64,000 bases of DNA from Desulfurococcales archaeon. Lineage in GTDB: Archaea; Thermoproteota; Thermoprotei_A; Sulfolobales; Desulfurococcaceae. Below are positions 1 to 64,000 of this stretch, one piece after another. The translations under genes were made by a program, and so were the position numbers. Numbering within the stretch: the first letter of the stretch is position 1; the number at the start of each line of letters is the position of its first letter. Below the pieces are notes generated by a model. It was not told the origin of the DNA, did no database searches, and saw only the letters and a list, made by a program, of their open reading frames with translations. The stretch is taken from contig JALVYU010000031.1 of assembly GCA_027022365.1 (NCBI GenBank), forward strand, positions 128,001 through 192,000. Reading direction: 5' to 3'.

Positions 1-1
1 C

Positions 2-553
2 GTGATAGGTGGAGACGGAGACCTCGCAAGTATTGGTGGAAACCACTTGCTCCACGCCGCGAGGAGAAACATGGATCTACTGGTTATAATGATAAATAAC
101 CAGGTGTACGGGATGACCCGCGGACAAGCAGCCCCAACAACACCCCATGGAATGATAACGCCGACAACGCCCTACGGCAATCCAGAGAGACCAATGGATG
201 TAGCCTCCATTATTGCTGGTACGAACGCCAACTACGTGGCAAGATGGTGTATCTCACAGTATATCCCTCTGAAAAACAGTATCAAGGATGCACTATCCCG
301 GTATAGCAGGGGTTTCAGGTTCCTAGAAGTATACGCCCCATGCGTAACCTATGTTGTCAGGAGAGAGGGTAAGACACCAGGGGAGAAACTGAAGGAGCTC
401 ATGAAGAAATGCGTCAGAATAAAGACGTGGAGAGAGATGAGTCCCGAAGAGCGAGAAAAACACGTCGCGACAGGAGTCTTCAAGGCCGAGGATAAGCCCG
501 GCTTCATCGAGACATACAAGAAATACATAGCCCAAGCCCTAGGTGAGAAGTGA
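2..553 (+). CDS. korB: 2-oxoacid:ferredoxin oxidoreductase beta subunit (5'-truncated by window edge)
   Basis: TPP-binding GGDGD...IGGNH...NNQVYGMTRGQ motif and C-terminal PCVT. Confidence 0.9.
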   Translation: MIGGDGDLASIGGNHLLHAARRNMDLLVIMINNQVYGMTRGQAAPTTPHGMITPTTPYGNPERPMDVASIIAGTNANYVARWCISQYIPLKNSIKDALSRYSRGFRFLEVYAPCVTYVVRREGKTPGEKLKELMKKCVRIKTWREMSPEEREKHVATGVFKAEDKPGFIETYKKYIAQALGEK

Positions 554-1068
554 TGCGTTCGGCAGGATTTCTCGGGATAGGCGGTCAGGGAATAGTATTT
601 GCAACTACTGTTCTGGGTGGAGCACTTTACAGACTGGGCTACTATGTCGCTCAGCTACAAAACTACGGGGCATCTGTTAGGGGAGGAGCTGTCTATGGAT
701 ATGTGGTCTTCGATGAGGACGAGATAGTTAATCCCTTCATAGAGGAGCTAGAAGTCCTCGTGATACTGCATGAGCAAGGACGCAGAAGATGGGAGAACAT
801 AGTCAGGAAATCCAAGAAGATAATCTACGATAAAGATCTCGTTAAGCCGGTGGAGAACGGGATACCCATGTCGATAGCAGAGGAGGCGGATAAGCATGGT
901 GTCTACAGAGCCCTAAACATGGTTGCCCTCGGCATAGCGTCAAGGATCCTCGGGGTGAAGGGCATTGATGAAGCGGTGGACGAGGTTCTGAGAAGCAGGA
1001 AGAACTATGAGCTAAACATTAAGGCCTATGAGATCGGCTTAGAACTAGCGGGGAGAGCTAGGATTTAG
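550..1068 (+). CDS. 2-oxoacid:ferredoxin oxidoreductase gamma subunit
   Basis: GIGGQG, YGASVRGG and NMVALG motifs; overlaps the beta stop codon. Confidence 0.88.
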   Translation: MMRSAGFLGIGGQGIVFATTVLGGALYRLGYYVAQLQNYGASVRGGAVYGYVVFDEDEIVNPFIEELEVLVILHEQGRRRWENIVRKSKKIIYDKDLVKPVENGIPMSIAEEADKHGVYRALNMVALGIASRILGVKGIDEAVDEVLRSRKNYELNIKAYEIGLELAGRARI

Positions 1069-1298
1069 AGGAGCCCTATCTCTTTGAATAGTTTAAGCGT
1101 TTCTTCAAGCTCCTCTTCATCTATCTTGCTGATCGCGACTCCTGCGTGCACCATTACATAATCTCCTGGCTTAACCGTCTCATCCTCGGCAAGACCCAGT
1201 ATGACCTCCTTACGTACTCCGCCCATCAGTACAGTCGCTACTTTTAGCATTCCCTCACGCCTTATACTGAGAACCTTAGCGGGCACGCCTAGACACAT
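1065..1298 (-). CDS. hypC: Hydrogenase assembly chaperone HypC/HupF
   Basis: N-terminal MCLGVP and GDYVMVHAG motifs; start moved to the MC ATG at 1298. Confidence 0.93.
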   Translation of the reverse strand: MCLGVPAKVLSIRREGMLKVATVLMGGVRKEVILGLAEDETVKPGDYVMVHAGVAISKIDEEELEETLKLFKEIGLL

Positions 1299-1315
1299 GT
1301 TCTCGTCCCCATTCA

Positions 1316-2347
1316 TTAACATATTCGAGGGAGATTTAGTGGGTTAGGCCTAACGATTACCCTGCCGCCGACTTCGGTCACAGCTACAACCCTACCCCTA
1401 AGAATATTGTTCGGTGGCTCTACCACCTCGCCTATTATGGTTGGCTTCTCGCCCATAGCCTTCAGTTCCTTTATAATATCTTCTGCTTTCTCCGGCCTGA
1501 CGCTGAGAACTCCTACTCCTTCGGACGCAACGTTCAATGGATCAACGCCGAGCGCGTCGAGGAACTCTCTCACTTCTTCCCTGACAGGGATACTCGCCCG
1601 ATCTATAATGATCGTCGTGCCCGTCTGGGTGCTCCACTCGTTCAGAATTGCTGCGAGCCCGCCTCGCGTAGGGTCTCGCGCACCCGTAATGTATTCCCTA
1701 TACTTCTTGATTACAGGTAAGACTGTTTTAACGAGGGGCCGGGAGTCACTGCGGAGACCGGTGTTCTCGTCTAGCATTCCCAGTCTGGCGGCTAGTACGG
1801 CGGCGCCGTGCTCGGCTAAGGGGCCGGTCACGACTATCTTGTCCCCGGGCCGCGGCCTGTCGATCAAGGGGTTTTCGGACAAGCCGATCCCTGTGCAGGA
1901 TATTATTATTTTATCTATCTTCCCCTTCGGCATGACCTTGAAGTCCCCACCTATTAGGGCAACGTTGTTCTCTCGTAGAACATTGATCATGCTCTCCACT
2001 ATTTTTTCCAGTGTGTTCTTCTCTAATCCTTCCTCGACTATGATCATGTCCATGAATGCTACCGGGTCAGCAGCCATCATGACTAGATCGTTCAGAACAC
2101 CGGATGCAGCGAGATGCCCTATGTCTCCTCCGGGAAAGAAGAGAGGATCGATTGTGAAGCTATCGCTTGCAAATACTATTGATTTATCACCAATCTTAAT
2201 TGTCGAGCCATCATCTAGAACATCTAGTCCGTAGCCACTAAGCGCTGATCTGAGTCTCGGCGGGGTCTTAGCTACAATTATCTTTTCTATTATTTCAGCC
2301 ATTTCCCTGCCGCCGGCACCGTGTATTATCGTTATTTTATCATCCAT
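1316..2347 (-). CDS. hypE: Hydrogenase maturation carbamoyl dehydratase HypE
   Basis: HGAGG, FPGGDIG, RDPTRGG and C-terminal PRIC; likely start MDDK at 2347. Confidence 0.95.
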   Translation of the reverse strand: MDDKITIIHGAGGREMAEIIEKIIVAKTPPRLRSALSGYGLDVLDDGSTIKIGDKSIVFASDSFTIDPLFFPGGDIGHLAASGVLNDLVMMAADPVAFMDMIIVEEGLEKNTLEKIVESMINVLRENNVALIGGDFKVMPKGKIDKIIISCTGIGLSENPLIDRPRPGDKIVVTGPLAEHGAAVLAARLGMLDENTGLRSDSRPLVKTVLPVIKKYREYITGARDPTRGGLAAILNEWSTQTGTTIIIDRASIPVREEVREFLDALGVDPLNVASEGVGVLSVRPEKAEDIIKELKAMGEKPTIIGEVVEPPNNILRGRVVAVTEVGGRVIVRPNPLNLPRIC

Positions 2348-2428
2348 GCCGCCTTCGCCCCCTATTCTTAACGGGTTTAGCCCTCTAAATAGATGTATTT
2401 CCGGAAAGCCGAATTGCAAGCATTATTG

Positions 2429-3556
2429 TTACTGTGTCTTCTTCCTGTGGACGTGAGTCATTATAGCCATTATAGCGGCGAGGGCTACTATTATGGCTAT
2501 TATTCCGCCGAAAACCTCTTCCTCGGTGAAGGGCATCCTACTTGCTGAGGGGCATATTGCAGAGTATTTTAGCGTTAGATTTTCATTATTATTGATTATT
2601 ATGTGTATGTTGTAGTATCCTGATAATATGTTATTGAAAACCACGTGGAGGTAAATGTTCTTTGTTTCATTAGGGCTCGCTATACCATAGCCGTAGAAAT
2701 AGAACGATATATAGAGATCCTTACCCACACGCCAATGCTTCAGGTCGGATATGTCGTATTTGCAGTAATGTGTTGTTAATTGTAATGTAATCCCGAGCCT
2801 CTTAGCTAAGCAATCATACTTAATGCTGGGCACAAGAGATGACGGATAGACTTCATATAGTGTCTCCGTACTAATACGTTTTGTAACTGTTATGACGAGG
2901 TCTCCGGCGAGATAAGGCTCTACGGGAATGAACAGTGTGATCACTTTTTCAGGCGATGTAATGATGTCTGTGATCGTGTATCCAAGCTGTTGTCCCTTTG
3001 GATTACTAAGCGATATTGTGATACGGTGGTTTGTTAGATTTACAAATGCTATCCTCACCATAGCACTGTAATTGGCTGGGTACGATTGGCCGTTGATCCT
3101 ATGAATAGATACTGGGAACATAACCGTGGCTTTCTCTGCAGTATAGTTGGCTGTGTAGTGGTAGGTGATACGAAGAATATTTTCTCCTATGTGGAGACCG
3201 GACAACACTATTTTATATACAGGTAATATGCCTTGGCCAGCTATATACGTTCTAGTAGTTTGTAACGGAATTATCGTCCTGTTATTGAGTTCGACGATCA
3301 TCATTGATGCTGTAGGCACTTGTGCGGGGAGTAGTATTGTCTGGGCTTCCGTTGTCCGAGAATATATGCCGTACATTATATCCGTATATACTTGCAGAAT
3401 ATTGCCTCTTCCCACTAATGTCACTGATGCCTTCTCATATAAGATCTTAATAGGCGGTGGAGTTTCCAGGGTATTAATGGAAAAGACCATGGGCGATAAT
3501 AATATACTAATGATAAATAGTAGTGCAAATATATTCGTGTAGCGCCAGGTATGCAT
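2429..3556 (-). CDS. Hypothetical cell-surface protein (signal peptide, beta-rich body, C-terminal TM anchor)
   Basis: Hydrophobic N-terminus; C-terminal GGIIAIIVALAAIMAIM followed by basic tail HRKK. Confidence 0.7.
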   Translation of the reverse strand: MHTWRYTNIFALLFIISILLSPMVFSINTLETPPPIKILYEKASVTLVGRGNILQVYTDIMYGIYSRTTEAQTILLPAQVPTASMMIVELNNRTIIPLQTTRTYIAGQGILPVYKIVLSGLHIGENILRITYHYTANYTAEKATVMFPVSIHRINGQSYPANYSAMVRIAFVNLTNHRITISLSNPKGQQLGYTITDIITSPEKVITLFIPVEPYLAGDLVITVTKRISTETLYEVYPSSLVPSIKYDCLAKRLGITLQLTTHYCKYDISDLKHWRVGKDLYISFYFYGYGIASPNETKNIYLHVVFNNILSGYYNIHIIINNNENLTLKYSAICPSASRMPFTEEEVFGGIIAIIVALAAIMAIMTHVHRKKTQ

Positions 3557-3640
3557 TTCGGACTTCCACCAATACGTGTATAGGGGTCTATTGATATTCT
3601 GTAGCTATACGTATTTTTATACTATTATCGCAGAGCAACC

Positions 3641-4180
3641 CTAGTCATTGATTCTTCTCGACATACTCTTGTCTAGAGCGATCTGGATAGCTGTGACAAG
3701 TTCCATGACTGCTTTCTTGACACTATCCGATAGCTCCATTCCAATATCGAGTTTTTCGGCTATAATTGCCACTACGTAGAAGTCCTTGGCAGGAGTTTCT
3801 TTTTCCAGTAGTTTGAGTAGTAGCCTTATCGGGACGTTATGTGTGGTCGCGAGGGCGAAGGGCTCCTTTATGTTCCGGATACTCGACAGTATTATGGTTC
3901 CAGGCGGGACGCCCTCAGCATATCCCGCATCGATCATTATTATGCCTCTAGGTTTTGAACCGATTATTCTATCGAGGCAGGTCTCCAGCCCATACTCGCA
4001 CTCGATAAGACGGCTATCTCTAACACCTTTTTTCGCTAGCTGATCACATACCTCGAGGCCAGCCCTGTCATCTGATCGTAGAGGCGAGCCTACACAGGCT
4101 ATTATGTATTTGTTGCTCAGTTTTTCCACAAGGAACTTGAGAAGTTCTTCACTGCTCGGTCTAATTATCGGTTCTGACAT
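3641..4180 (-). CDS. Hydrogenase maturation protease (HycI/HyaD family)
   Basis: VGSPLRSDDRAG, IIMIDAG and TTHNVP motifs. Confidence 0.88.
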   Translation of the reverse strand: MSEPIIRPSSEELLKFLVEKLSNKYIIACVGSPLRSDDRAGLEVCDQLAKKGVRDSRLIECEYGLETCLDRIIGSKPRGIIMIDAGYAEGVPPGTIILSSIRNIKEPFALATTHNVPIRLLLKLLEKETPAKDFYVVAIIAEKLDIGMELSDSVKKAVMELVTAIQIALDKSMSRRIND

Positions 4181-4274
4181 GTCTCTTCAACTGGGCATGT
4201 GTTCTCCTAATAATCTAGTTTTTCATCTAGAAGCAAGAAAAAAGGGTTTAACAGGGTGTTGTGGAAAAAAGGAT

Positions 4275-5333
4275 TTACTTTGGAGCGTTAGCCGCGCGCT
4301 TGAGCAGGTCTTCCCAGACGAGATCCACGTATTCCTGGAACTTCTTGAGGAGCTCCCTGTTCTCAGGCTTAAGTAGGTGTTTGAACCTGCCTTGTACCTC
4401 TACGAATTTCTCTATCGGCTGTTTTAGGCTTGGATTCCTAGCAATTGCTAGGCTTCTATCGGTCAGCATGTATCCTGTCTCTGGAGTCCACTCCCATAGC
4501 GGGAAGTAGCATGTGTCAACGGCTCTTCTCGCTATCTCTATGGCGAGTTCTGTGCCGTGCCTCCATCCACGATCACATGGGCTTAGGGCGTGGATGAATG
4601 CCGGGCCATCGACCTCTATTCCCTTTCTAACCTTTTTCATGAGGTCTAGCCAATGGGCTGGCGTGGCTGTTGCCACGTATGGTATGCGGTGTGCAACCAT
4701 TATGTCGGCTATTGGTTTCTTGGCCTGCTGCTTGCCGGGTATGACTTTGCCTACCGGGCTGGTCGTGGTCCATGCGAATGGCGGTGTTCCACCGCTCCTC
4801 TGTATACCCGTGTTCATGTATGCCTCGTTGTCGTATAGGATGTACAGGAAGTCGTGGCCACGCTCCGCCGCTCCGCTGAGGGCCTGGAACCCGATGTCGA
4901 AGGTGCCTCCGTCTCCTCCGAAGATCACTACGTCGACGTGCTCGTAGGGTAATCTACCAGTCTTCTTGAGCGCTTTGATAGCGGCTTCAACACCGCTACC
5001 CGTCGAGGCGGCGTTCTCGAAAGCGTTGTGTATCCATGGTACTGCCCAGCTGGTGTAGGGGAAGATGGTCGTCGCTACTTCAAGGCATCCGGTGGCGTTG
5101 ACGACTATTGTTGGGCCTCTGAACGCGAAGCTGGCCAGCTTGACTATTATGGGGGCTGCACAGCCTGCACATAGCCTGTGGCCGGGTAGTAGCGCTGGCC
5201 TCTTCTGCTCTGCGAGCTGTCTCGGATTCAGTATTAGCGGTAACTCGCCTTTCCAGCCGGGCTCGAATATCCATAGCTTATACGCGGGCTCGCCCTTCTT
5301 GATCGGGACCTGGGGTAGGGTCTGCTTGGGCAT
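4275..5333 (-). CDS. porB: Pyruvate/2-ketoisovalerate:ferredoxin oxidoreductase beta subunit
   Basis: GHRLCAGC, ATGCLEV, GGDGG, DNEAYMNTGIQRS. Confidence 0.9.
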   Translation of the reverse strand: MPKQTLPQVPIKKGEPAYKLWIFEPGWKGELPLILNPRQLAEQKRPALLPGHRLCAGCAAPIIVKLASFAFRGPTIVVNATGCLEVATTIFPYTSWAVPWIHNAFENAASTGSGVEAAIKALKKTGRLPYEHVDVVIFGGDGGTFDIGFQALSGAAERGHDFLYILYDNEAYMNTGIQRSGGTPPFAWTTTSPVGKVIPGKQQAKKPIADIMVAHRIPYVATATPAHWLDLMKKVRKGIEVDGPAFIHALSPCDRGWRHGTELAIEIARRAVDTCYFPLWEWTPETGYMLTDRSLAIARNPSLKQPIEKFVEVQGRFKHLLKPENRELLKKFQEYVDLVWEDLLKRAANAPK

Positions 5334-5352
5334 GTCTCGATACACCCCCTTC

Positions 5353-6615
5353 TTACTCTCTTACACCTAGGAATCTGAGCTTCTCCTTCACCTCTCCGGT
5401 CTTGGCTATCTCGAGGAGCTCCATGAACATCTTCTCGATCATCTCTGGCTGCGCGTCTCTGCCTCCGAGGCCGTAGACATAGTTTACTAGTAGTGGTCTC
5501 TCCTTTAGATCGTATAGTGCTGTGCTTATGTCGAGGAAGCTTGGACCATAGCTTCCGAAGCTTATTCCGCGGTCCATGACACCCACTACTTTGACGCCTT
5601 TCAATAGTTCTGCCAGCTCTTTGTGCGGGAATGGCCTGAACAGCCTTATCCTGATAGTGCCTACCTTGTAGCCCCTGCTCCTCAGCTTCTTCACGATGTG
5701 CCTCACGGTTCCGCCTGTGCTTCCCAGCACGGTCACTACTACGTCGGCATCTTCTACGCCGTAGGGTACTAGTACGCCGTCACCGTACTTTCTCCCGGTT
5801 AGCTCGTACCATTTCTCATTAACTTCTCTGACCACTTCTGGGACGCGCTTCATCGCCTCGATCTGGTGCATCTTGTGCTCGTAGTAGTAGTCGTACAGGT
5901 CTAGTGGCCCGAAGCTCAGCGGTCTGGCTGGGTTTAGGATTAATGGTACTTCCTCGTCGAAGTAGTCTACCTTTACCTTGGGGTAGGTCTTCCTGTAGCC
6001 GCCTAGGAACTTGTGTACTTCCTCGTCGGGCAGCATCCTGATGTTCTCGAGGGTGTGGCTTAGGAAGAACCCGTCCAGATTGACGGCTACAGGTAGGAGT
6101 ACTCTCTCATCCTCTGCTATCTTGAATGCCTGTATTGTTGTGTCGTAGGCTTCCTGCACGTTCTCAACAAAGATCTGTATCCATCCGCTGTCCCTCATAC
6201 CGTACGCATCGCTGTGATCGTTGTGTATGTTGATGGGTGCGGATAGTGCACGGTTGGCTACCGCCAACACTATCGGGAGCCTTAGGCTTGCAGCGATGTA
6301 GAGTATCTCCCACATCAGTGCAAGGCCGTTAGCAGCTGTGGCTGTGAATGCTCGTGCACCCGCAGCGGCTGCACCGACACATGCGCTCATAGCGCTGTGC
6401 TCGCTCTCTACAGGGACGAATTCTGTGTGTACTTCGCCGTTGGCCACGAACTCCGAGAACTTCTCAACAATGATTGTCTGGGGTGTGATCGGGTATGCGG
6501 CCACTACGTCTACAAGGCTCTGCTTGGCTGCATAGGCTACTGCTTCGTCACCGTTAACGGTCATAAGGATCTGTTTCTCAGGGGGGATCTTGGGGGTTTT
6601 GACTGCTTCAGTCAT
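5353..6615 (-). CDS. porA: Pyruvate/2-ketoisovalerate:ferredoxin oxidoreductase alpha subunit
   Basis: YPITPQT, VESEHSA, DGFFLSH, YGLGGRD. Confidence 0.9.
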   Translation of the reverse strand: MTEAVKTPKIPPEKQILMTVNGDEAVAYAAKQSLVDVVAAYPITPQTIIVEKFSEFVANGEVHTEFVPVESEHSAMSACVGAAAAGARAFTATAANGLALMWEILYIAASLRLPIVLAVANRALSAPINIHNDHSDAYGMRDSGWIQIFVENVQEAYDTTIQAFKIAEDERVLLPVAVNLDGFFLSHTLENIRMLPDEEVHKFLGGYRKTYPKVKVDYFDEEVPLILNPARPLSFGPLDLYDYYYEHKMHQIEAMKRVPEVVREVNEKWYELTGRKYGDGVLVPYGVEDADVVVTVLGSTGGTVRHIVKKLRSRGYKVGTIRIRLFRPFPHKELAELLKGVKVVGVMDRGISFGSYGPSFLDISTALYDLKERPLLVNYVYGLGGRDAQPEMIEKMFMELLEIAKTGEVKEKLRFLGVRE

Positions 6616-6638
6616 ACATGTACACCTCCAGGGGGATC

Positions 6639-6917
6639 TTACTCTGTGGGTTCGGGCTCCATTGTTATTGCTTTAACCGGGCACTCATGGGCACAGAGGC
6701 CACAGCCCTTACAGTAGTCGTAATTAATGATTATTTTCTCCCCGTCCCAGATCACGGCCATGTCTGGACAGTATATCCAGCACAGCATGCACTTGACGCA
6801 CTTGCTGTGATCCACAACGGGTCTCAGCGCTCTCCAGTCACCTGTCTTGTAGTCGGTTGATAGTCTGAAGGGTACGGCTCCAATGGGGAGTTCTTTATAG
6901 CCACGTAGCTCGGCCAT
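6639..6917 (-). CDS. porD: Pyruvate:ferredoxin oxidoreductase delta subunit (2x[4Fe-4S])
   Basis: TGDWR, CVKCMLCWIYCP and CKGCGLCAHECP. Confidence 0.92.
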   Translation of the reverse strand: MAELRGYKELPIGAVPFRLSTDYKTGDWRALRPVVDHSKCVKCMLCWIYCPDMAVIWDGEKIIINYDYCKGCGLCAHECPVKAITMEPEPTE

Positions 6918-6921
6918 TGGG

Positions 6922-7485
6922 TCACACCTCCCGGGCCAACTCATACGCTTTCTTTACGAGCTCGATGTTCTTCTCGGCCAGCGGGCCTGGGAATCTCTTC
7001 TTAATTGCCTCCTCAAGGCTCCCCCAGCTGGTGAGTTTTGACGCCTTGAGGAGGGCACCGATCATGGCGGTGTTGGTGATCGGTCTCTTAAGGATCTCGA
7101 GTGCTAGCTTGGTCGCCGGGGTTATATAGACCTTGTACTCGCCCTTGCTAATACCTATATTATTATAAAGTTTCTCGGCATCACCCTCATAGTTGACAAC
7201 AATTATCCCGCCCTTCTTGAGTCCCTGTGTAACATTGACGTTCTTTAACAGTGTAGGATCTAGTACAACAACTATGTCGGGCTCGTAGACCATACTATGG
7301 ATTTCGATAGGCTCCTCGCTTATCCTAGTAAACGCTAGGACTGGCGCGCCACTTCTCTCAGGACCAAACGCTGGGAAGCTCTGGACATGCTTGCCATCAA
7401 TAGCTGCGGCCATCGCGAGGATATTCGACGCGGTCCAGGCGCCCTGGCCTCCTCGGCCATGCCAACGAACTTCGATTAACGCCAT
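6922..7485 (-). CDS. porG: Pyruvate:ferredoxin oxidoreductase gamma subunit
   Basis: HGRGGQG, FGPERSGAP, NTAMIGA. Confidence 0.92.
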   Translation of the reverse strand: MALIEVRWHGRGGQGAWTASNILAMAAAIDGKHVQSFPAFGPERSGAPVLAFTRISEEPIEIHSMVYEPDIVVVLDPTLLKNVNVTQGLKKGGIIVVNYEGDAEKLYNNIGISKGEYKVYITPATKLALEILKRPITNTAMIGALLKASKLTSWGSLEEAIKKRFPGPLAEKNIELVKKAYELAREV

Positions 7486-7489
7486 ATCT

Positions 7490-7865
7490 GATCATCTCCA
7501 TTAAGCCGTCTAAAGGATTAAGATATACTATTGTCTTACTCAATCCGAGATTATGAATACTATTGAATAAAAGTGTTCTTTCGGGAATACAATGGAGTCC
7601 TTATTTATTTATCCATTGATCCTTATTGTTTTACAGGCTAGATTGTATTAATAACGTGTTATAATGTGATTTAACGGTTTTATAATTTTAAATAACGACA
7701 CCAAATACAATTCTTATAAAGAATTACATTTTCTGTATTAACGAAGATTTTTTCATACAGATTATTTTTTATTTTTTAAAATAAATGATTTAAAATTATT
7801 GAACTAACAAAATATTTAACTTACATAATTAATTAATAAATTAATTGAACCCACTTAGGGGGGAG
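7490..7865. promoter_or_regulatory. Very AT-rich divergent promoter region between the por operon and the sugar ABC operon
   Basis: About 380 bp non-coding with several TATA-like tracts; inverted repeats ATAAC-GT-GTTAT (7651-7662) and AATTCTT-ATA-AAGAATT (7709-7725). Confidence 0.55.
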
Positions 7866-7869
7866 TGAT

Positions 7870-9216
7870 ATGAGATTGAGTAGAGCCGTATCAAAGGTCG
7901 CAGCTTATATAGTTATTGCTGTAATTATAACGGCTATTGTTACAGGATCGGCTGTATACTTGGCTATGCGGGAACATATGCCCACACATACCGTGACTAC
8001 TACAATATACAAAACAACAACTCAGACTCAAACACAGACACAGACTACTGCATCGCCGACTGGTCCGACCGTAACATTAATGGTTTACGGTCCATGGGCA
8101 GGCGATGAGGCGAAATACTTCCAAGCCGTCATTAATGCGTATGAGAAACTACATCCCAACGTCAAGATCAAATATGTAACGATGAGAGCCGAAGATTTAG
8201 CGGCAGCAATGCCTATTCAGTTCGCGGCCCATACGTCGCCCGCCGACGTTATCTTCACGCCATGGGCGTGGTGGATAGTCAAGATGGCGCAGAAGGGCTA
8301 CGTCGAAGACTTATCCAATGTCATCAATGCCAATGAATACATACCAAGTATAGTCAAGAAGGTTGAGTGGGATGGCAAACTCTGGGCGGCACCGTTCACA
8401 ATGTGGCTAAAGCCGGGATTCTGGTATAGGAAATCATTCTTCGAGAAATACGGGCTACAGCCGCCGAAGACTTGGCAGGACTTCCTTAATCTGCTTGACA
8501 AGCTCAAAAAGATACCCGGCATAAAGAACCCGATAGTATCAGGCGACAGCACGGGCTGGCCTCTCAGCGACATTGTCGAGCACTTCATAATAACATTCGG
8601 TGGTCCACAGCTACAGCTCGACCTCATATCGGGCAAGGTGAAGTTTAACGATCCCAAGGTAAAGGAGATATTCGAGAAATACCTTATACCGCTCATAAAG
8701 AATGGAGACTTCAGCCCACCGATAGAATGGACTACCGCGGTACAATTATGGTGGGATGAGAAGTACGGCCTATACTTTATGGGTACATGGATCACGGGAA
8801 TGGTTAAAGACCCGAACGACCTAGCGTTCTTCACACTACCTGGCTGTAAAGGCATAGTTGGAGGAGCAGACTACGCCTTCGTCCCGAAGTATGCTCCACA
8901 CCTACAGGAGGCACTGGACTTCATAAAATTCGTCGCTACTAAGGGCCAGGAAATACACGCAGCACAGCCATCAGGCAAGATACCGACATGGCTGAAAGCG
9001 GATCCGAACAAAATATGGGGTCCAATGAAGCAAGTTTACATGACGGTTAAGGAGAAAGGCCTTGAGATACTGCCGGATCTCGATGACAGCGTGGGCGGTG
9101 ACTGGCAGAAGCTGTTCTGGGACCAGCTGAAGCTACTATGGGTTAACCCCGATAAGCTTGACCAAGTACTGAATACGCTAGCACAGCAATTCCCGTATAA
9201 GCAAACCTCATCTTAA
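7870..9216 (+). CDS. Carbohydrate ABC transporter substrate-binding protein
   Basis: N-terminal TM plus Thr/Gln linker; GPWAGDE, PPKTWQDF; precedes sugar permeases. Confidence 0.9.
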   Translation: MRLSRAVSKVAAYIVIAVIITAIVTGSAVYLAMREHMPTHTVTTTIYKTTTQTQTQTQTTASPTGPTVTLMVYGPWAGDEAKYFQAVINAYEKLHPNVKIKYVTMRAEDLAAAMPIQFAAHTSPADVIFTPWAWWIVKMAQKGYVEDLSNVINANEYIPSIVKKVEWDGKLWAAPFTMWLKPGFWYRKSFFEKYGLQPPKTWQDFLNLLDKLKKIPGIKNPIVSGDSTGWPLSDIVEHFIITFGGPQLQLDLISGKVKFNDPKVKEIFEKYLIPLIKNGDFSPPIEWTTAVQLWWDEKYGLYFMGTWITGMVKDPNDLAFFTLPGCKGIVGGADYAFVPKYAPHLQEALDFIKFVATKGQEIHAAQPSGKIPTWLKADPNKIWGPMKQVYMTVKEKGLEILPDLDDSVGGDWQKLFWDQLKLLWVNPDKLDQVLNTLAQQFPYKQTSS

Positions 9217-9223
9217 CACTAGT

Positions 9224-9233
9224 CCCTTTTTTT
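9224..9233 (+). terminator. Putative oligo-U terminator after the binding-protein gene
   Basis: CCCTTTTTTT 8 nt after the stop codon. Confidence 0.4.
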
Positions 9234-9301
9234 ACCTTATACGTTGTCGTGCTTTCGAATCTTTGACCCTGTGTGTAACGTGGATAGTGGAGGGTTGATG
9301 A

Positions 9302-10201
9302 ATGAGTAAGAAAATAAATATAAAGAAGCGGTACCTAGCGCTCTTTCTTATACCCGGGTTTACACTGGTGGCGATATTTGTCATCAGTCCCATTATTGGT
9401 ACATTTATAATTAGCTTTGAGACTCCTAGTGGTTTTGGCCTGTCGAACTATTACTCGGTAATAACCCAGACATCTCCTACTAAGGCATTGGTTCTTCTAA
9501 ACGATATGCCTAGGCCGCCGCCATGGGGAGCGCTAATACATAACCTGGTGTGGACGGCAATACATTTACCGACAACAACGTTTCTAGGATTGGTACTAGC
9601 CTATCTGCTAAGAAGGGTTTATGGTAGATCTATTGTCAAATCCATAATGTTTATTGGAATGGTCATCCCGATGGTTGTTGGAGGACTCATTATCAGGTTC
9701 ATGTTCGATAAATTCATAGGTATTGTCCCAAACTTGTGCGGGCTCATAGGCTTAACCTGGCTGGACAAGTCTTGGACTTCTTATCCTGACACAGCCCTTC
9801 TAGCATTGATTATAGGATCTGTATGGCTCTGGACAGGGTTTAGCTTAACAATACATGCGGCCGCAATAGATTCTCTCCCTAAAACATATATCGAGGCGGC
9901 GAAAATCGATGGAGCGAGCGATTGGCAGATCTTCTGGAAGATAATAGTTCCCTCAGTCAGAGCCGCGACGCTCACTGTAATAGTGATGACGATGCTGTGG
10001 GATCTCAAGATATTCGACATAGTATACGCTGCGACGAAGGGAGGCCCGGGAGGAGCTTCTACAGTGCTCGCGTTCGTGATGTGGCTGTATTTCGCACTTG
10101 ATCTCGACTATGGCAAGGCTGCGGCTGTGGCAGTGATACTGACCCTGCTGACCCTGATCCCCGCCGCAATATATATCAGGCAGGTGATGAAGCGTGGCTA
10201 G
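9302..10201 (+). CDS. Carbohydrate ABC transporter permease (MalF-like)
   Basis: EAAKIDGAS EAA loop, multiple TM segments. Confidence 0.92.
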   Translation: MSKKINIKKRYLALFLIPGFTLVAIFVISPIIGTFIISFETPSGFGLSNYYSVITQTSPTKALVLLNDMPRPPPWGALIHNLVWTAIHLPTTTFLGLVLAYLLRRVYGRSIVKSIMFIGMVIPMVVGGLIIRFMFDKFIGIVPNLCGLIGLTWLDKSWTSYPDTALLALIIGSVWLWTGFSLTIHAAAIDSLPKTYIEAAKIDGASDWQIFWKIIVPSVRAATLTVIVMTMLWDLKIFDIVYAATKGGPGGASTVLAFVMWLYFALDLDYGKAAAVAVILTLLTLIPAAIYIRQVMKRG

Positions 10202-11057
10202 CCTCTATTATAGGGTCAGGAGGATAAAGCTCAGCACAGTGATTGTAAATATCATAGTATGGATAATAGCTATACTCTGGCTATTGCCGTTCATAGGGTT
10301 GTTCATGACCTCCGTCAGGCCGTACAGCGAGGTAGTATTGAAAGGCTGGTGGACTATCCTCGGAGGCCACTACACATTAAACAACTATATCCAAGTACTA
10401 ACTAATCCCATGTATGATCTCTTGAGGGGATATATGAACTCGCTGACAATAGCTATACCGAGCACGTTTATACCATTAATACTAGCTGCAATGATAGCCT
10501 ACGGGTTCTCGAGATTTAGCTTCACGGCTAAGAACTTGTTGTTCATACTGATACTACTCATAATGGCAGTTCCCCAGCAGACAATGGTTATACCAATGTT
10601 CTTCATGCTGAAAACCATGGGTTTGCTGAATAAACTAATAGGACTGATACTCGTCCACAGCTCATGGGGTATAGCTTGGATAGCGTTCTTCATGAGAAAC
10701 TATTTCAACATGATGCCGAGAGAGGTAGAGGAAGCAGCCCGAGTGGATGGGGCGGGATGGGCCACGATATTCTTCAGAATAGTGCTACCAGTCAGCCTCC
10801 CAGCCCTCGCCAGTGCAGCCGCCATACAGTTCACATGGGTTTGGAGCGACTTCTTCTTCGCACTAATGTTCATATACAGCCCCGAGAAAATGGTGATCAC
10901 ACAGAAGATCGTATCGATCAAGGGCCAGTTCTATGTTGATTGGGGGCTGTTAAGCGCGGGATCGATACTCACGATGCTCGTACCCCTACTCGTATATGCA
11001 GCCCTCCAGAAGTACTACCTTAGAGGCATGGTAGGATGGGCTTCAGGAAAAGGATAA
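10194..11057 (+). CDS. Carbohydrate ABC transporter permease (MalG-like)
   Basis: EEAARVDGA EAA loop, WSDFFFAL. Confidence 0.92.
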   Translation: MASLYYRVRRIKLSTVIVNIIVWIIAILWLLPFIGLFMTSVRPYSEVVLKGWWTILGGHYTLNNYIQVLTNPMYDLLRGYMNSLTIAIPSTFIPLILAAMIAYGFSRFSFTAKNLLFILILLIMAVPQQTMVIPMFFMLKTMGLLNKLIGLILVHSSWGIAWIAFFMRNYFNMMPREVEEAARVDGAGWATIFFRIVLPVSLPALASAAAIQFTWVWSDFFFALMFIYSPEKMVITQKIVSIKGQFYVDWGLLSAGSILTMLVPLLVYAALQKYYLRGMVGWASGKG

Positions 11058-11091
11058 TTTTTAACTGATTAATCTATTCGGGGTGTATCCC

Positions 11092-12204
11092 ATGGCTAGT
11101 GTTAGGCTCGAATCAGTCGTCAAGAGGTTCGGAAAGGTAGTCGCAGTCAATAATGTGAGCCTTGAAATAAGAGATAAAGAGTTCTTCATACTCCTAGGCC
11201 CCTCCGGATGCGGTAAGACAACCACGTTAAGGCTAATAGCTGGCCTAGAATATCCTGATAGCGGGAGGATCTATATTGATGACAGGGATGTTACCTTCCT
11301 AGAACCTAAAGATAGAGATATAGCAATGGTTTTCCAGAACTACGCCCTCTACCCACACATGACGGTATTCCAGAACATAGCTTTCCCATTACTATTGAGG
11401 AGGAAGAAGCTAGGTCTAACTAAAGATGATATTAAGAAGAGGGTACTCGAAGTTGCGAGACTACTAAGAATAGAGGAACTACTGCATAGAAAACCAGGGC
11501 AGCTCAGCGGTGGACAACAACAGAGAGTCGCGCTTGCAAGAGCCCTCATACGCAGGCCAAAAGTATGGCTAATGGACGAGCCACTGAGCAACCTAGACGC
11601 CTTACTGAGACTAGTGATGAGAGCGGAGCTCAAGAGACTACAGAAAGAACTAGGGATAACAACGATCTATGTCACCCACGACCAGGCAGAAGCCCTCTCG
11701 ATGGCAGACAGGATAGCGGTTATGAATAAAGGACGCGTAATACAGGTGGGTACACCTGACGAGGTCTACTTGAAGCCTAAACATGTTTTTGTAGGCACAT
11801 TCATAGGAGCGCCGCCAATGAACGTGGTAAAATGCAAAATAGAAGACCATGACGGAAGACTCATATTGTCCTGCCCAGGATTCGAGAGGGAGTTCCCGCC
11901 AGGAATAACACCCAAGAAACTGCCGAGGACAAAAGAAGTTGTTCTCGGTATAAGGCCCGAGTTTATCGAGGTAACAGACAAGCCAGAGCCGGGGACTATA
12001 AAAGGTAAGATATTAGTAGTAGAGCCTCTCGGCTCGGAGACCATACTAAACATAAACATTAACCCAGAAGGAGAAGAAACTATAATCAAGGCGAAGCTTC
12101 CGAAACTGACTAAGAAATACAGCGCCGGTGAGACGATCTACCTGAAGATAGATTGGAGCAAAGTAGCGGTGTTCGACGCGGAAACGGGTTTTGCGCTGAC
12201 ATAG
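11092..12204 (+). CDS. Carbohydrate ABC transporter ATP-binding protein (MalK-like)
   Basis: GPSGCGKT, LSGGQQQR, MDEPLSNLD, C-terminal TOBE-like region. Confidence 0.95.
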   Translation: MASVRLESVVKRFGKVVAVNNVSLEIRDKEFFILLGPSGCGKTTTLRLIAGLEYPDSGRIYIDDRDVTFLEPKDRDIAMVFQNYALYPHMTVFQNIAFPLLLRRKKLGLTKDDIKKRVLEVARLLRIEELLHRKPGQLSGGQQQRVALARALIRRPKVWLMDEPLSNLDALLRLVMRAELKRLQKELGITTIYVTHDQAEALSMADRIAVMNKGRVIQVGTPDEVYLKPKHVFVGTFIGAPPMNVVKCKIEDHDGRLILSCPGFEREFPPGITPKKLPRTKEVVLGIRPEFIEVTDKPEPGTIKGKILVVEPLGSETILNININPEGEETIIKAKLPKLTKKYSAGETIYLKIDWSKVAVFDAETGFALT

Positions 12205-12662
12205 AATAGCATATCTACGTCTAAAATCGTGTTTTCATTAAAAATACATAGTTTTCAGAGCGGCTCTTATTGATATACTCAATAAGGAGATATAACTATG
12301 CTCCAAACATTAACAATCATTGCTCTAGCTATGTGGTTTACAGAGTATTTGTTTAGAACGCCAGTGTATTTCTTGTTGGCTCTACCGGAACAACTACATG
12401 CCGCGAGAGAATTTGTTGAAGACAATGAAACATTATTCTCGGCTAATAGTATATCGAGAGCTTAAAATGAGTTAGAGAACCGCGGATCCTGTAGATAGAG
12501 ATTAACAAGGGCTACCCGGTAATAGATGCTGTTTTTAATGTTTTATTCGTAATCGTAATATCTAATCGATCCTCATTAGTTATTAAATGAAGAATAGTGC
12601 TATTATCGACGGGAAGAACCATTCATGCTTAAGGAAAACAGGAGCATGACTCTGAAGAAAAA

Positions 12663-13619
12663 TCAATGAGTGAATAGTTCCCTGACGAGGCTTTCCGCTG
12701 TTAATCGTACTGCTTCGCGGCTAGAGTATTTTGGTCTCCATCCCTTCTTCTTGATCTTATCTATGCTCAGCCTCATGAACTTCACATCTCCGGGCCATCC
12801 ACGCCCATCCCTTGTCCCGCCAGTGAATACGTATTCGGGTCTAACACCCATTGCCCGGGCTACGATGTCTGCGATCTCCTTCACGGTTATCCAGTCATCG
12901 TTCCCTATGTTGTATACGTCGTACCATCCCTCAATATGTTGTGCAGCGAACAGTGTTGCGTCGAGCGTATCCGTTATGTATAGGTAGCTCTTCCTCTGTG
13001 TTCCGTCTCCGAGTATCTCTAGTTTCTTCGGGTTTTTCCTAAGCTTTACTATGAAGTCGTAGATCACGCCATGCCTTAGCCTTGGCCCCACGATATTCGC
13101 GTATCTCAGTGATACTGCTTTGAAGCCGTAGAGGTGAGCGTATGAGCAGATTAGTGCCTCGCAGCCTGCTTTGCTTGCCCCATAAACGCTGATAGGTCTT
13201 ATCTCATGCGTCTCGGGGGTAGGTATGATCTTTGCATCACCGTACACTGTGCTCGAACTCGCGAAGACAAAGAGCTCCACGCCTCCTTCCCGCCTCATTG
13301 CCTCGAGGAGGTTAAAGGTAGCGTATATGTTCTCCCTGAAATGTATCTCTGGCTCGGTAACGCTGAGCCTTACCTCCGGGTTAGCCGCGAAGTGGAACAC
13401 CGTATCGATATCCTTTATGGCCCTAGATACATCCTCGGGGCTCTTAAGATCGCCCCTTACGAACTCGAAGTTCGGCTTGCCGATGTGATGAGAGATATAT
13501 GATAGATCACCGCTGCTCAGATTATCGATTACCCTGACATTGTAGCCTTCCATGACGAGCCTATCCACAAGGTGGCTCCCAATAAAACCGGCTCCACCCG
13601 TAACAAGTATTCTCTCCAA
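12663..13619 (-). CDS. NAD-dependent epimerase/dehydratase (UDP-glucose 4-epimerase-like)
   Basis: TGGAGFIG, ASSSTVYG, YGASK (YxxxK). Confidence 0.92.
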   Translation of the reverse strand: MERILVTGGAGFIGSHLVDRLVMEGYNVRVIDNLSSGDLSYISHHIGKPNFEFVRGDLKSPEDVSRAIKDIDTVFHFAANPEVRLSVTEPEIHFRENIYATFNLLEAMRREGGVELFVFASSSTVYGDAKIIPTPETHEIRPISVYGASKAGCEALICSYAHLYGFKAVSLRYANIVGPRLRHGVIYDFIVKLRKNPKKLEILGDGTQRKSYLYITDTLDATLFAAQHIEGWYDVYNIGNDDWITVKEIADIVARAMGVRPEYVFTGGTRDGRGWPGDVKFMRLSIDKIKKKGWRPKYSSREAVRLTAESLVRELFTH

Positions 13620-13811
13620 GAAGCATCACCGAATGACTCCGACGTACAACTATTATCCACTATTGTTGTATTACTCATAAATCGTTATGACACTATATTT
13701 AGTATTCCCACACAATGGATAAGACACGACTGTTTATCATAATAGAGCGTGGATAAAGTTAATTCATTAGGTAGAACATAATGGTCAACCACCTAGGAGG
13801 GGTGCTGTAGG

Positions 13812-14564
13812 ATTTTATATTACATCGTCATACCGACATATAATGAGATAGAGAATATAGAGGAGCTCATAGCCAGACTCACAAGAACATTGGATCCGCT
13901 GAATATAAAGTACAAGATCCTCGTTGTAGACGATAATAGTCCCGATGGTACATGGAAGAAGGTTCAGGAGATTATGGAAAACAATAATCACGTAGAGCTG
14001 ATCATACGGGAGAAGAAGGAGGGAATAGGTGCGGCAATAAAACATGGAATAAAGCATGTTCTTGAGAATACAGATGCAGAGTATATAGCGACGATGGACG
14101 CGGACCTGAGCCATAGGCCGGAAGATCTGGCAGAAATGATCAGGCATAGCCGGGAGGCTGACCTGGTACAGGCTAGTAGATACATTGAGGGAGGAAAAAT
14201 CATTGGCTGGGGCCCCCATAGGAAGCTGATAAGCTGGGGGGCAAACACGCTTGTCAGGCTATTATATAGGACAGGGCTCCGCGAACATACCACAAATTAT
14301 AGAATATATAGGAGATGGCTGGCCGAGAAAATAGTCGAGTACACTAGGTCAAAAAGCTATGAATGGGTAATAGAGGCCCTCCTTGTATCAATAGCTTGTG
14401 GCGCCAAGATAGTGGAGGTCCCAACAACTTTCATCAATAGGGTTAAAGGCAAGAGCAAGCTAGGAATAACTGATATCCTTGGCTGGTTCAAATACATTGT
14501 AACATTCAGAGGCAGGTTCAAAGAGATAAGAAGTATTTGTAGAGAGAGTGCGTCCAAGTCTTGA
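13812..14564 (+). CDS. Dolichol/polyprenol-phosphate mannosyltransferase (GT2); start codon uncertain
   Basis: VDDNSPDGT and MDADLSH; the family N-terminal motif IVIPTYNE is in frame upstream of the tracked TTG start. Confidence 0.85.
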   Translation: MLYYIVIPTYNEIENIEELIARLTRTLDPLNIKYKILVVDDNSPDGTWKKVQEIMENNNHVELIIREKKEGIGAAIKHGIKHVLENTDAEYIATMDADLSHRPEDLAEMIRHSREADLVQASRYIEGGKIIGWGPHRKLISWGANTLVRLLYRTGLREHTTNYRIYRRWLAEKIVEYTRSKSYEWVIEALLVSIACGAKIVEVPTTFINRVKGKSKLGITDILGWFKYIVTFRGRFKEIRSICRESASKS

Positions 14565-16450
14565 GACGAATAAGCCCTACACATACGAAGAAATTATTTG
14601 CAGAGCTCCTTCCCCTCATATACTGGTCCGTAGACCTGGGAACGCCAGTCTTTGTGAAAGACACAAAGAAGTATGGTAGGCTCAAAAAGATTAAGCTCGT
14701 CCCACCTGGAGACGTAAGGCCTGCTTTTACGAGAGACGTAGAAAATCTCTACATCATGATAAAAGAGCAGTACTCGAAACCATATGCTGAGAGACTCTTC
14801 TCCAAAAACCCTCTCGTTCTCTTAAACCGTGTTCAAGCCATTGATATGGCCGACGAAGTAGTCGTATCAGGCTATAGTATCGGGATAAGAGAATACGACA
14901 TAGTCGGGAGAAAATGGCTCTTCAAACCAATGTACTATGGAGTGAGGCTGTATATCGAAGAAGAACTGGGCCCTTATATAAAGGCCCAGAAAACAATCAA
15001 GCCCAACGAGTACCTCTATCCCGGAGACTATCGAGGGAGGCCTCCGGTTAACTCGAGATGGGTACCTATTAAAGGGAAAAACAAATGGGTGTACGGTCTG
15101 GGCAAGAAGGCCGGGCGGAGAATACTGGTTGTTAAACAATGGAGAATAAGTGGAAAACTAGGGTTCAATCCGAAGAAAGCAACACTTCAAGACGCCGCTA
15201 GGCATAACAGAGAATACCTAGAGGAAAAAGCATGCGAAGCTACGGTGTTCCTAGAGGAAACAATCGGGCTAGGACTAGGTTATCCTATAGTAAGCTTGAG
15301 CGGCGGGAAAGATAGTGGTGTAACAGCCTATCTAGCGGGAAAAGCTGGGGTCACAGAAGCCGTATTTGTGGATACGGGACTAGAATTGCCGGAAACAATA
15401 GAAACAGCCATTAAAACCGCTGAGAAAGCCGGCCTCCAATTAACAATATTGAGGGCACACGATAGGTTCTGGAGAGCCCTCAGAATATATGGACCACCCG
15501 CAAGGGACTATAGATGGTGCTGTAAAGTAGTCAAGCTCTCATTGCTTGGCAAACACTACAGGGAGAAGTATGGGAGAGTACTAGCTATTGTGGGTCAGCG
15601 TAGATACGAGAGCCCCCAGAGAGCACTCGCAGATAGACTATCTCCCAGCGGGACGGTGGGTGAGGGATACGTAGCAGCACCCATACATGAGTGGATAAGC
15701 CTAGAAGTCTTCCTATACAGTATACTCGAGAAGATACCTCTCAACCCTCTATATATGAAGGGATACGACAGAATAGGATGCTATCTCTGCCCAACATCAA
15801 GAATGGCCGAACTAGAACTAATAAAGGAAACCCATCCCGAACACATGATTAAATGGATGAGATACCTAGAAAACTATGCCGAGGAACATGGGCTGCCGAG
15901 ACAATGGATAGACCTAGGGCTGTGGAGATGGAGGTTCCGGCTACCCGGAGAGATTAAGATGCTATCGAAAAGGCAGGGAATCGACATTGATGCTATGAAC
16001 AGAGGCATTTCTGAGGATTATGTCGAGAAGATCGTTGTGGATAGAGATGAAGACCTTGTAGAGATACATTTCAAGAGACAAATACCTCTTCAAAGAATAT
16101 ACTCGATGATCAAAATCATAGGGTTAAATGCCACCATAAAAAACAACGGCGACTTAAGGATACATAGAAAGGGGCGCGAAGTAGCCGAGATAAAAGACAA
16201 TTATCTCAGAACAAGATTATCGTGGATAAACGATAAGCATACTAGAGAGCTACTCATGCTAGTATACATGAAGCTCTACTGTGTCGGTTGCGGTATGTGC
16301 AGCATAGCGTGCCCCAGAGACACTATCGGCCCGGACTTCTTCGAGCCAAGCAGATGTAGTGGATGTAGAAAATGCCTCTACTCTTGTCCATCGGCAAACA
16401 ACCTAGTAGCACATGTCTTCACACTACTAGGCAGTAACTATGACCGCTAA
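14561..16450 (+). CDS. PAPS-reductase-family PP-loop protein with C-terminal 2x[4Fe-4S] domain
   Basis: SGGKDS, RWCCKVVK, RIGCYLCP; C-terminal CVGCGMCSIACP and CSGCRKCLYSCP. Confidence 0.85.
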   Translation: MRRISPTHTKKLFAELLPLIYWSVDLGTPVFVKDTKKYGRLKKIKLVPPGDVRPAFTRDVENLYIMIKEQYSKPYAERLFSKNPLVLLNRVQAIDMADEVVVSGYSIGIREYDIVGRKWLFKPMYYGVRLYIEEELGPYIKAQKTIKPNEYLYPGDYRGRPPVNSRWVPIKGKNKWVYGLGKKAGRRILVVKQWRISGKLGFNPKKATLQDAARHNREYLEEKACEATVFLEETIGLGLGYPIVSLSGGKDSGVTAYLAGKAGVTEAVFVDTGLELPETIETAIKTAEKAGLQLTILRAHDRFWRALRIYGPPARDYRWCCKVVKLSLLGKHYREKYGRVLAIVGQRRYESPQRALADRLSPSGTVGEGYVAAPIHEWISLEVFLYSILEKIPLNPLYMKGYDRIGCYLCPTSRMAELELIKETHPEHMIKWMRYLENYAEEHGLPRQWIDLGLWRWRFRLPGEIKMLSKRQGIDIDAMNRGISEDYVEKIVVDRDEDLVEIHFKRQIPLQRIYSMIKIIGLNATIKNNGDLRIHRKGREVAEIKDNYLRTRLSWINDKHTRELLMLVYMKLYCVGCGMCSIACPRDTIGPDFFEPSRCSGCRKCLYSCPSANNLVAHVFTLLGSNYDR

Positions 16451-16497
16451 GCATGTATTTCTTCCTTGGAAAACTATGTTTCAACAGCACTCATGAA

Positions 16498-17817
16498 CTA
16501 GTACATCATATACTCTACGAACTCCGCCGGGCTAGGAACAGACTGAAGCCGCAGGCACTCTTCGCGTTTAACATCAATATAGGACTCTATTAGTTCTCTT
16601 GGAAACACCGGGCGAAGGTACCCGTAGTCCGATTCAAGCTCGTCGATGGCCTCCCAAAGGCTCCTCGGTAGCCGCTGAAGGCCGAGCTCTCTTACCTCGC
16701 TCTCAGACAACTTGTAAGCATTCTTCAGCAGGGGCGGAGGAGGCTCGATCTTCTTCTTTACCCCGTCAAGACCCGCAAGAACAATAGCCGCGTAGGCAAG
16801 GTACGGGTTTACCAGGGGATCTGGAGGCCTGTACTCTATCCTGAACGAGCCGCTATTCCTTGTCATAGGAACACGTATGGCCGTGCTCCTGTTGCCTGGA
16901 CCCCAGGCGAGAAGAGTTGGTGCCTCGTATCCCGGCACTAATCTGCGATAACTGTTCACAGTCGGCGAAACAATCGCAGATAAGCTTCTCCCATGCTCTA
17001 ATAAGCCCCCAATAAAATATCTCGCGGTTTTGCCCAGCCCGTACTCCTCGCTAGGATCATAGAATATGTTCTCACCACCCCTCCATAGACTAACATGTAC
17101 GTGCATGCCCGAGCCATTATCTCCATAGAAGGGTTTAGGTAGAAACAATGCCTTGAAGCCACTGAGCTCTGCTACAGTGCGAGCGATTATTTTGAATAAT
17201 ACAGTGTAGTCCCCGAGCAGAACAGGATCTAGTGCCGGACTAGTTACCTCAACCTGCCCGGTAGTCGCGACCTCGTGATGGGACTTTACAGGTCTATAGC
17301 CCAGTAGTTCCATGTAGTGGATGAAGTCGAGCCTTATTCCTCCTACGCTGTCGAGAGGCTCTACGAGGAAGTACCCCTTCTTAACAGGTATCGCTCCACC
17401 TGTCTCTGGCGTCTCGACAACTCCTATTTTCACAGTCTGCTCTGATAGACCTATCGAAGCCCTGACCTCCTTGACCAGGAAGAACTCTATTTCGACACCT
17501 ATACGTGCTTTCATCCCATCTCTGCTTAGCATTTCCCTGAGCTTCTCGGCAACAGCCCTAGGATCTTTTACATACCTATCGTCTTGAGGTGTAAAAATAC
17601 TGGCAATACAGTACTTAACACCTGATCTAAAAGGGAAAGAGTATAGGTTATCTATGCATCTCAGCATGAGATCGCTGTTCTCGATCTTCTCAAAACCTTT
17701 CACGCTGCTGGCGTCGAAGAAAGCCTTATCTCTAAATGGATCCCTTACTGTTTTCTCGACACCTCTTATTATCCCGGCAAGATCGGTGAAAAGGTACTTT
17801 ACGATCATGTTTCCCAC
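16498..17817 (-). CDS. glnA: Glutamine synthetase type I
   Basis: EIEFF, HHEVA, KPFYGDNGSGMHVH, NSYRRLVPGYEAP, RIEYRPPD. Confidence 0.95.
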   Translation of the reverse strand: MGNMIVKYLFTDLAGIIRGVEKTVRDPFRDKAFFDASSVKGFEKIENSDLMLRCIDNLYSFPFRSGVKYCIASIFTPQDDRYVKDPRAVAEKLREMLSRDGMKARIGVEIEFFLVKEVRASIGLSEQTVKIGVVETPETGGAIPVKKGYFLVEPLDSVGGIRLDFIHYMELLGYRPVKSHHEVATTGQVEVTSPALDPVLLGDYTVLFKIIARTVAELSGFKALFLPKPFYGDNGSGMHVHVSLWRGGENIFYDPSEEYGLGKTARYFIGGLLEHGRSLSAIVSPTVNSYRRLVPGYEAPTLLAWGPGNRSTAIRVPMTRNSGSFRIEYRPPDPLVNPYLAYAAIVLAGLDGVKKKIEPPPPLLKNAYKLSESEVRELGLQRLPRSLWEAIDELESDYGYLRPVFPRELIESYIDVKREECLRLQSVPSPAEFVEYMMY

Positions 17818-17909
17818 TTAGAGAGACTAAACCCTGTGCGGAGGTTTTATAAATATTTACCATAATAATACTGAACAAAAAACAGGATATGACTGGGTGA
17901 TAACGTTAT

Positions 17910-18365
17910 ATGTACGGAGAAGCTATTGATGAGTTAGACAAACGTATACTAGAACTACTATTGCAGGATTCCAGGAGGAGCACAAGATCAATAGCCAAAG
18001 CACTAAACAAGCCTGTCTCAACCGTGCATGATAGGATCAAGAGGCTCGAGAAAAAGGGAGTTATCAAGGGATATACCGTTGTCCTTGATGAGAAGGCCCT
18101 CGGCTACCAGATCAAGGCTTTAATACTCATCAATGTAGTTGGCCGGCACATAGAAGAGGTAGAAAACGATCTTTCCAGGTATGAGAACGTCCTAACGGTT
18201 CTCGATATAACCGGGGAGTTTGATGTAGCAGTTATAGCTGTATTTCACAGTATGGACGAGCTAGACAGATTTGTAAAGACCCTCCTGAAACACCCATATA
18301 TCAGACAGACTAGGACAAGTATTGCTTTCCGAACAGTAAAATCAGAGGTGAACCCGCCGCTTTAA
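17910..18365 (+). CDS. Lrp/AsnC family transcriptional regulator
   Basis: N-terminal HTH (RIKRLEKKGVI) plus ITGEFD RAM domain; divergent from glnA. Confidence 0.93.
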   Translation: MYGEAIDELDKRILELLLQDSRRSTRSIAKALNKPVSTVHDRIKRLEKKGVIKGYTVVLDEKALGYQIKALILINVVGRHIEEVENDLSRYENVLTVLDITGEFDVAVIAVFHSMDELDRFVKTLLKHPYIRQTRTSIAFRTVKSEVNPPL

Positions 18366-19111
18366 TCCCTTTTTTCCTCTTCTTTCTCCTCAATCCATTT
18401 GAATCCCTCCCTATTGATCCGTTCCACGATATCCATTCCCCCATCAGCCACTATCCTACCCCTATACAGTACGTAGACGTGGTTCGGCTCAACGTATTCG
18501 AGGACCCTCGGGTAATGTGTTATCAACAACACTGATCGCCCGGTCGAGATTAGCTCCTTAATGACATCGGCCACTATTCTTATCCCGTCAACATCGAGAC
18601 CGCTGTCGGGCTCGTCCATGATAACGTATTTTGGCCTGAGAATCTTTGCCTGTAGGATCTCGCTTCGCTTCTTCTCGCCGCCGCTGAACCCGACGTTAAC
18701 CCCTCGTTCCAGATGTTCTTCGGAAAGACCGATCAGTCTCGCCTCCGACGCTATGCGCTCCTTTATGTCGGGGCATTCTCTCCCGCCCAGTCTCTTCTTA
18801 ATGCTTAGCTTCAGTACTTCTTCTAGTTTGACACCGGGTATCTCGACCGGGTTCTGGAAGACGAGGAAGAGGCCTCGTAGAGCCCGTTCATTAGGCGGTA
18901 AGTGGGTTATATCTTCGCCGTCGAGTATTATTTTCCCCCTCGTAATCCTGTAGGAGGGATGACCCATGAGTGCTAGTGCTAGGCTTGTTTTTCCACTGCC
19001 ATTGGGCCCCATAATCACTCTTAGTTCGCCTGGATGGGCCTCAATATTTATTCCGTGCAGGATCTCTTTATCTCCGACACTAACGTGTAGGTCTATTGTT
19101 TTTAGCGACAC
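18362..19111 (-). CDS. sufC: Fe-S cluster assembly ATPase SufC (SmsC-like)
   Basis: GPNGSGKT, FQNPVEIPGV, NVGFSGGEKKR, DEPDSGLDVD, ITHY. Confidence 0.93.
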   Translation of the reverse strand: MSLKTIDLHVSVGDKEILHGINIEAHPGELRVIMGPNGSGKTSLALALMGHPSYRITRGKIILDGEDITHLPPNERALRGLFLVFQNPVEIPGVKLEEVLKLSIKKRLGGRECPDIKERIASEARLIGLSEEHLERGVNVGFSGGEKKRSEILQAKILRPKYVIMDEPDSGLDVDGIRIVADVIKELISTGRSVLLITHYPRVLEYVEPNHVYVLYRGRIVADGGMDIVERINREGFKWIEEKEEEKRD

Positions 19112-19255
19112 ATCTCATCCCTAGTTGGTCTTTATCATTACATAGAGGTTTATGAATGATGTCTGAAAAATTTTTGACAAATTATTAATATCTAATGCCC
19201 GTGTAAAGTATTCAATTAGTATCTTAACTAGAGACGATATGGGTGAAAAAGCCTC

Positions 19256-19549
19256 TTGGCCTCAGAACATAAGCTCCTCAAATGTGCTCTCGAGAAATAC
19301 ATTGATGAGATGGGCGGCCAGATACACGAGGAGGCCGGTAAGCTGGAGATAGTGTTGCCGATCGCAATAGAGGAGGTTCCCGGCGGCGTTCAGTTCACGT
19401 TGAAGGGGAGGGTTGAGGGAGAATATGTTGTTATCGAAGAGGTGACCGTATCATATCACGATGAGCACGCGAGTATTAAACCAATAGATCTCGAGTCCTG
19501 GGTACATTATGTTAATGAGCGTTTCTCTCCTCTTTGTAAGAAGGATTAG
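19256..19549 (+). CDS. Hypothetical protein
   Basis: 97-aa ORF with GGGTGA RBS, directly upstream of the oxidoreductase alpha gene. Confidence 0.65.
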   Translation: MASEHKLLKCALEKYIDEMGGQIHEEAGKLEIVLPIAIEEVPGGVQFTLKGRVEGEYVVIEEVTVSYHDEHASIKPIDLESWVHYVNERFSPLCKKD

Positions 19550-19573
19550 CCTCTTGCTTCCCCGGGTGGTATC

Positions 19574-21343
19574 GTGACGAATAATCGATCCTCTGTTCAA
19601 ATCCTAGTCGGAGGCCCCGCCGGAAGCGGTAATATTACGAGCGGAATTGTTTTAGCTCGAGCATTCATGTACATGGGCTACTACGCGGTCGGTGTATCCG
19701 AGTACCCTAGCCTAATAAGGGGAGGACATACCGCATACTGGGTCAGGGCCGGCACGGAGAAGATCTACGAGCTCGAAGACCATACAGACATAGTGGTGGC
19801 ATTTGATGAAGCGACGTTTCAGCGACATGGATGGGAGATCCATGAGGACAGCATCGCCGTATACGACCCCCAAGTAGTCAAGAACGTGCCGGAAAACATT
19901 AAGAAAACACCGATACCTTTCAGGAAGCTCTTAAGAGAGAACGGCTTGAAACCAATAACGATGAACATGATGGCTGTCGGCGCCGTCTCAGCTCTCCTCG
20001 GCCTACCACTGGATACAGTGTTGAAGAGCGTTGAGTACCAGTTCCGGGGCAGGGAGCGCGTTATCGAGGAGAACAAGAAGAGCTGTATGATAGGCTACGA
20101 GTATATGTCCTCGCAGCCCCTAAGCATCGAGCCTCCGAGGCTGGATGAGCCGAGGCCATGGGGCAAGAGAATAATGATCACGGGCAATGAGGCCATCGCC
20201 GTGGGCTTTGTTAAGGGAGACCTGAGGATGTATGTTGCCTACCCGATGACCCCCGCATCCCCCCTGCTACACTTCATGGTTAGGATGATCAAGGAGAAAG
20301 ACATCGTGACTATACAGGCTGAGAGCGAAATAGCCGCCGCCCAGATGGCCTTAGCCGCCTGCTGGACAGGGATCAGGGCTGCTACGGGCACGAGTGGAGG
20401 AGGATTCGCGCTCATGAACGAGACCCTTAGCGAGGCCGGGATGTTCGAAGCCCCCCTAATCATTGTTGTTGCGATGAGGCCCGGGCCGAGCACAGGCATG
20501 GCGACCCATAGTGCTCAGGAAGACCTGCTCTACAGTATATTCGCTGGCCACGGAGAGTTCCCAAGGATAGTTGTCGCTCCAGCCGACCAGGAGGATGCAT
20601 ACTATAGGGCTGTAGAGCTCCTCAACTTAGCATGGAAATGGCGTGTCCCAGGAATAATTCTTGAGGATAAGCACTTGGCCGAAAGCATTAGGACTGTTCC
20701 AGCATTCCGAGAAGACCTTGTTCTAGAGAAGGGTGCTCTCCTCTATAAGGAGGAGGCAGAAGAGAAGATCAGGAATGGCTGGAAATATCTCCCCTACCAG
20801 GTAACAGAGAATGGAGTGTCGCCATGGGTTCCGACGGGGACTGAGGGTGCACTGAACAAGAGCGATAGTAGCGAGCACGATGAACGAGGTATAGTGAGTG
20901 AAAGACCCCACATAGCTAATATGATGTACAAGAAAAGGATGAGGAAAGAGAAATACATTCTCGAAGACCTCGAAAAGAACTACGAGGTCATCAGGACATA
21001 CGGGTACCCAGTAGAAGAAGCAGACATAGTCGTATTGACGTGGGGATCAGCTACTTGGGCATCCTTAGAGGCAAAGAAGCATCTCGACAAGGAGGGCTTG
21101 AAGCTAGGCATAGTACAGGTTATCTATCTCTGGCCATTCCCGAAGAACAAGTTCAACGAAATAATGGGGAGGGCTTCCGGCAAACCAGTGTTCACGGTGG
21201 AGTATAACCTCAGAGGACAGCTCGGCCTCTTAGCGAAAATGGTGACGGGCTTCACAGTAACAGATCATATCGGAAAAATAGATGGTAGACCATTCAGGGG
21301 GAAGCAGCTCGCACAAGAAATAATCTCCCGTCTCAAGAGGTGA
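19574..21343 (+). CDS. 2-oxoacid:acceptor oxidoreductase alpha subunit (gamma-alpha fusion)
   Basis: YPSLIRGGH gamma-like N-domain; YPMTPAS, ESEIAA, TSGGGF, RPGPSTG. Confidence 0.92.
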   Translation: MTNNRSSVQILVGGPAGSGNITSGIVLARAFMYMGYYAVGVSEYPSLIRGGHTAYWVRAGTEKIYELEDHTDIVVAFDEATFQRHGWEIHEDSIAVYDPQVVKNVPENIKKTPIPFRKLLRENGLKPITMNMMAVGAVSALLGLPLDTVLKSVEYQFRGRERVIEENKKSCMIGYEYMSSQPLSIEPPRLDEPRPWGKRIMITGNEAIAVGFVKGDLRMYVAYPMTPASPLLHFMVRMIKEKDIVTIQAESEIAAAQMALAACWTGIRAATGTSGGGFALMNETLSEAGMFEAPLIIVVAMRPGPSTGMATHSAQEDLLYSIFAGHGEFPRIVVAPADQEDAYYRAVELLNLAWKWRVPGIILEDKHLAESIRTVPAFREDLVLEKGALLYKEEAEEKIRNGWKYLPYQVTENGVSPWVPTGTEGALNKSDSSEHDERGIVSERPHIANMMYKKRMRKEKYILEDLEKNYEVIRTYGYPVEEADIVVLTWGSATWASLEAKKHLDKEGLKLGIVQVIYLWPFPKNKFNEIMGRASGKPVFTVEYNLRGQLGLLAKMVTGFTVTDHIGKIDGRPFRGKQLAQEIISRLKR

Positions 21344-21349
21344 TCCCGC

Positions 21350-22228
21350 ATGTCTGTCTTCAGGCAACCCGTATCCGATACAGGAGCAGTTATCACTTGG
21401 TGTCCAGGCTGCGGCAACTTCGGTATACTTAGAGCCTTCAAGAAGGCAATAAACGATCTAGGGATCCCGCCCTGGAAAGTAGTGGTGGTCACAGGTATAG
21501 GGTGTCACGGCAAATTCCACAACTACGTTAATGTCAACACGATCCATACAATACACGGCCGAGTAGCACCGATGATAACCGCGATCAAGGCCGCCAACAA
21601 AGAATTAACAGTTATAGGCCTAGCAGGAGACGGTGACCAATACGCAATAGGTGTCGGCCACCTACCCCATATTATCAGGAGAAACCCAGACGTAACACTG
21701 ATAGTGCATAACAATAGCGTATTCGGCTTAACGACGGGACAGGCAAGCCCAACCTCGGAGAAAGGACAGATAACGAGGACCACGCCCTGGGGTCAGTGGG
21801 AAGAACGGTTCAACCCCATAGCGTTCGTGCTCAGCCAGGGAGCCAGCTTCGTGGCGAGAGGATTCGCGGGAGACGTTGACCACTTGACATGGCTGATAAA
21901 AGAAGCGATCAAACACAAGGGCTTCAGCTTCATAGACGTCCTACAGCCCTGTGTAACATTCGATAGAATACACACATATACATGGTACCGTGAGAGAATA
22001 TACAAGCTGGAAGAAACAGGCCATGATCCCAGTAACTGGCACGCAGCAATGAGCAAAGCATACGAGTGGGGAGACAAGATACCCATAGGAATATTCTACA
22101 GAGTAGAGAAACCTACGATGGAGGATCTACTGGATCCGATCAAGAAGAACCCGCCACTAGCATATCTACATCTGAAACCCAAGAAGATCACGGATCTGCT
22201 CGAAAAATACTTCTCACTAACAGAATAA
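21350..22228 (+). CDS. 2-oxoacid:ferredoxin oxidoreductase beta subunit
   Basis: WCPGCGNFG, GIGC, GDGD, GLTTGQASPT, QPCVTF. Confidence 0.93.
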   Translation: MSVFRQPVSDTGAVITWCPGCGNFGILRAFKKAINDLGIPPWKVVVVTGIGCHGKFHNYVNVNTIHTIHGRVAPMITAIKAANKELTVIGLAGDGDQYAIGVGHLPHIIRRNPDVTLIVHNNSVFGLTTGQASPTSEKGQITRTTPWGQWEERFNPIAFVLSQGASFVARGFAGDVDHLTWLIKEAIKHKGFSFIDVLQPCVTFDRIHTYTWYRERIYKLEETGHDPSNWHAAMSKAYEWGDKIPIGIFYRVEKPTMEDLLDPIKKNPPLAYLHLKPKKITDLLEKYFSLTE

Positions 22229-22488
22229 GATAACCCGGAGAAAATGATTTTTCAAAAACTTGATAGACCTATTGAGACCATACTTCATCAGTTTCTCCAT
22301 GCTCTAACAACATCTGAATTACCATAATAAGTGTAGAGTTAATCCAGCCCTATTTCAGGAGTAATACTAATAATAACAGGTACTGTTCCCGCTAGCAACA
22401 AGGCTTTATTTAGACAAGATTTTATCAAGCCTTCTACACATATATTGTTATTAGATTAAGTAGGCTGTGATTCTATGATGGCTGAACG

Positions 22489-23316
22489 GTGTCGGCCTTG
22501 TCTCTGATAAGACCCCCTGAAGGATACAGGTATATCTTGTTTATTAGCTTCGATCTAGATGCTGAGTCTGCAGAAATATATAGGGGAGCCGATCCAAACA
22601 CTCTCAGCCGTGGAAGATTCTCTGTCTACCGTGGAGTATACAAGATCCTAGATCTCCTCAAAAAGTATGGCGTCCACGTAACCTTTTTCGCTCCATCATG
22701 GGTTGTTGAGAGATATCCCGCGGTGATCGAGGCCATTTTATCGGGGGAACATGAGATCGCTGCTCATGGCTACCTGCATGAGAGGCTTGACCAGCTGAGC
22801 CTCGAGGATGAGGAAGAGATCTTTAGGAGAACTGATGAGATATTCAGAGACGTCGTTGGCGAGAGACCGCAAGGGTTCAGAAGCCCGTACTGGAGGTGGA
22901 GCAGGAACACTATAGAAGTCCTCTTGAGACACAGATATAGGTACGACAGCAGTTTGATGGACGACGAGATACCCTACCTCTTAAGGCATGGAGAAGGCTC
23001 TCTATACGAGTACCCAGTGGATTGGAGGCTTGACGATTGGCCGTACCTCGAGTACTATAGGAGCCTAACTCCACGACAATTGCTGGAGCAATGGCTTGAA
23101 GAAATCAGGTACGCCGAGAACGTTACTGGCTATGTATCAATAACAATGCACCCCCAATGCATAGGAAGGGGTGCTAGGATAAAGGTTCTCGAGAAACTAT
23201 TGGATCACGCCACGAGGACAGGTGCATGGATACCCCGCGGCAAAGACTTAGCGGAACACCTCGAAAGACTTCACGGGAACAGAGAGGTCGTAGTGCACGA
23301 GTACGTTGAGTACTAG
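22489..23316 (+). CDS. Polysaccharide deacetylase (CE4/PuuE-like)
   Basis: SFDLDAE, HEIAAHGYLH, GFRSP, YDSSLM, MHP. Confidence 0.88.
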   Translation: MSALSLIRPPEGYRYILFISFDLDAESAEIYRGADPNTLSRGRFSVYRGVYKILDLLKKYGVHVTFFAPSWVVERYPAVIEAILSGEHEIAAHGYLHERLDQLSLEDEEEIFRRTDEIFRDVVGERPQGFRSPYWRWSRNTIEVLLRHRYRYDSSLMDDEIPYLLRHGEGSLYEYPVDWRLDDWPYLEYYRSLTPRQLLEQWLEEIRYAENVTGYVSITMHPQCIGRGARIKVLEKLLDHATRTGAWIPRGKDLAEHLERLHGNREVVVHEYVEY

Positions 23317-23319
23317 GTA

Positions 23320-23400
23320 GGGAACAGGCGGTCAGGGCGCGACCTCCCCCCTCATAGCCGCTCGTAGGGGGCTCGGGCCAGGGCAGAGCTCCTCATCCCA
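23320..23400 (-). ncRNA. Candidate box C/D guide sRNA
   Basis: On minus strand: C AUGAGGA (23390-23396), D' CCGA (23373-23376), C' AUGAGGG (23349-23355), D CUGA (23332-23335); two 13-nt guides; GGGA/UCCC termini; GC-rich island. Confidence 0.65.
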
Positions 23401-23436
23401 CATGCCAGTATATTACTATGCCACCAAACATGTTTT

Positions 23437-23457
23437 TCTGGCCACAGACTGGCCAGA
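23437..23457. promoter_or_regulatory. Perfect 8-bp inverted repeat, candidate operator
   Basis: TCTGGCCA-N5-TGGCCAGA just upstream of a TTAAAAAA tract preceding a three-gene operon that includes an HTH protein. Confidence 0.5.
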
Positions 23458-23514
23458 CCCGATTAAAAAAATAGTTATCCATGAACAACATACGTAAAGT
23501 AATGGTGATAAAAC

Positions 23515-23940
23515 ATGTGCCCGGAAGAAAAACGTGTTGAGCCCGGAAACAAGGGCTCAGAAGCCAAAGAACTAAGAGAGATCTTCGACGCGATAGCAGG
23601 CTTCATAAAACAGATCAAGACTGAGCTCAAAGAACTATTCATGGTGAGCTTCGAGGCGCTCAACGGAGAGAAGCTCGGGGAAGAAGTAGCCAAGTTCTAT
23701 AACTCTCTCGTAGAGAAAGGTGTACCAAAAGAGCTAGCAGAGAAAATGACTATGGAGTTCTTCCATAAAAGGCTTGAAGCAGTACCCGATCTTGGAAAGC
23801 TATTATCAAGCCTCAAAGTATTCAGCGGTAAGAAGGGAGGGACACCAATGCAGGGCGGATTAAAGCCCGATATTGTTCTTAAAATTGGTAAGGAGAGAAA
23901 GGAGGAAAGAGAAGAGGAGGAACATAGGAAAGAAGACTAG
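23515..23940 (+). CDS. Hypothetical protein (helical, acidic C-terminal tail)
   Basis: GGTGA RBS; first gene of a three-gene unit. Confidence 0.75.
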   Translation: MCPEEKRVEPGNKGSEAKELREIFDAIAGFIKQIKTELKELFMVSFEALNGEKLGEEVAKFYNSLVEKGVPKELAEKMTMEFFHKRLEAVPDLGKLLSSLKVFSGKKGGTPMQGGLKPDIVLKIGKERKEEREEEEHRKED

Positions 23941-23981
23941 CGATTAAAGCTCTTTTTAATGCTGGTTGGCAGGGAACGTGG

Positions 23982-24413
23982 GTGGCATTGACCAATAGAG
24001 AAGACAGGCTTGAACGGCTTGAAAAACTCGTAGAAACAATACTTTATAAGTTAGAACAAATAGAGTCTATGTTAAGATCAACTGGAGACCCGGAATTAAT
24101 GATAGCAGCAGAACTAGTATCTGCTTTTTCCCTGCCGGCCACAAAATCTCTTGAAGCAGCCTCTATAGTCATGGATATTATGAAAAAGATCAGGCTACCG
24201 GATCCCATCAGTAGAGCAATCGTTGAGGTCATGTCGACATGCGAGCCCCTAACCATATCCGAGATAACCAGGAGAGTACGAGAACTGAGAGGAAAGGCGT
24301 CCCGAAGGATAATCAGGGAACGCCTGAAGAGGCTCGAAGAAAAACAAATAGTAGTACAAACCGGGGAGAAAAGAAGGCACTACATTCTAAGAAAATGCCT
24401 GGAAAAACGGTGA
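23982..24413 (+). CDS. Winged-helix transcriptional regulator with N-terminal coiled coil
   Basis: LTISEITRRVRELRGKASRRIIRERLKRLEEKQIV HTH-wing pattern. Confidence 0.75.
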   Translation: MALTNREDRLERLEKLVETILYKLEQIESMLRSTGDPELMIAAELVSAFSLPATKSLEAASIVMDIMKKIRLPDPISRAIVEVMSTCEPLTISEITRRVRELRGKASRRIIRERLKRLEEKQIVVQTGEKRRHYILRKCLEKR

Positions 24414-24679
24414 TATCAGCGGCAGGAATACTTCTCAGACTAATATGGCAGCTCGCCACACTACTATTAGAGCTCAAAGCGACCCTCTGGATTAAGAAGA
24501 TGATCTATAAGCGGAGATTCAAAGAAAAAATCAAAAACCTGCCTCCATCTCTACAGGAGGAACTAGTAAAATACTATGAAGAAAGAATAGACAAATACAC
24601 AATAAACCTAAAAGAAGTAACAAGGATGATGAGCTCGGGAAAACAGAGGCTAATCGATGAAGAAGGTCTTGAGTACTGA
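24410..24679 (+). CDS. Hypothetical protein
   Basis: GTG start overlapping the upstream TGA (GTGA); C-terminal part of tracked ORF 24239..24679. Confidence 0.6.
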   Translation: MISAAGILLRLIWQLATLLLELKATLWIKKMIYKRRFKEKIKNLPPSLQEELVKYYEERIDKYTINLKEVTRMMSSGKQRLIDEEGLEY

Positions 24680-25084
24680 ACATATTATATAAAATTATTT
24701 TGAATAAAGGTTTATTTGATTGTTCTAAAAAACGACTGGCTTCAACTTGTTTTTAATTTTACTCTTTCATTTCCTTGTAGAAGCTATAGTGAAACATTCC
24801 CCACAAATGCAGAATACAATGGTCTCTAATATGGAGAAATCGTACCTCATGTTTAATAGTTAGTTTACAACAGGTAAAGTATTGGCGGCCAGAAATAAGT
24901 CGTGTAACAACGGCTTACGGAGCTCTTAGAGTTCATGGGCTTAACAGCTCAATATCTCTAAGGGTCACCGGACGCTATCTCTGTACCATGAGGTTAGTCC
25001 CTTATGGGATAGAGATCCTCTGTATGAGTAGTTCATCTGGTTGTGATGAAAAATATTATTACCACGTTATGAATAATTTATAAT

Positions 25085-25603
25085 TTGATGGCAGGCTTGA
25101 ATATCAGATTAGTTCTGCTCACGATCTTTTTGCTCTTCGTTATCACGGGCTCGCTCATAGTTCTCGAAATTAATAGAAATGTTGTGATAAACCCCTACAA
25201 GAAGTATGTTGTTGTAAAGAAATATGATGATTGGGAGGTAATCTCTTGGCTGGAGCCTGAGAACATATTCCCTAATCAGAACTTTGTGATCGGTACAACG
25301 ATAAAGTATCTTGGTACCAAGACTTATAGGGCGTACGTGGTTTTCCCGATAGCGCACGAGATCACTGTTAGGAACGCCGAGAACGGCAGTATAGTTTATT
25401 CTTTTGTGGCTCCGACTATTACTCGTTTAGAGACCATTAAGCCGGGCACCACGTATAATTTCTCCATAGCGATAGGCCCCGGCCCTCATGCAATTAATCA
25501 TGTCTTTGCGCCGGGAAAATATATTGTCGAGTTAAAAGTAATAGTTCCCGCCACTAATTCTTCGGGCGTGGTCGATATTAATCTAAGGCTTAATGTGAGG
25601 TAG
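25085..25603 (+). CDS. Hypothetical membrane-anchored secreted protein (beta-sandwich-like)
   Basis: N-terminal TM; PGKYIVELKV Ig-like ending. Confidence 0.65.
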   Translation: MMAGLNIRLVLLTIFLLFVITGSLIVLEINRNVVINPYKKYVVVKKYDDWEVISWLEPENIFPNQNFVIGTTIKYLGTKTYRAYVVFPIAHEITVRNAENGSIVYSFVAPTITRLETIKPGTTYNFSIAIGPGPHAINHVFAPGKYIVELKVIVPATNSSGVVDINLRLNVR

Positions 25604-25632
25604 TAGTACAACAATGGATCATATTTAAAACA

Positions 25633-27339
25633 TTATTTTTCACGGCTTTCCTCCATGAGCTCAACTATTCGGAGCAAGGTCTTCCCCGCATCAGTGAGGC
25701 TATAGCTTTTTCCTAGGAACTTTGCCTTTCTCGCTATGATGAGCGCTGTTTTAACAGTATCTATGTCCAGCTTGGTCTCGTTCACAAGTCTTGCTATATC
25801 GTCCGTTCCTATTTCCTGTATCTTCATCAGTACCTTGATTAGCGGCGGATATATGGGTGTGGCAATACCTTTCTCGACACCCATCAATACCTGTTTCAGC
25901 ATTTCGCCGATATCTGTAAGTATTATGTAGCCTATCGGGGTTGTCTTGACATAGCCTCTTGTCTCGAGCTTATCCAGTACTATGTTTATGTCCTCACCAT
26001 ATCTCTTGAAGGAATCTATGATTAGTTCTCTCGGTAGGCTTTTGCCTACAGGGAGCCTTCTTATAATCAATGCTTCGAGGCCTGTGAGGAACAAGTTCTT
26101 CTCAGCACTCCTCGATGCTCTCTGGAGAGCTAAGCCGTACTTTGTCGGGCCCCCCGATCCGAGAATTCCTTGATCCTTGGCTATACTGATCCATTTCTCT
26201 AGAGGTCCTCTACATGCGTCAGCCTCTATAAGGCTCCTTGAGGCCAGTACTGATACGGGCTTAGATTGACCAGCACGAATTATTTCGTCTGCGTATTTAG
26301 TGGTCTTGAATGTTTCCTTCTTATTGAATTCTATGCGTTCTACGAGACCCATGGATTCTAAGTGGTAGAGGGTTAGCGTTATGCTATAGTATTCGCCGCA
26401 CCACTTGTTCTCCAGAATCTCTTTGAGCTTTTTAAGGGTTGGCGCTTCTTCGGGATTGTATTCGGTTTTCTTCCACTGCTCAACAATCTTCTTCAGTAGA
26501 AGGAGCTCCTTGGAGGATATACTGTACGGCGGGGTCTCTTCAGGTCGGCTTAGTAGCTTCCAGGCCCTGATAACTTGTTTTGCAGCCCTTGTCAAGGATC
26601 CCGTTCCTGAGACATAGCCTATTTTGCCTATTATACTTCTGATCTCGCCAGGTATATCCTCGCCTTTCTCGAGCCTGAGCAAAGCTTCGTATATAGTCTT
26701 GTTCAGAAGAACAGGTACCGGGGCATCAATATTTAGCTCCCTAAAAGCAATTCGTAGGAGCCTAGCTGGCTTGGTTAGCGATAAGTAGTGCCCGTACGGC
26801 ACGCTCTTCGTGATAAGCCCCATCGCTTCCAGAGAGTCCAGGAAGCTAGCCATACTATAGAAGCTCTTCTTTGCAGGCCCCTCCGGTACAGAAAGGATCT
26901 CAGCCGCCATCACCTTCGTAATCACTAATCTCTTCTCCATCGAATCAAGTGCTTCAATAACTTCATAGGCTCCGAGGGCTGAACCCTTCTGGAATAAGAA
27001 TCCTCTTTCCTCTACGAGTTTCTGGAGCTCCTCGGGCACGTAGCCGCCTGCCTCGACGCTGGCTTTTAGTATAGTATATATTCTCGAGTCGATCCAAGGA
27101 TCAGTGCTTGGCTTTCCAAGAGAATCCCAGATCTCAAGTATTCTTCTCGCTTGATCAGTTGTCCTGAACTTATCAGTATCCATTAAATCCACTAGTCCCT
27201 GCACATACATATCAATGAGTATCTGGAAATGTTCCTTCTTTGTACCCCCAACTATCTCCTTAACATCCTCAAGCGTAAACCATCCTTTATCCATCTTATT
27301 CTCAAGCACTCGAAGCATCTTCTGGGTGATGTATACCAT
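25633..27339 (-). CDS. DUF505-like protein (tandem winged-helix repeats)
   Basis: About 570 aa; repeated LE(A/S/T)xGL/YV...LT wing motifs; PWIDSRI. Confidence 0.65.
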   Translation of the reverse strand: MVYITQKMLRVLENKMDKGWFTLEDVKEIVGGTKKEHFQILIDMYVQGLVDLMDTDKFRTTDQARRILEIWDSLGKPSTDPWIDSRIYTILKASVEAGGYVPEELQKLVEERGFLFQKGSALGAYEVIEALDSMEKRLVITKVMAAEILSVPEGPAKKSFYSMASFLDSLEAMGLITKSVPYGHYLSLTKPARLLRIAFRELNIDAPVPVLLNKTIYEALLRLEKGEDIPGEIRSIIGKIGYVSGTGSLTRAAKQVIRAWKLLSRPEETPPYSISSKELLLLKKIVEQWKKTEYNPEEAPTLKKLKEILENKWCGEYYSITLTLYHLESMGLVERIEFNKKETFKTTKYADEIIRAGQSKPVSVLASRSLIEADACRGPLEKWISIAKDQGILGSGGPTKYGLALQRASRSAEKNLFLTGLEALIIRRLPVGKSLPRELIIDSFKRYGEDINIVLDKLETRGYVKTTPIGYIILTDIGEMLKQVLMGVEKGIATPIYPPLIKVLMKIQEIGTDDIARLVNETKLDIDTVKTALIIARKAKFLGKSYSLTDAGKTLLRIVELMEESREK

Positions 27340-27456
27340 GTGCTTCACCTAGCAATTCCATATTTCGTTGTACTATTTATATAGTTTATCATGATATGAT
27401 ACAATTGATTTTGATAAAATAATATTATACAATTATTATTACAAAGAAAAATTATC

Positions 27457-28275
27457 CTATATAGAATTAGCAAGTCTAATAATAGATGATGCAACAACAT
27501 CGGGCTTCTCATAGAGGATCATGTGCCCAGCGTCTTCGAGGATAATCAGTTTGGAGCTGGGTATAAGCTCATTTATCTTCTCAGCGACCTCGGGAGATGT
27601 AACTACATCGTCTCTTCCAACAATAATTTCGGCCTTGACACGAGTCTCTCTTAGTTTTTCAGGAGCCCTCCAACCATCAAAAAATCTAGAGTACCTGAAC
27701 ACATGTGGCGGCAAACTCTCAATATACTTGGTGTTATCCCACATGAAATCCTTGAAGATCTTGTTCGGGGTTCTAGGGCTGAAAAATATTTTCCGGTAAA
27801 ACCTTCTCGTCAACGGGTTGTTACTGAAGAATAATGGCTTCCAAAACAGTGGCGGCATATGAACTATTATCTTATCAATAAAATCCATTTTCAACTCGTA
27901 GGGAGGCCCGACAAGAAGCGTTGCTGGTATATCATTGTACTTAGCAATATACTCCATGGCAACTACGCATCCGAAGCTGTGCCCCGCGACAAGAGTCATA
28001 GCCGGATCAAGATCCAGCGACTCCATAATACCCCTAAGATCCTCCACATAATCATCAATACTTACAACCTTGGGCTTCTCAGAGCTACCATAACCCCTCA
28101 TATCTGGAACAACAACCGTATAGTTCTTCGTCTCTAGAAACCCTAGCACATGCTTCCAGTTATTCATCTGGCCAGGCATTCCATGCAATAATATAATGTT
28201 AGGATTGCTCCCTCTTCTTAGTAAGATCTTGAGTCTTACCCCATTAATGGTTAGATATACTATTTTGGGCTTCAA
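27457..28275 (-). CDS. Alpha/beta hydrolase
   Basis: LLHG, DMRGYGSS, GHSFG nucleophile elbow, GRDD, AGH. Confidence 0.93.
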   Translation of the reverse strand: MKPKIVYLTINGVRLKILLRRGSNPNIILLHGMPGQMNNWKHVLGFLETKNYTVVVPDMRGYGSSEKPKVVSIDDYVEDLRGIMESLDLDPAMTLVAGHSFGCVVAMEYIAKYNDIPATLLVGPPYELKMDFIDKIIVHMPPLFWKPLFFSNNPLTRRFYRKIFFSPRTPNKIFKDFMWDNTKYIESLPPHVFRYSRFFDGWRAPEKLRETRVKAEIIVGRDDVVTSPEVAEKINELIPSSKLIILEDAGHMILYEKPDVVASSIIRLANSI

Positions 28276-28491
28276 AACAACACCACATTATATTATTTAC
28301 GGTTTAATTATAAGGGTTTAATATTACTATGTTATCGATGATTTTTTATCTCGAACCACTACTATCTACGGAGCATCTTAATCTGGATAAGCTATTCGGA
28401 GTTATTAAAATAGTGATATGATGATTTGTGATACAAAGATGGTTCTCTTGTAATTAAACCCGAGCTAATAATAGATCTAATGAAGTAAAAC

Positions 28492-29157
28492 GTGGTGAGA
28501 GCCTTATTGTATGATAATGAGTATACTCAAGAGCTAGAGAAGGTCTTGTACAGGGTTTCAAAGACCCTTTTAAGATATTATTATGTCACGCTCGGAATAG
28601 TCTACATATGTTGGGCTATATGGGTATCCTTGATGCTTTTAGTTATGTTGATTGTGGCTTTCACCGGCGTCCCTTACTATGTTTATTACTCTATCATGAT
28701 ACCGTCCTGGCTCGTTATGCTTGTATTGAATTTCAAGAAAATTCCTGAAGTTATTAGAGGCACTGTCTCATTATCAGGGAGACCCATGGAGTTACAGATC
28801 CTCGCTAGGAGGATCCGTAGGCTCAGCTCTATATTCTGGATAGCTGGAGTTATAGTATATATCGTTATGATCGTTATAATACCATTGATTAATAAATCAT
28901 ACATAAATACTTCGTCGGCCTCGGGATTAATAGTATTGCTAGCAACAGGTAATCTAGGAATATTTTATTCTCTCAAGAAATATAGTGGCATGTGTATCAA
29001 AATACCAGTTATAATTGTCTTAGGAATGTATATTGCAGCCCTACTGCTTTTCGCTATAAGTGGAGCCGTCATTTTCATTTGGAGCTATGCCGTGAGTGTA
29101 TTAGTGGTTTCATATTTATCGTTTGCACTATATTGTCTCCTATTATCTATAAGGTGA
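28492..29157 (+). CDS. Hypothetical integral membrane protein
   Basis: About six hydrophobic segments; paired with a downstream wHTH gene. Confidence 0.75.
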   Translation: MVRALLYDNEYTQELEKVLYRVSKTLLRYYYVTLGIVYICWAIWVSLMLLVMLIVAFTGVPYYVYYSIMIPSWLVMLVLNFKKIPEVIRGTVSLSGRPMELQILARRIRRLSSIFWIAGVIVYIVMIVIIPLINKSYINTSSASGLIVLLATGNLGIFYSLKKYSGMCIKIPVIIVLGMYIAALLLFAISGAVIFIWSYAVSVLVVSYLSFALYCLLLSIR

Positions 29158-29171
29158 CCTGTTTTACAGCG

Positions 29172-29504
29172 ATGATGCGTATGAGAGACTCTACAAAGAA
29201 AATCATTGAACTACTCAGGAAAAGAGGATTTAGCTCTTCTATCAGATTGGGTATTATGATCTATCTCCTGGCTAAGAAAAAAGTGTTCTTCATGGATATG
29301 GTGAGCGATCTTAATATCACTCCTGGAAATCTATGGAGCCACTTGATCAAGCTTCAAGAGGAGGGATACGTAGAGATCAAGTATGTTTTATCAGGCCGTC
29401 CGAGAAGACTAGTAGTTCTAACAAATAAAGGAGCTGATGAAATACTGTGTCTTCTCAATGAGATAACAAAAATACTAAACCTACTAGGTGTCAATGAAAC
29501 TTAA
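29172..29504 (+). CDS. Winged-helix DNA-binding protein (HTH_34/MarR-like)
   Basis: IRLGIMIYL...TPGNLWSHLIKLQEEGYV...LTNKG; start set to ATG 29172. Confidence 0.82.
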   Translation: MMRMRDSTKKIIELLRKRGFSSSIRLGIMIYLLAKKKVFFMDMVSDLNITPGNLWSHLIKLQEEGYVEIKYVLSGRPRRLVVLTNKGADEILCLLNEITKILNLLGVNET

Positions 29505-29658
29505 TTAGCAGTATGAGGGAACATAATTGAATTATTTACGTACCTCTAGAGAAGAAAATTAATGCTAGTATCAATCAGGCTCTAGGACGCCCTTAAAACC
29601 GGAATCGCGGCCGGTTCATTAATTACAGACAATATATTCAACATAAATGGGATGAGCA

Positions 29659-29868
29659 TTGGTCAGAGTCAGGGTAAAGATCATAGATACTGATCAAGAG
29701 TGGCTCGTCGAAGCAGAGAACGGAGCCAGGATTAGGGATGTGCTCGAGAAACTGGATCTCAATCCAGAGGAATATATTGTATCTAGGAACGGCGAGGTAG
29801 TGGCTGAGGACGAGGAAGTAGGTGAGGGCGACCTCATAATACTTTACCCGGTGGTCTCAGGTGGTTAG
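29659..29868 (+). CDS. Ubiquitin-like sulfur carrier (SAMP/ThiS/MoaD/TtuB family)
   Basis: 69 aa, RNGEVV, C-terminal VSGG. Confidence 0.92.
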   Translation: MVRVRVKIIDTDQEWLVEAENGARIRDVLEKLDLNPEEYIVSRNGEVVAEDEEVGEGDLIILYPVVSGG

Positions 29869-30868
29869 CTGTAGTTTCTGTGGGCGAAAAGCGGTTTATG
29901 TCTCCAAGGCCTTGGGGAGAGCATACTGTAAGAAACACTTCCTAGAATACTTCGACAAGAAGGTCAGACGCACGATCAGGAAGCACAGGATGTTCAGCGA
30001 GAAAGAAACAATAATTGTAGCCGTTTCCGGTGGAAAAGACTCTCTCGCTCTCCTCCACTACTTAGTAAGGCTATCAAAACGCGTCCCTGGCTGGACTATT
30101 AAGGCATTACTCGTGGATGAGGGGATCAGGGGCTACCGCGAGATAACGATAAAGGACTTCCTACGGGTAGTGGATGAACTCGGCGTAGAGTACAGGATCG
30201 TGAGGTTCAAGGACGAGCTGGGATACACGCTTGACGAAATAATAGAGATAGGTAGACGGAAAAAACTGCCCTACCACCCATGCAGCTACTGCGGAGTATT
30301 CAGGAGATACCTGCTCAACAAGGCCGCGAGAGAGATGGGCGGAACAGTTATCGCTACAGCCCATAATCTTGACGACGTGATCCAGACTTACCTGATGAAC
30401 ATAATCAAGAATAGCTGGGAGAAAATAGTCAGGCTAGGCCCGGTGAGCGGTATAACTGGTCATCCTAGATTTGTGAGGAAAGTAAAGCCCTTCTACGAGA
30501 TACTCGAAAAAGAGAGCGCTCTCTACGCCGTCCTGAACAATCTCTACCCGAAATTCGTGGAGTGCCCATATGCCCAGCAGAGTATGCGCTGGTATCTACG
30601 AAAATACATTAATAACCTCGAGGAAATGTATCCTGGGACCAAATACTCTATGTTACGGAGTCTCCTCCGGATAATACAGCTCCTAGAGGACAAGACAAAC
30701 AAGATCATAGAGGGCGAGATCAGGAGCTGCCGAATATGCGGGGAACCAGCATCCCACGATCTATGCAGGGCATGTACATACAGGCTAGAACTGGGAATCA
30801 TGGACGAAAAAGGCAATATTATCAGGAACATAGATACAGGAGCTTCAGGGAACCAGCTACCTAGATAA
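29861..30868 (+). CDS. tRNA 2-thiolation protein (TtuA/NcsA/Ctu1 family)
   Basis: N-terminal CxxC..CxxH zinc finger, SGGKDS PP-loop, CSYC, HNLDD, ECPY, C-terminal CRIC/CRAC. Confidence 0.92.
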   Translation: MVSCSFCGRKAVYVSKALGRAYCKKHFLEYFDKKVRRTIRKHRMFSEKETIIVAVSGGKDSLALLHYLVRLSKRVPGWTIKALLVDEGIRGYREITIKDFLRVVDELGVEYRIVRFKDELGYTLDEIIEIGRRKKLPYHPCSYCGVFRRYLLNKAAREMGGTVIATAHNLDDVIQTYLMNIIKNSWEKIVRLGPVSGITGHPRFVRKVKPFYEILEKESALYAVLNNLYPKFVECPYAQQSMRWYLRKYINNLEEMYPGTKYSMLRSLLRIIQLLEDKTNKIIEGEIRSCRICGEPASHDLCRACTYRLELGIMDEKGNIIRNIDTGASGNQLPR

Positions 30869-30973
30869 CAATTAAACATATCACTAAGTCACTGTTAATA
30901 ACCAGTTATAGCTCAGAAATAATACAATTATTTCTTACATATATTTCTTACATAAATAAGAAGGGATAAAACT

Positions 30974-31927
30974 ATGAAGCCAAACCCGAGACACCGTGTT
31001 TTCACGAGCGTCATAGAGCTCATACCAAATATATGGCCTACACCTTTAGTCAGATTATCCTCGCTCTCAACGGGAGAATATAATCTATGGGCTAAGCTCG
31101 AATTCTTCAACCCCTTTAGTCACAGCATAAAGGATAGACCTGTCTGGAACATGGTTGTCAGGGCACACAGGAAATGTATTGAGTGCGGAAAACTCTACGA
31201 GGCGACATACGGCAACGTAGGCATAGCACTGGCATCTATATCCAATATCCTCGGAATAAAGTTTAGAGCATATATCCCGAGACCGACCCCCAGAATAACA
31301 GAGGTGCTGCTCAAGATACTGGGAGCAGAGATTATACGAACAGATTACGACACAATATCTCCCGAAATGGTTAATATGGTGAAGAAAGAGGCTGAGAAAG
31401 ACGGTGCTATGAACCTCAACCAGTTCGAGAACGATGATAATCTAGAGGCTCATCTGAAATATACTGCACCAGAGCTCGACGAGCAGCTCTCAAGTATAGG
31501 GCGGAGCCCACCCCACGCCATAATAGCCGGCATAGGGACATCTGGACACATTAGCGCATTATCAATGTATTTCAAGAAGAAGTACGGTGATAGGGTCAAA
31601 GTAATCGGCGTTATACCTGCTAAGGGATCATCAATACCCGGGATAAAGAGGGTCGAAGCAGGACCAAAATGGCTTGCTGATGCGGATATAGATGAAATAG
31701 TCGAGGTGAGTAAAGATGAGGCTATAGAGGCCTCGATCCTAGTGGCCAGGAAAGAGGGATTACTCGTAGGCCTTAGCTCAGGTGCAGTGCTGAGCGCGTA
31801 TGGGAAGATCAAAGAGAAATATGGGCCGGGAGACTATGTCCTCATATTCCCGGATGACATATTCAAGTACATAGAATATTTCGATGATTACTTCTCGAGG
31901 AAAGGAGATAGGAAGCTTTTCTGCTAA
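30974..31927 (+). CDS. PLP-dependent cysteine synthase family protein
   Basis: TPLVRL, AKLEFFNP..SIKDR, NQFEN, GIGTSG, GLSSGA, FPD. Confidence 0.88.
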   Translation: MKPNPRHRVFTSVIELIPNIWPTPLVRLSSLSTGEYNLWAKLEFFNPFSHSIKDRPVWNMVVRAHRKCIECGKLYEATYGNVGIALASISNILGIKFRAYIPRPTPRITEVLLKILGAEIIRTDYDTISPEMVNMVKKEAEKDGAMNLNQFENDDNLEAHLKYTAPELDEQLSSIGRSPPHAIIAGIGTSGHISALSMYFKKKYGDRVKVIGVIPAKGSSIPGIKRVEAGPKWLADADIDEIVEVSKDEAIEASILVARKEGLLVGLSSGAVLSAYGKIKEKYGPGDYVLIFPDDIFKYIEYFDDYFSRKGDRKLFC

Positions 31928-32045
31928 AAACGCTCATCATTCCTTCAAATAATCCTTGGTATGTGTTTTATTCTGTAGTATAATACATAATAATATTATT
32001 GGCAAGTGCCTAGCACGTATCGATTCGTAGTAAGTATATTGATAC

Positions 32046-33827
32046 TTGCCGGGAGAGGCTGGGGGAGTGCTGGGCCCGTATATTGAGAAAAAGATCGTCT
32101 TCGGCATCCTAATAGGGATACTATCTGGTCTCGCGGGCGTCGGATTTTACTATATGGTGTCCCTAGTGGCACGTATTGTCGGCTATGCCATGGTGTCTAG
32201 CTATGAGGGCTGGACACCTGATCTCTCCATATACGCCCTCAATGCCAGTAACAGGGTCATAATACTGATCGTATTACCTGTTGCCGCCCTCATCAGCGGA
32301 CTAATAGTCTATAGATTCGCGCCCGAGGCCGAGGGCCCAGGAGTGGATCCTACCATAGAGGCATATCATCATATGAGAAAACTACACCTACACTTACCAG
32401 TAGTCAAGGCCGTAGCATCCTCGATAATGATAGGTTCAGGTGGGAGCGGCGGTCTTCAAGGCCCTGGTCTCCAGATAGGGGGCGGGATAGGCCATTCCAT
32501 TGCAACGATCCTGAAATTGGGACTACGGTACAAGAGGATACTAATGGTCGCGGGCATGGCTGGAACGCTCTCAGCAGTATTTCATAGCCCTATAGGAGCG
32601 GCACTATTCGCTGTCGAGGTACTATACAGGAGGGATATCGAGGTAGAAGGAATAGTTTCATCACTAATATCATCTATAACTGCTTATGCCGTATCAACGC
32701 ATATTATGGGCTATACGTGGTTATTGCCCCGCCTAGTATATAATTTGGTTGAGCTTTTCGCCCCAGCCATGATCATGAATTACATCGCTCTGGCGTTCTT
32801 GTCAGCCGTTTTCGCATGGTTATATATCCAGTCCTTCCATACCGTGAAAAAACTCGTCTCTAAAGCAGGGATATCTGGTATAAAAAGAGCAGCCATTCCG
32901 GCAGCCATGGTCATACCCGTAGCCATTATAGGCTACTATGTACCGTACATCCTTGGGAGCGGAACCGGGATGTTGTCTCAAATACTGGTAATGACGCGTA
33001 ACAACAATCTAGACATAAACATGTTGGGCCTAGGAACAGCGGCTAGCCTGCTCCTCCTCGTACTTCTCAAAATACTAGCAACAAGCCTCAGCATGGGAAG
33101 CGGTGGAAGCGGCGGCTTATTCGCACCCGCAGTATTCATCGGTGGAACACTAGGTCTTTTCTACGGTATAATAATGGGATCACCAACCACAGGGATACCA
33201 CCATACTTCTTCGCATACATTGGGATAGCATCGTTCTTCGGGGCAGCAACAAATACTCCGTTCGCGACATCATTCATGGTCGCCGAGATGAGCAGGGATT
33301 ACTATGTCTTACTACCTGCCCTCATATCATCCCTTATATCAAACGAGATCATAAGATACGATACACTGTATAGGTCACAACCCGTAAGGAGACCCCCAAC
33401 AATACTAGTCACGCCAAAAGAACTGCTAAGCCTGATCGATAAGAACGTGCTCAGCAACATAAAAGTATGGGAACTAACAATTAGGGATAAGATAGTGCTG
33501 GATAAGAACGCCGATCTAGGAAAGATTAGGGAAGAAATTATCCGCAAATATGGTGAGACAATTATTCCTATAATTGTGGGCGATGAATTCTATGGAGTGA
33601 TAGATCTGAGGAGACAGGCGATCAAGCAAGATATGCCACGTATAGATTACCAAGCATGCATTATTGATGCTCTAGAATTAATGAGCAGAGAACGAATAGA
33701 TTATCTCGTAGTGACCAAGGGAAGCAAGGTAATAGGTGTTCTTACACTTTGTGAAATAATAAGACTTCTCTCATCACTAATATACGAGTATCAGTTACGC
33801 GGGTTTAGTAGATCAAGAAATGCCTGA
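32046..33827 (+). CDS. CLC family chloride channel/transporter with C-terminal CBS-like region
   Basis: APEAEGPG, GSGGSGGLQGP, FAVEVLY, GGSGGLFAP, LYRSQ. Confidence 0.9.
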   Translation: MPGEAGGVLGPYIEKKIVFGILIGILSGLAGVGFYYMVSLVARIVGYAMVSSYEGWTPDLSIYALNASNRVIILIVLPVAALISGLIVYRFAPEAEGPGVDPTIEAYHHMRKLHLHLPVVKAVASSIMIGSGGSGGLQGPGLQIGGGIGHSIATILKLGLRYKRILMVAGMAGTLSAVFHSPIGAALFAVEVLYRRDIEVEGIVSSLISSITAYAVSTHIMGYTWLLPRLVYNLVELFAPAMIMNYIALAFLSAVFAWLYIQSFHTVKKLVSKAGISGIKRAAIPAAMVIPVAIIGYYVPYILGSGTGMLSQILVMTRNNNLDINMLGLGTAASLLLLVLLKILATSLSMGSGGSGGLFAPAVFIGGTLGLFYGIIMGSPTTGIPPYFFAYIGIASFFGAATNTPFATSFMVAEMSRDYYVLLPALISSLISNEIIRYDTLYRSQPVRRPPTILVTPKELLSLIDKNVLSNIKVWELTIRDKIVLDKNADLGKIREEIIRKYGETIIPIIVGDEFYGVIDLRRQAIKQDMPRIDYQACIIDALELMSRERIDYLVVTKGSKVIGVLTLCEIIRLLSSLIYEYQLRGFSRSRNA

Positions 33828-34225
33828 ATATCGGTTTTTATCGAGGAAAACTTTCTAATAAGAACATGGACGTCATCATCCGGATTTTCTAATACATTTG
33901 CTATCTCTTTATTTATCCGGTCAAGCAGTTGTTTTCCTCTCGAATAGTAGATTGATACCTTATTCTTCGACATCCAATTACCTATGCCCTCGATATCCTT
34001 CCTGATCTTCTCCAGATCTTTTAGTGCGGATTCAATGTACATTATCGCCATCCCCCTAGAGCTTATGGGCATGCCGGCAAAGGCGGTCATGAGTAGGACG
34101 TTGTCTTGTTTTTCTCTCTTTAATTTCTCGAGAACATTTCTTGCTATCAATAACTTCCCAATTGCTATATCGAGTCTATCAGTGATTTTCGACATCTTCT
34201 TTACCGGGTTTTTCTTAAATAGCAA
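33791..34225 (-). CDS. Hypothetical helical protein
   Basis: 144-aa ORF directly downstream of malQ on the same strand. Confidence 0.6.
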   Translation of the reverse strand: MLFKKNPVKKMSKITDRLDIAIGKLLIARNVLEKLKREKQDNVLLMTAFAGMPISSRGMAIMYIESALKDLEKIRKDIEGIGNWMSKNKVSIYYSRGKQLLDRINKEIANVLENPDDDVHVLIRKFSSIKTDIQAFLDLLNPRN

Positions 34226-34228
34226 CCA

Positions 34229-35736
34229 TTATCTCCTCCCATACAGTTCTGCTAGTTCACCAAGCTCATGAAACTTAGGGCTTTCGAGCTCGGGTAACAA
34301 TATTCTCCACTCCCAGTTCCCCTTGATTGTTCCTGGCTTGTTCATACGAGCCTCCGAACCTAGACCTAGAACGTCTTGGGCAGGTATTATTGCGAGCCTC
34401 GAGACACTCATCAATGCAAGCCTAACAAATATCTGTGATACATTCTGGGAGTTTATCTCGAGACCAGTATATGATGCTAGGCATTCCTTCTGTTTCTCGC
34501 TAGCTTCCTCGATATACCATCCCTTAACCGTGTTTGTATCGTGTGTTGATGTGTATACGATGTAGTTTTCCTCATGATTATGGGGAGGTAGGGATTCCCT
34601 GGATCGCTCCAGGCAAACACCAGCACCTTCATGCCGGGCAATCCATAATTCCTCATTACTTCTCTAACATCTGGTGTTATGACACCGAGATCTTCTGCGA
34701 CGAAGGGAAGTGTTGGGAAGAACTTCGTAAGGGTTTTGAAGAAGTCTTCGTAGGGTACTTCTACCCATTTGCCATTGACGGCTGTTTTTGCGTCACCTGG
34801 TACTTCCCAATATGCTATAAGCCCTCTAAAGTGATCAATCCTTATCAGATCATATAGGTTATTCATTCTCCTAAGCCTTTCGATCCACCACTTGGACCCG
34901 GTACTTCTTAGTTTTTCCCAATCATAAACCGGTGTTCCCCATAACTGGCCGGTAGGGCTAAAATAGTCTGGCGGGACACCACTTACGTACGCTGGCCTCC
35001 CATCGCTTCTGAGCTTAAATATTTCTTGGTTGCTCCATACATCGGCGCTGTCTAAGCTGACATAGATCGGGATATCGCCCAGTATATTAATACCTTTCTT
35101 GTTTGCGTAGTCTTTCAGATGCTTCCACTGCCGCTCAAAGACATATTGTTCGAAATAATAGTATTCGATCAGCGTTCTATGTCTTTCTATCGCCTCGGAT
35201 AGAGCCTCCGTATCGCGTCTCCGGAGCCTGTCTGGCCATTCATACCATGGTTTTCCCAGAATTTTCTTCAATGACATGAACAAGGCGTAGTCGTCGAGCC
35301 AGTATTTATTCTCTTCGACGAAGTCTTCGTAGCCTGGCAGCTTAGAAAGGCCTTCTTTCACAGCTTCTCTATACGCCATATTCAGGAAGTATTCTTTCTC
35401 TCGGTACGCCTCCTTATAACACACTTTTCTCTTACACTTATCGGCCTTAGAAGTAACTGGGATATCTTTAAGGAGTCTCTCTTCTGCAAGCATGTCAGGG
35501 CTTATCAAGAGAGGATTTCCGGCGAAAGCCGATACACTACTGTAGGGCGAATTAGCTGTTTCAAGGCTAGTAGGGTTCAGTGGGAGTACCTGCCAATAAG
35601 ATGCACCGATCTCTGCTAGGAGATCAATGAACCTGTAAGCCGTCTCTCCAAGATCTCCAACAGAGTATTTCCCGGGAAGACTTGTTACGTGAAGTAGTAT
35701 CCCGAAACCCCTGCCGTAATCACCCTTTAACCCCAA
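34229..35736 (-). pseudogene. malQ: 4-alpha-glucanotransferase (amylomaltase, GH77), frameshifted
   Basis: IDHFRG and AEDLG are in ORF 34477..35736; YTSTHDTNT and QDVLGLGSEARMNKPG continue in another frame after a C4 run at 34582-34585. Confidence 0.88.
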
Positions 35737-35826
35737 TAGCAGTGTTGAGGCCCATACAGAATATAATTATACATTGAGACAATATTATCTGTAGAATACG
35801 ATAATCTAAAAGATGGGTGTAGTGAC

Positions 35827-35910
35827 TTGAATGTCCCCTCTAGAGCCACAGTTTATGTTTTAGCCGATGATTTAGCTGGCCTCAATAATCCATTTATAGC
35901 ACAACATGGG
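35827..35910 (+). pseudogene. N-terminal fragment of an MBL-fold metallo-hydrolase interrupted by IS607
   Basis: GGGTG RBS and TTG, then NVPSRATVYVLADDLAGLNNPFIAQHG, matching the family start xTVLxDx...AxHG. Confidence 0.7.
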
Positions 35911-35963
35911 GCAGAAACGCTTAAATATATCAAAGTGTATCATAGTATATCGGAGAATGGCAG

Positions 35964-36602
35964 TTGACGGAGAGGCTACTGCCACCTAGGGAAGCATGCA
36001 AAAGGTTTGGAATAAGCTTCATTACTTTGAAGAGGTGGATTTACTCTGGCAAGATTAGGGCGGTCAGGACACCTACCGGCAGGTGGATGATACCAGAGAG
36101 CGAGATAGAGAGGATTATTAGTGGAAAAGTCGAAGTGGAAGAGGTTAGAGCAGTTATCTATGCTCGTGTGAGTTCTAGCGACCAGAGGGGCGACCTTGAA
36201 AGACAGATACAGTACCTCACACAGTACTGCTTTGCCAAAGGATATAGGGTTGTGGATGTTCTAAGCGACATAGCTAGTGGATTAAAAACCAACCGTAGAG
36301 GCTTAATGAAGCTCTTCAATTATGTGGTTAATAGACGAGTAGATGTTGTAGTTATCACCTACAAGGATAGATTAACTCGCTTCGGCTTCGAATATCTTGA
36401 GTACTTCTTCAAACAGTTTGGTGTAAAGATAGAAGCTGTTTATGGTGAAGAGCCGAGGGACGCTTACCAAGAGTTGGTTGAAGACCTATTAGCGATAGTA
36501 ACATCGTTTGCTGGTAAACTTTATGGCATGAGGAGTCATAAGAAGAAACGCTTGGTTCAGGGTTTCAAGAGTCTCCTAGAAGAGGTAGAGAAGAATGGCT
36601 AG
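35964..36602 (+). CDS. tnpA: IS607 transposase (MerR-like HTH + serine recombinase)
   Basis: N-terminal HTH, YARVSS catalytic motif, DRLTRFGFE, SFAGKLYG. Confidence 0.95.
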   Translation: MTERLLPPREACKRFGISFITLKRWIYSGKIRAVRTPTGRWMIPESEIERIISGKVEVEEVRAVIYARVSSSDQRGDLERQIQYLTQYCFAKGYRVVDVLSDIASGLKTNRRGLMKLFNYVVNRRVDVVVITYKDRLTRFGFEYLEYFFKQFGVKIEAVYGEEPRDAYQELVEDLLAIVTSFAGKLYGMRSHKKKRLVQGFKSLLEEVEKNG

Positions 36603-37896
36603 AGTAACTAGGACTGTCATAGTGGGGAGTACTAAGCTTCCTAGGAAAGTGTTCAGACTCCTCGTTGAGCTTGAGGGTATGTACCGCAACATAGTCGAGC
36701 AACTAGTAATGTATGCTATCAGGAATAGTGTTAAGAGTTTTATTAGGCTCAAGGCATTGAAGTACCATGAGATAAGAAACCTCTATCCACAACTACCTTC
36801 ACATTACATTTATACTGCATGTCAGGACGCTAGTACTAGGGCTAAAAGCTTTCTAAGGCTAAAGAAACTGGGCATAGCTAAGAGGGAGTACCCAGAGGTT
36901 AAGAAGGTTAGTATATGGCTTGACGACCACCTATGGAAGCCTGTTGGGTATACATTCGTTAGAATAGCTACTCACAAGGGATGGGTAACAATAGAGCTCG
37001 AGCCTCATAAACAGTATTGGAGATACATCAATAGAGGTTGGGAACTAGCTTCTGAGACCAAAATCAAGCTTGATAAGAGGAATAGACAACTCATAATTTA
37101 CTTAACCTTCGTTAAAGAGGTTGAAGAGTACAGCTCTAGGGGATACCTATCAGTTGATGTTAATGAAAATAACGTTACTATACTAGTCGACGGTGTGGCT
37201 TACTTATTCGAGACCAATATTGGGAGGCTTGTCCTAGGCTACTACTATCGTAGGAAGAGAGTACAGGAAAAATATGATAGACCCTATGGTAGGAAGTCAA
37301 GGATTAAAAAGAAGATTATGAGAAGGCTTAAGGAGAGGAGGAAGAAGATGGATATTAGGTGGAAGCTCGCTAGCATCATAGTTAGAGTTGCCTATGATAA
37401 GCGGTATGCTATTGTTCTTGAGAAACTGGGTAAGAGAGTAGCAAATAACATGATTGCTAGGATTAAGAATAAACAGCTACGTCACAGAATATTCCAAGCA
37501 TCCTTCAAAGGAATTCAGAGGGCGATAGAAGGGAAAGCTAGAGAGTATGGTGTACCAGTAATCTATGTGAACCCGAAGAACACCTCAAAACTATGCCCAG
37601 TACACAATGCACTAATAATCTATAATAATGGTTCTAGAATTGGGAGATGTAGTATTGGTGAAGAACTATGGCATCGCGACGTAGTTGCTTGTTGGAACCT
37701 CCTCCTTAAAGCCCTGCGGGGTGATGGGAGCAGTGCCCCAAGCCCCGTAGGGCTTATCCCCGTAGATGTGAGGCTAGTTCCGTTAGCCTCGAATGCCACC
37801 CATGACCCCACAACCCTGCCAAAAGGGTTATGGGCGAGGCGGAAGCCCCTACCGCTGATACAGAACGCTACAATCATAAACAAAATGAAGCGGTAG
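36595..37896 (+). CDS. tnpB: RNA-guided endonuclease TnpB
   Basis: RuvC D (SVDVNE), E (VLEKL), D (HRDVVA); TSKLCPVH zinc-ribbon region. Confidence 0.93.
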   Translation: MARVTRTVIVGSTKLPRKVFRLLVELEGMYRNIVEQLVMYAIRNSVKSFIRLKALKYHEIRNLYPQLPSHYIYTACQDASTRAKSFLRLKKLGIAKREYPEVKKVSIWLDDHLWKPVGYTFVRIATHKGWVTIELEPHKQYWRYINRGWELASETKIKLDKRNRQLIIYLTFVKEVEEYSSRGYLSVDVNENNVTILVDGVAYLFETNIGRLVLGYYYRRKRVQEKYDRPYGRKSRIKKKIMRRLKERRKKMDIRWKLASIIVRVAYDKRYAIVLEKLGKRVANNMIARIKNKQLRHRIFQASFKGIQRAIEGKAREYGVPVIYVNPKNTSKLCPVHNALIIYNNGSRIGRCSIGEELWHRDVVACWNLLLKALRGDGSSAPSPVGLIPVDVRLVPLASNATHDPTTLPKGLWARRKPLPLIQNATIINKMKR

Positions 37897-37925
37897 GGGC
37901 AAACGGTCTTTGATCAGTGTAGCGA
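37700..37925 (+). ncRNA. Putative TnpB omega/reRNA overlapping the tnpB 3' end and IS right end
   Basis: Hairpins 37740-37755, 37770-37790, 37807-37834; perfect 12-bp stem 37845-37856/37889-37900 next to the right end. Confidence 0.6.
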
Positions 37926-38301
37926 TAACAACGAGGTATTCTTCGTGGATAATGGGAGACTGGTACCTGACACACTTTGCGATGAAATAGCCTTAGCGAT
38001 TGATCTAGGTAGACATGGGCTTGTAGTAACAGGTTGTGCTCACCCTGGAATCGATAGAATAGTCGAGAAGGCTTCAACGATCATAGGTAAAAGGATCAAG
38101 TATGTGCTTGGAGGCCTCCATATGGTGGGCCTGGAAGAAAGTAGGGTTAGAGAGATCGCCGAGAAGCTCATGAGCCACGGCGTAGAAAGGGTTTACCCCG
38201 GACATTGCACTGGCCTTGAGGCAGAGTATATTCTCGAGAAAATCTATGGTGAGAACTGCCGGGTACTTAGGGCTGGATTGAAGATAGAATTCCATAGCTA
38301 G
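37907..38301 (+). pseudogene. C-terminal fragment of an MBL-fold metallo-hydrolase
   Basis: FDQ..FFVDNGRLVPDTLCDEIAL, TGCAHPGI, GGLH, GHCTG; lacks HxHxDH. Confidence 0.78.
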
Positions 38302-38327
38302 GTCTGACTTGTCTGAGTAGCTTGATT

Positions 38328-39110
38328 CTAAATAATGGGCACCAGGATATATCTGTTATTATATTTAATGATATCGAAATCTACTCCGTAGACCTGGCTC
38401 AACCTTTCTGGGTTGAGGGCTTCGCGGGGACTACCATATGTTTCGACTCTGCCCTTATTCAGTAATAATATCTTGTCGCAGTAAAGGGAAGCCATTAGTG
38501 GATCATGGAGGGTGACCATCGCACCAAGTATTCTTTCTTCCTCTACTAATTTTCTAATAAGGCTCATTGTTTTCACTGCATTAGATATATCTAGATGAGA
38601 TACCGGTTCATCCATTAATAATATCCTTGCCTCCTGGACGAGGGTTCTAGCGATCAGTACGAGCTGGAACTGGCCCCCACTGATCTCGGTTATGGCTTTA
38701 TCGGCGAGACTGCCTAGGCCTAAATCGTCGAGTACACGATATGCTTTGTCATAGTCTTTTCTCGAAGGCAAGGAGAACATCCCGTGGTGCGGGGCTCTGC
38801 CCATGAGGACGTAATCTATTACCTTATAGGGGAACACGATGTGGTGTTCCTGGGGAACGTAGCCGATGATCTTTGCGAGCCTCTTCGGGGGAATAGATGA
38901 TATATCCGTTCCCAGTACCTTGACCGTGCCTGTACCTCTAAGTATTCCTAGAAGTATCTTTAGCAGGGTTGTCTTGCCAGCCCCATTAGGGCCGAGGACG
39001 CCGAGTATCTCCCCCTTGTGTAGCTCGAAGGATACATTATCGAGGACTTTCTCGCCACCATTATATGAGAAGCTTAGGCCCTCTACCTCGATAATGGGAT
39101 TTACCTCCAT
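38328..39110 (-). CDS. Iron-chelate/cobalamin ABC transporter ATP-binding protein
   Basis: GPNGAGKT, YVPQEH, ISGGQFQ, DEPVSHLD. Confidence 0.93.
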   Translation of the reverse strand: MEVNPIIEVEGLSFSYNGGEKVLDNVSFELHKGEILGVLGPNGAGKTTLLKILLGILRGTGTVKVLGTDISSIPPKRLAKIIGYVPQEHHIVFPYKVIDYVLMGRAPHHGMFSLPSRKDYDKAYRVLDDLGLGSLADKAITEISGGQFQLVLIARTLVQEARILLMDEPVSHLDISNAVKTMSLIRKLVEEERILGAMVTLHDPLMASLYCDKILLLNKGRVETYGSPREALNPERLSQVYGVDFDIIKYNNRYILVPII

Positions 39111-40102
39111 GCTTTCCCAGCCCTCCTTAGCAGTATTATAAGTATGGGGGCACCCATGATCGTCGTCAATATACCTAAAGGGATAATCTGGCTCGTCATA
39201 GCTCTCGAGAGATCATCTGCTAGGACGAGGTATGTCCCTCCCAGGAAGAAGCTATAAGTGATGACCTGCCTTGAATCACTTCCTACCATGAGCCGTACAA
39301 TATGTGGTACCAATAGGCCGACCCAACCAATGATCCCTGCATAGGAGACGGCTGAGGCGGTGATTAATGCAGCTACACTAGCAAAGAATAATCTTTCGAG
39401 TACCGGGTTAGCACCAAGTGATCTCGCCTCATCGTCGCCGAGCGATAATATGTTTAGCCTCCACCTAGCCATTACGAGGACGATGCTACACGGGATAATG
39501 ATAAGCGTCATCCTGATTATATCCGGCCATTGGCCCGCCTGACCCACATCACCCATGAGCCAGAACACGATGGCTGCCACTTTATCCGGGGTTGGCGCGA
39601 AGTACTCCGCCAGGGAGAGCCCTGCAGAGAATAGTGCGTTCACAACTACTCCCGAGAGGACGAGCGATATTATTGATCCTCTGCCCCACCCCCACGCGAT
39701 CGCCACCACGATCAGATATGCTACTATAGCAGTAATCATCGCGACTAGCTCTACAGGGATGAATAAGGGCAGAAAAGCTAGGGCGATGGCTGCTCCAAGC
39801 GCCGCACCACTGGTTATACCTAGAATATAGGGGCTAACGAGCGGATTCCGCATCATGCATTGAAGGCTCGCGCCAGAAATGCTTAAGGCTATACCTATAA
39901 GCGCCGCCGCTAGCACCCGCGGTAATCTATAGTAGAGGACTATCCTGGCGGCCGCAGAGCCTAGTTGTGGGTTGAGGGTAAGAGCATTGAATAGTATTTG
40001 GAGAACCTTGGCTGGGGGGATTGGATACGGGCCTATGAAGAGCGATAATACTATGGCTGCGGGTAGGGAAAAAACGATCAGAATCTTATAGATGTTTTCC
40101 AT
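39101..40102 (-). CDS. FecCD/BtuC-family ABC permease
   Basis: RLPRVL, RNPLVSPYILG, GDDEARSLG, GIIGWVGLLVPH. Confidence 0.94.
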   Translation of the reverse strand: MENIYKILIVFSLPAAIVLSLFIGPYPIPPAKVLQILFNALTLNPQLGSAAARIVLYYRLPRVLAAALIGIALSISGASLQCMMRNPLVSPYILGITSGAALGAAIALAFLPLFIPVELVAMITAIVAYLIVVAIAWGWGRGSIISLVLSGVVVNALFSAGLSLAEYFAPTPDKVAAIVFWLMGDVGQAGQWPDIIRMTLIIIPCSIVLVMARWRLNILSLGDDEARSLGANPVLERLFFASVAALITASAVSYAGIIGWVGLLVPHIVRLMVGSDSRQVITYSFFLGGTYLVLADDLSRAMTSQIIPLGILTTIMGAPILIILLRRAGKAWR

Positions 40103-40106
40103 TGCG

Positions 40107-42206
40107 TCATCCCGTCGTAGCGGTTACGCTAGTGTAAGGGACACCGTACCATTCCTGATAATAACTGTTCGCTATCTCTGTAAAGTTAGTATTCGACCAA
40201 AGGCTCGGATAGAGCTTGATTGAGAGCCACAGTATAAATATTGATGCGCTGACACCCCAGTGCTCATAGTACGGCTCCTTGTATACTCTGCCATTCTTTA
40301 CCGCGTCAATACTCTTCAACGCCGGATTGTCTAGGATGTCTTTGGGGTCGTATCTGGCGTAATACCATATTATTATGACCTGGGGATTCCAGCCAATGAT
40401 CTTCTCTAGATCTACCGATACATAGTCTTTATTAGGGTAGTCCTTAGCGGCAACGTTTATCCCGCCAGCCAGGACTATGAAATCATTAACTGTTCCGCGG
40501 CCTCCCTGCACCATTGTTTCTTTGCTCCACAGATAAAGCACTCTAACCCTCTTATCACTAGGTATATCTGAAACTCTCGACTCCACCAATGCGATGATCT
40601 TGTCCATATCGTTTACTAATTGATAAGCCCTGCTCCTCTCATTGAATACTACTCCGAAGAGCCATATAAGCCTCTTAATATCGTTGAAACTATAGCACTG
40701 GACCTTGATAACCGGTATACCCTGGGCCTCTATTTCTTTCACAACTTTTTCGTTGTATGGCCACGTTATTACCACTTGTGGCTTGAGGGCCAGTAAGTCC
40801 TCTACATTGACCGAGAAGCTGCTTCCAGGTGATGGTGTCTTGGTTATGTTCGGGTATGCCTTCAGCATTAGGGGATTATATTTAGCGTATTTGGAGATAC
40901 CGACTACTTTGTCCATTGCGTGCAGGGCGAGAACTAGGGTATACGATATAAAGTCGACGGCCCTGGTGATCTTTGGCGGGAGCTCCACAGTTTCCCCTGT
41001 CATGTCCACTATTTTCATCCATTTAATGCTGTAGGAGGCGAATGCCTGCGCGGGTATGAATTCATGGTAGAAATGGGTGAACAGGTATTCTGCATCGTCT
41101 CTCCAGCTAATATCTTTAAATACGTCGGGATATAGTAGGGAGGCGATGTACTCTATACCAATTATACTTCTCGGCCCCCAGTCGAGAACTCCCCCTATTT
41201 CAGACCAGCATGGAACAATGTAGATACGGCCGCTTTTATAGGCGCTAAGGGCCTGCCATTTAGGATCACTCCTTATCTTCTCGATCACACTATTTATCGA
41301 GGATACAGATGATGTGACAAGTATGACGTCGGGGTTCCACGATGCCAGCGTCTCGAAGTCTATCTTAGGCCATTTCTCGTTCGGGAAATTCTTGAGCGCC
41401 AGGTTCACAGCACCGGCCTCTTCCACTGCGTGGCCCCAACTTGTGTTGGAGTAGAGGAGTATACTTCCTTTTATTAATGAGTATCCGTCGAGCAATACCG
41501 CCGATACCTTGTCCTTAACGCTACTGGCGAGGCTCTTGATTTTGTGATAGTGGGATGACAGGTATTCTGATAGCTCGTTTGCCTGGCTAGTATGTCCAGT
41601 TATTTCGCCGAGTATCTTGATCGCTTTTAGCTCGTCGTCGAAGCCATGCATGAATAAGCCAACAACTTTTATCCCCATCTGCTCTATCTTAGAAGCTATT
41701 TCCCCGGCTTTACCGTAGCCTACGTCCATGATTACAACGTCGGGCTTTAGAGCAGCGATCTCTTCTATGTTGACCCCGGTGAAAACACTTCCTATGGATG
41801 GTTTACTCCTAATATTCTCTGGAAGGTATTGGTCGTACTTGACGTACTTTCCTATCCCGACAATAAGGTTCCCAGCTCCTATTGCGAGGAGTGTTTCAGC
41901 CCAGTATGATTCTAGGACTACTATTCTTTCGACGGGCTTGTTGAAAACGATCTTTTTGCCCCTGAAATCCGTGACTATTATCGGTTTTATTTTTGATGTT
42001 TTGGTGGTTGTAGTGATGGTGTGTGGGGCTGTTGTGGTCGTTGTTGATGTGCTTGTCTGTCTCACAGTATTTATTGATGTTTGGGGAGCTGTTTTTGCGG
42101 GCTTGTTTATATACGTGTAGTATAGTGTTATACTGCTTCCTATACCGACTATTATTATTAGTATTATAAGCGCTGCAGCGGCCTTGGTGATCCCCTTGTA
42201 TTTCAA
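40107..42206 (-). CDS. Iron-chelate/tetrapyrrole substrate-binding protein with two tandem BtuF/FhuD-like domains
   Basis: Two copies of the xDxxG..V....RxV / NxE.I..L.P.VVI / WNP.VI pattern; start reassigned to TTG 42206 with GAGGTG RBS. Confidence 0.88.
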   Translation of the reverse strand: MKYKGITKAAAALIILIIIVGIGSSITLYYTYINKPAKTAPQTSINTVRQTSTSTTTTTAPHTITTTTKTSKIKPIIVTDFRGKKIVFNKPVERIVVLESYWAETLLAIGAGNLIVGIGKYVKYDQYLPENIRSKPSIGSVFTGVNIEEIAALKPDVVIMDVGYGKAGEIASKIEQMGIKVVGLFMHGFDDELKAIKILGEITGHTSQANELSEYLSSHYHKIKSLASSVKDKVSAVLLDGYSLIKGSILLYSNTSWGHAVEEAGAVNLALKNFPNEKWPKIDFETLASWNPDVILVTSSVSSINSVIEKIRSDPKWQALSAYKSGRIYIVPCWSEIGGVLDWGPRSIIGIEYIASLLYPDVFKDISWRDDAEYLFTHFYHEFIPAQAFASYSIKWMKIVDMTGETVELPPKITRAVDFISYTLVLALHAMDKVVGISKYAKYNPLMLKAYPNITKTPSPGSSFSVNVEDLLALKPQVVITWPYNEKVVKEIEAQGIPVIKVQCYSFNDIKRLIWLFGVVFNERSRAYQLVNDMDKIIALVESRVSDIPSDKRVRVLYLWSKETMVQGGRGTVNDFIVLAGGINVAAKDYPNKDYVSVDLEKIIGWNPQVIIIWYYARYDPKDILDNPALKSIDAVKNGRVYKEPYYEHWGVSASIFILWLSIKLYPSLWSNTNFTEIANSYYQEWYGVPYTSVTATTG

Positions 42207-42312
42207 GGTAGTGCACCTCGCATACTGAGGGGGTACATCTCTTTTAGAAATAAATACCCTGGCTCGGGGATATAAAATTGGTGCAGTACATCTCGATAAA
42301 TGGTGCACTAAA

Positions 42313-45300
42313 TTGACGAGGATATCCTTCATAATAGGCTATAGCGCATCAATGGCGGCAATGCTCGCGGAAATAGTACAAAAGCTATCTAGGAGATTCG
42401 GCTTCGAATACAAGATAATAACACCCTATGGTCTGGGGAGAGGAGATAAGGAATTCATAAAAGGATCGGATTTCATACTCATTTATTCCTCGAGGCTTCC
42501 AGACGAGTATGAGGATATTCTGGAGGAGATCAAGGACGAAAAGATGATTGCAGGGCTAGAGGATACACATTCTTATCTTACTAATATCGGAGCTGAGCAC
42601 TATACTCGCCTCGTCAAATACCTAAAGATAGGTGGACGTGAAAACCTAGAGTCGCTGGTCTATTACATACTCAAATTATTAGGCTACAATGTAGATGCTC
42701 CTCAGCCCAAGCCCGTTCCATGGCATGGAGTATATCACCCAGCCCTAGGCGTGTATAGGACAACCCAAGAGTATCTTCAAGCCTATAAGTTCTCTGATAG
42801 GCCCCTAGTAGGTATACTATTCTATAGGAATGACTGGCTCTATGGAAGAACCCGTCTCGTAGACGAGCTCGTCAAAGCAATAGAGGCCGAGGGCCTCGGC
42901 GTTCTCCCTGTTTTCACGTACGGTTTCAAAGACAAATACCTGGGAACACCATCATCCGAGGACACTATAAGGGAGTATTTCATACAGGACAACAAATCGA
43001 TAATAGACGTACTAATCAATCTCACGAGTTTCTTCATACTAGACCATGGCAGGAGCAGGGAGTGGAGCGTTAAAGGCTATGAACTTGCCAGTGGACTGCG
43101 TCTACTAAAGAAAATAAACGCACCAGTGCTCGAATACCTGACCATGTATGATAGGAGCCCCGAGCAGTGGAGGGATGATCCAAAGGGATGCGGGTACATG
43201 ACACTAGTATATAGGATAAGCATGTCCGAAGTCGATGGAGCGATAGAACCAATACCGGTTGCCGCAACCAGGCTGAATGAGTACGGGGGCAAAGACATAG
43301 TGCCTCTGCGAGACCAAATAAGGATTGTTGCTAGAAGGATCAAGAAATGGGTTAGACTAAGACATAAACCACCGAGTGAGAGAAGGATAGCGATCATACT
43401 GATAAATCCGCCGTGCAAGGGCCTGGAAGCGAATGTTGCGGTGGGCTTCGGCCTGGATGTCCCCGAGAGCGTTGTCAAGTTCCTCAAGAAGCTGAAGGAG
43501 GCAGGCTACGATGTCGGTTATGAAATCCCGGAAACGGGAGAGGAACTGATAAAGATGATCATGGAGAAAAAGGCGTTAAGCGAGTTCCGATGGACATCTG
43601 TCGAGGACATAGTCACGAATGGCGGAGCGCTGGACATCCTCCCCCTCATCAAGTACCTCGAATACTATCGAGAACTGCCTGAGAAGGCCAGGAGGGAGAT
43701 AGAATCCTCGTGGGGCGACCCCGTTAGAGTGGTTAGGGAGAAGCCGCCGGGGCTGGCGGGCATGATCCATGACGGCGGCTTCGTGATCCCCGGCCTCAGG
43801 TTCGGCAATGTGGTCATTATACCGCAGCCTAAAAGAGGGTGTGCTGGCCCTAGGTGTGATGGAACAGTATGTAAGATACTTCACGATCCAAATGTCCCGC
43901 CGCCCCATCAATGGCTTGCCGTCTACTGGTGGATAACTAGGGTATTTGACGCGGATATTATGATTCACTTCGGGACGCACGGTTACCTCGAGTTCCTGCC
44001 CGGAAAGAACGCTTGTCTATCGAGTTCTTGTTGGCCACTGATAAGCATCGATGACACGCCCCACCTATACGTCTACGTGGTATCAAACCCTATGGAGGGC
44101 TCGATCGCTAAGCGCCGCGGGATGGCGGCACTAGTAGATCATCTCTATCCGCCCATGGCTGCTGCCGACACAATGAGTGAGCTCGACGACCTTGTCAACC
44201 AGTATCTTAAAGCCAAGAATATGGGGGACGAGACGCGCAGGAAAGAGCTACTGGAGATGATAAAGGAGCTGGCGGTGAAGCACGATATAAAGCTACGAAA
44301 AGGTATGGGTGCGGACGAGATCATAGAGGCTGTGCACAAGAAGCTCCACATAATAGGAGAAACAGACATAAATCTCGGACTACACGTCCTAGGCAGGCCG
44401 CCGACCCCTGTATCGAAACTGGCTAAATACGTGGTAACAATAGATACAAGACTCCCCCCAGAACAATCGCTCGTGAAAAATATTTCTCGCATCATAGGAG
44501 TAAAGTACGGGGAACTCGACGATAACCCCATGAAAATCCATGAAAAACTAGGGATACCGTATAGAGAACTGAAAAAGAAGATCAGGAAGGCCGCCGAAAA
44601 AATACTGGAGAAAACCCTTGAGTCGAAGGAACAAGCAGATCATCTACGGATACTCGAGGAAATTATTATGGAGTATTTTCCAGGAGCAAGGATTAGATCC
44701 TTAAATGACTGTATATATGCCCTTAAAAACGCTCTACGAATAGCTGAGCTGCTAACGGATACGGACAAAGAGATGGCCTCCCTTCTAGACGGAGTAGCAG
44801 GAGGATACATTGAACCAGGCCCTTCCGGCAACCTATACAGGGGTAAGATCAACGTACTCCCAACTGGGAGGAACTTCTACCTCCTAGACCCACGGACACT
44901 CCCAACAAGAGCAGCCTGGATGATAGGCACAAAGTCAGCTGATCTTCTCATTAAGTACTATGTTGAGAAGCATGGGAGAATGCCTGAGACCATAGGACAA
45001 GTACTATGGAGTATTGACGCCTTTAAGGCTGATGGGGAGCAGCTGGCCCAGATACTATACCTGCTAGGCGTCGAGCCTGTATGGGATGACGGAGGAAATG
45101 TCGTGGATCTGAAGCCAATACCGCTGGAGGAGCTGGGCAGGCCGAGAATAGATGTCCTGGTGAGAATAAGTGGTATAGTTAGAGATCTCCTACCAAACTA
45201 TATAGAGCTGATCGATAGGGCTGTCTCCATCGTGATCAGTCTGGATGAGCCCCCCGAAATGAACTTTCCGAGGAAACACTATCTCGAAGACGTAGAGAAG

Positions 45301-46173
45301 CTAGTTAGCCTCGGCTACAGTAGGGGAGAGGCCGAAGAGATCGCGAGGCACCGTGTTTACGGTTCACCCCCAGGTAGTTATGGAGCAGGGGTAAATCTGG
45401 CCGTAGAGGCATCCGCGTGGAAGGACAGCGGTGATCTTGCCAAGATATGGGTGCAGTGGAGCGGGTACGCCTATACCCGAAGCAAATACGGTGTCGAGTC
45501 CCACGAGCACCTCGTCCTCAGCCTCAGGCGCGTGGACATGGTTAACAGGAACCATGTAAGCGACGAACACGACATACTGGGCTGTTGCTGTTACTTCTCA
45601 TACCATGGAGGATTCTACAATGCTGCTAAGACGCTGTCGGGCCGTGAGGTAGAAGCTGTGACTATAGACACCCGTAACGTGTACAGTTTAAGGATCAGGG
45701 GGATGGATGAGGAAATAGAGCGTGTGGTCCGGGCCAAACTACTAAATGATCAATGGATAGCTGAGATGAAGAAGCACGGCTACCGTGGTGCAAGCGAGTT
45801 TCAGCGTAAAATACTCCATTTCTATGGATGGGCCTCGGTGTCGGGGCTAGCCGAAGACTGGATGTTCGAGAAAATCGCCGAGAAATATGTTCTGGATGAG
45901 GAAATGAGGGAATGGTTCCTAGAGCACAACAAGTGGGCTCTAGAGGAGATCACTAGGAGGCTAATCGAGGCGGGACTTAGAGGGGTCTGGAAAGCACCTT
46001 CCGAGCTCCTAGATAAATTAAGACAGGTATATTCCGAGATAGAGGGTTATCTCGAAGAGGAACTCGGTGCTGGAGAAGTACAGGGAGGCGCCATAGACGT
46101 GGTGGGCTATGATGAAGTAGAGGAATGGAGGGAGAAGATGGAGAGAATCGATAAAATACTGGAAGAGATATAG
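42313..46173 (+). CDS. cobN: CobN/ChlH-family chelatase large subunit
   Basis: 1286 aa; HFGTHGYLEFLPGK, PTGRNFY, GRPRIDV, YGAGV, MKKHGYRGA. Confidence 0.92.
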   Translation: MTRISFIIGYSASMAAMLAEIVQKLSRRFGFEYKIITPYGLGRGDKEFIKGSDFILIYSSRLPDEYEDILEEIKDEKMIAGLEDTHSYLTNIGAEHYTRLVKYLKIGGRENLESLVYYILKLLGYNVDAPQPKPVPWHGVYHPALGVYRTTQEYLQAYKFSDRPLVGILFYRNDWLYGRTRLVDELVKAIEAEGLGVLPVFTYGFKDKYLGTPSSEDTIREYFIQDNKSIIDVLINLTSFFILDHGRSREWSVKGYELASGLRLLKKINAPVLEYLTMYDRSPEQWRDDPKGCGYMTLVYRISMSEVDGAIEPIPVAATRLNEYGGKDIVPLRDQIRIVARRIKKWVRLRHKPPSERRIAIILINPPCKGLEANVAVGFGLDVPESVVKFLKKLKEAGYDVGYEIPETGEELIKMIMEKKALSEFRWTSVEDIVTNGGALDILPLIKYLEYYRELPEKARREIESSWGDPVRVVREKPPGLAGMIHDGGFVIPGLRFGNVVIIPQPKRGCAGPRCDGTVCKILHDPNVPPPHQWLAVYWWITRVFDADIMIHFGTHGYLEFLPGKNACLSSSCWPLISIDDTPHLYVYVVSNPMEGSIAKRRGMAALVDHLYPPMAAADTMSELDDLVNQYLKAKNMGDETRRKELLEMIKELAVKHDIKLRKGMGADEIIEAVHKKLHIIGETDINLGLHVLGRPPTPVSKLAKYVVTIDTRLPPEQSLVKNISRIIGVKYGELDDNPMKIHEKLGIPYRELKKKIRKAAEKILEKTLESKEQADHLRILEEIIMEYFPGARIRSLNDCIYALKNALRIAELLTDTDKEMASLLDGVAGGYIEPGPSGNLYRGKINVLPTGRNFYLLDPRTLPTRAAWMIGTKSADLLIKYYVEKHGRMPETIGQVLWSIDAFKADGEQLAQILYLLGVEPVWDDGGNVVDLKPIPLEELGRPRIDVLVRISGIVRDLLPNYIELIDRAVSIVISLDEPPEMNFPRKHYLEDVEKLVSLGYSRGEAEEIARHRVYGSPPGSYGAGVNLAVEASAWKDSGDLAKIWVQWSGYAYTRSKYGVESHEHLVLSLRRVDMVNRNHVSDEHDILGCCCYFSYHGGFYNAAKTLSGREVEAVTIDTRNVYSLRIRGMDEEIERVVRAKLLNDQWIAEMKKHGYRGASEFQRKILHFYGWASVSGLAEDWMFEKIAEKYVLDEEMREWFLEHNKWALEEITRRLIEAGLRGVWKAPSELLDKLRQVYSEIEGYLEEELGAGEVQGGAIDVVGYDEVEEWREKMERIDKILEEI

Positions 46174-46212
46174 CTTGATTGGTACACAGTCTAATGATAA
46201 TAGGTGCAGATA

Positions 46213-48117
46213 ATGGGTTATTCGACCAGAATAACTGTCTTCCCGTTTACGGCGATAGTGGGGCTAGATGATGCTAAGACAGCACTACTCGCCGTTGCCG
46301 TGAACCCCCTCATAGGAGGCGTACTTCTCAGGGGAGACAAGGGAACAGGTAAGACGACACTGGTAAGATCATTAGCGAACCTACTCCCGGAGATCAAGGT
46401 AGTCGCGGACTGCCCGTTCAACTGTGACCCGGAAAACCCCAGCATGATGTGCGATAATTGTTACAGGCGGTGGAGACGGGGAGAAAAACTACCCGTAACC
46501 ACACGAAAGATGCGCGTAGTCGATCTCCCCTTAAGTGTTACTCCGGACAGATTGATAGGGACGATAGATGTAGAGAAGTTCCTCAGAGAAGGAGTAAAAG
46601 CAGTCAGCCCTGGACTATTGGCCGAGGCAAACAGAAATATACTCTACATAGATGAAGTAAACCTTCTCGACGACTACATAGCTGATCTAATACTAGATGC
46701 CGCGGCATACGGCTGGAACATCATTGAAAGAGAACATGTTTCCTTCAAACACCCCTCAAGATTCATACTAGTTGGGAGTATGAACCCCGAGGAAGGCGAG
46801 CTCAGGCCCCAGCTACTGGACAGGTTCGGCCTAGTGGTAGATGTCAATGCTCCAATGGATCCAGAATTGAGAGCAGAGATAGTTAGGCGTGTCGAGGAAT
46901 ACAGTATCGACCCCATAGCGTTCTACAAAAAATATGAGCCGCTCGAAAACGAACTCCGTGAAAAAATAGCACGAGCACGGAAAATACTGCGCGAAGTAAC
47001 CATAGACGATGAACTACTCAGAGCAGTCGCTGAGAAAATAGCAGAGATGAAGATAAGGACCTGCAGGGCGGAGATAACTGTTGTTAGGACGGCTAAGGCA
47101 CTAGCAGCGCTGGATGGCCGGAGAAAAGTTAGCGAGGACGATATAGAGAAAGCCATGAAACTAGCCCTACCCCATAGGATAAAGCTGAACCCCTTCGAAG
47201 AAGCGGGAAAAAGAGAACGCCCTTTCGAGCAAAAATCTTCCGGGCAGACTAAACCACATAGTCATAACCATCATTACTCCAAGGACTATAATCTGGCTCA
47301 ACAAGGAGGAGGGGGAAATAGTCCAGGTAGCGGGAAAGAGCTGAGGCTAGGCTCGCTAAGACCTAGTACCTCGCTACATATCATTCCTATAAGGAGGGCT
47401 AGTAGCAGAAAATGGATGGATTATGGAAGGAGAAGCAGGAAAACGTTTAGGACTAGAATAGGGGGTTTCGTCGGAGCTCCTATAGGTTATATCTACCCTG
47501 CCCCGAGACCAAGAGACATAGACCTCGTAGGCACTCTCATCGCATCAACGATCATGGGAGATCGTGGTAAGTGTCTCGCCGAGAAAATAAGGCGTTGCCC
47601 CGTACCTGTCCTGACTATGATCTGTCTGGATGCTAGCGGGAGCATGAATTACCGGAAAAGAATAATGATCGCGAAGGCGATCGCATATATGATCACTAGG
47701 AGAAGCTATACGCTAAAAACATGGTTGTCGCTCCTTGCCTTTAGAGGTGAAGGCGTTAAGGAGTATATTCCGCCTACTAGGAACTACAGAAAAATAATGG
47801 ATTTGATCGAGAAGATCCCATCAGGTAGAAAAACACCATTATCCGCGTGCCTATATCGAGTGCTTGAGGAAGTATCTATCTTTCGTAAAAAATACAGGAA
47901 TTCTGAGGCAGAGGTCTTCCTCATCACCGACGGCAAAGCCAACGTCTCAATTACTGGTAAGAATATTAAGAGTGAACTAGTGGGCCTAGCCAGGGAGATT
48001 AGGAGGAGGAGAATAAGACTCTATATTATTGATCCGAGAGGGAGAACAGTAGATCCCGGCATTGACTATATAAAATTGATAGCTTACCATTCGGGTGGAA
48101 AGGTGATCAGGATCTAA
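46213..48117 (+). CDS. chlD: ChlI/ChlD-type chelatase subunit (AAA+ domain, linker, vWA)
   Basis: FPFTAIVG, GDKGTGKT, YIDEVNLL, MNPEEGELRPQLLDRFG; vWA MIDAS DASGS, TPL, ITDG. Confidence 0.9.
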   Translation: MGYSTRITVFPFTAIVGLDDAKTALLAVAVNPLIGGVLLRGDKGTGKTTLVRSLANLLPEIKVVADCPFNCDPENPSMMCDNCYRRWRRGEKLPVTTRKMRVVDLPLSVTPDRLIGTIDVEKFLREGVKAVSPGLLAEANRNILYIDEVNLLDDYIADLILDAAAYGWNIIEREHVSFKHPSRFILVGSMNPEEGELRPQLLDRFGLVVDVNAPMDPELRAEIVRRVEEYSIDPIAFYKKYEPLENELREKIARARKILREVTIDDELLRAVAEKIAEMKIRTCRAEITVVRTAKALAALDGRRKVSEDDIEKAMKLALPHRIKLNPFEEAGKRERPFEQKSSGQTKPHSHNHHYSKDYNLAQQGGGGNSPGSGKELRLGSLRPSTSLHIIPIRRASSRKWMDYGRRSRKTFRTRIGGFVGAPIGYIYPAPRPRDIDLVGTLIASTIMGDRGKCLAEKIRRCPVPVLTMICLDASGSMNYRKRIMIAKAIAYMITRRSYTLKTWLSLLAFRGEGVKEYIPPTRNYRKIMDLIEKIPSGRKTPLSACLYRVLEEVSIFRKKYRNSEAEVFLITDGKANVSITGKNIKSELVGLAREIRRRRIRLYIIDPRGRTVDPGIDYIKLIAYHSGGKVIRI

Positions 48118-48331
48118 TATAGCCCGGTTGACAATTATTGTTCGATCTAAGTCATCGCTGATGGGTTTCAATAAAATTTTGGTACGAAATACTTTATTCC
48201 TTCTCTTGGAATTATTATGGTTTAACGTATGAAGATTATAATGAAATGAGAAAATTCATGGAACAAACTAATAAAAAGAATGCCTGTTCACACTAGAAGT
48301 GGTCTGAGAATATATCAGGTGCAATTCAGAA

Positions 48332-49003
48332 TTGCGGGCCGCGATTTTGCTCAATATTTCATCCGATTATAGTTACAGGAAAATTATATTTAGTGACATA
48401 GACGGGGTCTCGGTGATCGAAAAGGTTTATGAAAATGTGGAGAACGTTTTTGATGAAGCAAATATTGTTGGTGGAGGCGAACTGTACGATGAGGTGACAG
48501 AATTTCTCGGAGTAGAAGGTATTAGAGACGAGTATGAAGAGCCGTATTTCTTATCTAATCTTGCCATAGCCATCCGCAAGCTGGGCGATGTATTTGTTTT
48601 CTCACCGAATATGCCGTGTATAAACCGTAGATTCGTTGAAGTGCTTATACGGATATGGAGGCCTGGAGGATATCTTATTGTAGCTCCTTGTTGGCAAGAC
48701 AATAGTGTCGTATACGGCCAAGCAATATATTCTAAGCTGCTCATCAAAGATATTGAGCAACTAATTGAAGCGAAGAAAGATATTTCCGATCTCTACGATC
48801 TCCATCCGGACAAAACATATGTGCTCTACCTGGACAGATTACCTATAGCTTATACGTCTAGCACAGTAACTATAGATAATGAAGAGGACTTGAAAATGTT
48901 CAAAGAACTACTTGGCGTCAAGGACTCTTTAGAATATGCATGTAAGGAGATGTTCAAAGAACTATATCTTAGAAGAAGCCGCCGGTTCTTTTCGCCCTCT
49001 TAG
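48332..49003 (+). CDS. Divergent MobA/CobY-like nucleotidyltransferase-fold protein
   Basis: MRAAILL start, NMPCI (cf. DMPF), IDNEEDL (cf. NINTPEDL); the glycine-rich GG motif is absent. Confidence 0.55.
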   Translation: MRAAILLNISSDYSYRKIIFSDIDGVSVIEKVYENVENVFDEANIVGGGELYDEVTEFLGVEGIRDEYEEPYFLSNLAIAIRKLGDVFVFSPNMPCINRRFVEVLIRIWRPGGYLIVAPCWQDNSVVYGQAIYSKLLIKDIEQLIEAKKDISDLYDLHPDKTYVLYLDRLPIAYTSSTVTIDNEEDLKMFKELLGVKDSLEYACKEMFKELYLRRSRRFFSPS

Positions 49004-49588
49004 AATCTTCTTAATCGTTCTCCGAAACATATCATCGTTTTTCATTAGCCAAGAATAGTTTTTCTTAATCATCTCCGTGGGTGCCCAAACTATTTCTGGT
49101 TCTTCCCTAGAGTAATTTATGACTATAGCGATCCGATCCAAACCTAGGACTGTTGGCAATGTATCCGAGCCATGAGTGAAAATAATGTTTTTAAGAATAT
49201 GTAGTGCTCCGTTAAGCTCCCATTCCTCAGGTATTTTCTCCCCCCTTATGTTTTCTTCAAGTCTTTTCGGTATTCGGAGAACTGGTATAAGGAGTGCTAT
49301 TCTGAACCTTCTGAAAGTCTTCCGGGCTAGTTCGAGTCTCATTTTTTCGGTCCATTCGAGGGCTTCTCGAAGTAGCTCTACGGCTTTCTCGGGCTCTGCC
49401 CTGCTTTTAATCACTATTTTTTTATCTACGGCTGGTAGATGCGGTCTTGCTTCTTCAAGCCTAAATATGAGAAGGGCTCTGCGGCACGGGAAATCCAGCC
49501 TATTGTCTATAAAGAAAGCGTCTAACAAGTACTCCTTATTCCCCGCTTTGATCTTGTATGCTGGTATAATGATAAGGGTTTTAGGCAA
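48962..49588 (-). CDS. Hypothetical protein, paralog of 60674..61264
   Basis: Shared motifs IP.YK, YLLDA.F.D, E.NGAL.I, KNY..L...D..FR. Confidence 0.75.
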   Translation of the reverse strand: MPKTLIIIPAYKIKAGNKEYLLDAFFIDNRLDFPCRRALLIFRLEEARPHLPAVDKKIVIKSRAEPEKAVELLREALEWTEKMRLELARKTFRRFRIALLIPVLRIPKRLEENIRGEKIPEEWELNGALHILKNIIFTHGSDTLPTVLGLDRIAIVINYSREEPEIVWAPTEMIKKNYSWLMKNDDMFRRTIKKILRGRKEPAASSKI

Positions 49589-49750
49589 GGCTAATCCTCT
49601 CTCCTTTTAGGATTTTTCTACAATTCCCTTATTATTAGTAGAGCACGGCGGCAGACATGTTATTTCTGGGAAAAACGTGGGGTTAGATTTTTATAATCCG
49701 ATTGCCTTTTTTCTTCAAGTAAATGAAAAACGTAAATGGGGAGAGTACTC

Positions 49751-51988
49751 ATGAGATCTAAATACACACGTGCCCTGTCAAAGGGGGCTGCCGCGGCTAT
49801 AGCTATAATTATAATTATAGGTATTATAGCTGGAGCATATTACTATATGCAGAGCCAGAAGCCCTCTGCAACCACTACCACTTCCCCGCCCAGTACTACC
49901 ACTCAGTCGCCCACCCAGACGGCTAGCCCGACCACTACCTCCACTGGTACCCAGACCACTACCTCGCCGCCCAGTCAGAAGCCGCCTATTCACAACACAG
50001 TCATATATCTTATACAGAACGATGCTACAACGAGAGTACTAACGATCAAGAAGGGAGTGGCGGATCTTGGTGTGGTGCCAGCCGACCAGCTGGACGCATT
50101 AGCTGGCACCACTTATGACGGGACGAACTTCAAGATCATAAAGCAGGAGATGGGGCTAAGCCTCACCATAGTCTATATTGTGCTCAACACTTACAAGCCG
50201 CCATTCAACAACCTGCTGGTAAGACAAGCACTAGCCTACGCTACCCCGTACAAGATGATCTGGGAGACCGTATACGCCGGCACCGTGACCAACCTAGTAG
50301 GAGTAATACCTAAGGGCATGCTGGGATGGACCGATTATAAGGTCATACAGTACAAGTTCGATCTAGCTAAGGCCAAGGAGCTGATACAGAAGAGCGGCAT
50401 CAACCCATCAAACTACGTCATAACCATCTATTACAACCAGGGCAACACCCAGAGAGCAAAGATCGCTAGCCTGCTATCGCAGTACTGGGGACAGTTAGGA
50501 TTCAAGGTCATGGTACAATCACTATCATGGCCACAGCTACTCGAGAAGACCTCTAAGCCCGAGTTCGATGTCTACATTATCGGATGGGCGCCCGACTACC
50601 TAGACCCCGACGACTATGCTGGACCACTAGTAGGCGGTGGAACAAAGTTCGACTCAGTAGAAGTATATCAGGTCAACTCGGCGGCTGATGTATCCAAGTA
50701 CCTGAGCAAGGCGACTGTTATCGACACAAAGGACGCCTACGTAGTAGTAGGCCCTGCGGGCACTGGCGCAAGCGTAAGCATCAGTGGCAAACCAATCGTT
50801 GTCGTCCAGTACAAGTTGTCAGCGAAGCAGATACCTATACCGAACTGCACTGCCTTCAGTAGTATTGACCCATCATTCTATAGGAACGTAACACTAGATG
50901 CTCTAATCCAGGCAGGCAGGTACGCCGTCGAGTACAAGGTCAGAGAAGCGATCTATCAGGCGGTCGAGAGGATATCGAACGAGCAACTACCATGCATATG
51001 GCTTGGCCAGTACATGGTTGTACGTGACTACTGGGACTGGATTCAGGGCAGATACTACAACCCGATCCTAGCCGAGAGATGGGATCTGATATGGGAGAAG
51101 CCCATACCTAACCCGCCTAGCATCGGTATAGGGAACTACGTCAATGACGCCCACACCCTGGTGATAGCCACCATTGGATGGCCGCAGAGCTTCGACCCAG
51201 CCAAGAGCTACGAGACCTTCGGATGGGAGATCTTCCACGAGATAGGCGACACCCTAGTAACCTACTGGAAGGCCGATACCACACACATAGTCCCGGACGC
51301 TGCAGTTGCATGGGCATACAGCAAGAACGGTACTGAGTGGTTCTTCGTAATAAGAGACGGGCTAAAGGCGTATGACCCCAACAGCGGCAAGGTATACCCG
51401 GTCAACGCGACTGACGTATTGTTCACTATATGGAGGATCGCGAGACTGGGTCTAGACCCATCATGGATGATAACCACATTCATAGACGTCAATGCTAGCA
51501 GAGTATACACCGAGAACGAATTTGATCAAATACTCGCTAAGGGAGGTATCTACGCTACCTATAATGGCAAGACCGAGGAGGTAAAGAGCCTATCACAGCT
51601 ACTACAGCTCTTCGGATATAGTGGCAAGACCGCAGGAGTAGTGATGCTCAAGCTATACAAGCCATACTCAGCCATACTCAACATCCTGGCCGACCCGTTC
51701 ACAATGATAATACCCGCCAAGTACCTCTTCGATAATGTACCGGAATTAAAGGGCAAGTACGAGGAGGCAATGAAGGCAGCACAGTGGGGTAAGAACCCAG
51801 AGGCCTGGATCAAGTACATAGGTACAGGCGACAAGGAGCCAACCCACCAGTTCCTACACACACACCCGATTGGAACCGGGCCATACTACGTGGCCAGCTT
51901 CAAGCAGGACTCATACATCATACTAAAGCTCAACCCGTACTACTGGAACGCAACACTCTGGTACCAGCTGTACGGCTATAAGCCCTAA
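49751..51988 (+). CDS. Peptide ABC transporter substrate-binding protein (family 5, apparently circularly permuted)
   Basis: TM plus Thr-rich linker; PFNNLLVRQALAYA, GWAPDYLDPD, SFDPA, GTGPY. Confidence 0.9.
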   Translation: MRSKYTRALSKGAAAAIAIIIIIGIIAGAYYYMQSQKPSATTTTSPPSTTTQSPTQTASPTTTSTGTQTTTSPPSQKPPIHNTVIYLIQNDATTRVLTIKKGVADLGVVPADQLDALAGTTYDGTNFKIIKQEMGLSLTIVYIVLNTYKPPFNNLLVRQALAYATPYKMIWETVYAGTVTNLVGVIPKGMLGWTDYKVIQYKFDLAKAKELIQKSGINPSNYVITIYYNQGNTQRAKIASLLSQYWGQLGFKVMVQSLSWPQLLEKTSKPEFDVYIIGWAPDYLDPDDYAGPLVGGGTKFDSVEVYQVNSAADVSKYLSKATVIDTKDAYVVVGPAGTGASVSISGKPIVVVQYKLSAKQIPIPNCTAFSSIDPSFYRNVTLDALIQAGRYAVEYKVREAIYQAVERISNEQLPCIWLGQYMVVRDYWDWIQGRYYNPILAERWDLIWEKPIPNPPSIGIGNYVNDAHTLVIATIGWPQSFDPAKSYETFGWEIFHEIGDTLVTYWKADTTHIVPDAAVAWAYSKNGTEWFFVIRDGLKAYDPNSGKVYPVNATDVLFTIWRIARLGLDPSWMITTFIDVNASRVYTENEFDQILAKGGIYATYNGKTEEVKSLSQLLQLFGYSGKTAGVVMLKLYKPYSAILNILADPFTMIIPAKYLFDNVPELKGKYEEAMKAAQWGKNPEAWIKYIGTGDKEPTHQFLHTHPIGTGPYYVASFKQDSYIILKLNPYYWNATLWYQLYGYKP

Positions 51989-52038
51989 AGAAAAGAAATG
52001 GTTTGATTAAAAACAATATTTTTTAGTATCCACAATCC

Positions 52039-54210
52039 CTACCCAAGCCTAATATTCCCTATTTCTTCATAGTTCTCAAGGCTAAGAACAAGTATTTCAC
52101 TCGGCGACACAAGGTACAGCTTGTCACCAATATAGAGCGAGCGTCCACCATTGTTTAGCTCAACTATCTTAACTAGTCCTAGCTCGTCGTTAGCATAACT
52201 CATTATCAAGAAGCCGAAGCATCTGTATCCCCATACGCCAGTGTTTGTTGTCGATCCCGAAGACCAAGCCCAGCCGTGGCTCAACGGAATTATGAATACT
52301 TTCTTCTCGGGAACCAAGGTAAAGGCGTGGTAGTCATAGAGTACAGGCGATGTTACTAGTTTTCCGATACTGGCCCTTGAAAGCTGGGATACATGTTTTG
52401 GATCGCTGATATTGTATAGTGATATAGTTAGATTACCGCTGTCAACACCGATTCCAAGCAATATGTCGTGTCCAAGGGGATGCAGGTAGACGTTATATCC
52501 CGGTATCTTGAGATAACCTATTATCTCCGGGTGATATGGGTCTGAAACGTTAATAGCGAATAATGGGTCTACTCTACGATAGGTTACGAGAATATAGATG
52601 TCGTTGATCAGTCTCCCCGTCTTAATTGTTTCTCCAACAGCTATATCGTCAAGTCTTGAAACCATTTTTAGATTTTCTAAGTCTACAATTGTTAGGGCAT
52701 TAGATCCCTTCTTGGTCTTTGTCCATATCCACACGTCTCTAATTATGCTAGGATAATTGGTGGAGTTGATCTCATGTGTGTAAGTCTGTTTTTCACCGTT
52801 AGGTAGAGTTATCGTAATTCCAATGTCCTTCTCTACATTTCCGATCTTATATGTGTAAATGTTTATAACTGGTGTATATTCCACGTAGTTGGTTGCAACT
52901 ATAAAGTATTTGCCCCTGTACTCTTCCATGCAGAACTGGTTCTGCAGATATCCCTTTACCTCGAAGCTCCCTCTATACTTGATTGACAAACCGTTTATAG
53001 CGAAAACATAGAATCTTGATTTTGCGGTGAAAGATTCTTGTTTAACTAGTTTATTAATTGTCAGGGCAAGATTACCGGCCTCACTCTGAGGTAATGATTT
53101 AACGTACTGCCTGAAGAGATTATAGGCAGTCATTACCGTGTAATACGTATTGTTTTTGAGTAGCTCTGATATTTTTTCGGCCAGGCTTGCTGGTAACATA
53201 TGTAGGGTTGCTTCGAGAACATGTTTGATAGATATTAAATAGATGTTTGAAGCCGGCGAGAATACAACGAGATGTTTATAGGACATATATATCTTTGAAG
53301 CTGCCCCCGTCATTATCGATAATACATTGTATTTTAGGCTTGTCAGGTTCGCAGCGAAGATATTGGTATAGTATTCTGGAGGATTATAAACTAGCAGTAT
53401 CCTGTCTATCGGGAATGGAATTCCATTAATAATTGGTATCTCCACAGGTTCAACGGGTTGACTAGTAACTACGTATAGGATTCTCCGGTAGAGACGAGCA
53501 CTGATCAGGCGGCCCGTGATATTATATGTCTGTAGGAGATATGGGTGCTCGGGCTCTGTTATGTTTATTAATTTAATAATAGTTTGCTCACTATTGAATC
53601 TTCCAACGGATATTAGTCTTGTTAGGGGCCTAATAACGCCGCGATTACTCATTATTACCGCTAGGATATCCTGATCTAGGAAGATACCTCTAATGGTATG
53701 GTTAAACCTGATTACTGATAACACCTTCTCATGTTTCGCATCGACGACATACGCTTTATCATTATTGACAACGACTATTATCTTTCCATTAGTCTTGACA
53801 ATATCTGGTTCATCAATACCTTTCACTTGCACATTTGTCGAGGAATATCCTTGCGCGGTCTCGCTATATCCCATCTTAATAGTGCCTTCGATCTGATATA
53901 ACAGAGGTAGTGTAGTGATTAGTGGTCTTATAGTAGTTGATGTGCCAGCACTGGATGTTCTCTCCACGTTTTCAATAGTTTTTAAGTATGATATTAGATC
54001 GGTATAGGATTTGAATTTCTGTAGCTGTGTAGCATTTATTGGCTGGGGGATCATACTAGCTGGACTAGTACTTTGGGGTGGAGATGGGGTTATGACTGGT
54101 GTTGTTACCCTAGTTCCGATTTGGCTTGGCGCCAGATAGAGCCCCATAATGGGTATGAGGATTCCTGCCATGAGTGCTATGGCGGCAGATAATATCAGAC
54201 GCTTATCCAT
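52039..54210 (-). CDS. Membrane-anchored secreted beta-propeller domain protein
   Basis: YSSTNVQVKGIDEPDIVKTNG, VTYRRVDPLF, GYLKIPGY..YLHP, YDYHAF. Confidence 0.85.
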   Translation of the reverse strand: MDKRLILSAAIALMAGILIPIMGLYLAPSQIGTRVTTPVITPSPPQSTSPASMIPQPINATQLQKFKSYTDLISYLKTIENVERTSSAGTSTTIRPLITTLPLLYQIEGTIKMGYSETAQGYSSTNVQVKGIDEPDIVKTNGKIIVVVNNDKAYVVDAKHEKVLSVIRFNHTIRGIFLDQDILAVIMSNRGVIRPLTRLISVGRFNSEQTIIKLINITEPEHPYLLQTYNITGRLISARLYRRILYVVTSQPVEPVEIPIINGIPFPIDRILLVYNPPEYYTNIFAANLTSLKYNVLSIMTGAASKIYMSYKHLVVFSPASNIYLISIKHVLEATLHMLPASLAEKISELLKNNTYYTVMTAYNLFRQYVKSLPQSEAGNLALTINKLVKQESFTAKSRFYVFAINGLSIKYRGSFEVKGYLQNQFCMEEYRGKYFIVATNYVEYTPVINIYTYKIGNVEKDIGITITLPNGEKQTYTHEINSTNYPSIIRDVWIWTKTKKGSNALTIVDLENLKMVSRLDDIAVGETIKTGRLINDIYILVTYRRVDPLFAINVSDPYHPEIIGYLKIPGYNVYLHPLGHDILLGIGVDSGNLTISLYNISDPKHVSQLSRASIGKLVTSPVLYDYHAFTLVPEKKVFIIPLSHGWAWSSGSTTNTGVWGYRCFGFLIMSYANDELGLVKIVELNNGGRSLYIGDKLYLVSPSEILVLSLENYEEIGNIRLG

Positions 54211-54271
54211 AAGTCCCACCTGAGGATGATTCTTGGTTTCATTAGATATATTATGAAGCCTTGGACAGACG

Positions 54272-54288
54272 TGTTCGAATACTGGACA
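54272..54288. promoter_or_regulatory. Candidate operator TGTTCG-N4-CTGGACA (copy 1)
   Basis: Pseudo-palindrome upstream of the beta-propeller gene; second copy at 54763-54779. Confidence 0.6.
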
Positions 54289-54289
54289 C

Positions 54290-54709
54290 TTATTTGGGGC
54301 TGAATAGCTCTTTCTTGATCCTTAGCCCCTCGAGAAAGAAGATAGCTGAGGACGCCCAAGAGATCATAATAGCTGTCAGCCTATCAATGTTGAAACCCTC
54401 TATGATTGAAACAAGTGTTTCGCCTATAAATATTCCGAGGAAGAAGAACCCGTAGATCATTATTCGTGGCAGTATCTTCCTGCCTATGACGAGATATCCT
54501 TCGATGCCAATAATTCTTGCTGGTGTATAGCCCTCGGGAGTCCTCTTAACTAGTCCTGATTCAATCATTTTCTTGAGATGATAGTGTACACTGCTTGGTG
54601 CGAGACCGGTTGCTGTTGCTATCTCTCTGACGCTTGCAGGCTTGTTTCTCTCGATCAGATATACATAAATTTTCAATTGATTCTTATCTAGTCTGTTTTC
54701 GTCCGTCAA
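54290..54709 (-). CDS. Winged-helix regulator with C-terminal transmembrane hairpin
   Basis: SVREIATATGLAPSSVHYHLKKMIESGLV HTH followed by two hydrophobic segments. Confidence 0.85.
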   Translation of the reverse strand: MTDENRLDKNQLKIYVYLIERNKPASVREIATATGLAPSSVHYHLKKMIESGLVKRTPEGYTPARIIGIEGYLVIGRKILPRIMIYGFFFLGIFIGETLVSIIEGFNIDRLTAIMISWASSAIFFLEGLRIKKELFSPK

Positions 54710-54762
54710 CTCTAACTATACCAATGGTAATAGGTGCACTAGGCTCTTGATATTTTTTCTTA

Positions 54763-54779
54763 TGTTCGGTTTCTGGACA
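54763..54779. promoter_or_regulatory. Candidate operator TGTTCG-N4-CTGGACA (copy 2)
   Basis: Upstream of the regulator gene, adjacent to a minus-strand TTATAAAAAG TATA-like box (54782-54791). Confidence 0.6.
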
Positions 54780-54958
54780 GGCTTTTTATAACATTGTTAT
54801 TAGCGAACATGTTAATTGAAACTCTACAGCACAAGAGCCCGGTGATGTACCGAGAATTAGTTTTATTTAGGGATAATACTCGTTATAAATCGAAATTGTA
54901 TTACCCGTGGAACAAGTATGGGATACCCGTACGTGGGAGTACTTGATGGGTGAATTGA

Positions 54959-55957
54959 ATGGCGGATATCAAGCGGTTCCTGGCCCGTAGAGCACTGACC
55001 TTCATACCGACATTAATAGGAGTAACTTTCCTTGCATACATAATCGCTTTCGCAATTCCCGCCAACCCGGCGCAGGCGTGGGCTGGCGGTATTAAGGCTA
55101 ATCCAGAAGTTGTCGCACGTATTATCAAAGAGTACCATCTAAACGATCCTTGGTACGTTCAGTACTACTATTTCATGAAGGGAATACTCACGAACTCAAT
55201 TATAGATCCCCGCTGGGGATACCCTGTAATGACGTATATGTTGTCGAGATTTCCGATTACGTTCCAATTAACATTATTTGCGTTGTTCTTCCTCATAGTG
55301 CTCGGCATTCCCCTGGGGATAGTATCGGCGTTGAAGAAGGATTCGTGGATCGACGCCCTTGTTAGGACTTGGGCACTCGTAGGAGTATCTGTACCGATAT
55401 TCTGGCTGGGATACATATTCATATATGTATTCTTCTACCAGCTAGGATGGATCAATATAGCGGGCATACCATACCCCAAAGTCCACATTACCGGCGTGCC
55501 GATAATTGACGCTATGCTGAGTGGTGAGTGGAACATAGTTTGGGAGAACATAAAGAGATTTATACTGCCGGGCTTCACCCTCGGGTTCGCCGGCATCGGG
55601 GTGATCGCTAGGCTTGTCAGGAACAGCTTCTTAGAGGCGATAAACAGCGACTACATATATTTCGCCAGGATGCGTGGACTGAAGTATAGGAGGATAATGA
55701 CACACGCACTCAGAAACGCCCTGGTACCAGTTGTAACCGTGCTCGGGCTACAGTTTGGAGGACTCCTGGGTGGGGCACCGATCACAGAAACAGTCTTCAG
55801 TATACCTGGTATGGGCCGCGCAATGGTTGACGCTATCTTCTCGATGGACTTCCCACTGCTCATAGCGGGTACTTTCCTTGTGGCCATAATCTATGTTATA
55901 ACTAACCTGATCGTGGACATCTTATACGCAGTGATTGATCCGAGGGTGAGATTCTGA
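54959..55957 (+). CDS. dppB: Peptide ABC transporter permease (DppB/OppB)
   Basis: SVPIFWLG, ARMRGL...HALRNAL, ITETVFSIPGMG. Confidence 0.92.
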   Translation: MADIKRFLARRALTFIPTLIGVTFLAYIIAFAIPANPAQAWAGGIKANPEVVARIIKEYHLNDPWYVQYYYFMKGILTNSIIDPRWGYPVMTYMLSRFPITFQLTLFALFFLIVLGIPLGIVSALKKDSWIDALVRTWALVGVSVPIFWLGYIFIYVFFYQLGWINIAGIPYPKVHITGVPIIDAMLSGEWNIVWENIKRFILPGFTLGFAGIGVIARLVRNSFLEAINSDYIYFARMRGLKYRRIMTHALRNALVPVVTVLGLQFGGLLGGAPITETVFSIPGMGRAMVDAIFSMDFPLLIAGTFLVAIIYVITNLIVDILYAVIDPRVRF

Positions 55958-57090
55958 TGTCCGCGGAAGAGGTATATGAGAAAAAGATCCTTGACAGGTT
56001 CAGTGATGCCCTCATAGCGTTCATAGTGAAGATAATAACGCTGTTTAAGAAGGACTGGGCAAAGAAGAACAAGAGCAGAATCGATGAATGGAGGCTCATG
56101 CTATACGCTCTCAACAGGAGCCCTATAGGGATAGCGGGCCTCGTACTCGGCCTAGGCTTTGTAATCATAGGCATCATAGGGCCCTGGATAGCCCCGCATA
56201 GCTATGACTTCTCATACATCATGGCGACTGGTAAGTTCAAAGAATACTATCTCGCACCGCCCGGCACAGGTGGAGCACTCCTCGGAACCGACGACCTCGG
56301 GAGAGATCTTCTCAGCCTACTACTATACGGTGCAAGAGTATCGTTGATGGCCACAGTGCTCGTGCTCCCGATAGGCATAACCATAGGTATAATAATAGGG
56401 CTCGTAGCAGGATACTATGGCGGTGCAGTGGACGAGATACTGATGAGGCTCACCGACGTATTCCTAGCATTCCCAGGACTAATTCTTGCCCTGGCTTTCA
56501 GCAGCGCATTAACCCAGAGAATAGCGCTCGCAATAGCTCATAGTCAGTTCTTGACCAGCCTCATATCATCATTATTCGGCGTAAAACCGGTAGACGCTCT
56601 CAACGTGGCACCTGTCCTCTCGATCATAGTGGCGTTATGGATTGTCTGGTGGCCCGGCTACGCTAGAATGACGAGAGGACTAACCCTGCAGGAGAAGAAC
56701 AATGTATATGTGGAGGCATCCAAGGCCCTAGGCCTCAGCTCGCCGGCGATCATGTTCCGCCACATACTACCCAATATCCTAGGCCCAATCATAGTTATGA
56801 TGACTCTTGACATAGGAGGAGTGATCCTCACAGAGGCGGGTCTAAGCTTCTTGATGGGAGCAATGGTGAAGATACCGGACTGGGGAGCAATAGTACAGGC
56901 CGGATCACAATATCTTGTCCAAGGCAAGTGGTGGCTGGTGATTTTCCCAGGACTAGCGATACTGATCTCGGTGCTGGGATGGAACCTTTTCGGCGATAGC
57001 CTAAGAGACATCCTGGACCCGAGAACCCGTAGAAGCATCGAGTTCAAGATCAAGAAGAAAAAGAAGATGGAGGAGGGTGAAGAGCAATGA
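55957..57090 (+). CDS. dppC: Peptide ABC transporter permease (DppC/OppC)
   Basis: LGTDDLGRD, YVEASKALG, HILPN, FGDSLRDILDP. Confidence 0.92.
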   Translation: MSAEEVYEKKILDRFSDALIAFIVKIITLFKKDWAKKNKSRIDEWRLMLYALNRSPIGIAGLVLGLGFVIIGIIGPWIAPHSYDFSYIMATGKFKEYYLAPPGTGGALLGTDDLGRDLLSLLLYGARVSLMATVLVLPIGITIGIIIGLVAGYYGGAVDEILMRLTDVFLAFPGLILALAFSSALTQRIALAIAHSQFLTSLISSLFGVKPVDALNVAPVLSIIVALWIVWWPGYARMTRGLTLQEKNNVYVEASKALGLSSPAIMFRHILPNILGPIIVMMTLDIGGVILTEAGLSFLMGAMVKIPDWGAIVQAGSQYLVQGKWWLVIFPGLAILISVLGWNLFGDSLRDILDPRTRRSIEFKIKKKKKMEEGEEQ

Positions 57091-58085
57091 GTAGCCCTCA
57101 GTTCCGTGAACCCCTCATAGAGGTCAAGGATCTATATGTTTACTTCTACACATATGCCGGCGTAGTAAAAGCCATCGAAGATATGACGTTCACGATCTAT
57201 AAGGGCGAGAAATTCTGCATGGTGGGTGAAACCGGCTGCGGGAAATCAGTGACCAGCAGGGCACTAGCAAACATAGTTCCCAGCCCCGGCAGAATAGTCA
57301 AGGGTAAAGTGATCTATTATAGGGACGGCAAGCCCATCAACATACTAGAACTCAGCGAGGAGCAACTCAGAGAGATACGTGGGAAGGAGATAGCCTATAT
57401 AGTCCAAGACCCCTCCAGCGCCTTGGATCCCCTCTACACGATAGGTTATCAGATCGTCGAGACAATGATAGACCACTACACGGTCAAGGACTGGAAGGAG
57501 GGCTACAAGAGAGCAGTAGAACTACTCAGAGAAGTACTAATGCCCGACCCGGAGCAGAGGATCAAGAACTACCCCCACGAGCTCAGCGGAGGACAGAGGC
57601 AGCGCGCGGTGATAAGTATAGGGCTGAGCAACATGCCGCGCCTACTCATAGCAGACGAGCCAACCAGTAGCCTAGACGTGACCGTACAGGCACAGTTACT
57701 GGAACTTCTCAGGAGGCTTGTTAGAGAACACGGCCTAACCCTCTTCCTGATCACGCACGACATGGGTGTCGTAGCAGAGATGTGCGACCGCGTAGCAGTA
57801 CTATATGCAGGAAACATCGTAGAACTAGCTCCAGTCGACGAGATATTCAAGAATCCAAAACACCCATACACGATGGGATTGCTACGCGCGGTCCCTAACC
57901 CGCAGGCAGATATAGAGAAGCTAGAACCAATACCGGGAACCATACCAAACCTGATATATCCACCGCCGGGATGCAGGTTCCATCCACGCTGCCCATTTGC
58001 TAGGGATGTGTGTAAGCGGGAGAAGCCTCCACTAGTAGAGGTTGGCCCAGGACACTATGTGAGGTGCTGGCTCCACGCGGAGTAA
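57087..58085 (+). CDS. dppD: Peptide ABC transporter ATP-binding protein (DppD/OppD)
   Basis: GETGCGKS, YPHELSGGQRQR, C-terminal CRFHPRCP. Confidence 0.93.
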   Translation: MSSPQFREPLIEVKDLYVYFYTYAGVVKAIEDMTFTIYKGEKFCMVGETGCGKSVTSRALANIVPSPGRIVKGKVIYYRDGKPINILELSEEQLREIRGKEIAYIVQDPSSALDPLYTIGYQIVETMIDHYTVKDWKEGYKRAVELLREVLMPDPEQRIKNYPHELSGGQRQRAVISIGLSNMPRLLIADEPTSSLDVTVQAQLLELLRRLVREHGLTLFLITHDMGVVAEMCDRVAVLYAGNIVELAPVDEIFKNPKHPYTMGLLRAVPNPQADIEKLEPIPGTIPNLIYPPPGCRFHPRCPFARDVCKREKPPLVEVGPGHYVRCWLHAE

Positions 58086-58098
58086 GGAGGTGTGAACC

Positions 58099-59058
58099 AT
58101 GGTTGAACCCCTAGTCCATGTCGAGGGGCTCAAGAAATACTTCCCTGCAGGGGGATTCCTCAAGAAAGTATGGGTTAAAGCAGTTGATGGTATATCGTTC
58201 GATATACTTGAGGGTGAAACTCTAGGCCTAGTCGGAGAATCTGGCTGTGGAAAAACAACTACTGGGCGTCTAATACTTAGGCTTATCAAGCCCACTGCGG
58301 GCAAAGTATTGTTCGCCGGCAAAGATGTGACAAGGCTGAGGGGTAAAGAACTGAAGGCCTTCCGTAGAGAGGCAAACATTGTGTTCCAAGACCCGTACAC
58401 GAGCCTCGATCCAAGGCAGACGGTCTTTAACATAATAATGGAGCCTCTAAAGACGCACGGGATACAGGTAGATGATCCGGAGGGATTCGTGACTAAGCTA
58501 CTCTACGAGGTAGGGCTCAACGAGACCCACCTGTACAGATACCCCCACGAGTTCAGCGGGGGACAGAGACAACGCATTGCAATAGCTAGGATCCTGGCCC
58601 TCAGGCCGAAATTCATAGTCCTGGACGAGCCGACCTCAGCGCTCGACGTATCTGTTCAAGCACAAATACTCAACATGCTGAAAGAGCTCCAGAAAAAATA
58701 TGGTTTAACATACCTGTTCATAAGCCACAACCTAGGCGTTGTCAGATACATGAGCAACCGCATAGCCGTCATGTACTTAGGCAAGATAGTAGAGATAGCG
58801 CCCGCAAAGACACTGTTCGAGAACCCACTGCACCCTTACACAAAGGCACTACTAGCATCAATACCCGTACCAGACCCCGAGGCAGCTAGAGCAAAGCCAA
58901 AAATACAGATAACGGGCGAGCCACCGAGCCCGATAAACCCGCCGCCAGGATGCAGGTTCGCGCCGAGATGCCCATATGCAAAGGATCTATGCCGCCAGAA
59001 AGAGCCCAAGCTTAAGGAAGTAGAGCATAACCACTTCGTAGCGTGCTGGCTATATTAA
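58099..59058 (+). CDS. dppF: Peptide ABC transporter ATP-binding protein (DppF/OppF)
   Basis: GESGCGKT, YPHEFSGGQRQR, PSPINPPPGCRF. Confidence 0.93.
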   Translation: MVEPLVHVEGLKKYFPAGGFLKKVWVKAVDGISFDILEGETLGLVGESGCGKTTTGRLILRLIKPTAGKVLFAGKDVTRLRGKELKAFRREANIVFQDPYTSLDPRQTVFNIIMEPLKTHGIQVDDPEGFVTKLLYEVGLNETHLYRYPHEFSGGQRQRIAIARILALRPKFIVLDEPTSALDVSVQAQILNMLKELQKKYGLTYLFISHNLGVVRYMSNRIAVMYLGKIVEIAPAKTLFENPLHPYTKALLASIPVPDPEAARAKPKIQITGEPPSPINPPPGCRFAPRCPYAKDLCRQKEPKLKEVEHNHFVACWLY

Positions 59059-59117
59059 AACAGTGCCTCGAAAACCATTTTTATCTCTGGCACCATAACA
59101 TGATGGGCCGGGGCTTC

Positions 59118-59639
59118 TCAATCGAGACAATACTTGTTCATGCACATGATCTTTTCCAGTGGTATCCTGGGCCTAGGCTTAGGTTCTTCGTCAGGATACC
59201 CGATCGCAAGTATTGACGCTGGGACGATATGCTCCGGCATACCGAGGATTTTTCTTATATCACCGATATTCCTCATGGTCTGTATCCAGACCGTTCCAAG
59301 GCCTAGGGCATGTGCCGCCAGCTGGATATAGATCGTTGCGTTAGCACAATCTAGTAGGTAAGAGTCGGGACTAGCCCTCTCATCACACGCGACAACTATT
59401 GCTTGTGGCGCATTCTTAAGGGGCTTTCCACCACCATGTATCCGTGATAGCTTGTCGAGGATATCTCTATCATCTATCACTATGAATCTCCATGGCTGAC
59501 TATTATGTGCGCTGGGAGCATAACGTGCTACATCAAGTATCTTCTCTATGATCTCCATAGGCACCTTTTCTTTCTTAAAACGTCTAATACTCCTCCTAGT
59601 CTTGAGGAATTCTATCAAGTCATCAGGGCTACACTTCAT
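59118..59639 (-). CDS. Nitroreductase family protein
   Basis: RRSIRRF, APSAHNSQPW, AHALGLGTVW, IGYP. Confidence 0.93.
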   Translation of the reverse strand: MKCSPDDLIEFLKTRRSIRRFKKEKVPMEIIEKILDVARYAPSAHNSQPWRFIVIDDRDILDKLSRIHGGGKPLKNAPQAIVVACDERASPDSYLLDCANATIYIQLAAHALGLGTVWIQTMRNIGDIRKILGMPEHIVPASILAIGYPDEEPKPRPRIPLEKIMCMNKYCLD

Positions 59640-59707
59640 TTCAATCAACCCACTATTATAATAGTCGATTAGAACCACTAATATTTTGGAACAATCGGCG
59701 ACAGGGC

Positions 59708-60715
59708 ATGGCGAAGATACATATACTGGGAGCCGAGAGTCTAGGTGTCAGAGGTTTATCCTGCTACGTGGAGAACGGTGACCATAAAATATTGATCGAT
59801 CCGGGTGTGGCCCTAGGATACACTCGGTGGGGGCTACATCCTCATCCACTACAGGCAGTCGTAGGATATATTGTCCGCTCAAAAATAGCAAGGTTTTGGA
59901 GAGATGCTGACTATGTGGTCTTCACACATATGCATGGTGATCATATACCTCTCTATAACGCGAACCCCTTCCAGCTAGACCTATACATGCTAGACCAGCA
60001 TGGCGGGAAAAAGATCATAGCGCCTTCACCTCATATACTCAGCACGAAGGAGAAAATTAGGCTCGAGAAAATACGCGAAATATATCATGAGAAACTAATA
60101 ACGGTCGACTGGAGGGCGGCTGAGATAGGCCCGGTCAAAGTTTATGGTCCTTATCCTCATGGTCTCAGCCGTTCCGGAGTATATGCCGTGTACGTTGATA
60201 GTGATCTATCAGTACTTCATCTCAGTGATACAGGACTGCTTGTTGAAGACGTCATAAGTCTAGTAAGGGATCTTAGGCCGGACATAGTCGTGACCGATGG
60301 TCCACCCATATATCGTTACATGCACGACAAAGGAATGGCTAATGATCTACTGGTAAAGGCAAGACAGAACCTAGAGCGAATGATCGGTTATGCTGACAAA
60401 GTAATAGTAGATCATCATATCAATAGATGTGATGAAGGATATCAATGGATAAACGGTGTTAGTAGAGAATATTGCTGTATTATGACCGCGGCAGAGTACA
60501 TGGGAGAAAAACCCCTAATGCTGGAGTCATGGAGGAGGACACTATATAGGCTACTACCTGAGGATAATTATTGGTTCCGGGAAAACTATCGGGAAACAAT
60601 AGAGAAATACAGAGTAATACTTCGTGAGCTTATCACGAGTATTAGAAACGATACGAAGCAGTCAAATGAAGCATCATTCTCCCTCCTGCTCAGCAAAATC
60701 CTCGCCAAGAAATAA
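59708..60715 (+). CDS. MBL-fold metallo-hydrolase (UPF0282-like)
   Basis: AESLGVRG, IDPGVAL, THMHGDH, DGPP, DHH. Confidence 0.85.
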   Translation: MAKIHILGAESLGVRGLSCYVENGDHKILIDPGVALGYTRWGLHPHPLQAVVGYIVRSKIARFWRDADYVVFTHMHGDHIPLYNANPFQLDLYMLDQHGGKKIIAPSPHILSTKEKIRLEKIREIYHEKLITVDWRAAEIGPVKVYGPYPHGLSRSGVYAVYVDSDLSVLHLSDTGLLVEDVISLVRDLRPDIVVTDGPPIYRYMHDKGMANDLLVKARQNLERMIGYADKVIVDHHINRCDEGYQWINGVSREYCCIMTAAEYMGEKPLMLESWRRTLYRLLPEDNYWFRENYRETIEKYRVILRELITSIRNDTKQSNEASFSLLLSKILAKK

Positions 60716-61264
60716 TCTTTGAGCGTTTTTTCTGAAAACCTCGTCGATCCTGTAGAGATACATGTAGTTCTTATGTATCAACATGTTCTTGCTTGAAAAG
60801 CCCTTAATTTCACCTGATCTTATCTTGGCAGTGACGGGCACATAGACCTGCTCGATAATTTCGGTTGATGCCTTCAATGGATTATCACCAAAAGTATTCA
60901 GAATAATGTAGAGCGCCCCATTGATCTCTTTCTCATCAATATCATAGTAAACAGTGTCCCTAAGCCTCCCAGCAGGCCAGAACAACTGTACCCCTATCCT
61001 CTTAACTGCCCTAACGGCTATCTCTTTCTTCTTATCAAGACACCACTTGTACGCGTCAAGCAACAGCTTCAGAGCCTCATCGCCAGTGTATGCGGGCTCA
61101 ACAGCCTCGTTCTCCACGGATTCGCCGCCGACAGGATATATCATGAGCATTCTCCGAGCAGGCAATAATGTTTTATCCATGAAGTAGGCATCAAGAAGAT
61201 AATAGTTTTCCGCTATCTTGGCTTTATAGCATGGTATCAAGACACGCTTCTTAGTCCCGAACAA
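60674..61264 (-). CDS. Hypothetical protein, paralog of 48962..49588
   Basis: Shared motifs with 48962..49588; GGTGA RBS. Confidence 0.75.
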   Translation of the reverse strand: MFGTKKRVLIPCYKAKIAENYYLLDAYFMDKTLLPARRMLMIYPVGGESVENEAVEPAYTGDEALKLLLDAYKWCLDKKKEIAVRAVKRIGVQLFWPAGRLRDTVYYDIDEKEINGALYIILNTFGDNPLKASTEIIEQVYVPVTAKIRSGEIKGFSSKNMLIHKNYMYLYRIDEVFRKNAQRLFLGEDFAEQEGE

Positions 61265-61339
61265 CCCCTATTCACCAACGGGTATAAAATCCCGTGTTTT
61301 TATCTACTCATAATACTAATTTATACCGGGTATTAAGCA

Positions 61340-61702
61340 TTGGAGGCAAAGAAGCAGAGAGTCATGCTTAGGATAAACTATGAGGATAAGACCCATTATA
61401 CTGAAGCTATTCTTCATCCCCAGGGATATATGAAGGCAAAATATACTCACCTAGACATACCTGCCGATAAGGCTCCCGAGATCCTTGTCGACCTATCAAG
61501 GATAAGGGGGATAAGGATTCCGTGTAGGTTCGATGATAACTGTATAATACTAGTTATATCGGGCCTGTCCACGATAAGGATATGTGTCGAAAACTATCGC
61601 ATAATGTGTAGAGAGCATGTTTGGCTCTCTAAAAAGAAAGACGGAATGATATATGTTGGCCCTATAAAGGCCTCTTCTATTTGGAAAAAGGATGTTCTTT
61701 AA
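61340..61702 (+). CDS. Hypothetical protein
   Basis: 120-aa ORF upstream of rpiA; no recognised motif. Confidence 0.6.
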   Translation: MEAKKQRVMLRINYEDKTHYTEAILHPQGYMKAKYTHLDIPADKAPEILVDLSRIRGIRIPCRFDDNCIILVISGLSTIRICVENYRIMCREHVWLSKKKDGMIYVGPIKASSIWKKDVL

Positions 61703-61726
61703 AATATGAAGAAGCATTAAGATCTA

Positions 61727-62449
61727 ATGGTGAACGGGTTGGATGAAGTCGAGAAAGCCAAGCTTATGGCTGCGAAACATGCTTTCAAACTAATACATCC
61801 AAGCCACAGAGTCATAGGTATGGGAACCGGCTCCACCGTCGAAAAATTCATTCAGATCTTAGGAGAAAAACGGGAGCTATTCCATGACAAAGTCTTTATA
61901 GCATCAAGTATAGACACTGCCCTAAAACTCAGAGAACATGGTTTCAGAGTGGTTAGTGCAGCGACTATCGATAAGATCGACATATATATTGATGGGGCGG
62001 ACGAAGTAGATCCCGAAATGAACATGATCAAGGGTGGTGGAGCAGCTCATGTACTCGAGAAAATACTAGCCTATAATGCTGGAACAAGAATCTTCATTGT
62101 AGACTACACAAAACTCGTAAGTCGTCTCGGCGAGAAACACCCAGTACCAGTGGAAGTTCTACCTGAGGCGCTACTCCTTGTTTATCGAAGGATCAAGGAA
62201 CTCGGGCTCCGAGCAGGCATAAGAAAGAGCAGAGGAGGCAAATACGGCGTAGTTGTCAGCGACACGAGAGGCATAATAATAGACGTTCATCTCGACAAGC
62301 CATTTGATGTAGTTAAGCTTGACAGAGCTCTGCATGAAATACCAGGAGTTGTTGGAACGGGTTTTTTCATAGGTTTGGCGGACAAAGTTATTGTCGGGTA
62401 CCCTGATCATGTTGAGGTAATCGAAAAACCCATGAGAACAAGGCATTAA
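61727..62449 (+). CDS. rpiA: Ribose-5-phosphate isomerase A
   Basis: GMGTGST, DGADEVD, IKGGGAA..EK. Confidence 0.96.
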   Translation: MVNGLDEVEKAKLMAAKHAFKLIHPSHRVIGMGTGSTVEKFIQILGEKRELFHDKVFIASSIDTALKLREHGFRVVSAATIDKIDIYIDGADEVDPEMNMIKGGGAAHVLEKILAYNAGTRIFIVDYTKLVSRLGEKHPVPVEVLPEALLLVYRRIKELGLRAGIRKSRGGKYGVVVSDTRGIIIDVHLDKPFDVVKLDRALHEIPGVVGTGFFIGLADKVIVGYPDHVEVIEKPMRTRH

Positions 62450-62565
62450 ATCAGTGATTATCGGTTTTGAATACGTTTTTTAGATTTGGTTATAATAAGA
62501 ATTATCTACCCGCGCCACCGATGGCTATAGCTCATAAAATACTATGACCAACGCTGATTCGGTGG

Positions 62566-63129
62566 TTGTGTTTGTACAATAAATCACAAATTCTATTAGC
62601 AATAATTCTGTTTAGTATAGGGGCTGCTCTCGGAACTATAGGCAGTGTATCATTGCCCATAGGCCTCGGTGTAACGGGTTTCTGGCCTGCAGTAATCGTC
62701 CAGGTCGCTGGCGGAATATGGCTTGGTGCATTAGGAGTAGTTGTGGGTGCCCTTTTCCCGTTTATAAGCAATACTTATGCCGGGGCCCCGCTCATCGTAT
62801 CCTTCCTTTATCTGCCTTCAAACATAGTTCAGGGCCTTATACCCTATCTTGTGTTTAAGAAATTAGGTTTGGATCCAGCGCTAAGGAGTCTGAGGAGCCT
62901 GGTCCACTTTCTATGGAGCGGGGTTTTCGTTAACAATGCTCTAGGCGCAATATTAGCCACGTCCATGATTATGGTTTCCGGACTACAACTATTCGCCAAC
63001 CCATACTTATTCGCACGAACATGGTTTCTAGGCAACACTATACCAATGCTCTTTATCGGGCCTCCAACATTGATGATCCTGTCACCGCTCCTTGAAAGAA
63101 TAGGTGTGATCCCTAGAAGATCTCCATAG
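62566..63129 (+). CDS. Integral membrane protein (MASE1/ECF S-component-like)
   Basis: FWPA, about five TM segments, WFLGN near the C-terminus. Confidence 0.6.
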   Translation: MCLYNKSQILLAIILFSIGAALGTIGSVSLPIGLGVTGFWPAVIVQVAGGIWLGALGVVVGALFPFISNTYAGAPLIVSFLYLPSNIVQGLIPYLVFKKLGLDPALRSLRSLVHFLWSGVFVNNALGAILATSMIMVSGLQLFANPYLFARTWFLGNTIPMLFIGPPTLMILSPLLERIGVIPRRSP

Positions 63130-63194
63130 GGAAAAACGATTTTTCCGAAAAGAAGCTATTCTATTAACAACAACGACACTACGGTGTAATAATA

Positions 63195-64000
63195 TTGTAC
63201 CGAACAATAATCATCGGTGCAGGCATAACCGGGTTATCGATAGCACGATGGCTGACAAGATACAGGGGCCTACAAGTCATTGTTATCGATAAAGAACCCG
63301 ATGTTGGATGGGGTGTGACAAAAGCCAATACATCCATCATACATCCCTGCCACGAGGAACACCCGGACAAACACCCTCTCCGCTCAAAACTATGTCTTGA
63401 AGGCCATAATCTATGGTATAAATGGGTTAAAGAACTCGAGATACCGGCCAAATGGCCCGGCGAGATAATAGTGGCGACAAACGACGAGGAGCTCAAAGGC
63501 CTACACAAATATATAGACTACGCTTACAGGATAGGTGTTCCCGGAGTAAGGCTAATTGATCGAGGGGAAATGCTGAGGCTCGAACCATGGATTAATCCCG
63601 ATGCAATCGGAGGTCTATATGCCCCCACGGCCGGGACCATAAATCCTATGATGGCCGCAATAGCTATTGCTGAGAACATAGTTGACAATGGAGGCAAGCT
63701 TCTCCTAGGTACTAGGGTTGAAGACATTGTTGTAAGAGACGGTAAAGTAGTTGCCGTAGAGACCAGTAAGGGCGGGATCGAAGCCGATATCGTTGTTAAT
63801 GCTGCAGGGCTATATGCTGACAAGATAAGCAGGATGGCCGGTATAGACGATTACAGCATACATCCTAGGCGGGGACAGTACCTATTGTTTAGCGACAGAG
63901 TAGACGTCAAACCTAACAAGATACTCCACACAGCCCCAACTCCAAAGACGAAAGGAGTATACGCAATAACAACTGTTGATGGCAATCTACTCATAGGGCC
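63195..64000 (+). CDS. FAD-dependent oxidoreductase (GlpA/LhgO-like), 3'-truncated by window edge; missing from the ORF track
   Basis: TTG start, IIGAGITG Rossmann motif, VTKANTSIIH, VNAAGLYADKI, PRRGQY. Confidence 0.9.
   Translation, partial: MYRTIIIGAGITGLSIARWLTRYRGLQVIVIDKEPDVGWGVTKANTSIIHPCHEEHPDKHPLRSKLCLEGHNLWYKWVKELEIPAKWPGEIIVATNDEELKGLHKYIDYAYRIGVPGVRLIDRGEMLRLEPWINPDAIGGLYAPTAGTINPMMAAIAIAENIVDNGGKLLLGTRVEDIVVRDGKVVAVETSKGGIEADIVVNAAGLYADKISRMAGIDDYSIHPRRGQYLLFSDRVDVKPNKILHTAPTPKTKGVYAITTVDGNLLIG

Follow-up and report, generated by a model that had tools for sequence, protein, structure and literature searches.

Gene content of the locus

The window, i.e. the whole stretch of DNA analysed here, is 64,000 nt long and comes from a Desulfurococcales archaeon (assembly GCA_027022365.1, contig JALVYU010000031.1, positions 128,001-192,000). 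It encodes a CobN-like chelatase subunit and a fused ChlI/ChlD motor, which are divergent from a FecCD-type ABC importer across 106 bp. This arrangement had been described in an initial annotation of the DNA, and all five of its genes are found at the positions below with every reading frame intact. An IS607-like element lies just past the ATPase gene.

38328-39110, minus strand: ATPase of a type II ABC importer (BtuD/FecE/HmuV-like; PF00005, 107 bits)
39101-40102, minus strand: FecCD-family permease (BtuC-like; PF01032, 276 bits)
40107-42206, minus strand: membrane-anchored binding protein, 699 aa (two Peripla_BP_2 stretches, PF01497, 219 bits)
about 41211-41924, minus strand: class III binding domain 1, within the binding protein
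about 40284-40946, minus strand: class III binding domain 2, within the binding protein
42207-42312, no strand: divergent promoter region, 106 bp, between the binding-protein and CobN-like genes
42211-42217, 42232-42237, 42280-42286 and 42302-42308, in the spacer: four (T)GGTGCAC(C)-like boxes
42243-42257 and 42270-42277, in the spacer: AT-rich, TATA-like stretches (putative TATA elements)
42313-46173, plus strand: CobN-like large chelatase subunit, 1286 aa, of the Cys-rich ("CCC") clade (PF02514, 1174 bits)
46204-48117, plus strand: fused ChlI/ChlD motor, 637 aa (AAA+ domain and VWA domain)
48332-49003, plus strand: MobA-like nucleotidyltransferase (PF12804, 39.5 bits)

The importer belongs to type II (FecCD/BtuCD class), since its FecCD permease, ABC ATPase and class III binding protein are encoded in one operon. 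The permease is one of only two PF01032 matches genome-wide, and the top NCBIfam models of the ATPase are corrinoid and heme ABC ATPases, both under cut-off, as are all NCBIfam matches of the importer. The binding protein has the two domains expected from the initial annotation, which share about 27% identity, together with an N-terminal transmembrane helix (peak 2.6, residues 10-28) and a Thr-rich linker. The same tandem form is found in loci L007, L008, L009, L011, G093, G095 and G082.

By score, the binding domains lie closer to Ni-(His)2 and molybdate binders than to BtuF or heme binders. Both score 90-98 bits against the unliganded structure 4ovk, and domain 2 scores 96 bits against the Helicobacter Ni-(His)2 binder (CeuE/NiuB) and 96 bits against MolA, compared with 28-38 bits against BtuF and 29-36 bits against heme binders. 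The closest solved binding proteins of known ligand are hence Ni-(His)2 or molybdate binders, and a class III binding protein may well differ in ligand from one that is 25-30% similar. The importer had been called tetrapyrrole-type; its FecCD/BtuCD type holds, but a tetrapyrrole ligand is no more than putative, the domains being nearer to 4ovk, NiuB and MolA. BtuCD-F, HmuUV-T and NiuBDE share the permease, the ATPase and the class III binding protein with our importer and differ from it in the binding protein, which here carries two unlike domains in tandem on a single membrane anchor. NiuB is described as binding Ni(II)-(L-His)2, and NiuBDE as carrying Ni, Co and Bi (PMC5140060). The genome's second FecCD system has a more ShuT-like binding protein (56 bits).

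The chelatase, the motor and the importer appear to be governed by one private operator, judging from the spacer sequence. Its four boxes are kept in 5/5 aligned loci while the remaining spacer diverges, their conservation reaches down to 56% protein identity, and the spacer is the sole site in the genome with at least two strict box copies inside 130 bp. The length of 106 bp rests on two TTG starts, both supported by aligned relatives: the CobN-like TTG is invariant in 5/5 of them, and the column of the binding-protein start is ATG in both of the more distant loci.

In the motor, an AAA+ domain with a 4-Cys insert (70/74/83/86) is followed by a linker and a VWA domain. Walker A (GDKGTGKT, residue 44), Walker B (YIDEVN, 148) and the MIDAS motif DxSxS (DASGS, 476) are all intact. 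The motor scores 406 bits against TIGR02030 and 575.2 bits against TIGR02442, below the equivalog cut-off of 779.45, and tblastn found no second ChlI or ChlD in the genome. To our knowledge, metal insertion is the only known role of a ChlI/ChlD motor.

A Cys-rich clade of CobN-like proteins

Close relatives of the CobN-like protein are named cobaltochelatase subunit CobN in their source annotations, and the NCBIfam CobN models are its top matches, all of them under cut-off (NF004646, 1244 vs 1468; TIGR02257, 802.5 vs 822.05; NF004643, 963 vs 1926). The BchH equivalog TIGR02025 is likewise not reached (777.3 vs 829). Against proteins of solved structure it scores 545 and 485 bits for CobN (7c6o and 9uk9), 472 for ChlH and 388 for HmuS (9d26). 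In a FastTree tree of 37 rows with few anchor sequences, the protein falls inside a separate clade with support 100, which we call the CCC clade, and the CobN proteins of Azotobacter, Paracoccus, Deinococcus and Haloferax form their own clade, also with support 100. The tree thus puts the window protein outside the CobN of aerobic cob clusters, i.e. those with cobW or cobG, rather than among the true cobaltochelatases, and the CCC clade is also apart from the clade of BchH, HmuS and archaeal LDH-type proteins.

The active site retains the superfamily motif HFG(T/A)HG as HFGTHG at residues 552-557, aligned with the HmuS motif, so that the cavity His motif is kept, and with it the gating-loop His (H524, aligned with HmuS His-506). 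Four extra cysteines at 368, 510, 515 and 520 surround the cavity; the gating loop contributes three, among them C520, which aligns with HmuS Phe-502. A Cys-Cys-Cys at 1091-1093 occupies the place of the second catalytic His of HmuS and of an Asp in CobN, with C1093 aligned to HmuS His-1209. The Cys signature is found in 80 of the 83 full-length proteins, and by sequence it sets the clade apart from CobN, ChlH and HmuS. Neither active-site motif of CobN is present, as HFGTHG stands for HxGKHG and GCCC for DS(D/N)D. The HmuS motif LSLDHxxEFMGG is absent as well; where the Aureibacter HmuS anchor has LSLDH..EFMGG, the window protein reads LGCCCYFSYHGG in the same columns.

The protein is predicted to be cytoplasmic, unlike HmuS. 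A simple Kyte-Doolittle scan gave no strong transmembrane helix, the hydropathy peaking at 1.69, whereas the HmuS anchor reaches 2.74 in its C-terminal helix. The count of Met residues (8 in 120 aa, 9 in the HmuS anchor) does not discriminate between the two.

Known chelatases each share some features with this system. HmuS/BtuS of Bacteroidota (9d26; hmuYRSTUV) has the same PF02514 fold and the identical HFGTHG, is tied to uptake rather than biosynthesis, as here, and is found in tetrapyrrole auxotrophs. HmuS had been offered as an analogue in the initial annotation; however, the window protein is not an HmuS. It belongs to another clade, has Cys-Cys-Cys in place of LDH with His-1209, and lacks the membrane anchor. 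HmuS is NADH-dependent and ATP-independent whereas the window locus keeps an ATP motor, and the HmuS reference operon has HmuY, a TonB-dependent receptor and ExbB-like genes where our locus has an ABC importer and ChlI/D. The aerobic CobNST (7c6o, 9uk9) is similar in large-subunit length, gives the best of the above scores, and shares a conserved Cys573 and the pairing with an AAA+/VWA motor. It differs in both active-site motifs and in the Cys-rich gating-loop insert, and the window motor is of the fused ChlI/D type; cob genes, cobW and a supply of hydrogenobyrinic acid diamide are all missing here. Mg-chelatase (ChlH/BchH) has the HFG.HG motif and a ChlI/ChlD-type motor in common with the window system, but here the motor is one fused protein instead of two, CCC stands where BchH has VDH, and the organism has neither a protoporphyrin supply nor bch or chl genes. 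In Haloferax volcanii (pHV3), an archaeal CobN lies beside a single ChlI/D with the same 4-Cys insert; this CobN is 32% identical to the window protein, has the motif DSSD, groups with true CobN and, unlike ours, is encoded inside a cbi biosynthetic cluster of a B12-making organism. The 2025 HmuS paper calls the role of archaeal homologues of CobN, ChlH and HmuS unclear (PMC12583661).

Tetrapyrrole metabolism of the host and conservation of the locus

The chelatase has no endogenous tetrapyrrole substrate in this organism. Profile searches of the 99.97%-complete genome gave no match to HemB (PF00490), CbiX (PF01903), the CobB/CobQ-type amidotransferase (PF07685), CbiB (PF03186) or CobS (PF02654), and the single match to PF00590 (TP_methylase) is the diphthine synthase Dph5 (TIGR00522, 213.8 bits, cut-off 114.3). 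The lack of corrin-ring biosynthesis genes reported earlier for the window therefore extends to the whole genome; no complete B12 pathway lies elsewhere, and de novo B12 synthesis is effectively excluded as the role of the chelatase, as had been proposed. Cytochrome bd, cytochrome b and siroheme enzymes, the three user families tested, have no match in the genome, and tetrapyrrole use was found only for one corrinoid protein and three B12-radical-SAM proteins. Since the host cannot make heme or B12, the chelatase likely acts on an imported metal compound. The window also contains 2-oxoacid:ferredoxin oxidoreductase genes. A CobN had been considered unexpected in an anaerobe; the CCC clade is however typical of anaerobes, and its presence is not unusual.

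The linkage between the chelatase gene and an importer is conserved among relatives and well outside this circle. Importer parts (a binding protein or a FecCD permease) are found in 59 of the 81 loci, ChlI/D in 48 and both in 39; when only the 31 loci flanked by 6 kb or more on each side are counted, these numbers are 27, 22 and 21. The loci span Desulfurococcales, Thermococcus, Archaeoglobus, methanogens and related archaea, and anaerobic bacteria. Within the class of the host, HemB is missing in 15 of the 17 genomes with a CobN at least 44% identical to the window protein, and in 29 of 43 genomes across all CobN-like types. TonB-dependent receptors encoded in the bacterial clusters are best matched by the heme/hemoglobin receptor family in 4/4 cases tested, with scores of 178-259 bits that stay under the cut-off of 316.85. 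No cobalamin riboswitch was found upstream of the 6/6 bacterial clusters scanned, which argues only against a corrinoid role.

Proposed function and alternatives

Our analysis suggests that the five genes act together in salvage: a chelate, probably a metal-bearing tetrapyrrole, would be imported and its metal removed or swapped at the expense of ATP, for metal supply; we put the probability of this at roughly 45%. The importer, loaded by its binding protein with two unlike domains, would bring the chelate, e.g. heme or another metalloporphyrinoid, into the cell, where the CobN-like protein would bind it in its central cavity in the cytoplasm. The fused motor would then use ATP to drive the metal from the ring or to exchange it, and the metal could pass to a thiolate-rich site made of the Cys-Cys-Cys and the conserved His of HFGTHG. 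The four extra cavity cysteines may hold an Fe-S cluster supplying electrons. Such a system would provide metal to a cell living at a sulfidic vent rather than build cofactors.

We favour metal salvage because there is no endogenous substrate, a forward reaction would be of no benefit to this host, the linkage is conserved, HemB is missing in most genomes with such a CobN, the relatives act on tetrapyrroles, the fold is reversible as in HmuS, the receptors of the bacterial clusters best match the heme/hemoglobin family and the cysteines sit at the cavity. All characterised relatives are described as acting on tetrapyrroles, and HmuS as showing that the fold can work in reverse and requires no ATP (PMC12583661). 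Several points count against it: the binding domains resemble Ni-(His)2 and molybdate binders more than BtuF or heme binders, the more ShuT-like binding protein belongs to the genome's other FecCD system, the retained motor fits metal insertion whereas HmuS works without ATP, the receptor matches are below cut-off, and we found no biochemistry of any member of the Cys-rich clade in the literature searched. The earlier proposal of tetrapyrrole import with metal removal or exchange is retained in its exclusion of de novo B12 synthesis and in its importer linkage, while its importer type stays putative. The idea of salvage is itself already published: it is credited to Rodionov 2003 by Rocha 2019, PMC6460266 cites a prediction that the BtuS family salvages metalloporphyrins, and for haloarchaea it was put forward by Pfeiffer and Dyall-Smith 2021. 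What the present locus defines is the signature of a separate Cys-rich clade.

An alternative hypothesis, which we consider unlikely, is Ni or Co acquisition with no tetrapyrrole involved: a small chelate would be imported as by NiuBDE, and the CobN-like protein and ChlID would pass the metal on, e.g. to hydrogenase maturation. The similarity of domain 2 to the Ni(II)-(L-His)2 binder CeuE/NiuB points this way (PMC5140060), the Cys-Cys-Cys would suit soft metals, and an ECF-type module with CbiQ is linked to the gene in 3/81 loci. In Methanothermobacter, CobN1 is reported as abundant only under Ni limitation (PMC12350162), although this protein may lie outside the CCC clade. Against this, MolA and an unliganded structure match domain 2 equally well at a similarity too low to fix the ligand, and all characterised proteins of this fold accommodate a tetrapyrrole in their central cavity, of which the window protein retains the His motif and the gating-loop His. 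It is rather improbable, in our estimate, that the system works forward in cofactor salvage, where an imported metal-free or mis-metallated macrocycle would receive Co (or Fe or Ni), e.g. a cobalt-free corrinoid becoming cobalamin. The motor known solely from metal insertion, the scores slightly nearer to CobN than to ChlH or HmuS, and the use of corrinoids by an organism that cannot make them are consistent with it, and cobalamin salvage is suggested for the haloarchaeal CobN-ChlID (PMC8305020). However, without CobB/CobQ-type, CbiB and CobS matches only a finished metal-free cobalamin would be usable; the steps after cobalt insertion being missing and no heme or siroheme user being found among the tested families, the forward reaction appears useless here. 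The replaced CobN motifs and the bacterial clusters without a riboswitch argue in the same direction.

The automatic name CobN would imply that the protein is simply the late-acting cobaltochelatase of a de novo B12 route. This reading has the Pfam CobN/Mg-chelatase domain, the top NCBIfam models and the annotation of relatives on its side, but it is extremely improbable given the sub-cut-off equivalog scores, the separate clade and a nearly complete genome with no corrin pathway. A recently transferred cassette without a settled host role, its importer adjacency inherited rather than functional, would explain the patchy spread (any CobN-like gene in 13 of the 53 other same-family genomes, and one at least 44% identical in 4 of these 13) and the IS607-like element. 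We regard it as very unlikely, as the frames are all intact, the boxes persist to 56% protein identity, and the two other genomes of the genus that bear a CobN retain the entire locus, with proteins 88-96% identical.

We further speculate, as a doubtful extension of metal salvage, that the Cys-rich clade could be a fourth functional class of class I chelatases, i.e. cytoplasmic, ATP-driven and probably Fe-S-dependent reverse chelatases that take Fe, Ni or Co from imported metallo-tetrapyrroles. Such a class would be a widespread and hitherto unrecognised metal source for anaerobic archaea and bacteria in sulfidic habitats, and would account for the numerous orphan "CobN" genes in methanogens, Thermococcales and Desulfurococcales. 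The locus comes near to a knockout experiment done by nature, as a host without tetrapyrrole synthesis and with no more than two importers of this class still keeps a chelatase, its motor and a dedicated importer. If the clade strips metals from imported chelates, the view of metal acquisition in sulfidic, anoxic habitats would change along with the known repertoire of the ChlI/D motor, and hundreds of "cobaltochelatase" annotations and metagenome B12-producer calls would need rereading. If it inserts metals instead, the locus would represent a new cofactor-salvage step.

The MobA-like gene may or may not be part of the chelatase/importer unit. It scores 62 bits against the MobA model (cut-off 164), and a search with this query did not find it in the G082 locus. 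It lies 214 bp downstream of chlID, a position kept in both same-genus genomes. ABC-2 exporter genes are present in 29 loci.

Gene layout and conservation of the locus

The locus consists of two divergent transcription units, with the importer genes on the minus strand and the CobN-like and ChlI/D genes on the plus strand.

38328-39110, minus strand: ABC ATPase (profile search)
39101-40102, minus strand: FecCD permease (PF01032, 276 bits)
40107-42206, minus strand: binding protein with two Peripla_BP_2 domains
42313-46173, plus strand: CobN-like protein of 1286 aa (PF02514, 1174 bits)
46204-48117, plus strand: fused ChlI/ChlD protein of 637 aa (AAA+ domain, linker, VWA domain)

The initial annotation had claimed that cobN-like and chlD-like genes diverge over 106 bp from a FecCD importer, and the coordinates, domains and start codons confirm this arrangement. 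The 106-bp spacer rests on two TTG starts; the TTG of the CobN-like gene is invariant in five of five aligned loci, and where the binding-protein gene starts with TTG the two more distant loci have an aligned ATG. The binding protein starts with a membrane helix (hydropathy peak 2.6), followed by a Thr-rich linker and the two Peripla_BP_2 domains, which share only ~27% identity; domain 1 is encoded at about 41211-41924 and domain 2 at about 40284-40946. The ChlI/D protein has intact Walker A (residue 44), Walker B (148) and MIDAS (476) motifs. Its AAA+ domain also carries a four-cysteine insert, CxxxC-x8-CxxC, at residues 70-86 (window 46411-46461), which is kept in 54 of the 65 ChlI/D ORFs of the compared loci and also in Haloferax ChlID; the motor may bind zinc or an Fe-S cluster there.

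The linkage between the CobN-like gene and the importer is old and wide. Our scan of species genomes gave 80 loci, or 81 with the window, the closest by title being from a Desulfurococcales MAG with 76% identity; they were compared with the window proteins and all their ORFs were clustered. Importer parts, i.e. a binding protein or a FecCD permease, are found in 59 of the 81 loci, so linkage with the importer is kept in relatives and far beyond. Both importer parts occur in 47 loci, ChlI/D in 48, and importer plus ChlI/D in 39; for the 31 loci flanked by 6 kb or more on each side, the numbers are 27 (binding protein or FecCD), 22 (ChlI/D) and 21 (importer plus ChlI/D). The archaeal loci are from Desulfurococcales, Thermococcus, Archaeoglobaceae, Thermoplasmata, Methanothrix, Methanoperedens and Syntrophoarchaeum, and the bacterial ones from Deltaproteobacteria, Nitrospirota, Bacillota, Thermodesulfobacteria and other anaerobic bacteria. 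Other neighbours of the CobN-like gene are an ABC-2 exporter (29 loci), a TonB-dependent receptor (21 loci, bacterial without exception), a Gate-domain membrane protein (12 loci, Thermococcus and Archaeoglobaceae among them) and an ECF-type module with CbiQ (3 loci).

The tandem form of the binding protein recurs in four compared loci (L007, L008, L009 and L011), and three genomes from the host's family have it too. The closest counterpart of domain 1 is the first domain of the Thermococcus and Archaeoglobus proteins, and that of domain 2 is found among the single binding proteins encoded in deltaproteobacterial clusters, with up to 45% identity; given these different nearest relatives, the Desulfurococcales protein joins two subfamilies. 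In three Methanothrix loci (L027, L041 and L052), a single Cys-type CobN is accompanied by a tandem array of 4-6 binding-protein paralogues, which hints at many related ligands.

A cysteine-rich clade and its active site

In the profile search the window protein reaches none of the curated cut-offs for CobN and BchH; it matches two solved CobN structures with 545 and 485 bits, ChlH with 472 and HmuS with 388. Its nearest relatives have 98, 79, 76 and 67% identity, and the nearest proteins named CobN are those of Thermococcales (~51-52%), Archaeoglobus (51%) and Methanococcus maripaludis (44%). We took anchors from annotated plasmid records: HmuS of Aureibacter (complete hmuY-receptor-hmuS-exbB-like operon), BchH of Roseobacter (bch cluster), and CobN of Azotobacter and Paracoccus (beside cobW and cobG or precorrin genes), Deinococcus and Haloferax pHV3. 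FastTree separated 37 rows into three groups with support 100 each, i.e. true CobN, HmuS and BchH with an archaeal "LDH-type", and all 25 proteins with the cysteine signature described below, including the window protein. The window protein thus lies outside the CobN group and outside the HmuS/BchH group, in a tree whose few, long-branched anchors show separation and no rooted order.

We compared residues using alignments to the solved chains and to the anchors. The HFGTHG motif of the window protein is identical to that of HmuS, whereas three of the four compared aerobic-B12 CobN have HxGKHG (M. tuberculosis 7c6o, 9uk9 and Azotobacter) and Paracoccus has HVGAHG. At residues 1089-1093 the window protein reads LGCCC, in contrast to LSLDH in HmuS, TTVDH in BchH, and DSDD, DSDD, DSND and LAAD in four aligned CobN. 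Neither of the two solved CobN chains nor HmuS has the cysteine-bearing insert G-C510-AGPR-C515-DGTV-C520 or C368. His-538 (HFGTHG) and His-1209 (LSLDH) of HmuS are described as opposed across the cavity and holding a cation, and Phe-502 and His-506 as lying in a loop that gates the cavity (PMC12583661). In the solved-chain alignment C520 pairs with Phe-502 and the invariant H524 with His-506, and in the anchor alignment C1093 pairs with His-1209; by these alignments, the gating loop holds three of the extra cysteines and the metal site another three.

The signature of C368, C510, C515, C520, C1091 and C1092 is found in 80 of the 83 full-length CobN-like ORFs of the compared loci, the three exceptions being second paralogues in L009 and L010 (DLDH..EF.GG, HmuS-like) and in L047 (DSDD, CobN-like). 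We infer that the four extra cysteines might bind an Fe-S cluster. A limited literature search found no published description of the signature. In a simple Met count for a Met-rich insertion, the HmuS anchor itself is no outlier.

The window protein has no strong hydrophobic segment (hydropathy maximum 1.69), in contrast to the C-terminal helix of the HmuS anchor (2.74), and HmuS is reported to be membrane-bound, NADH-requiring and ATP-independent (PMC12583661). The window system therefore differs from HmuS in both compartment and energy source.

In many relatives the Cys-type CobN is split near residue 790 into two neighbouring genes of ~800 and ~510 aa (genomes G105, G147, G151, G161, G209, G210, G264 and G265; protein P0062 and ~60 others). 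A second archaeal CobN-like type, with HLGTHG or HVGTHG, an HmuS-like DLDH..EF.GG and few cysteines, groups with HmuS and BchH in the tree (L093:9514-13275, L094:9534-13172, L095:3317-7006, L009:13828-17385 and L010:3445-6999). It stands alone in other Desulfurococcaceae genomes without HemB, and in Archaeoglobus and Thermoplasmata loci a paralogue of this type lies between the Cys-type gene and chlID.

Tetrapyrrole capacity of the host and possible functions

Family searches over the whole host genome (1.74 Mb, rated 99.97% complete) gave no match to HemB, CbiX, a CobB/CobQ-type amidotransferase domain, CbiB or CobS. The lack of corrin genes noted by the initial annotation for the window hence holds genome-wide, and its suggestion that the locus may not serve to make B12 de novo stands, since de novo synthesis is excluded for this host. 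Judging from its gene content, the host cannot make any tetrapyrrole. The one tetrapyrrole-methylase homologue in the genome is diphthine synthase (TIGR00522, 213.8 bits against a cut-off of 114.3). Neither a second CobN-like gene (PF02514 search) nor a second ChlI/D (tblastn) was found genome-wide. The host does use corrinoids: it encodes one corrinoid protein of the MtgC/MtbC-like kind and three radical-SAM proteins that bind B12. Three families of heme or siroheme users were searched genome-wide, namely cytochrome bd, cytochrome b and siroheme enzymes, and none had a match; other heme proteins may be encoded.

Across the class, the presence of CobN-like genes does not follow tetrapyrrole synthesis. 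Among 274 genomes at least 80% complete, our searches detected CobN-like genes in 43 and HemB in 114; HemB is absent from 29 of the 43. A match to the window protein with at least 44% identity, a line of our own choice, picks 17 genomes by identity and not by the cysteine signature, and 15 of them lack HemB. Since related genomes are not independent, these figures are counts and carry no statistical test.

Matches of the two domains of the window binding protein
4ovk (ligand unknown; best match of both domains): domain 1, 90 bits; domain 2, 98 bits
Helicobacter CeuE/NiuB (Ni(II)-(L-His)2): domain 1, 36 bits; domain 2, 96 bits
MolA (molybdate or tungstate): domain 1, 57 bits; domain 2, 96 bits
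BtuF (cobalamin): 28-38 bits, both domains
IsdE and ShuT (heme): 29-36 bits, both domains

The receptors of four bacterial clusters best match the heme/hemoglobin receptor family with 178-259 bits, all below the cut-off of 316.85, and neither these scores nor those of the binding domains settle the ligand of the importer. NiuB is reported to bind Ni(II)-(L-His)2, and NiuBDE to carry Co and Bi too (PMC5140060). Uptake of a Ni or Co chelate at the window locus, with no tetrapyrrole involved, is a less likely but live alternative to the reading given below, and so is forward chelation of an imported free base, which seems somewhat less probable still. Nothing in the host genome evidently calls for a forward reaction that makes a cofactor: it lacks the later B12 steps, and the three families searched revealed no user of heme or siroheme. 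The most economical reading, to which we give a probability of about 45%, is a salvage module that would remove or exchange the metal of an imported chelate, most probably a metallo-tetrapyrrole.

Salvage proposals are already in print, and the idea of the initial annotation is therefore not new in itself, though for this clade it is still a hypothesis. BtuS was introduced as a third type of CobN-like protein with a predicted role in metalloporphyrin salvage (Rodionov et al. 2003, as cited by Rocha et al. 2019, PMC6460266), and haloarchaeal CobN-ChlID was speculated to serve cobalamin salvage (Pfeiffer and Dyall-Smith 2021, PMC8305020). Nath et al. 2025 (PMC12583661) proved HmuS to be a heme dechelatase and describe its archaeal homologues as having an unclear role. 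Two "BtuS" proteins of Methanosarcina barkeri are described as increasing with certain iron and sulfur sources (PMC10846266), and "CobN1" of Methanothermobacter as abundant only under nickel limitation (PMC12350162).

Of the two FecCD permeases encoded in the genome, the second belongs to an importer on another contig of the host (C26 of G000, L089:5260-9009), directly after the diphthine synthase gene. This importer comprises permease, ATPase and a binding protein with only one domain. The best solved relatives of its binding protein include ShuT (56 bits), to which it is nearer than the window protein is, and this makes it a candidate corrinoid or heme importer.

The spacer and the flanking regions

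The divergent spacer carries four (T)GGTGCAC(C)-like boxes (GGTGCACC). All five aligned loci keep them, at protein identities as low as 56%, whereas the spacer sequence around them has diverged. The GGTGCAC box has 85 single matches in the genome, and a genome-wide search found no second place with two strict copies within 130 bp. This pattern suggests a dedicated regulator. Control of the clade by a cobalamin riboswitch was rejected: an Rfam scan of six bacterial loci (131 kb) found none upstream of any cluster, the sole riboswitch being 9 kb downstream of cobN in L018, so the scan gives no link to corrinoids. Two TwoAYGGAY RNA motifs (~69 bits) lie on either side of a Clostridium CobN cluster (L067:2402-2556 and 17374-17528).

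A MobA-like nucleotidyltransferase is encoded 3' of chlID (window 48332-49003) and holds the same position in both same-genus genomes; CobY, the archaeal cobinamide-phosphate guanylyltransferase, belongs to the same Pfam family. Just past the ABC ATPase gene there is an IS607-like pair (window 35964-37896), i.e. a serine recombinase with an HTH domain and then a TnpB/Cas12f-like gene. An Opp/Nik-type ABC system with two permeases lies a few kb downstream (window 49736-51988 and 54959-57090), and its family 5 binding protein of 750 aa has weak NikA-like matches. DNA sequencing runs associated with the sequence carry hydrothermal vent metagenome labels (labels only, from 5 studies, one of them possibly the source), and none of the 13 runs listed is of RNA. 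Beta-propeller proteins are encoded near CobN-like genes in the window (52039-54219, PF09826) and in three other loci (L099:2268-3506, L017:3540-5240 and L074:7835-9547); those outside the window include a PQQ-like one adjoining the Haloferax chlID-cobN and others in ECF-linked bacterial loci.
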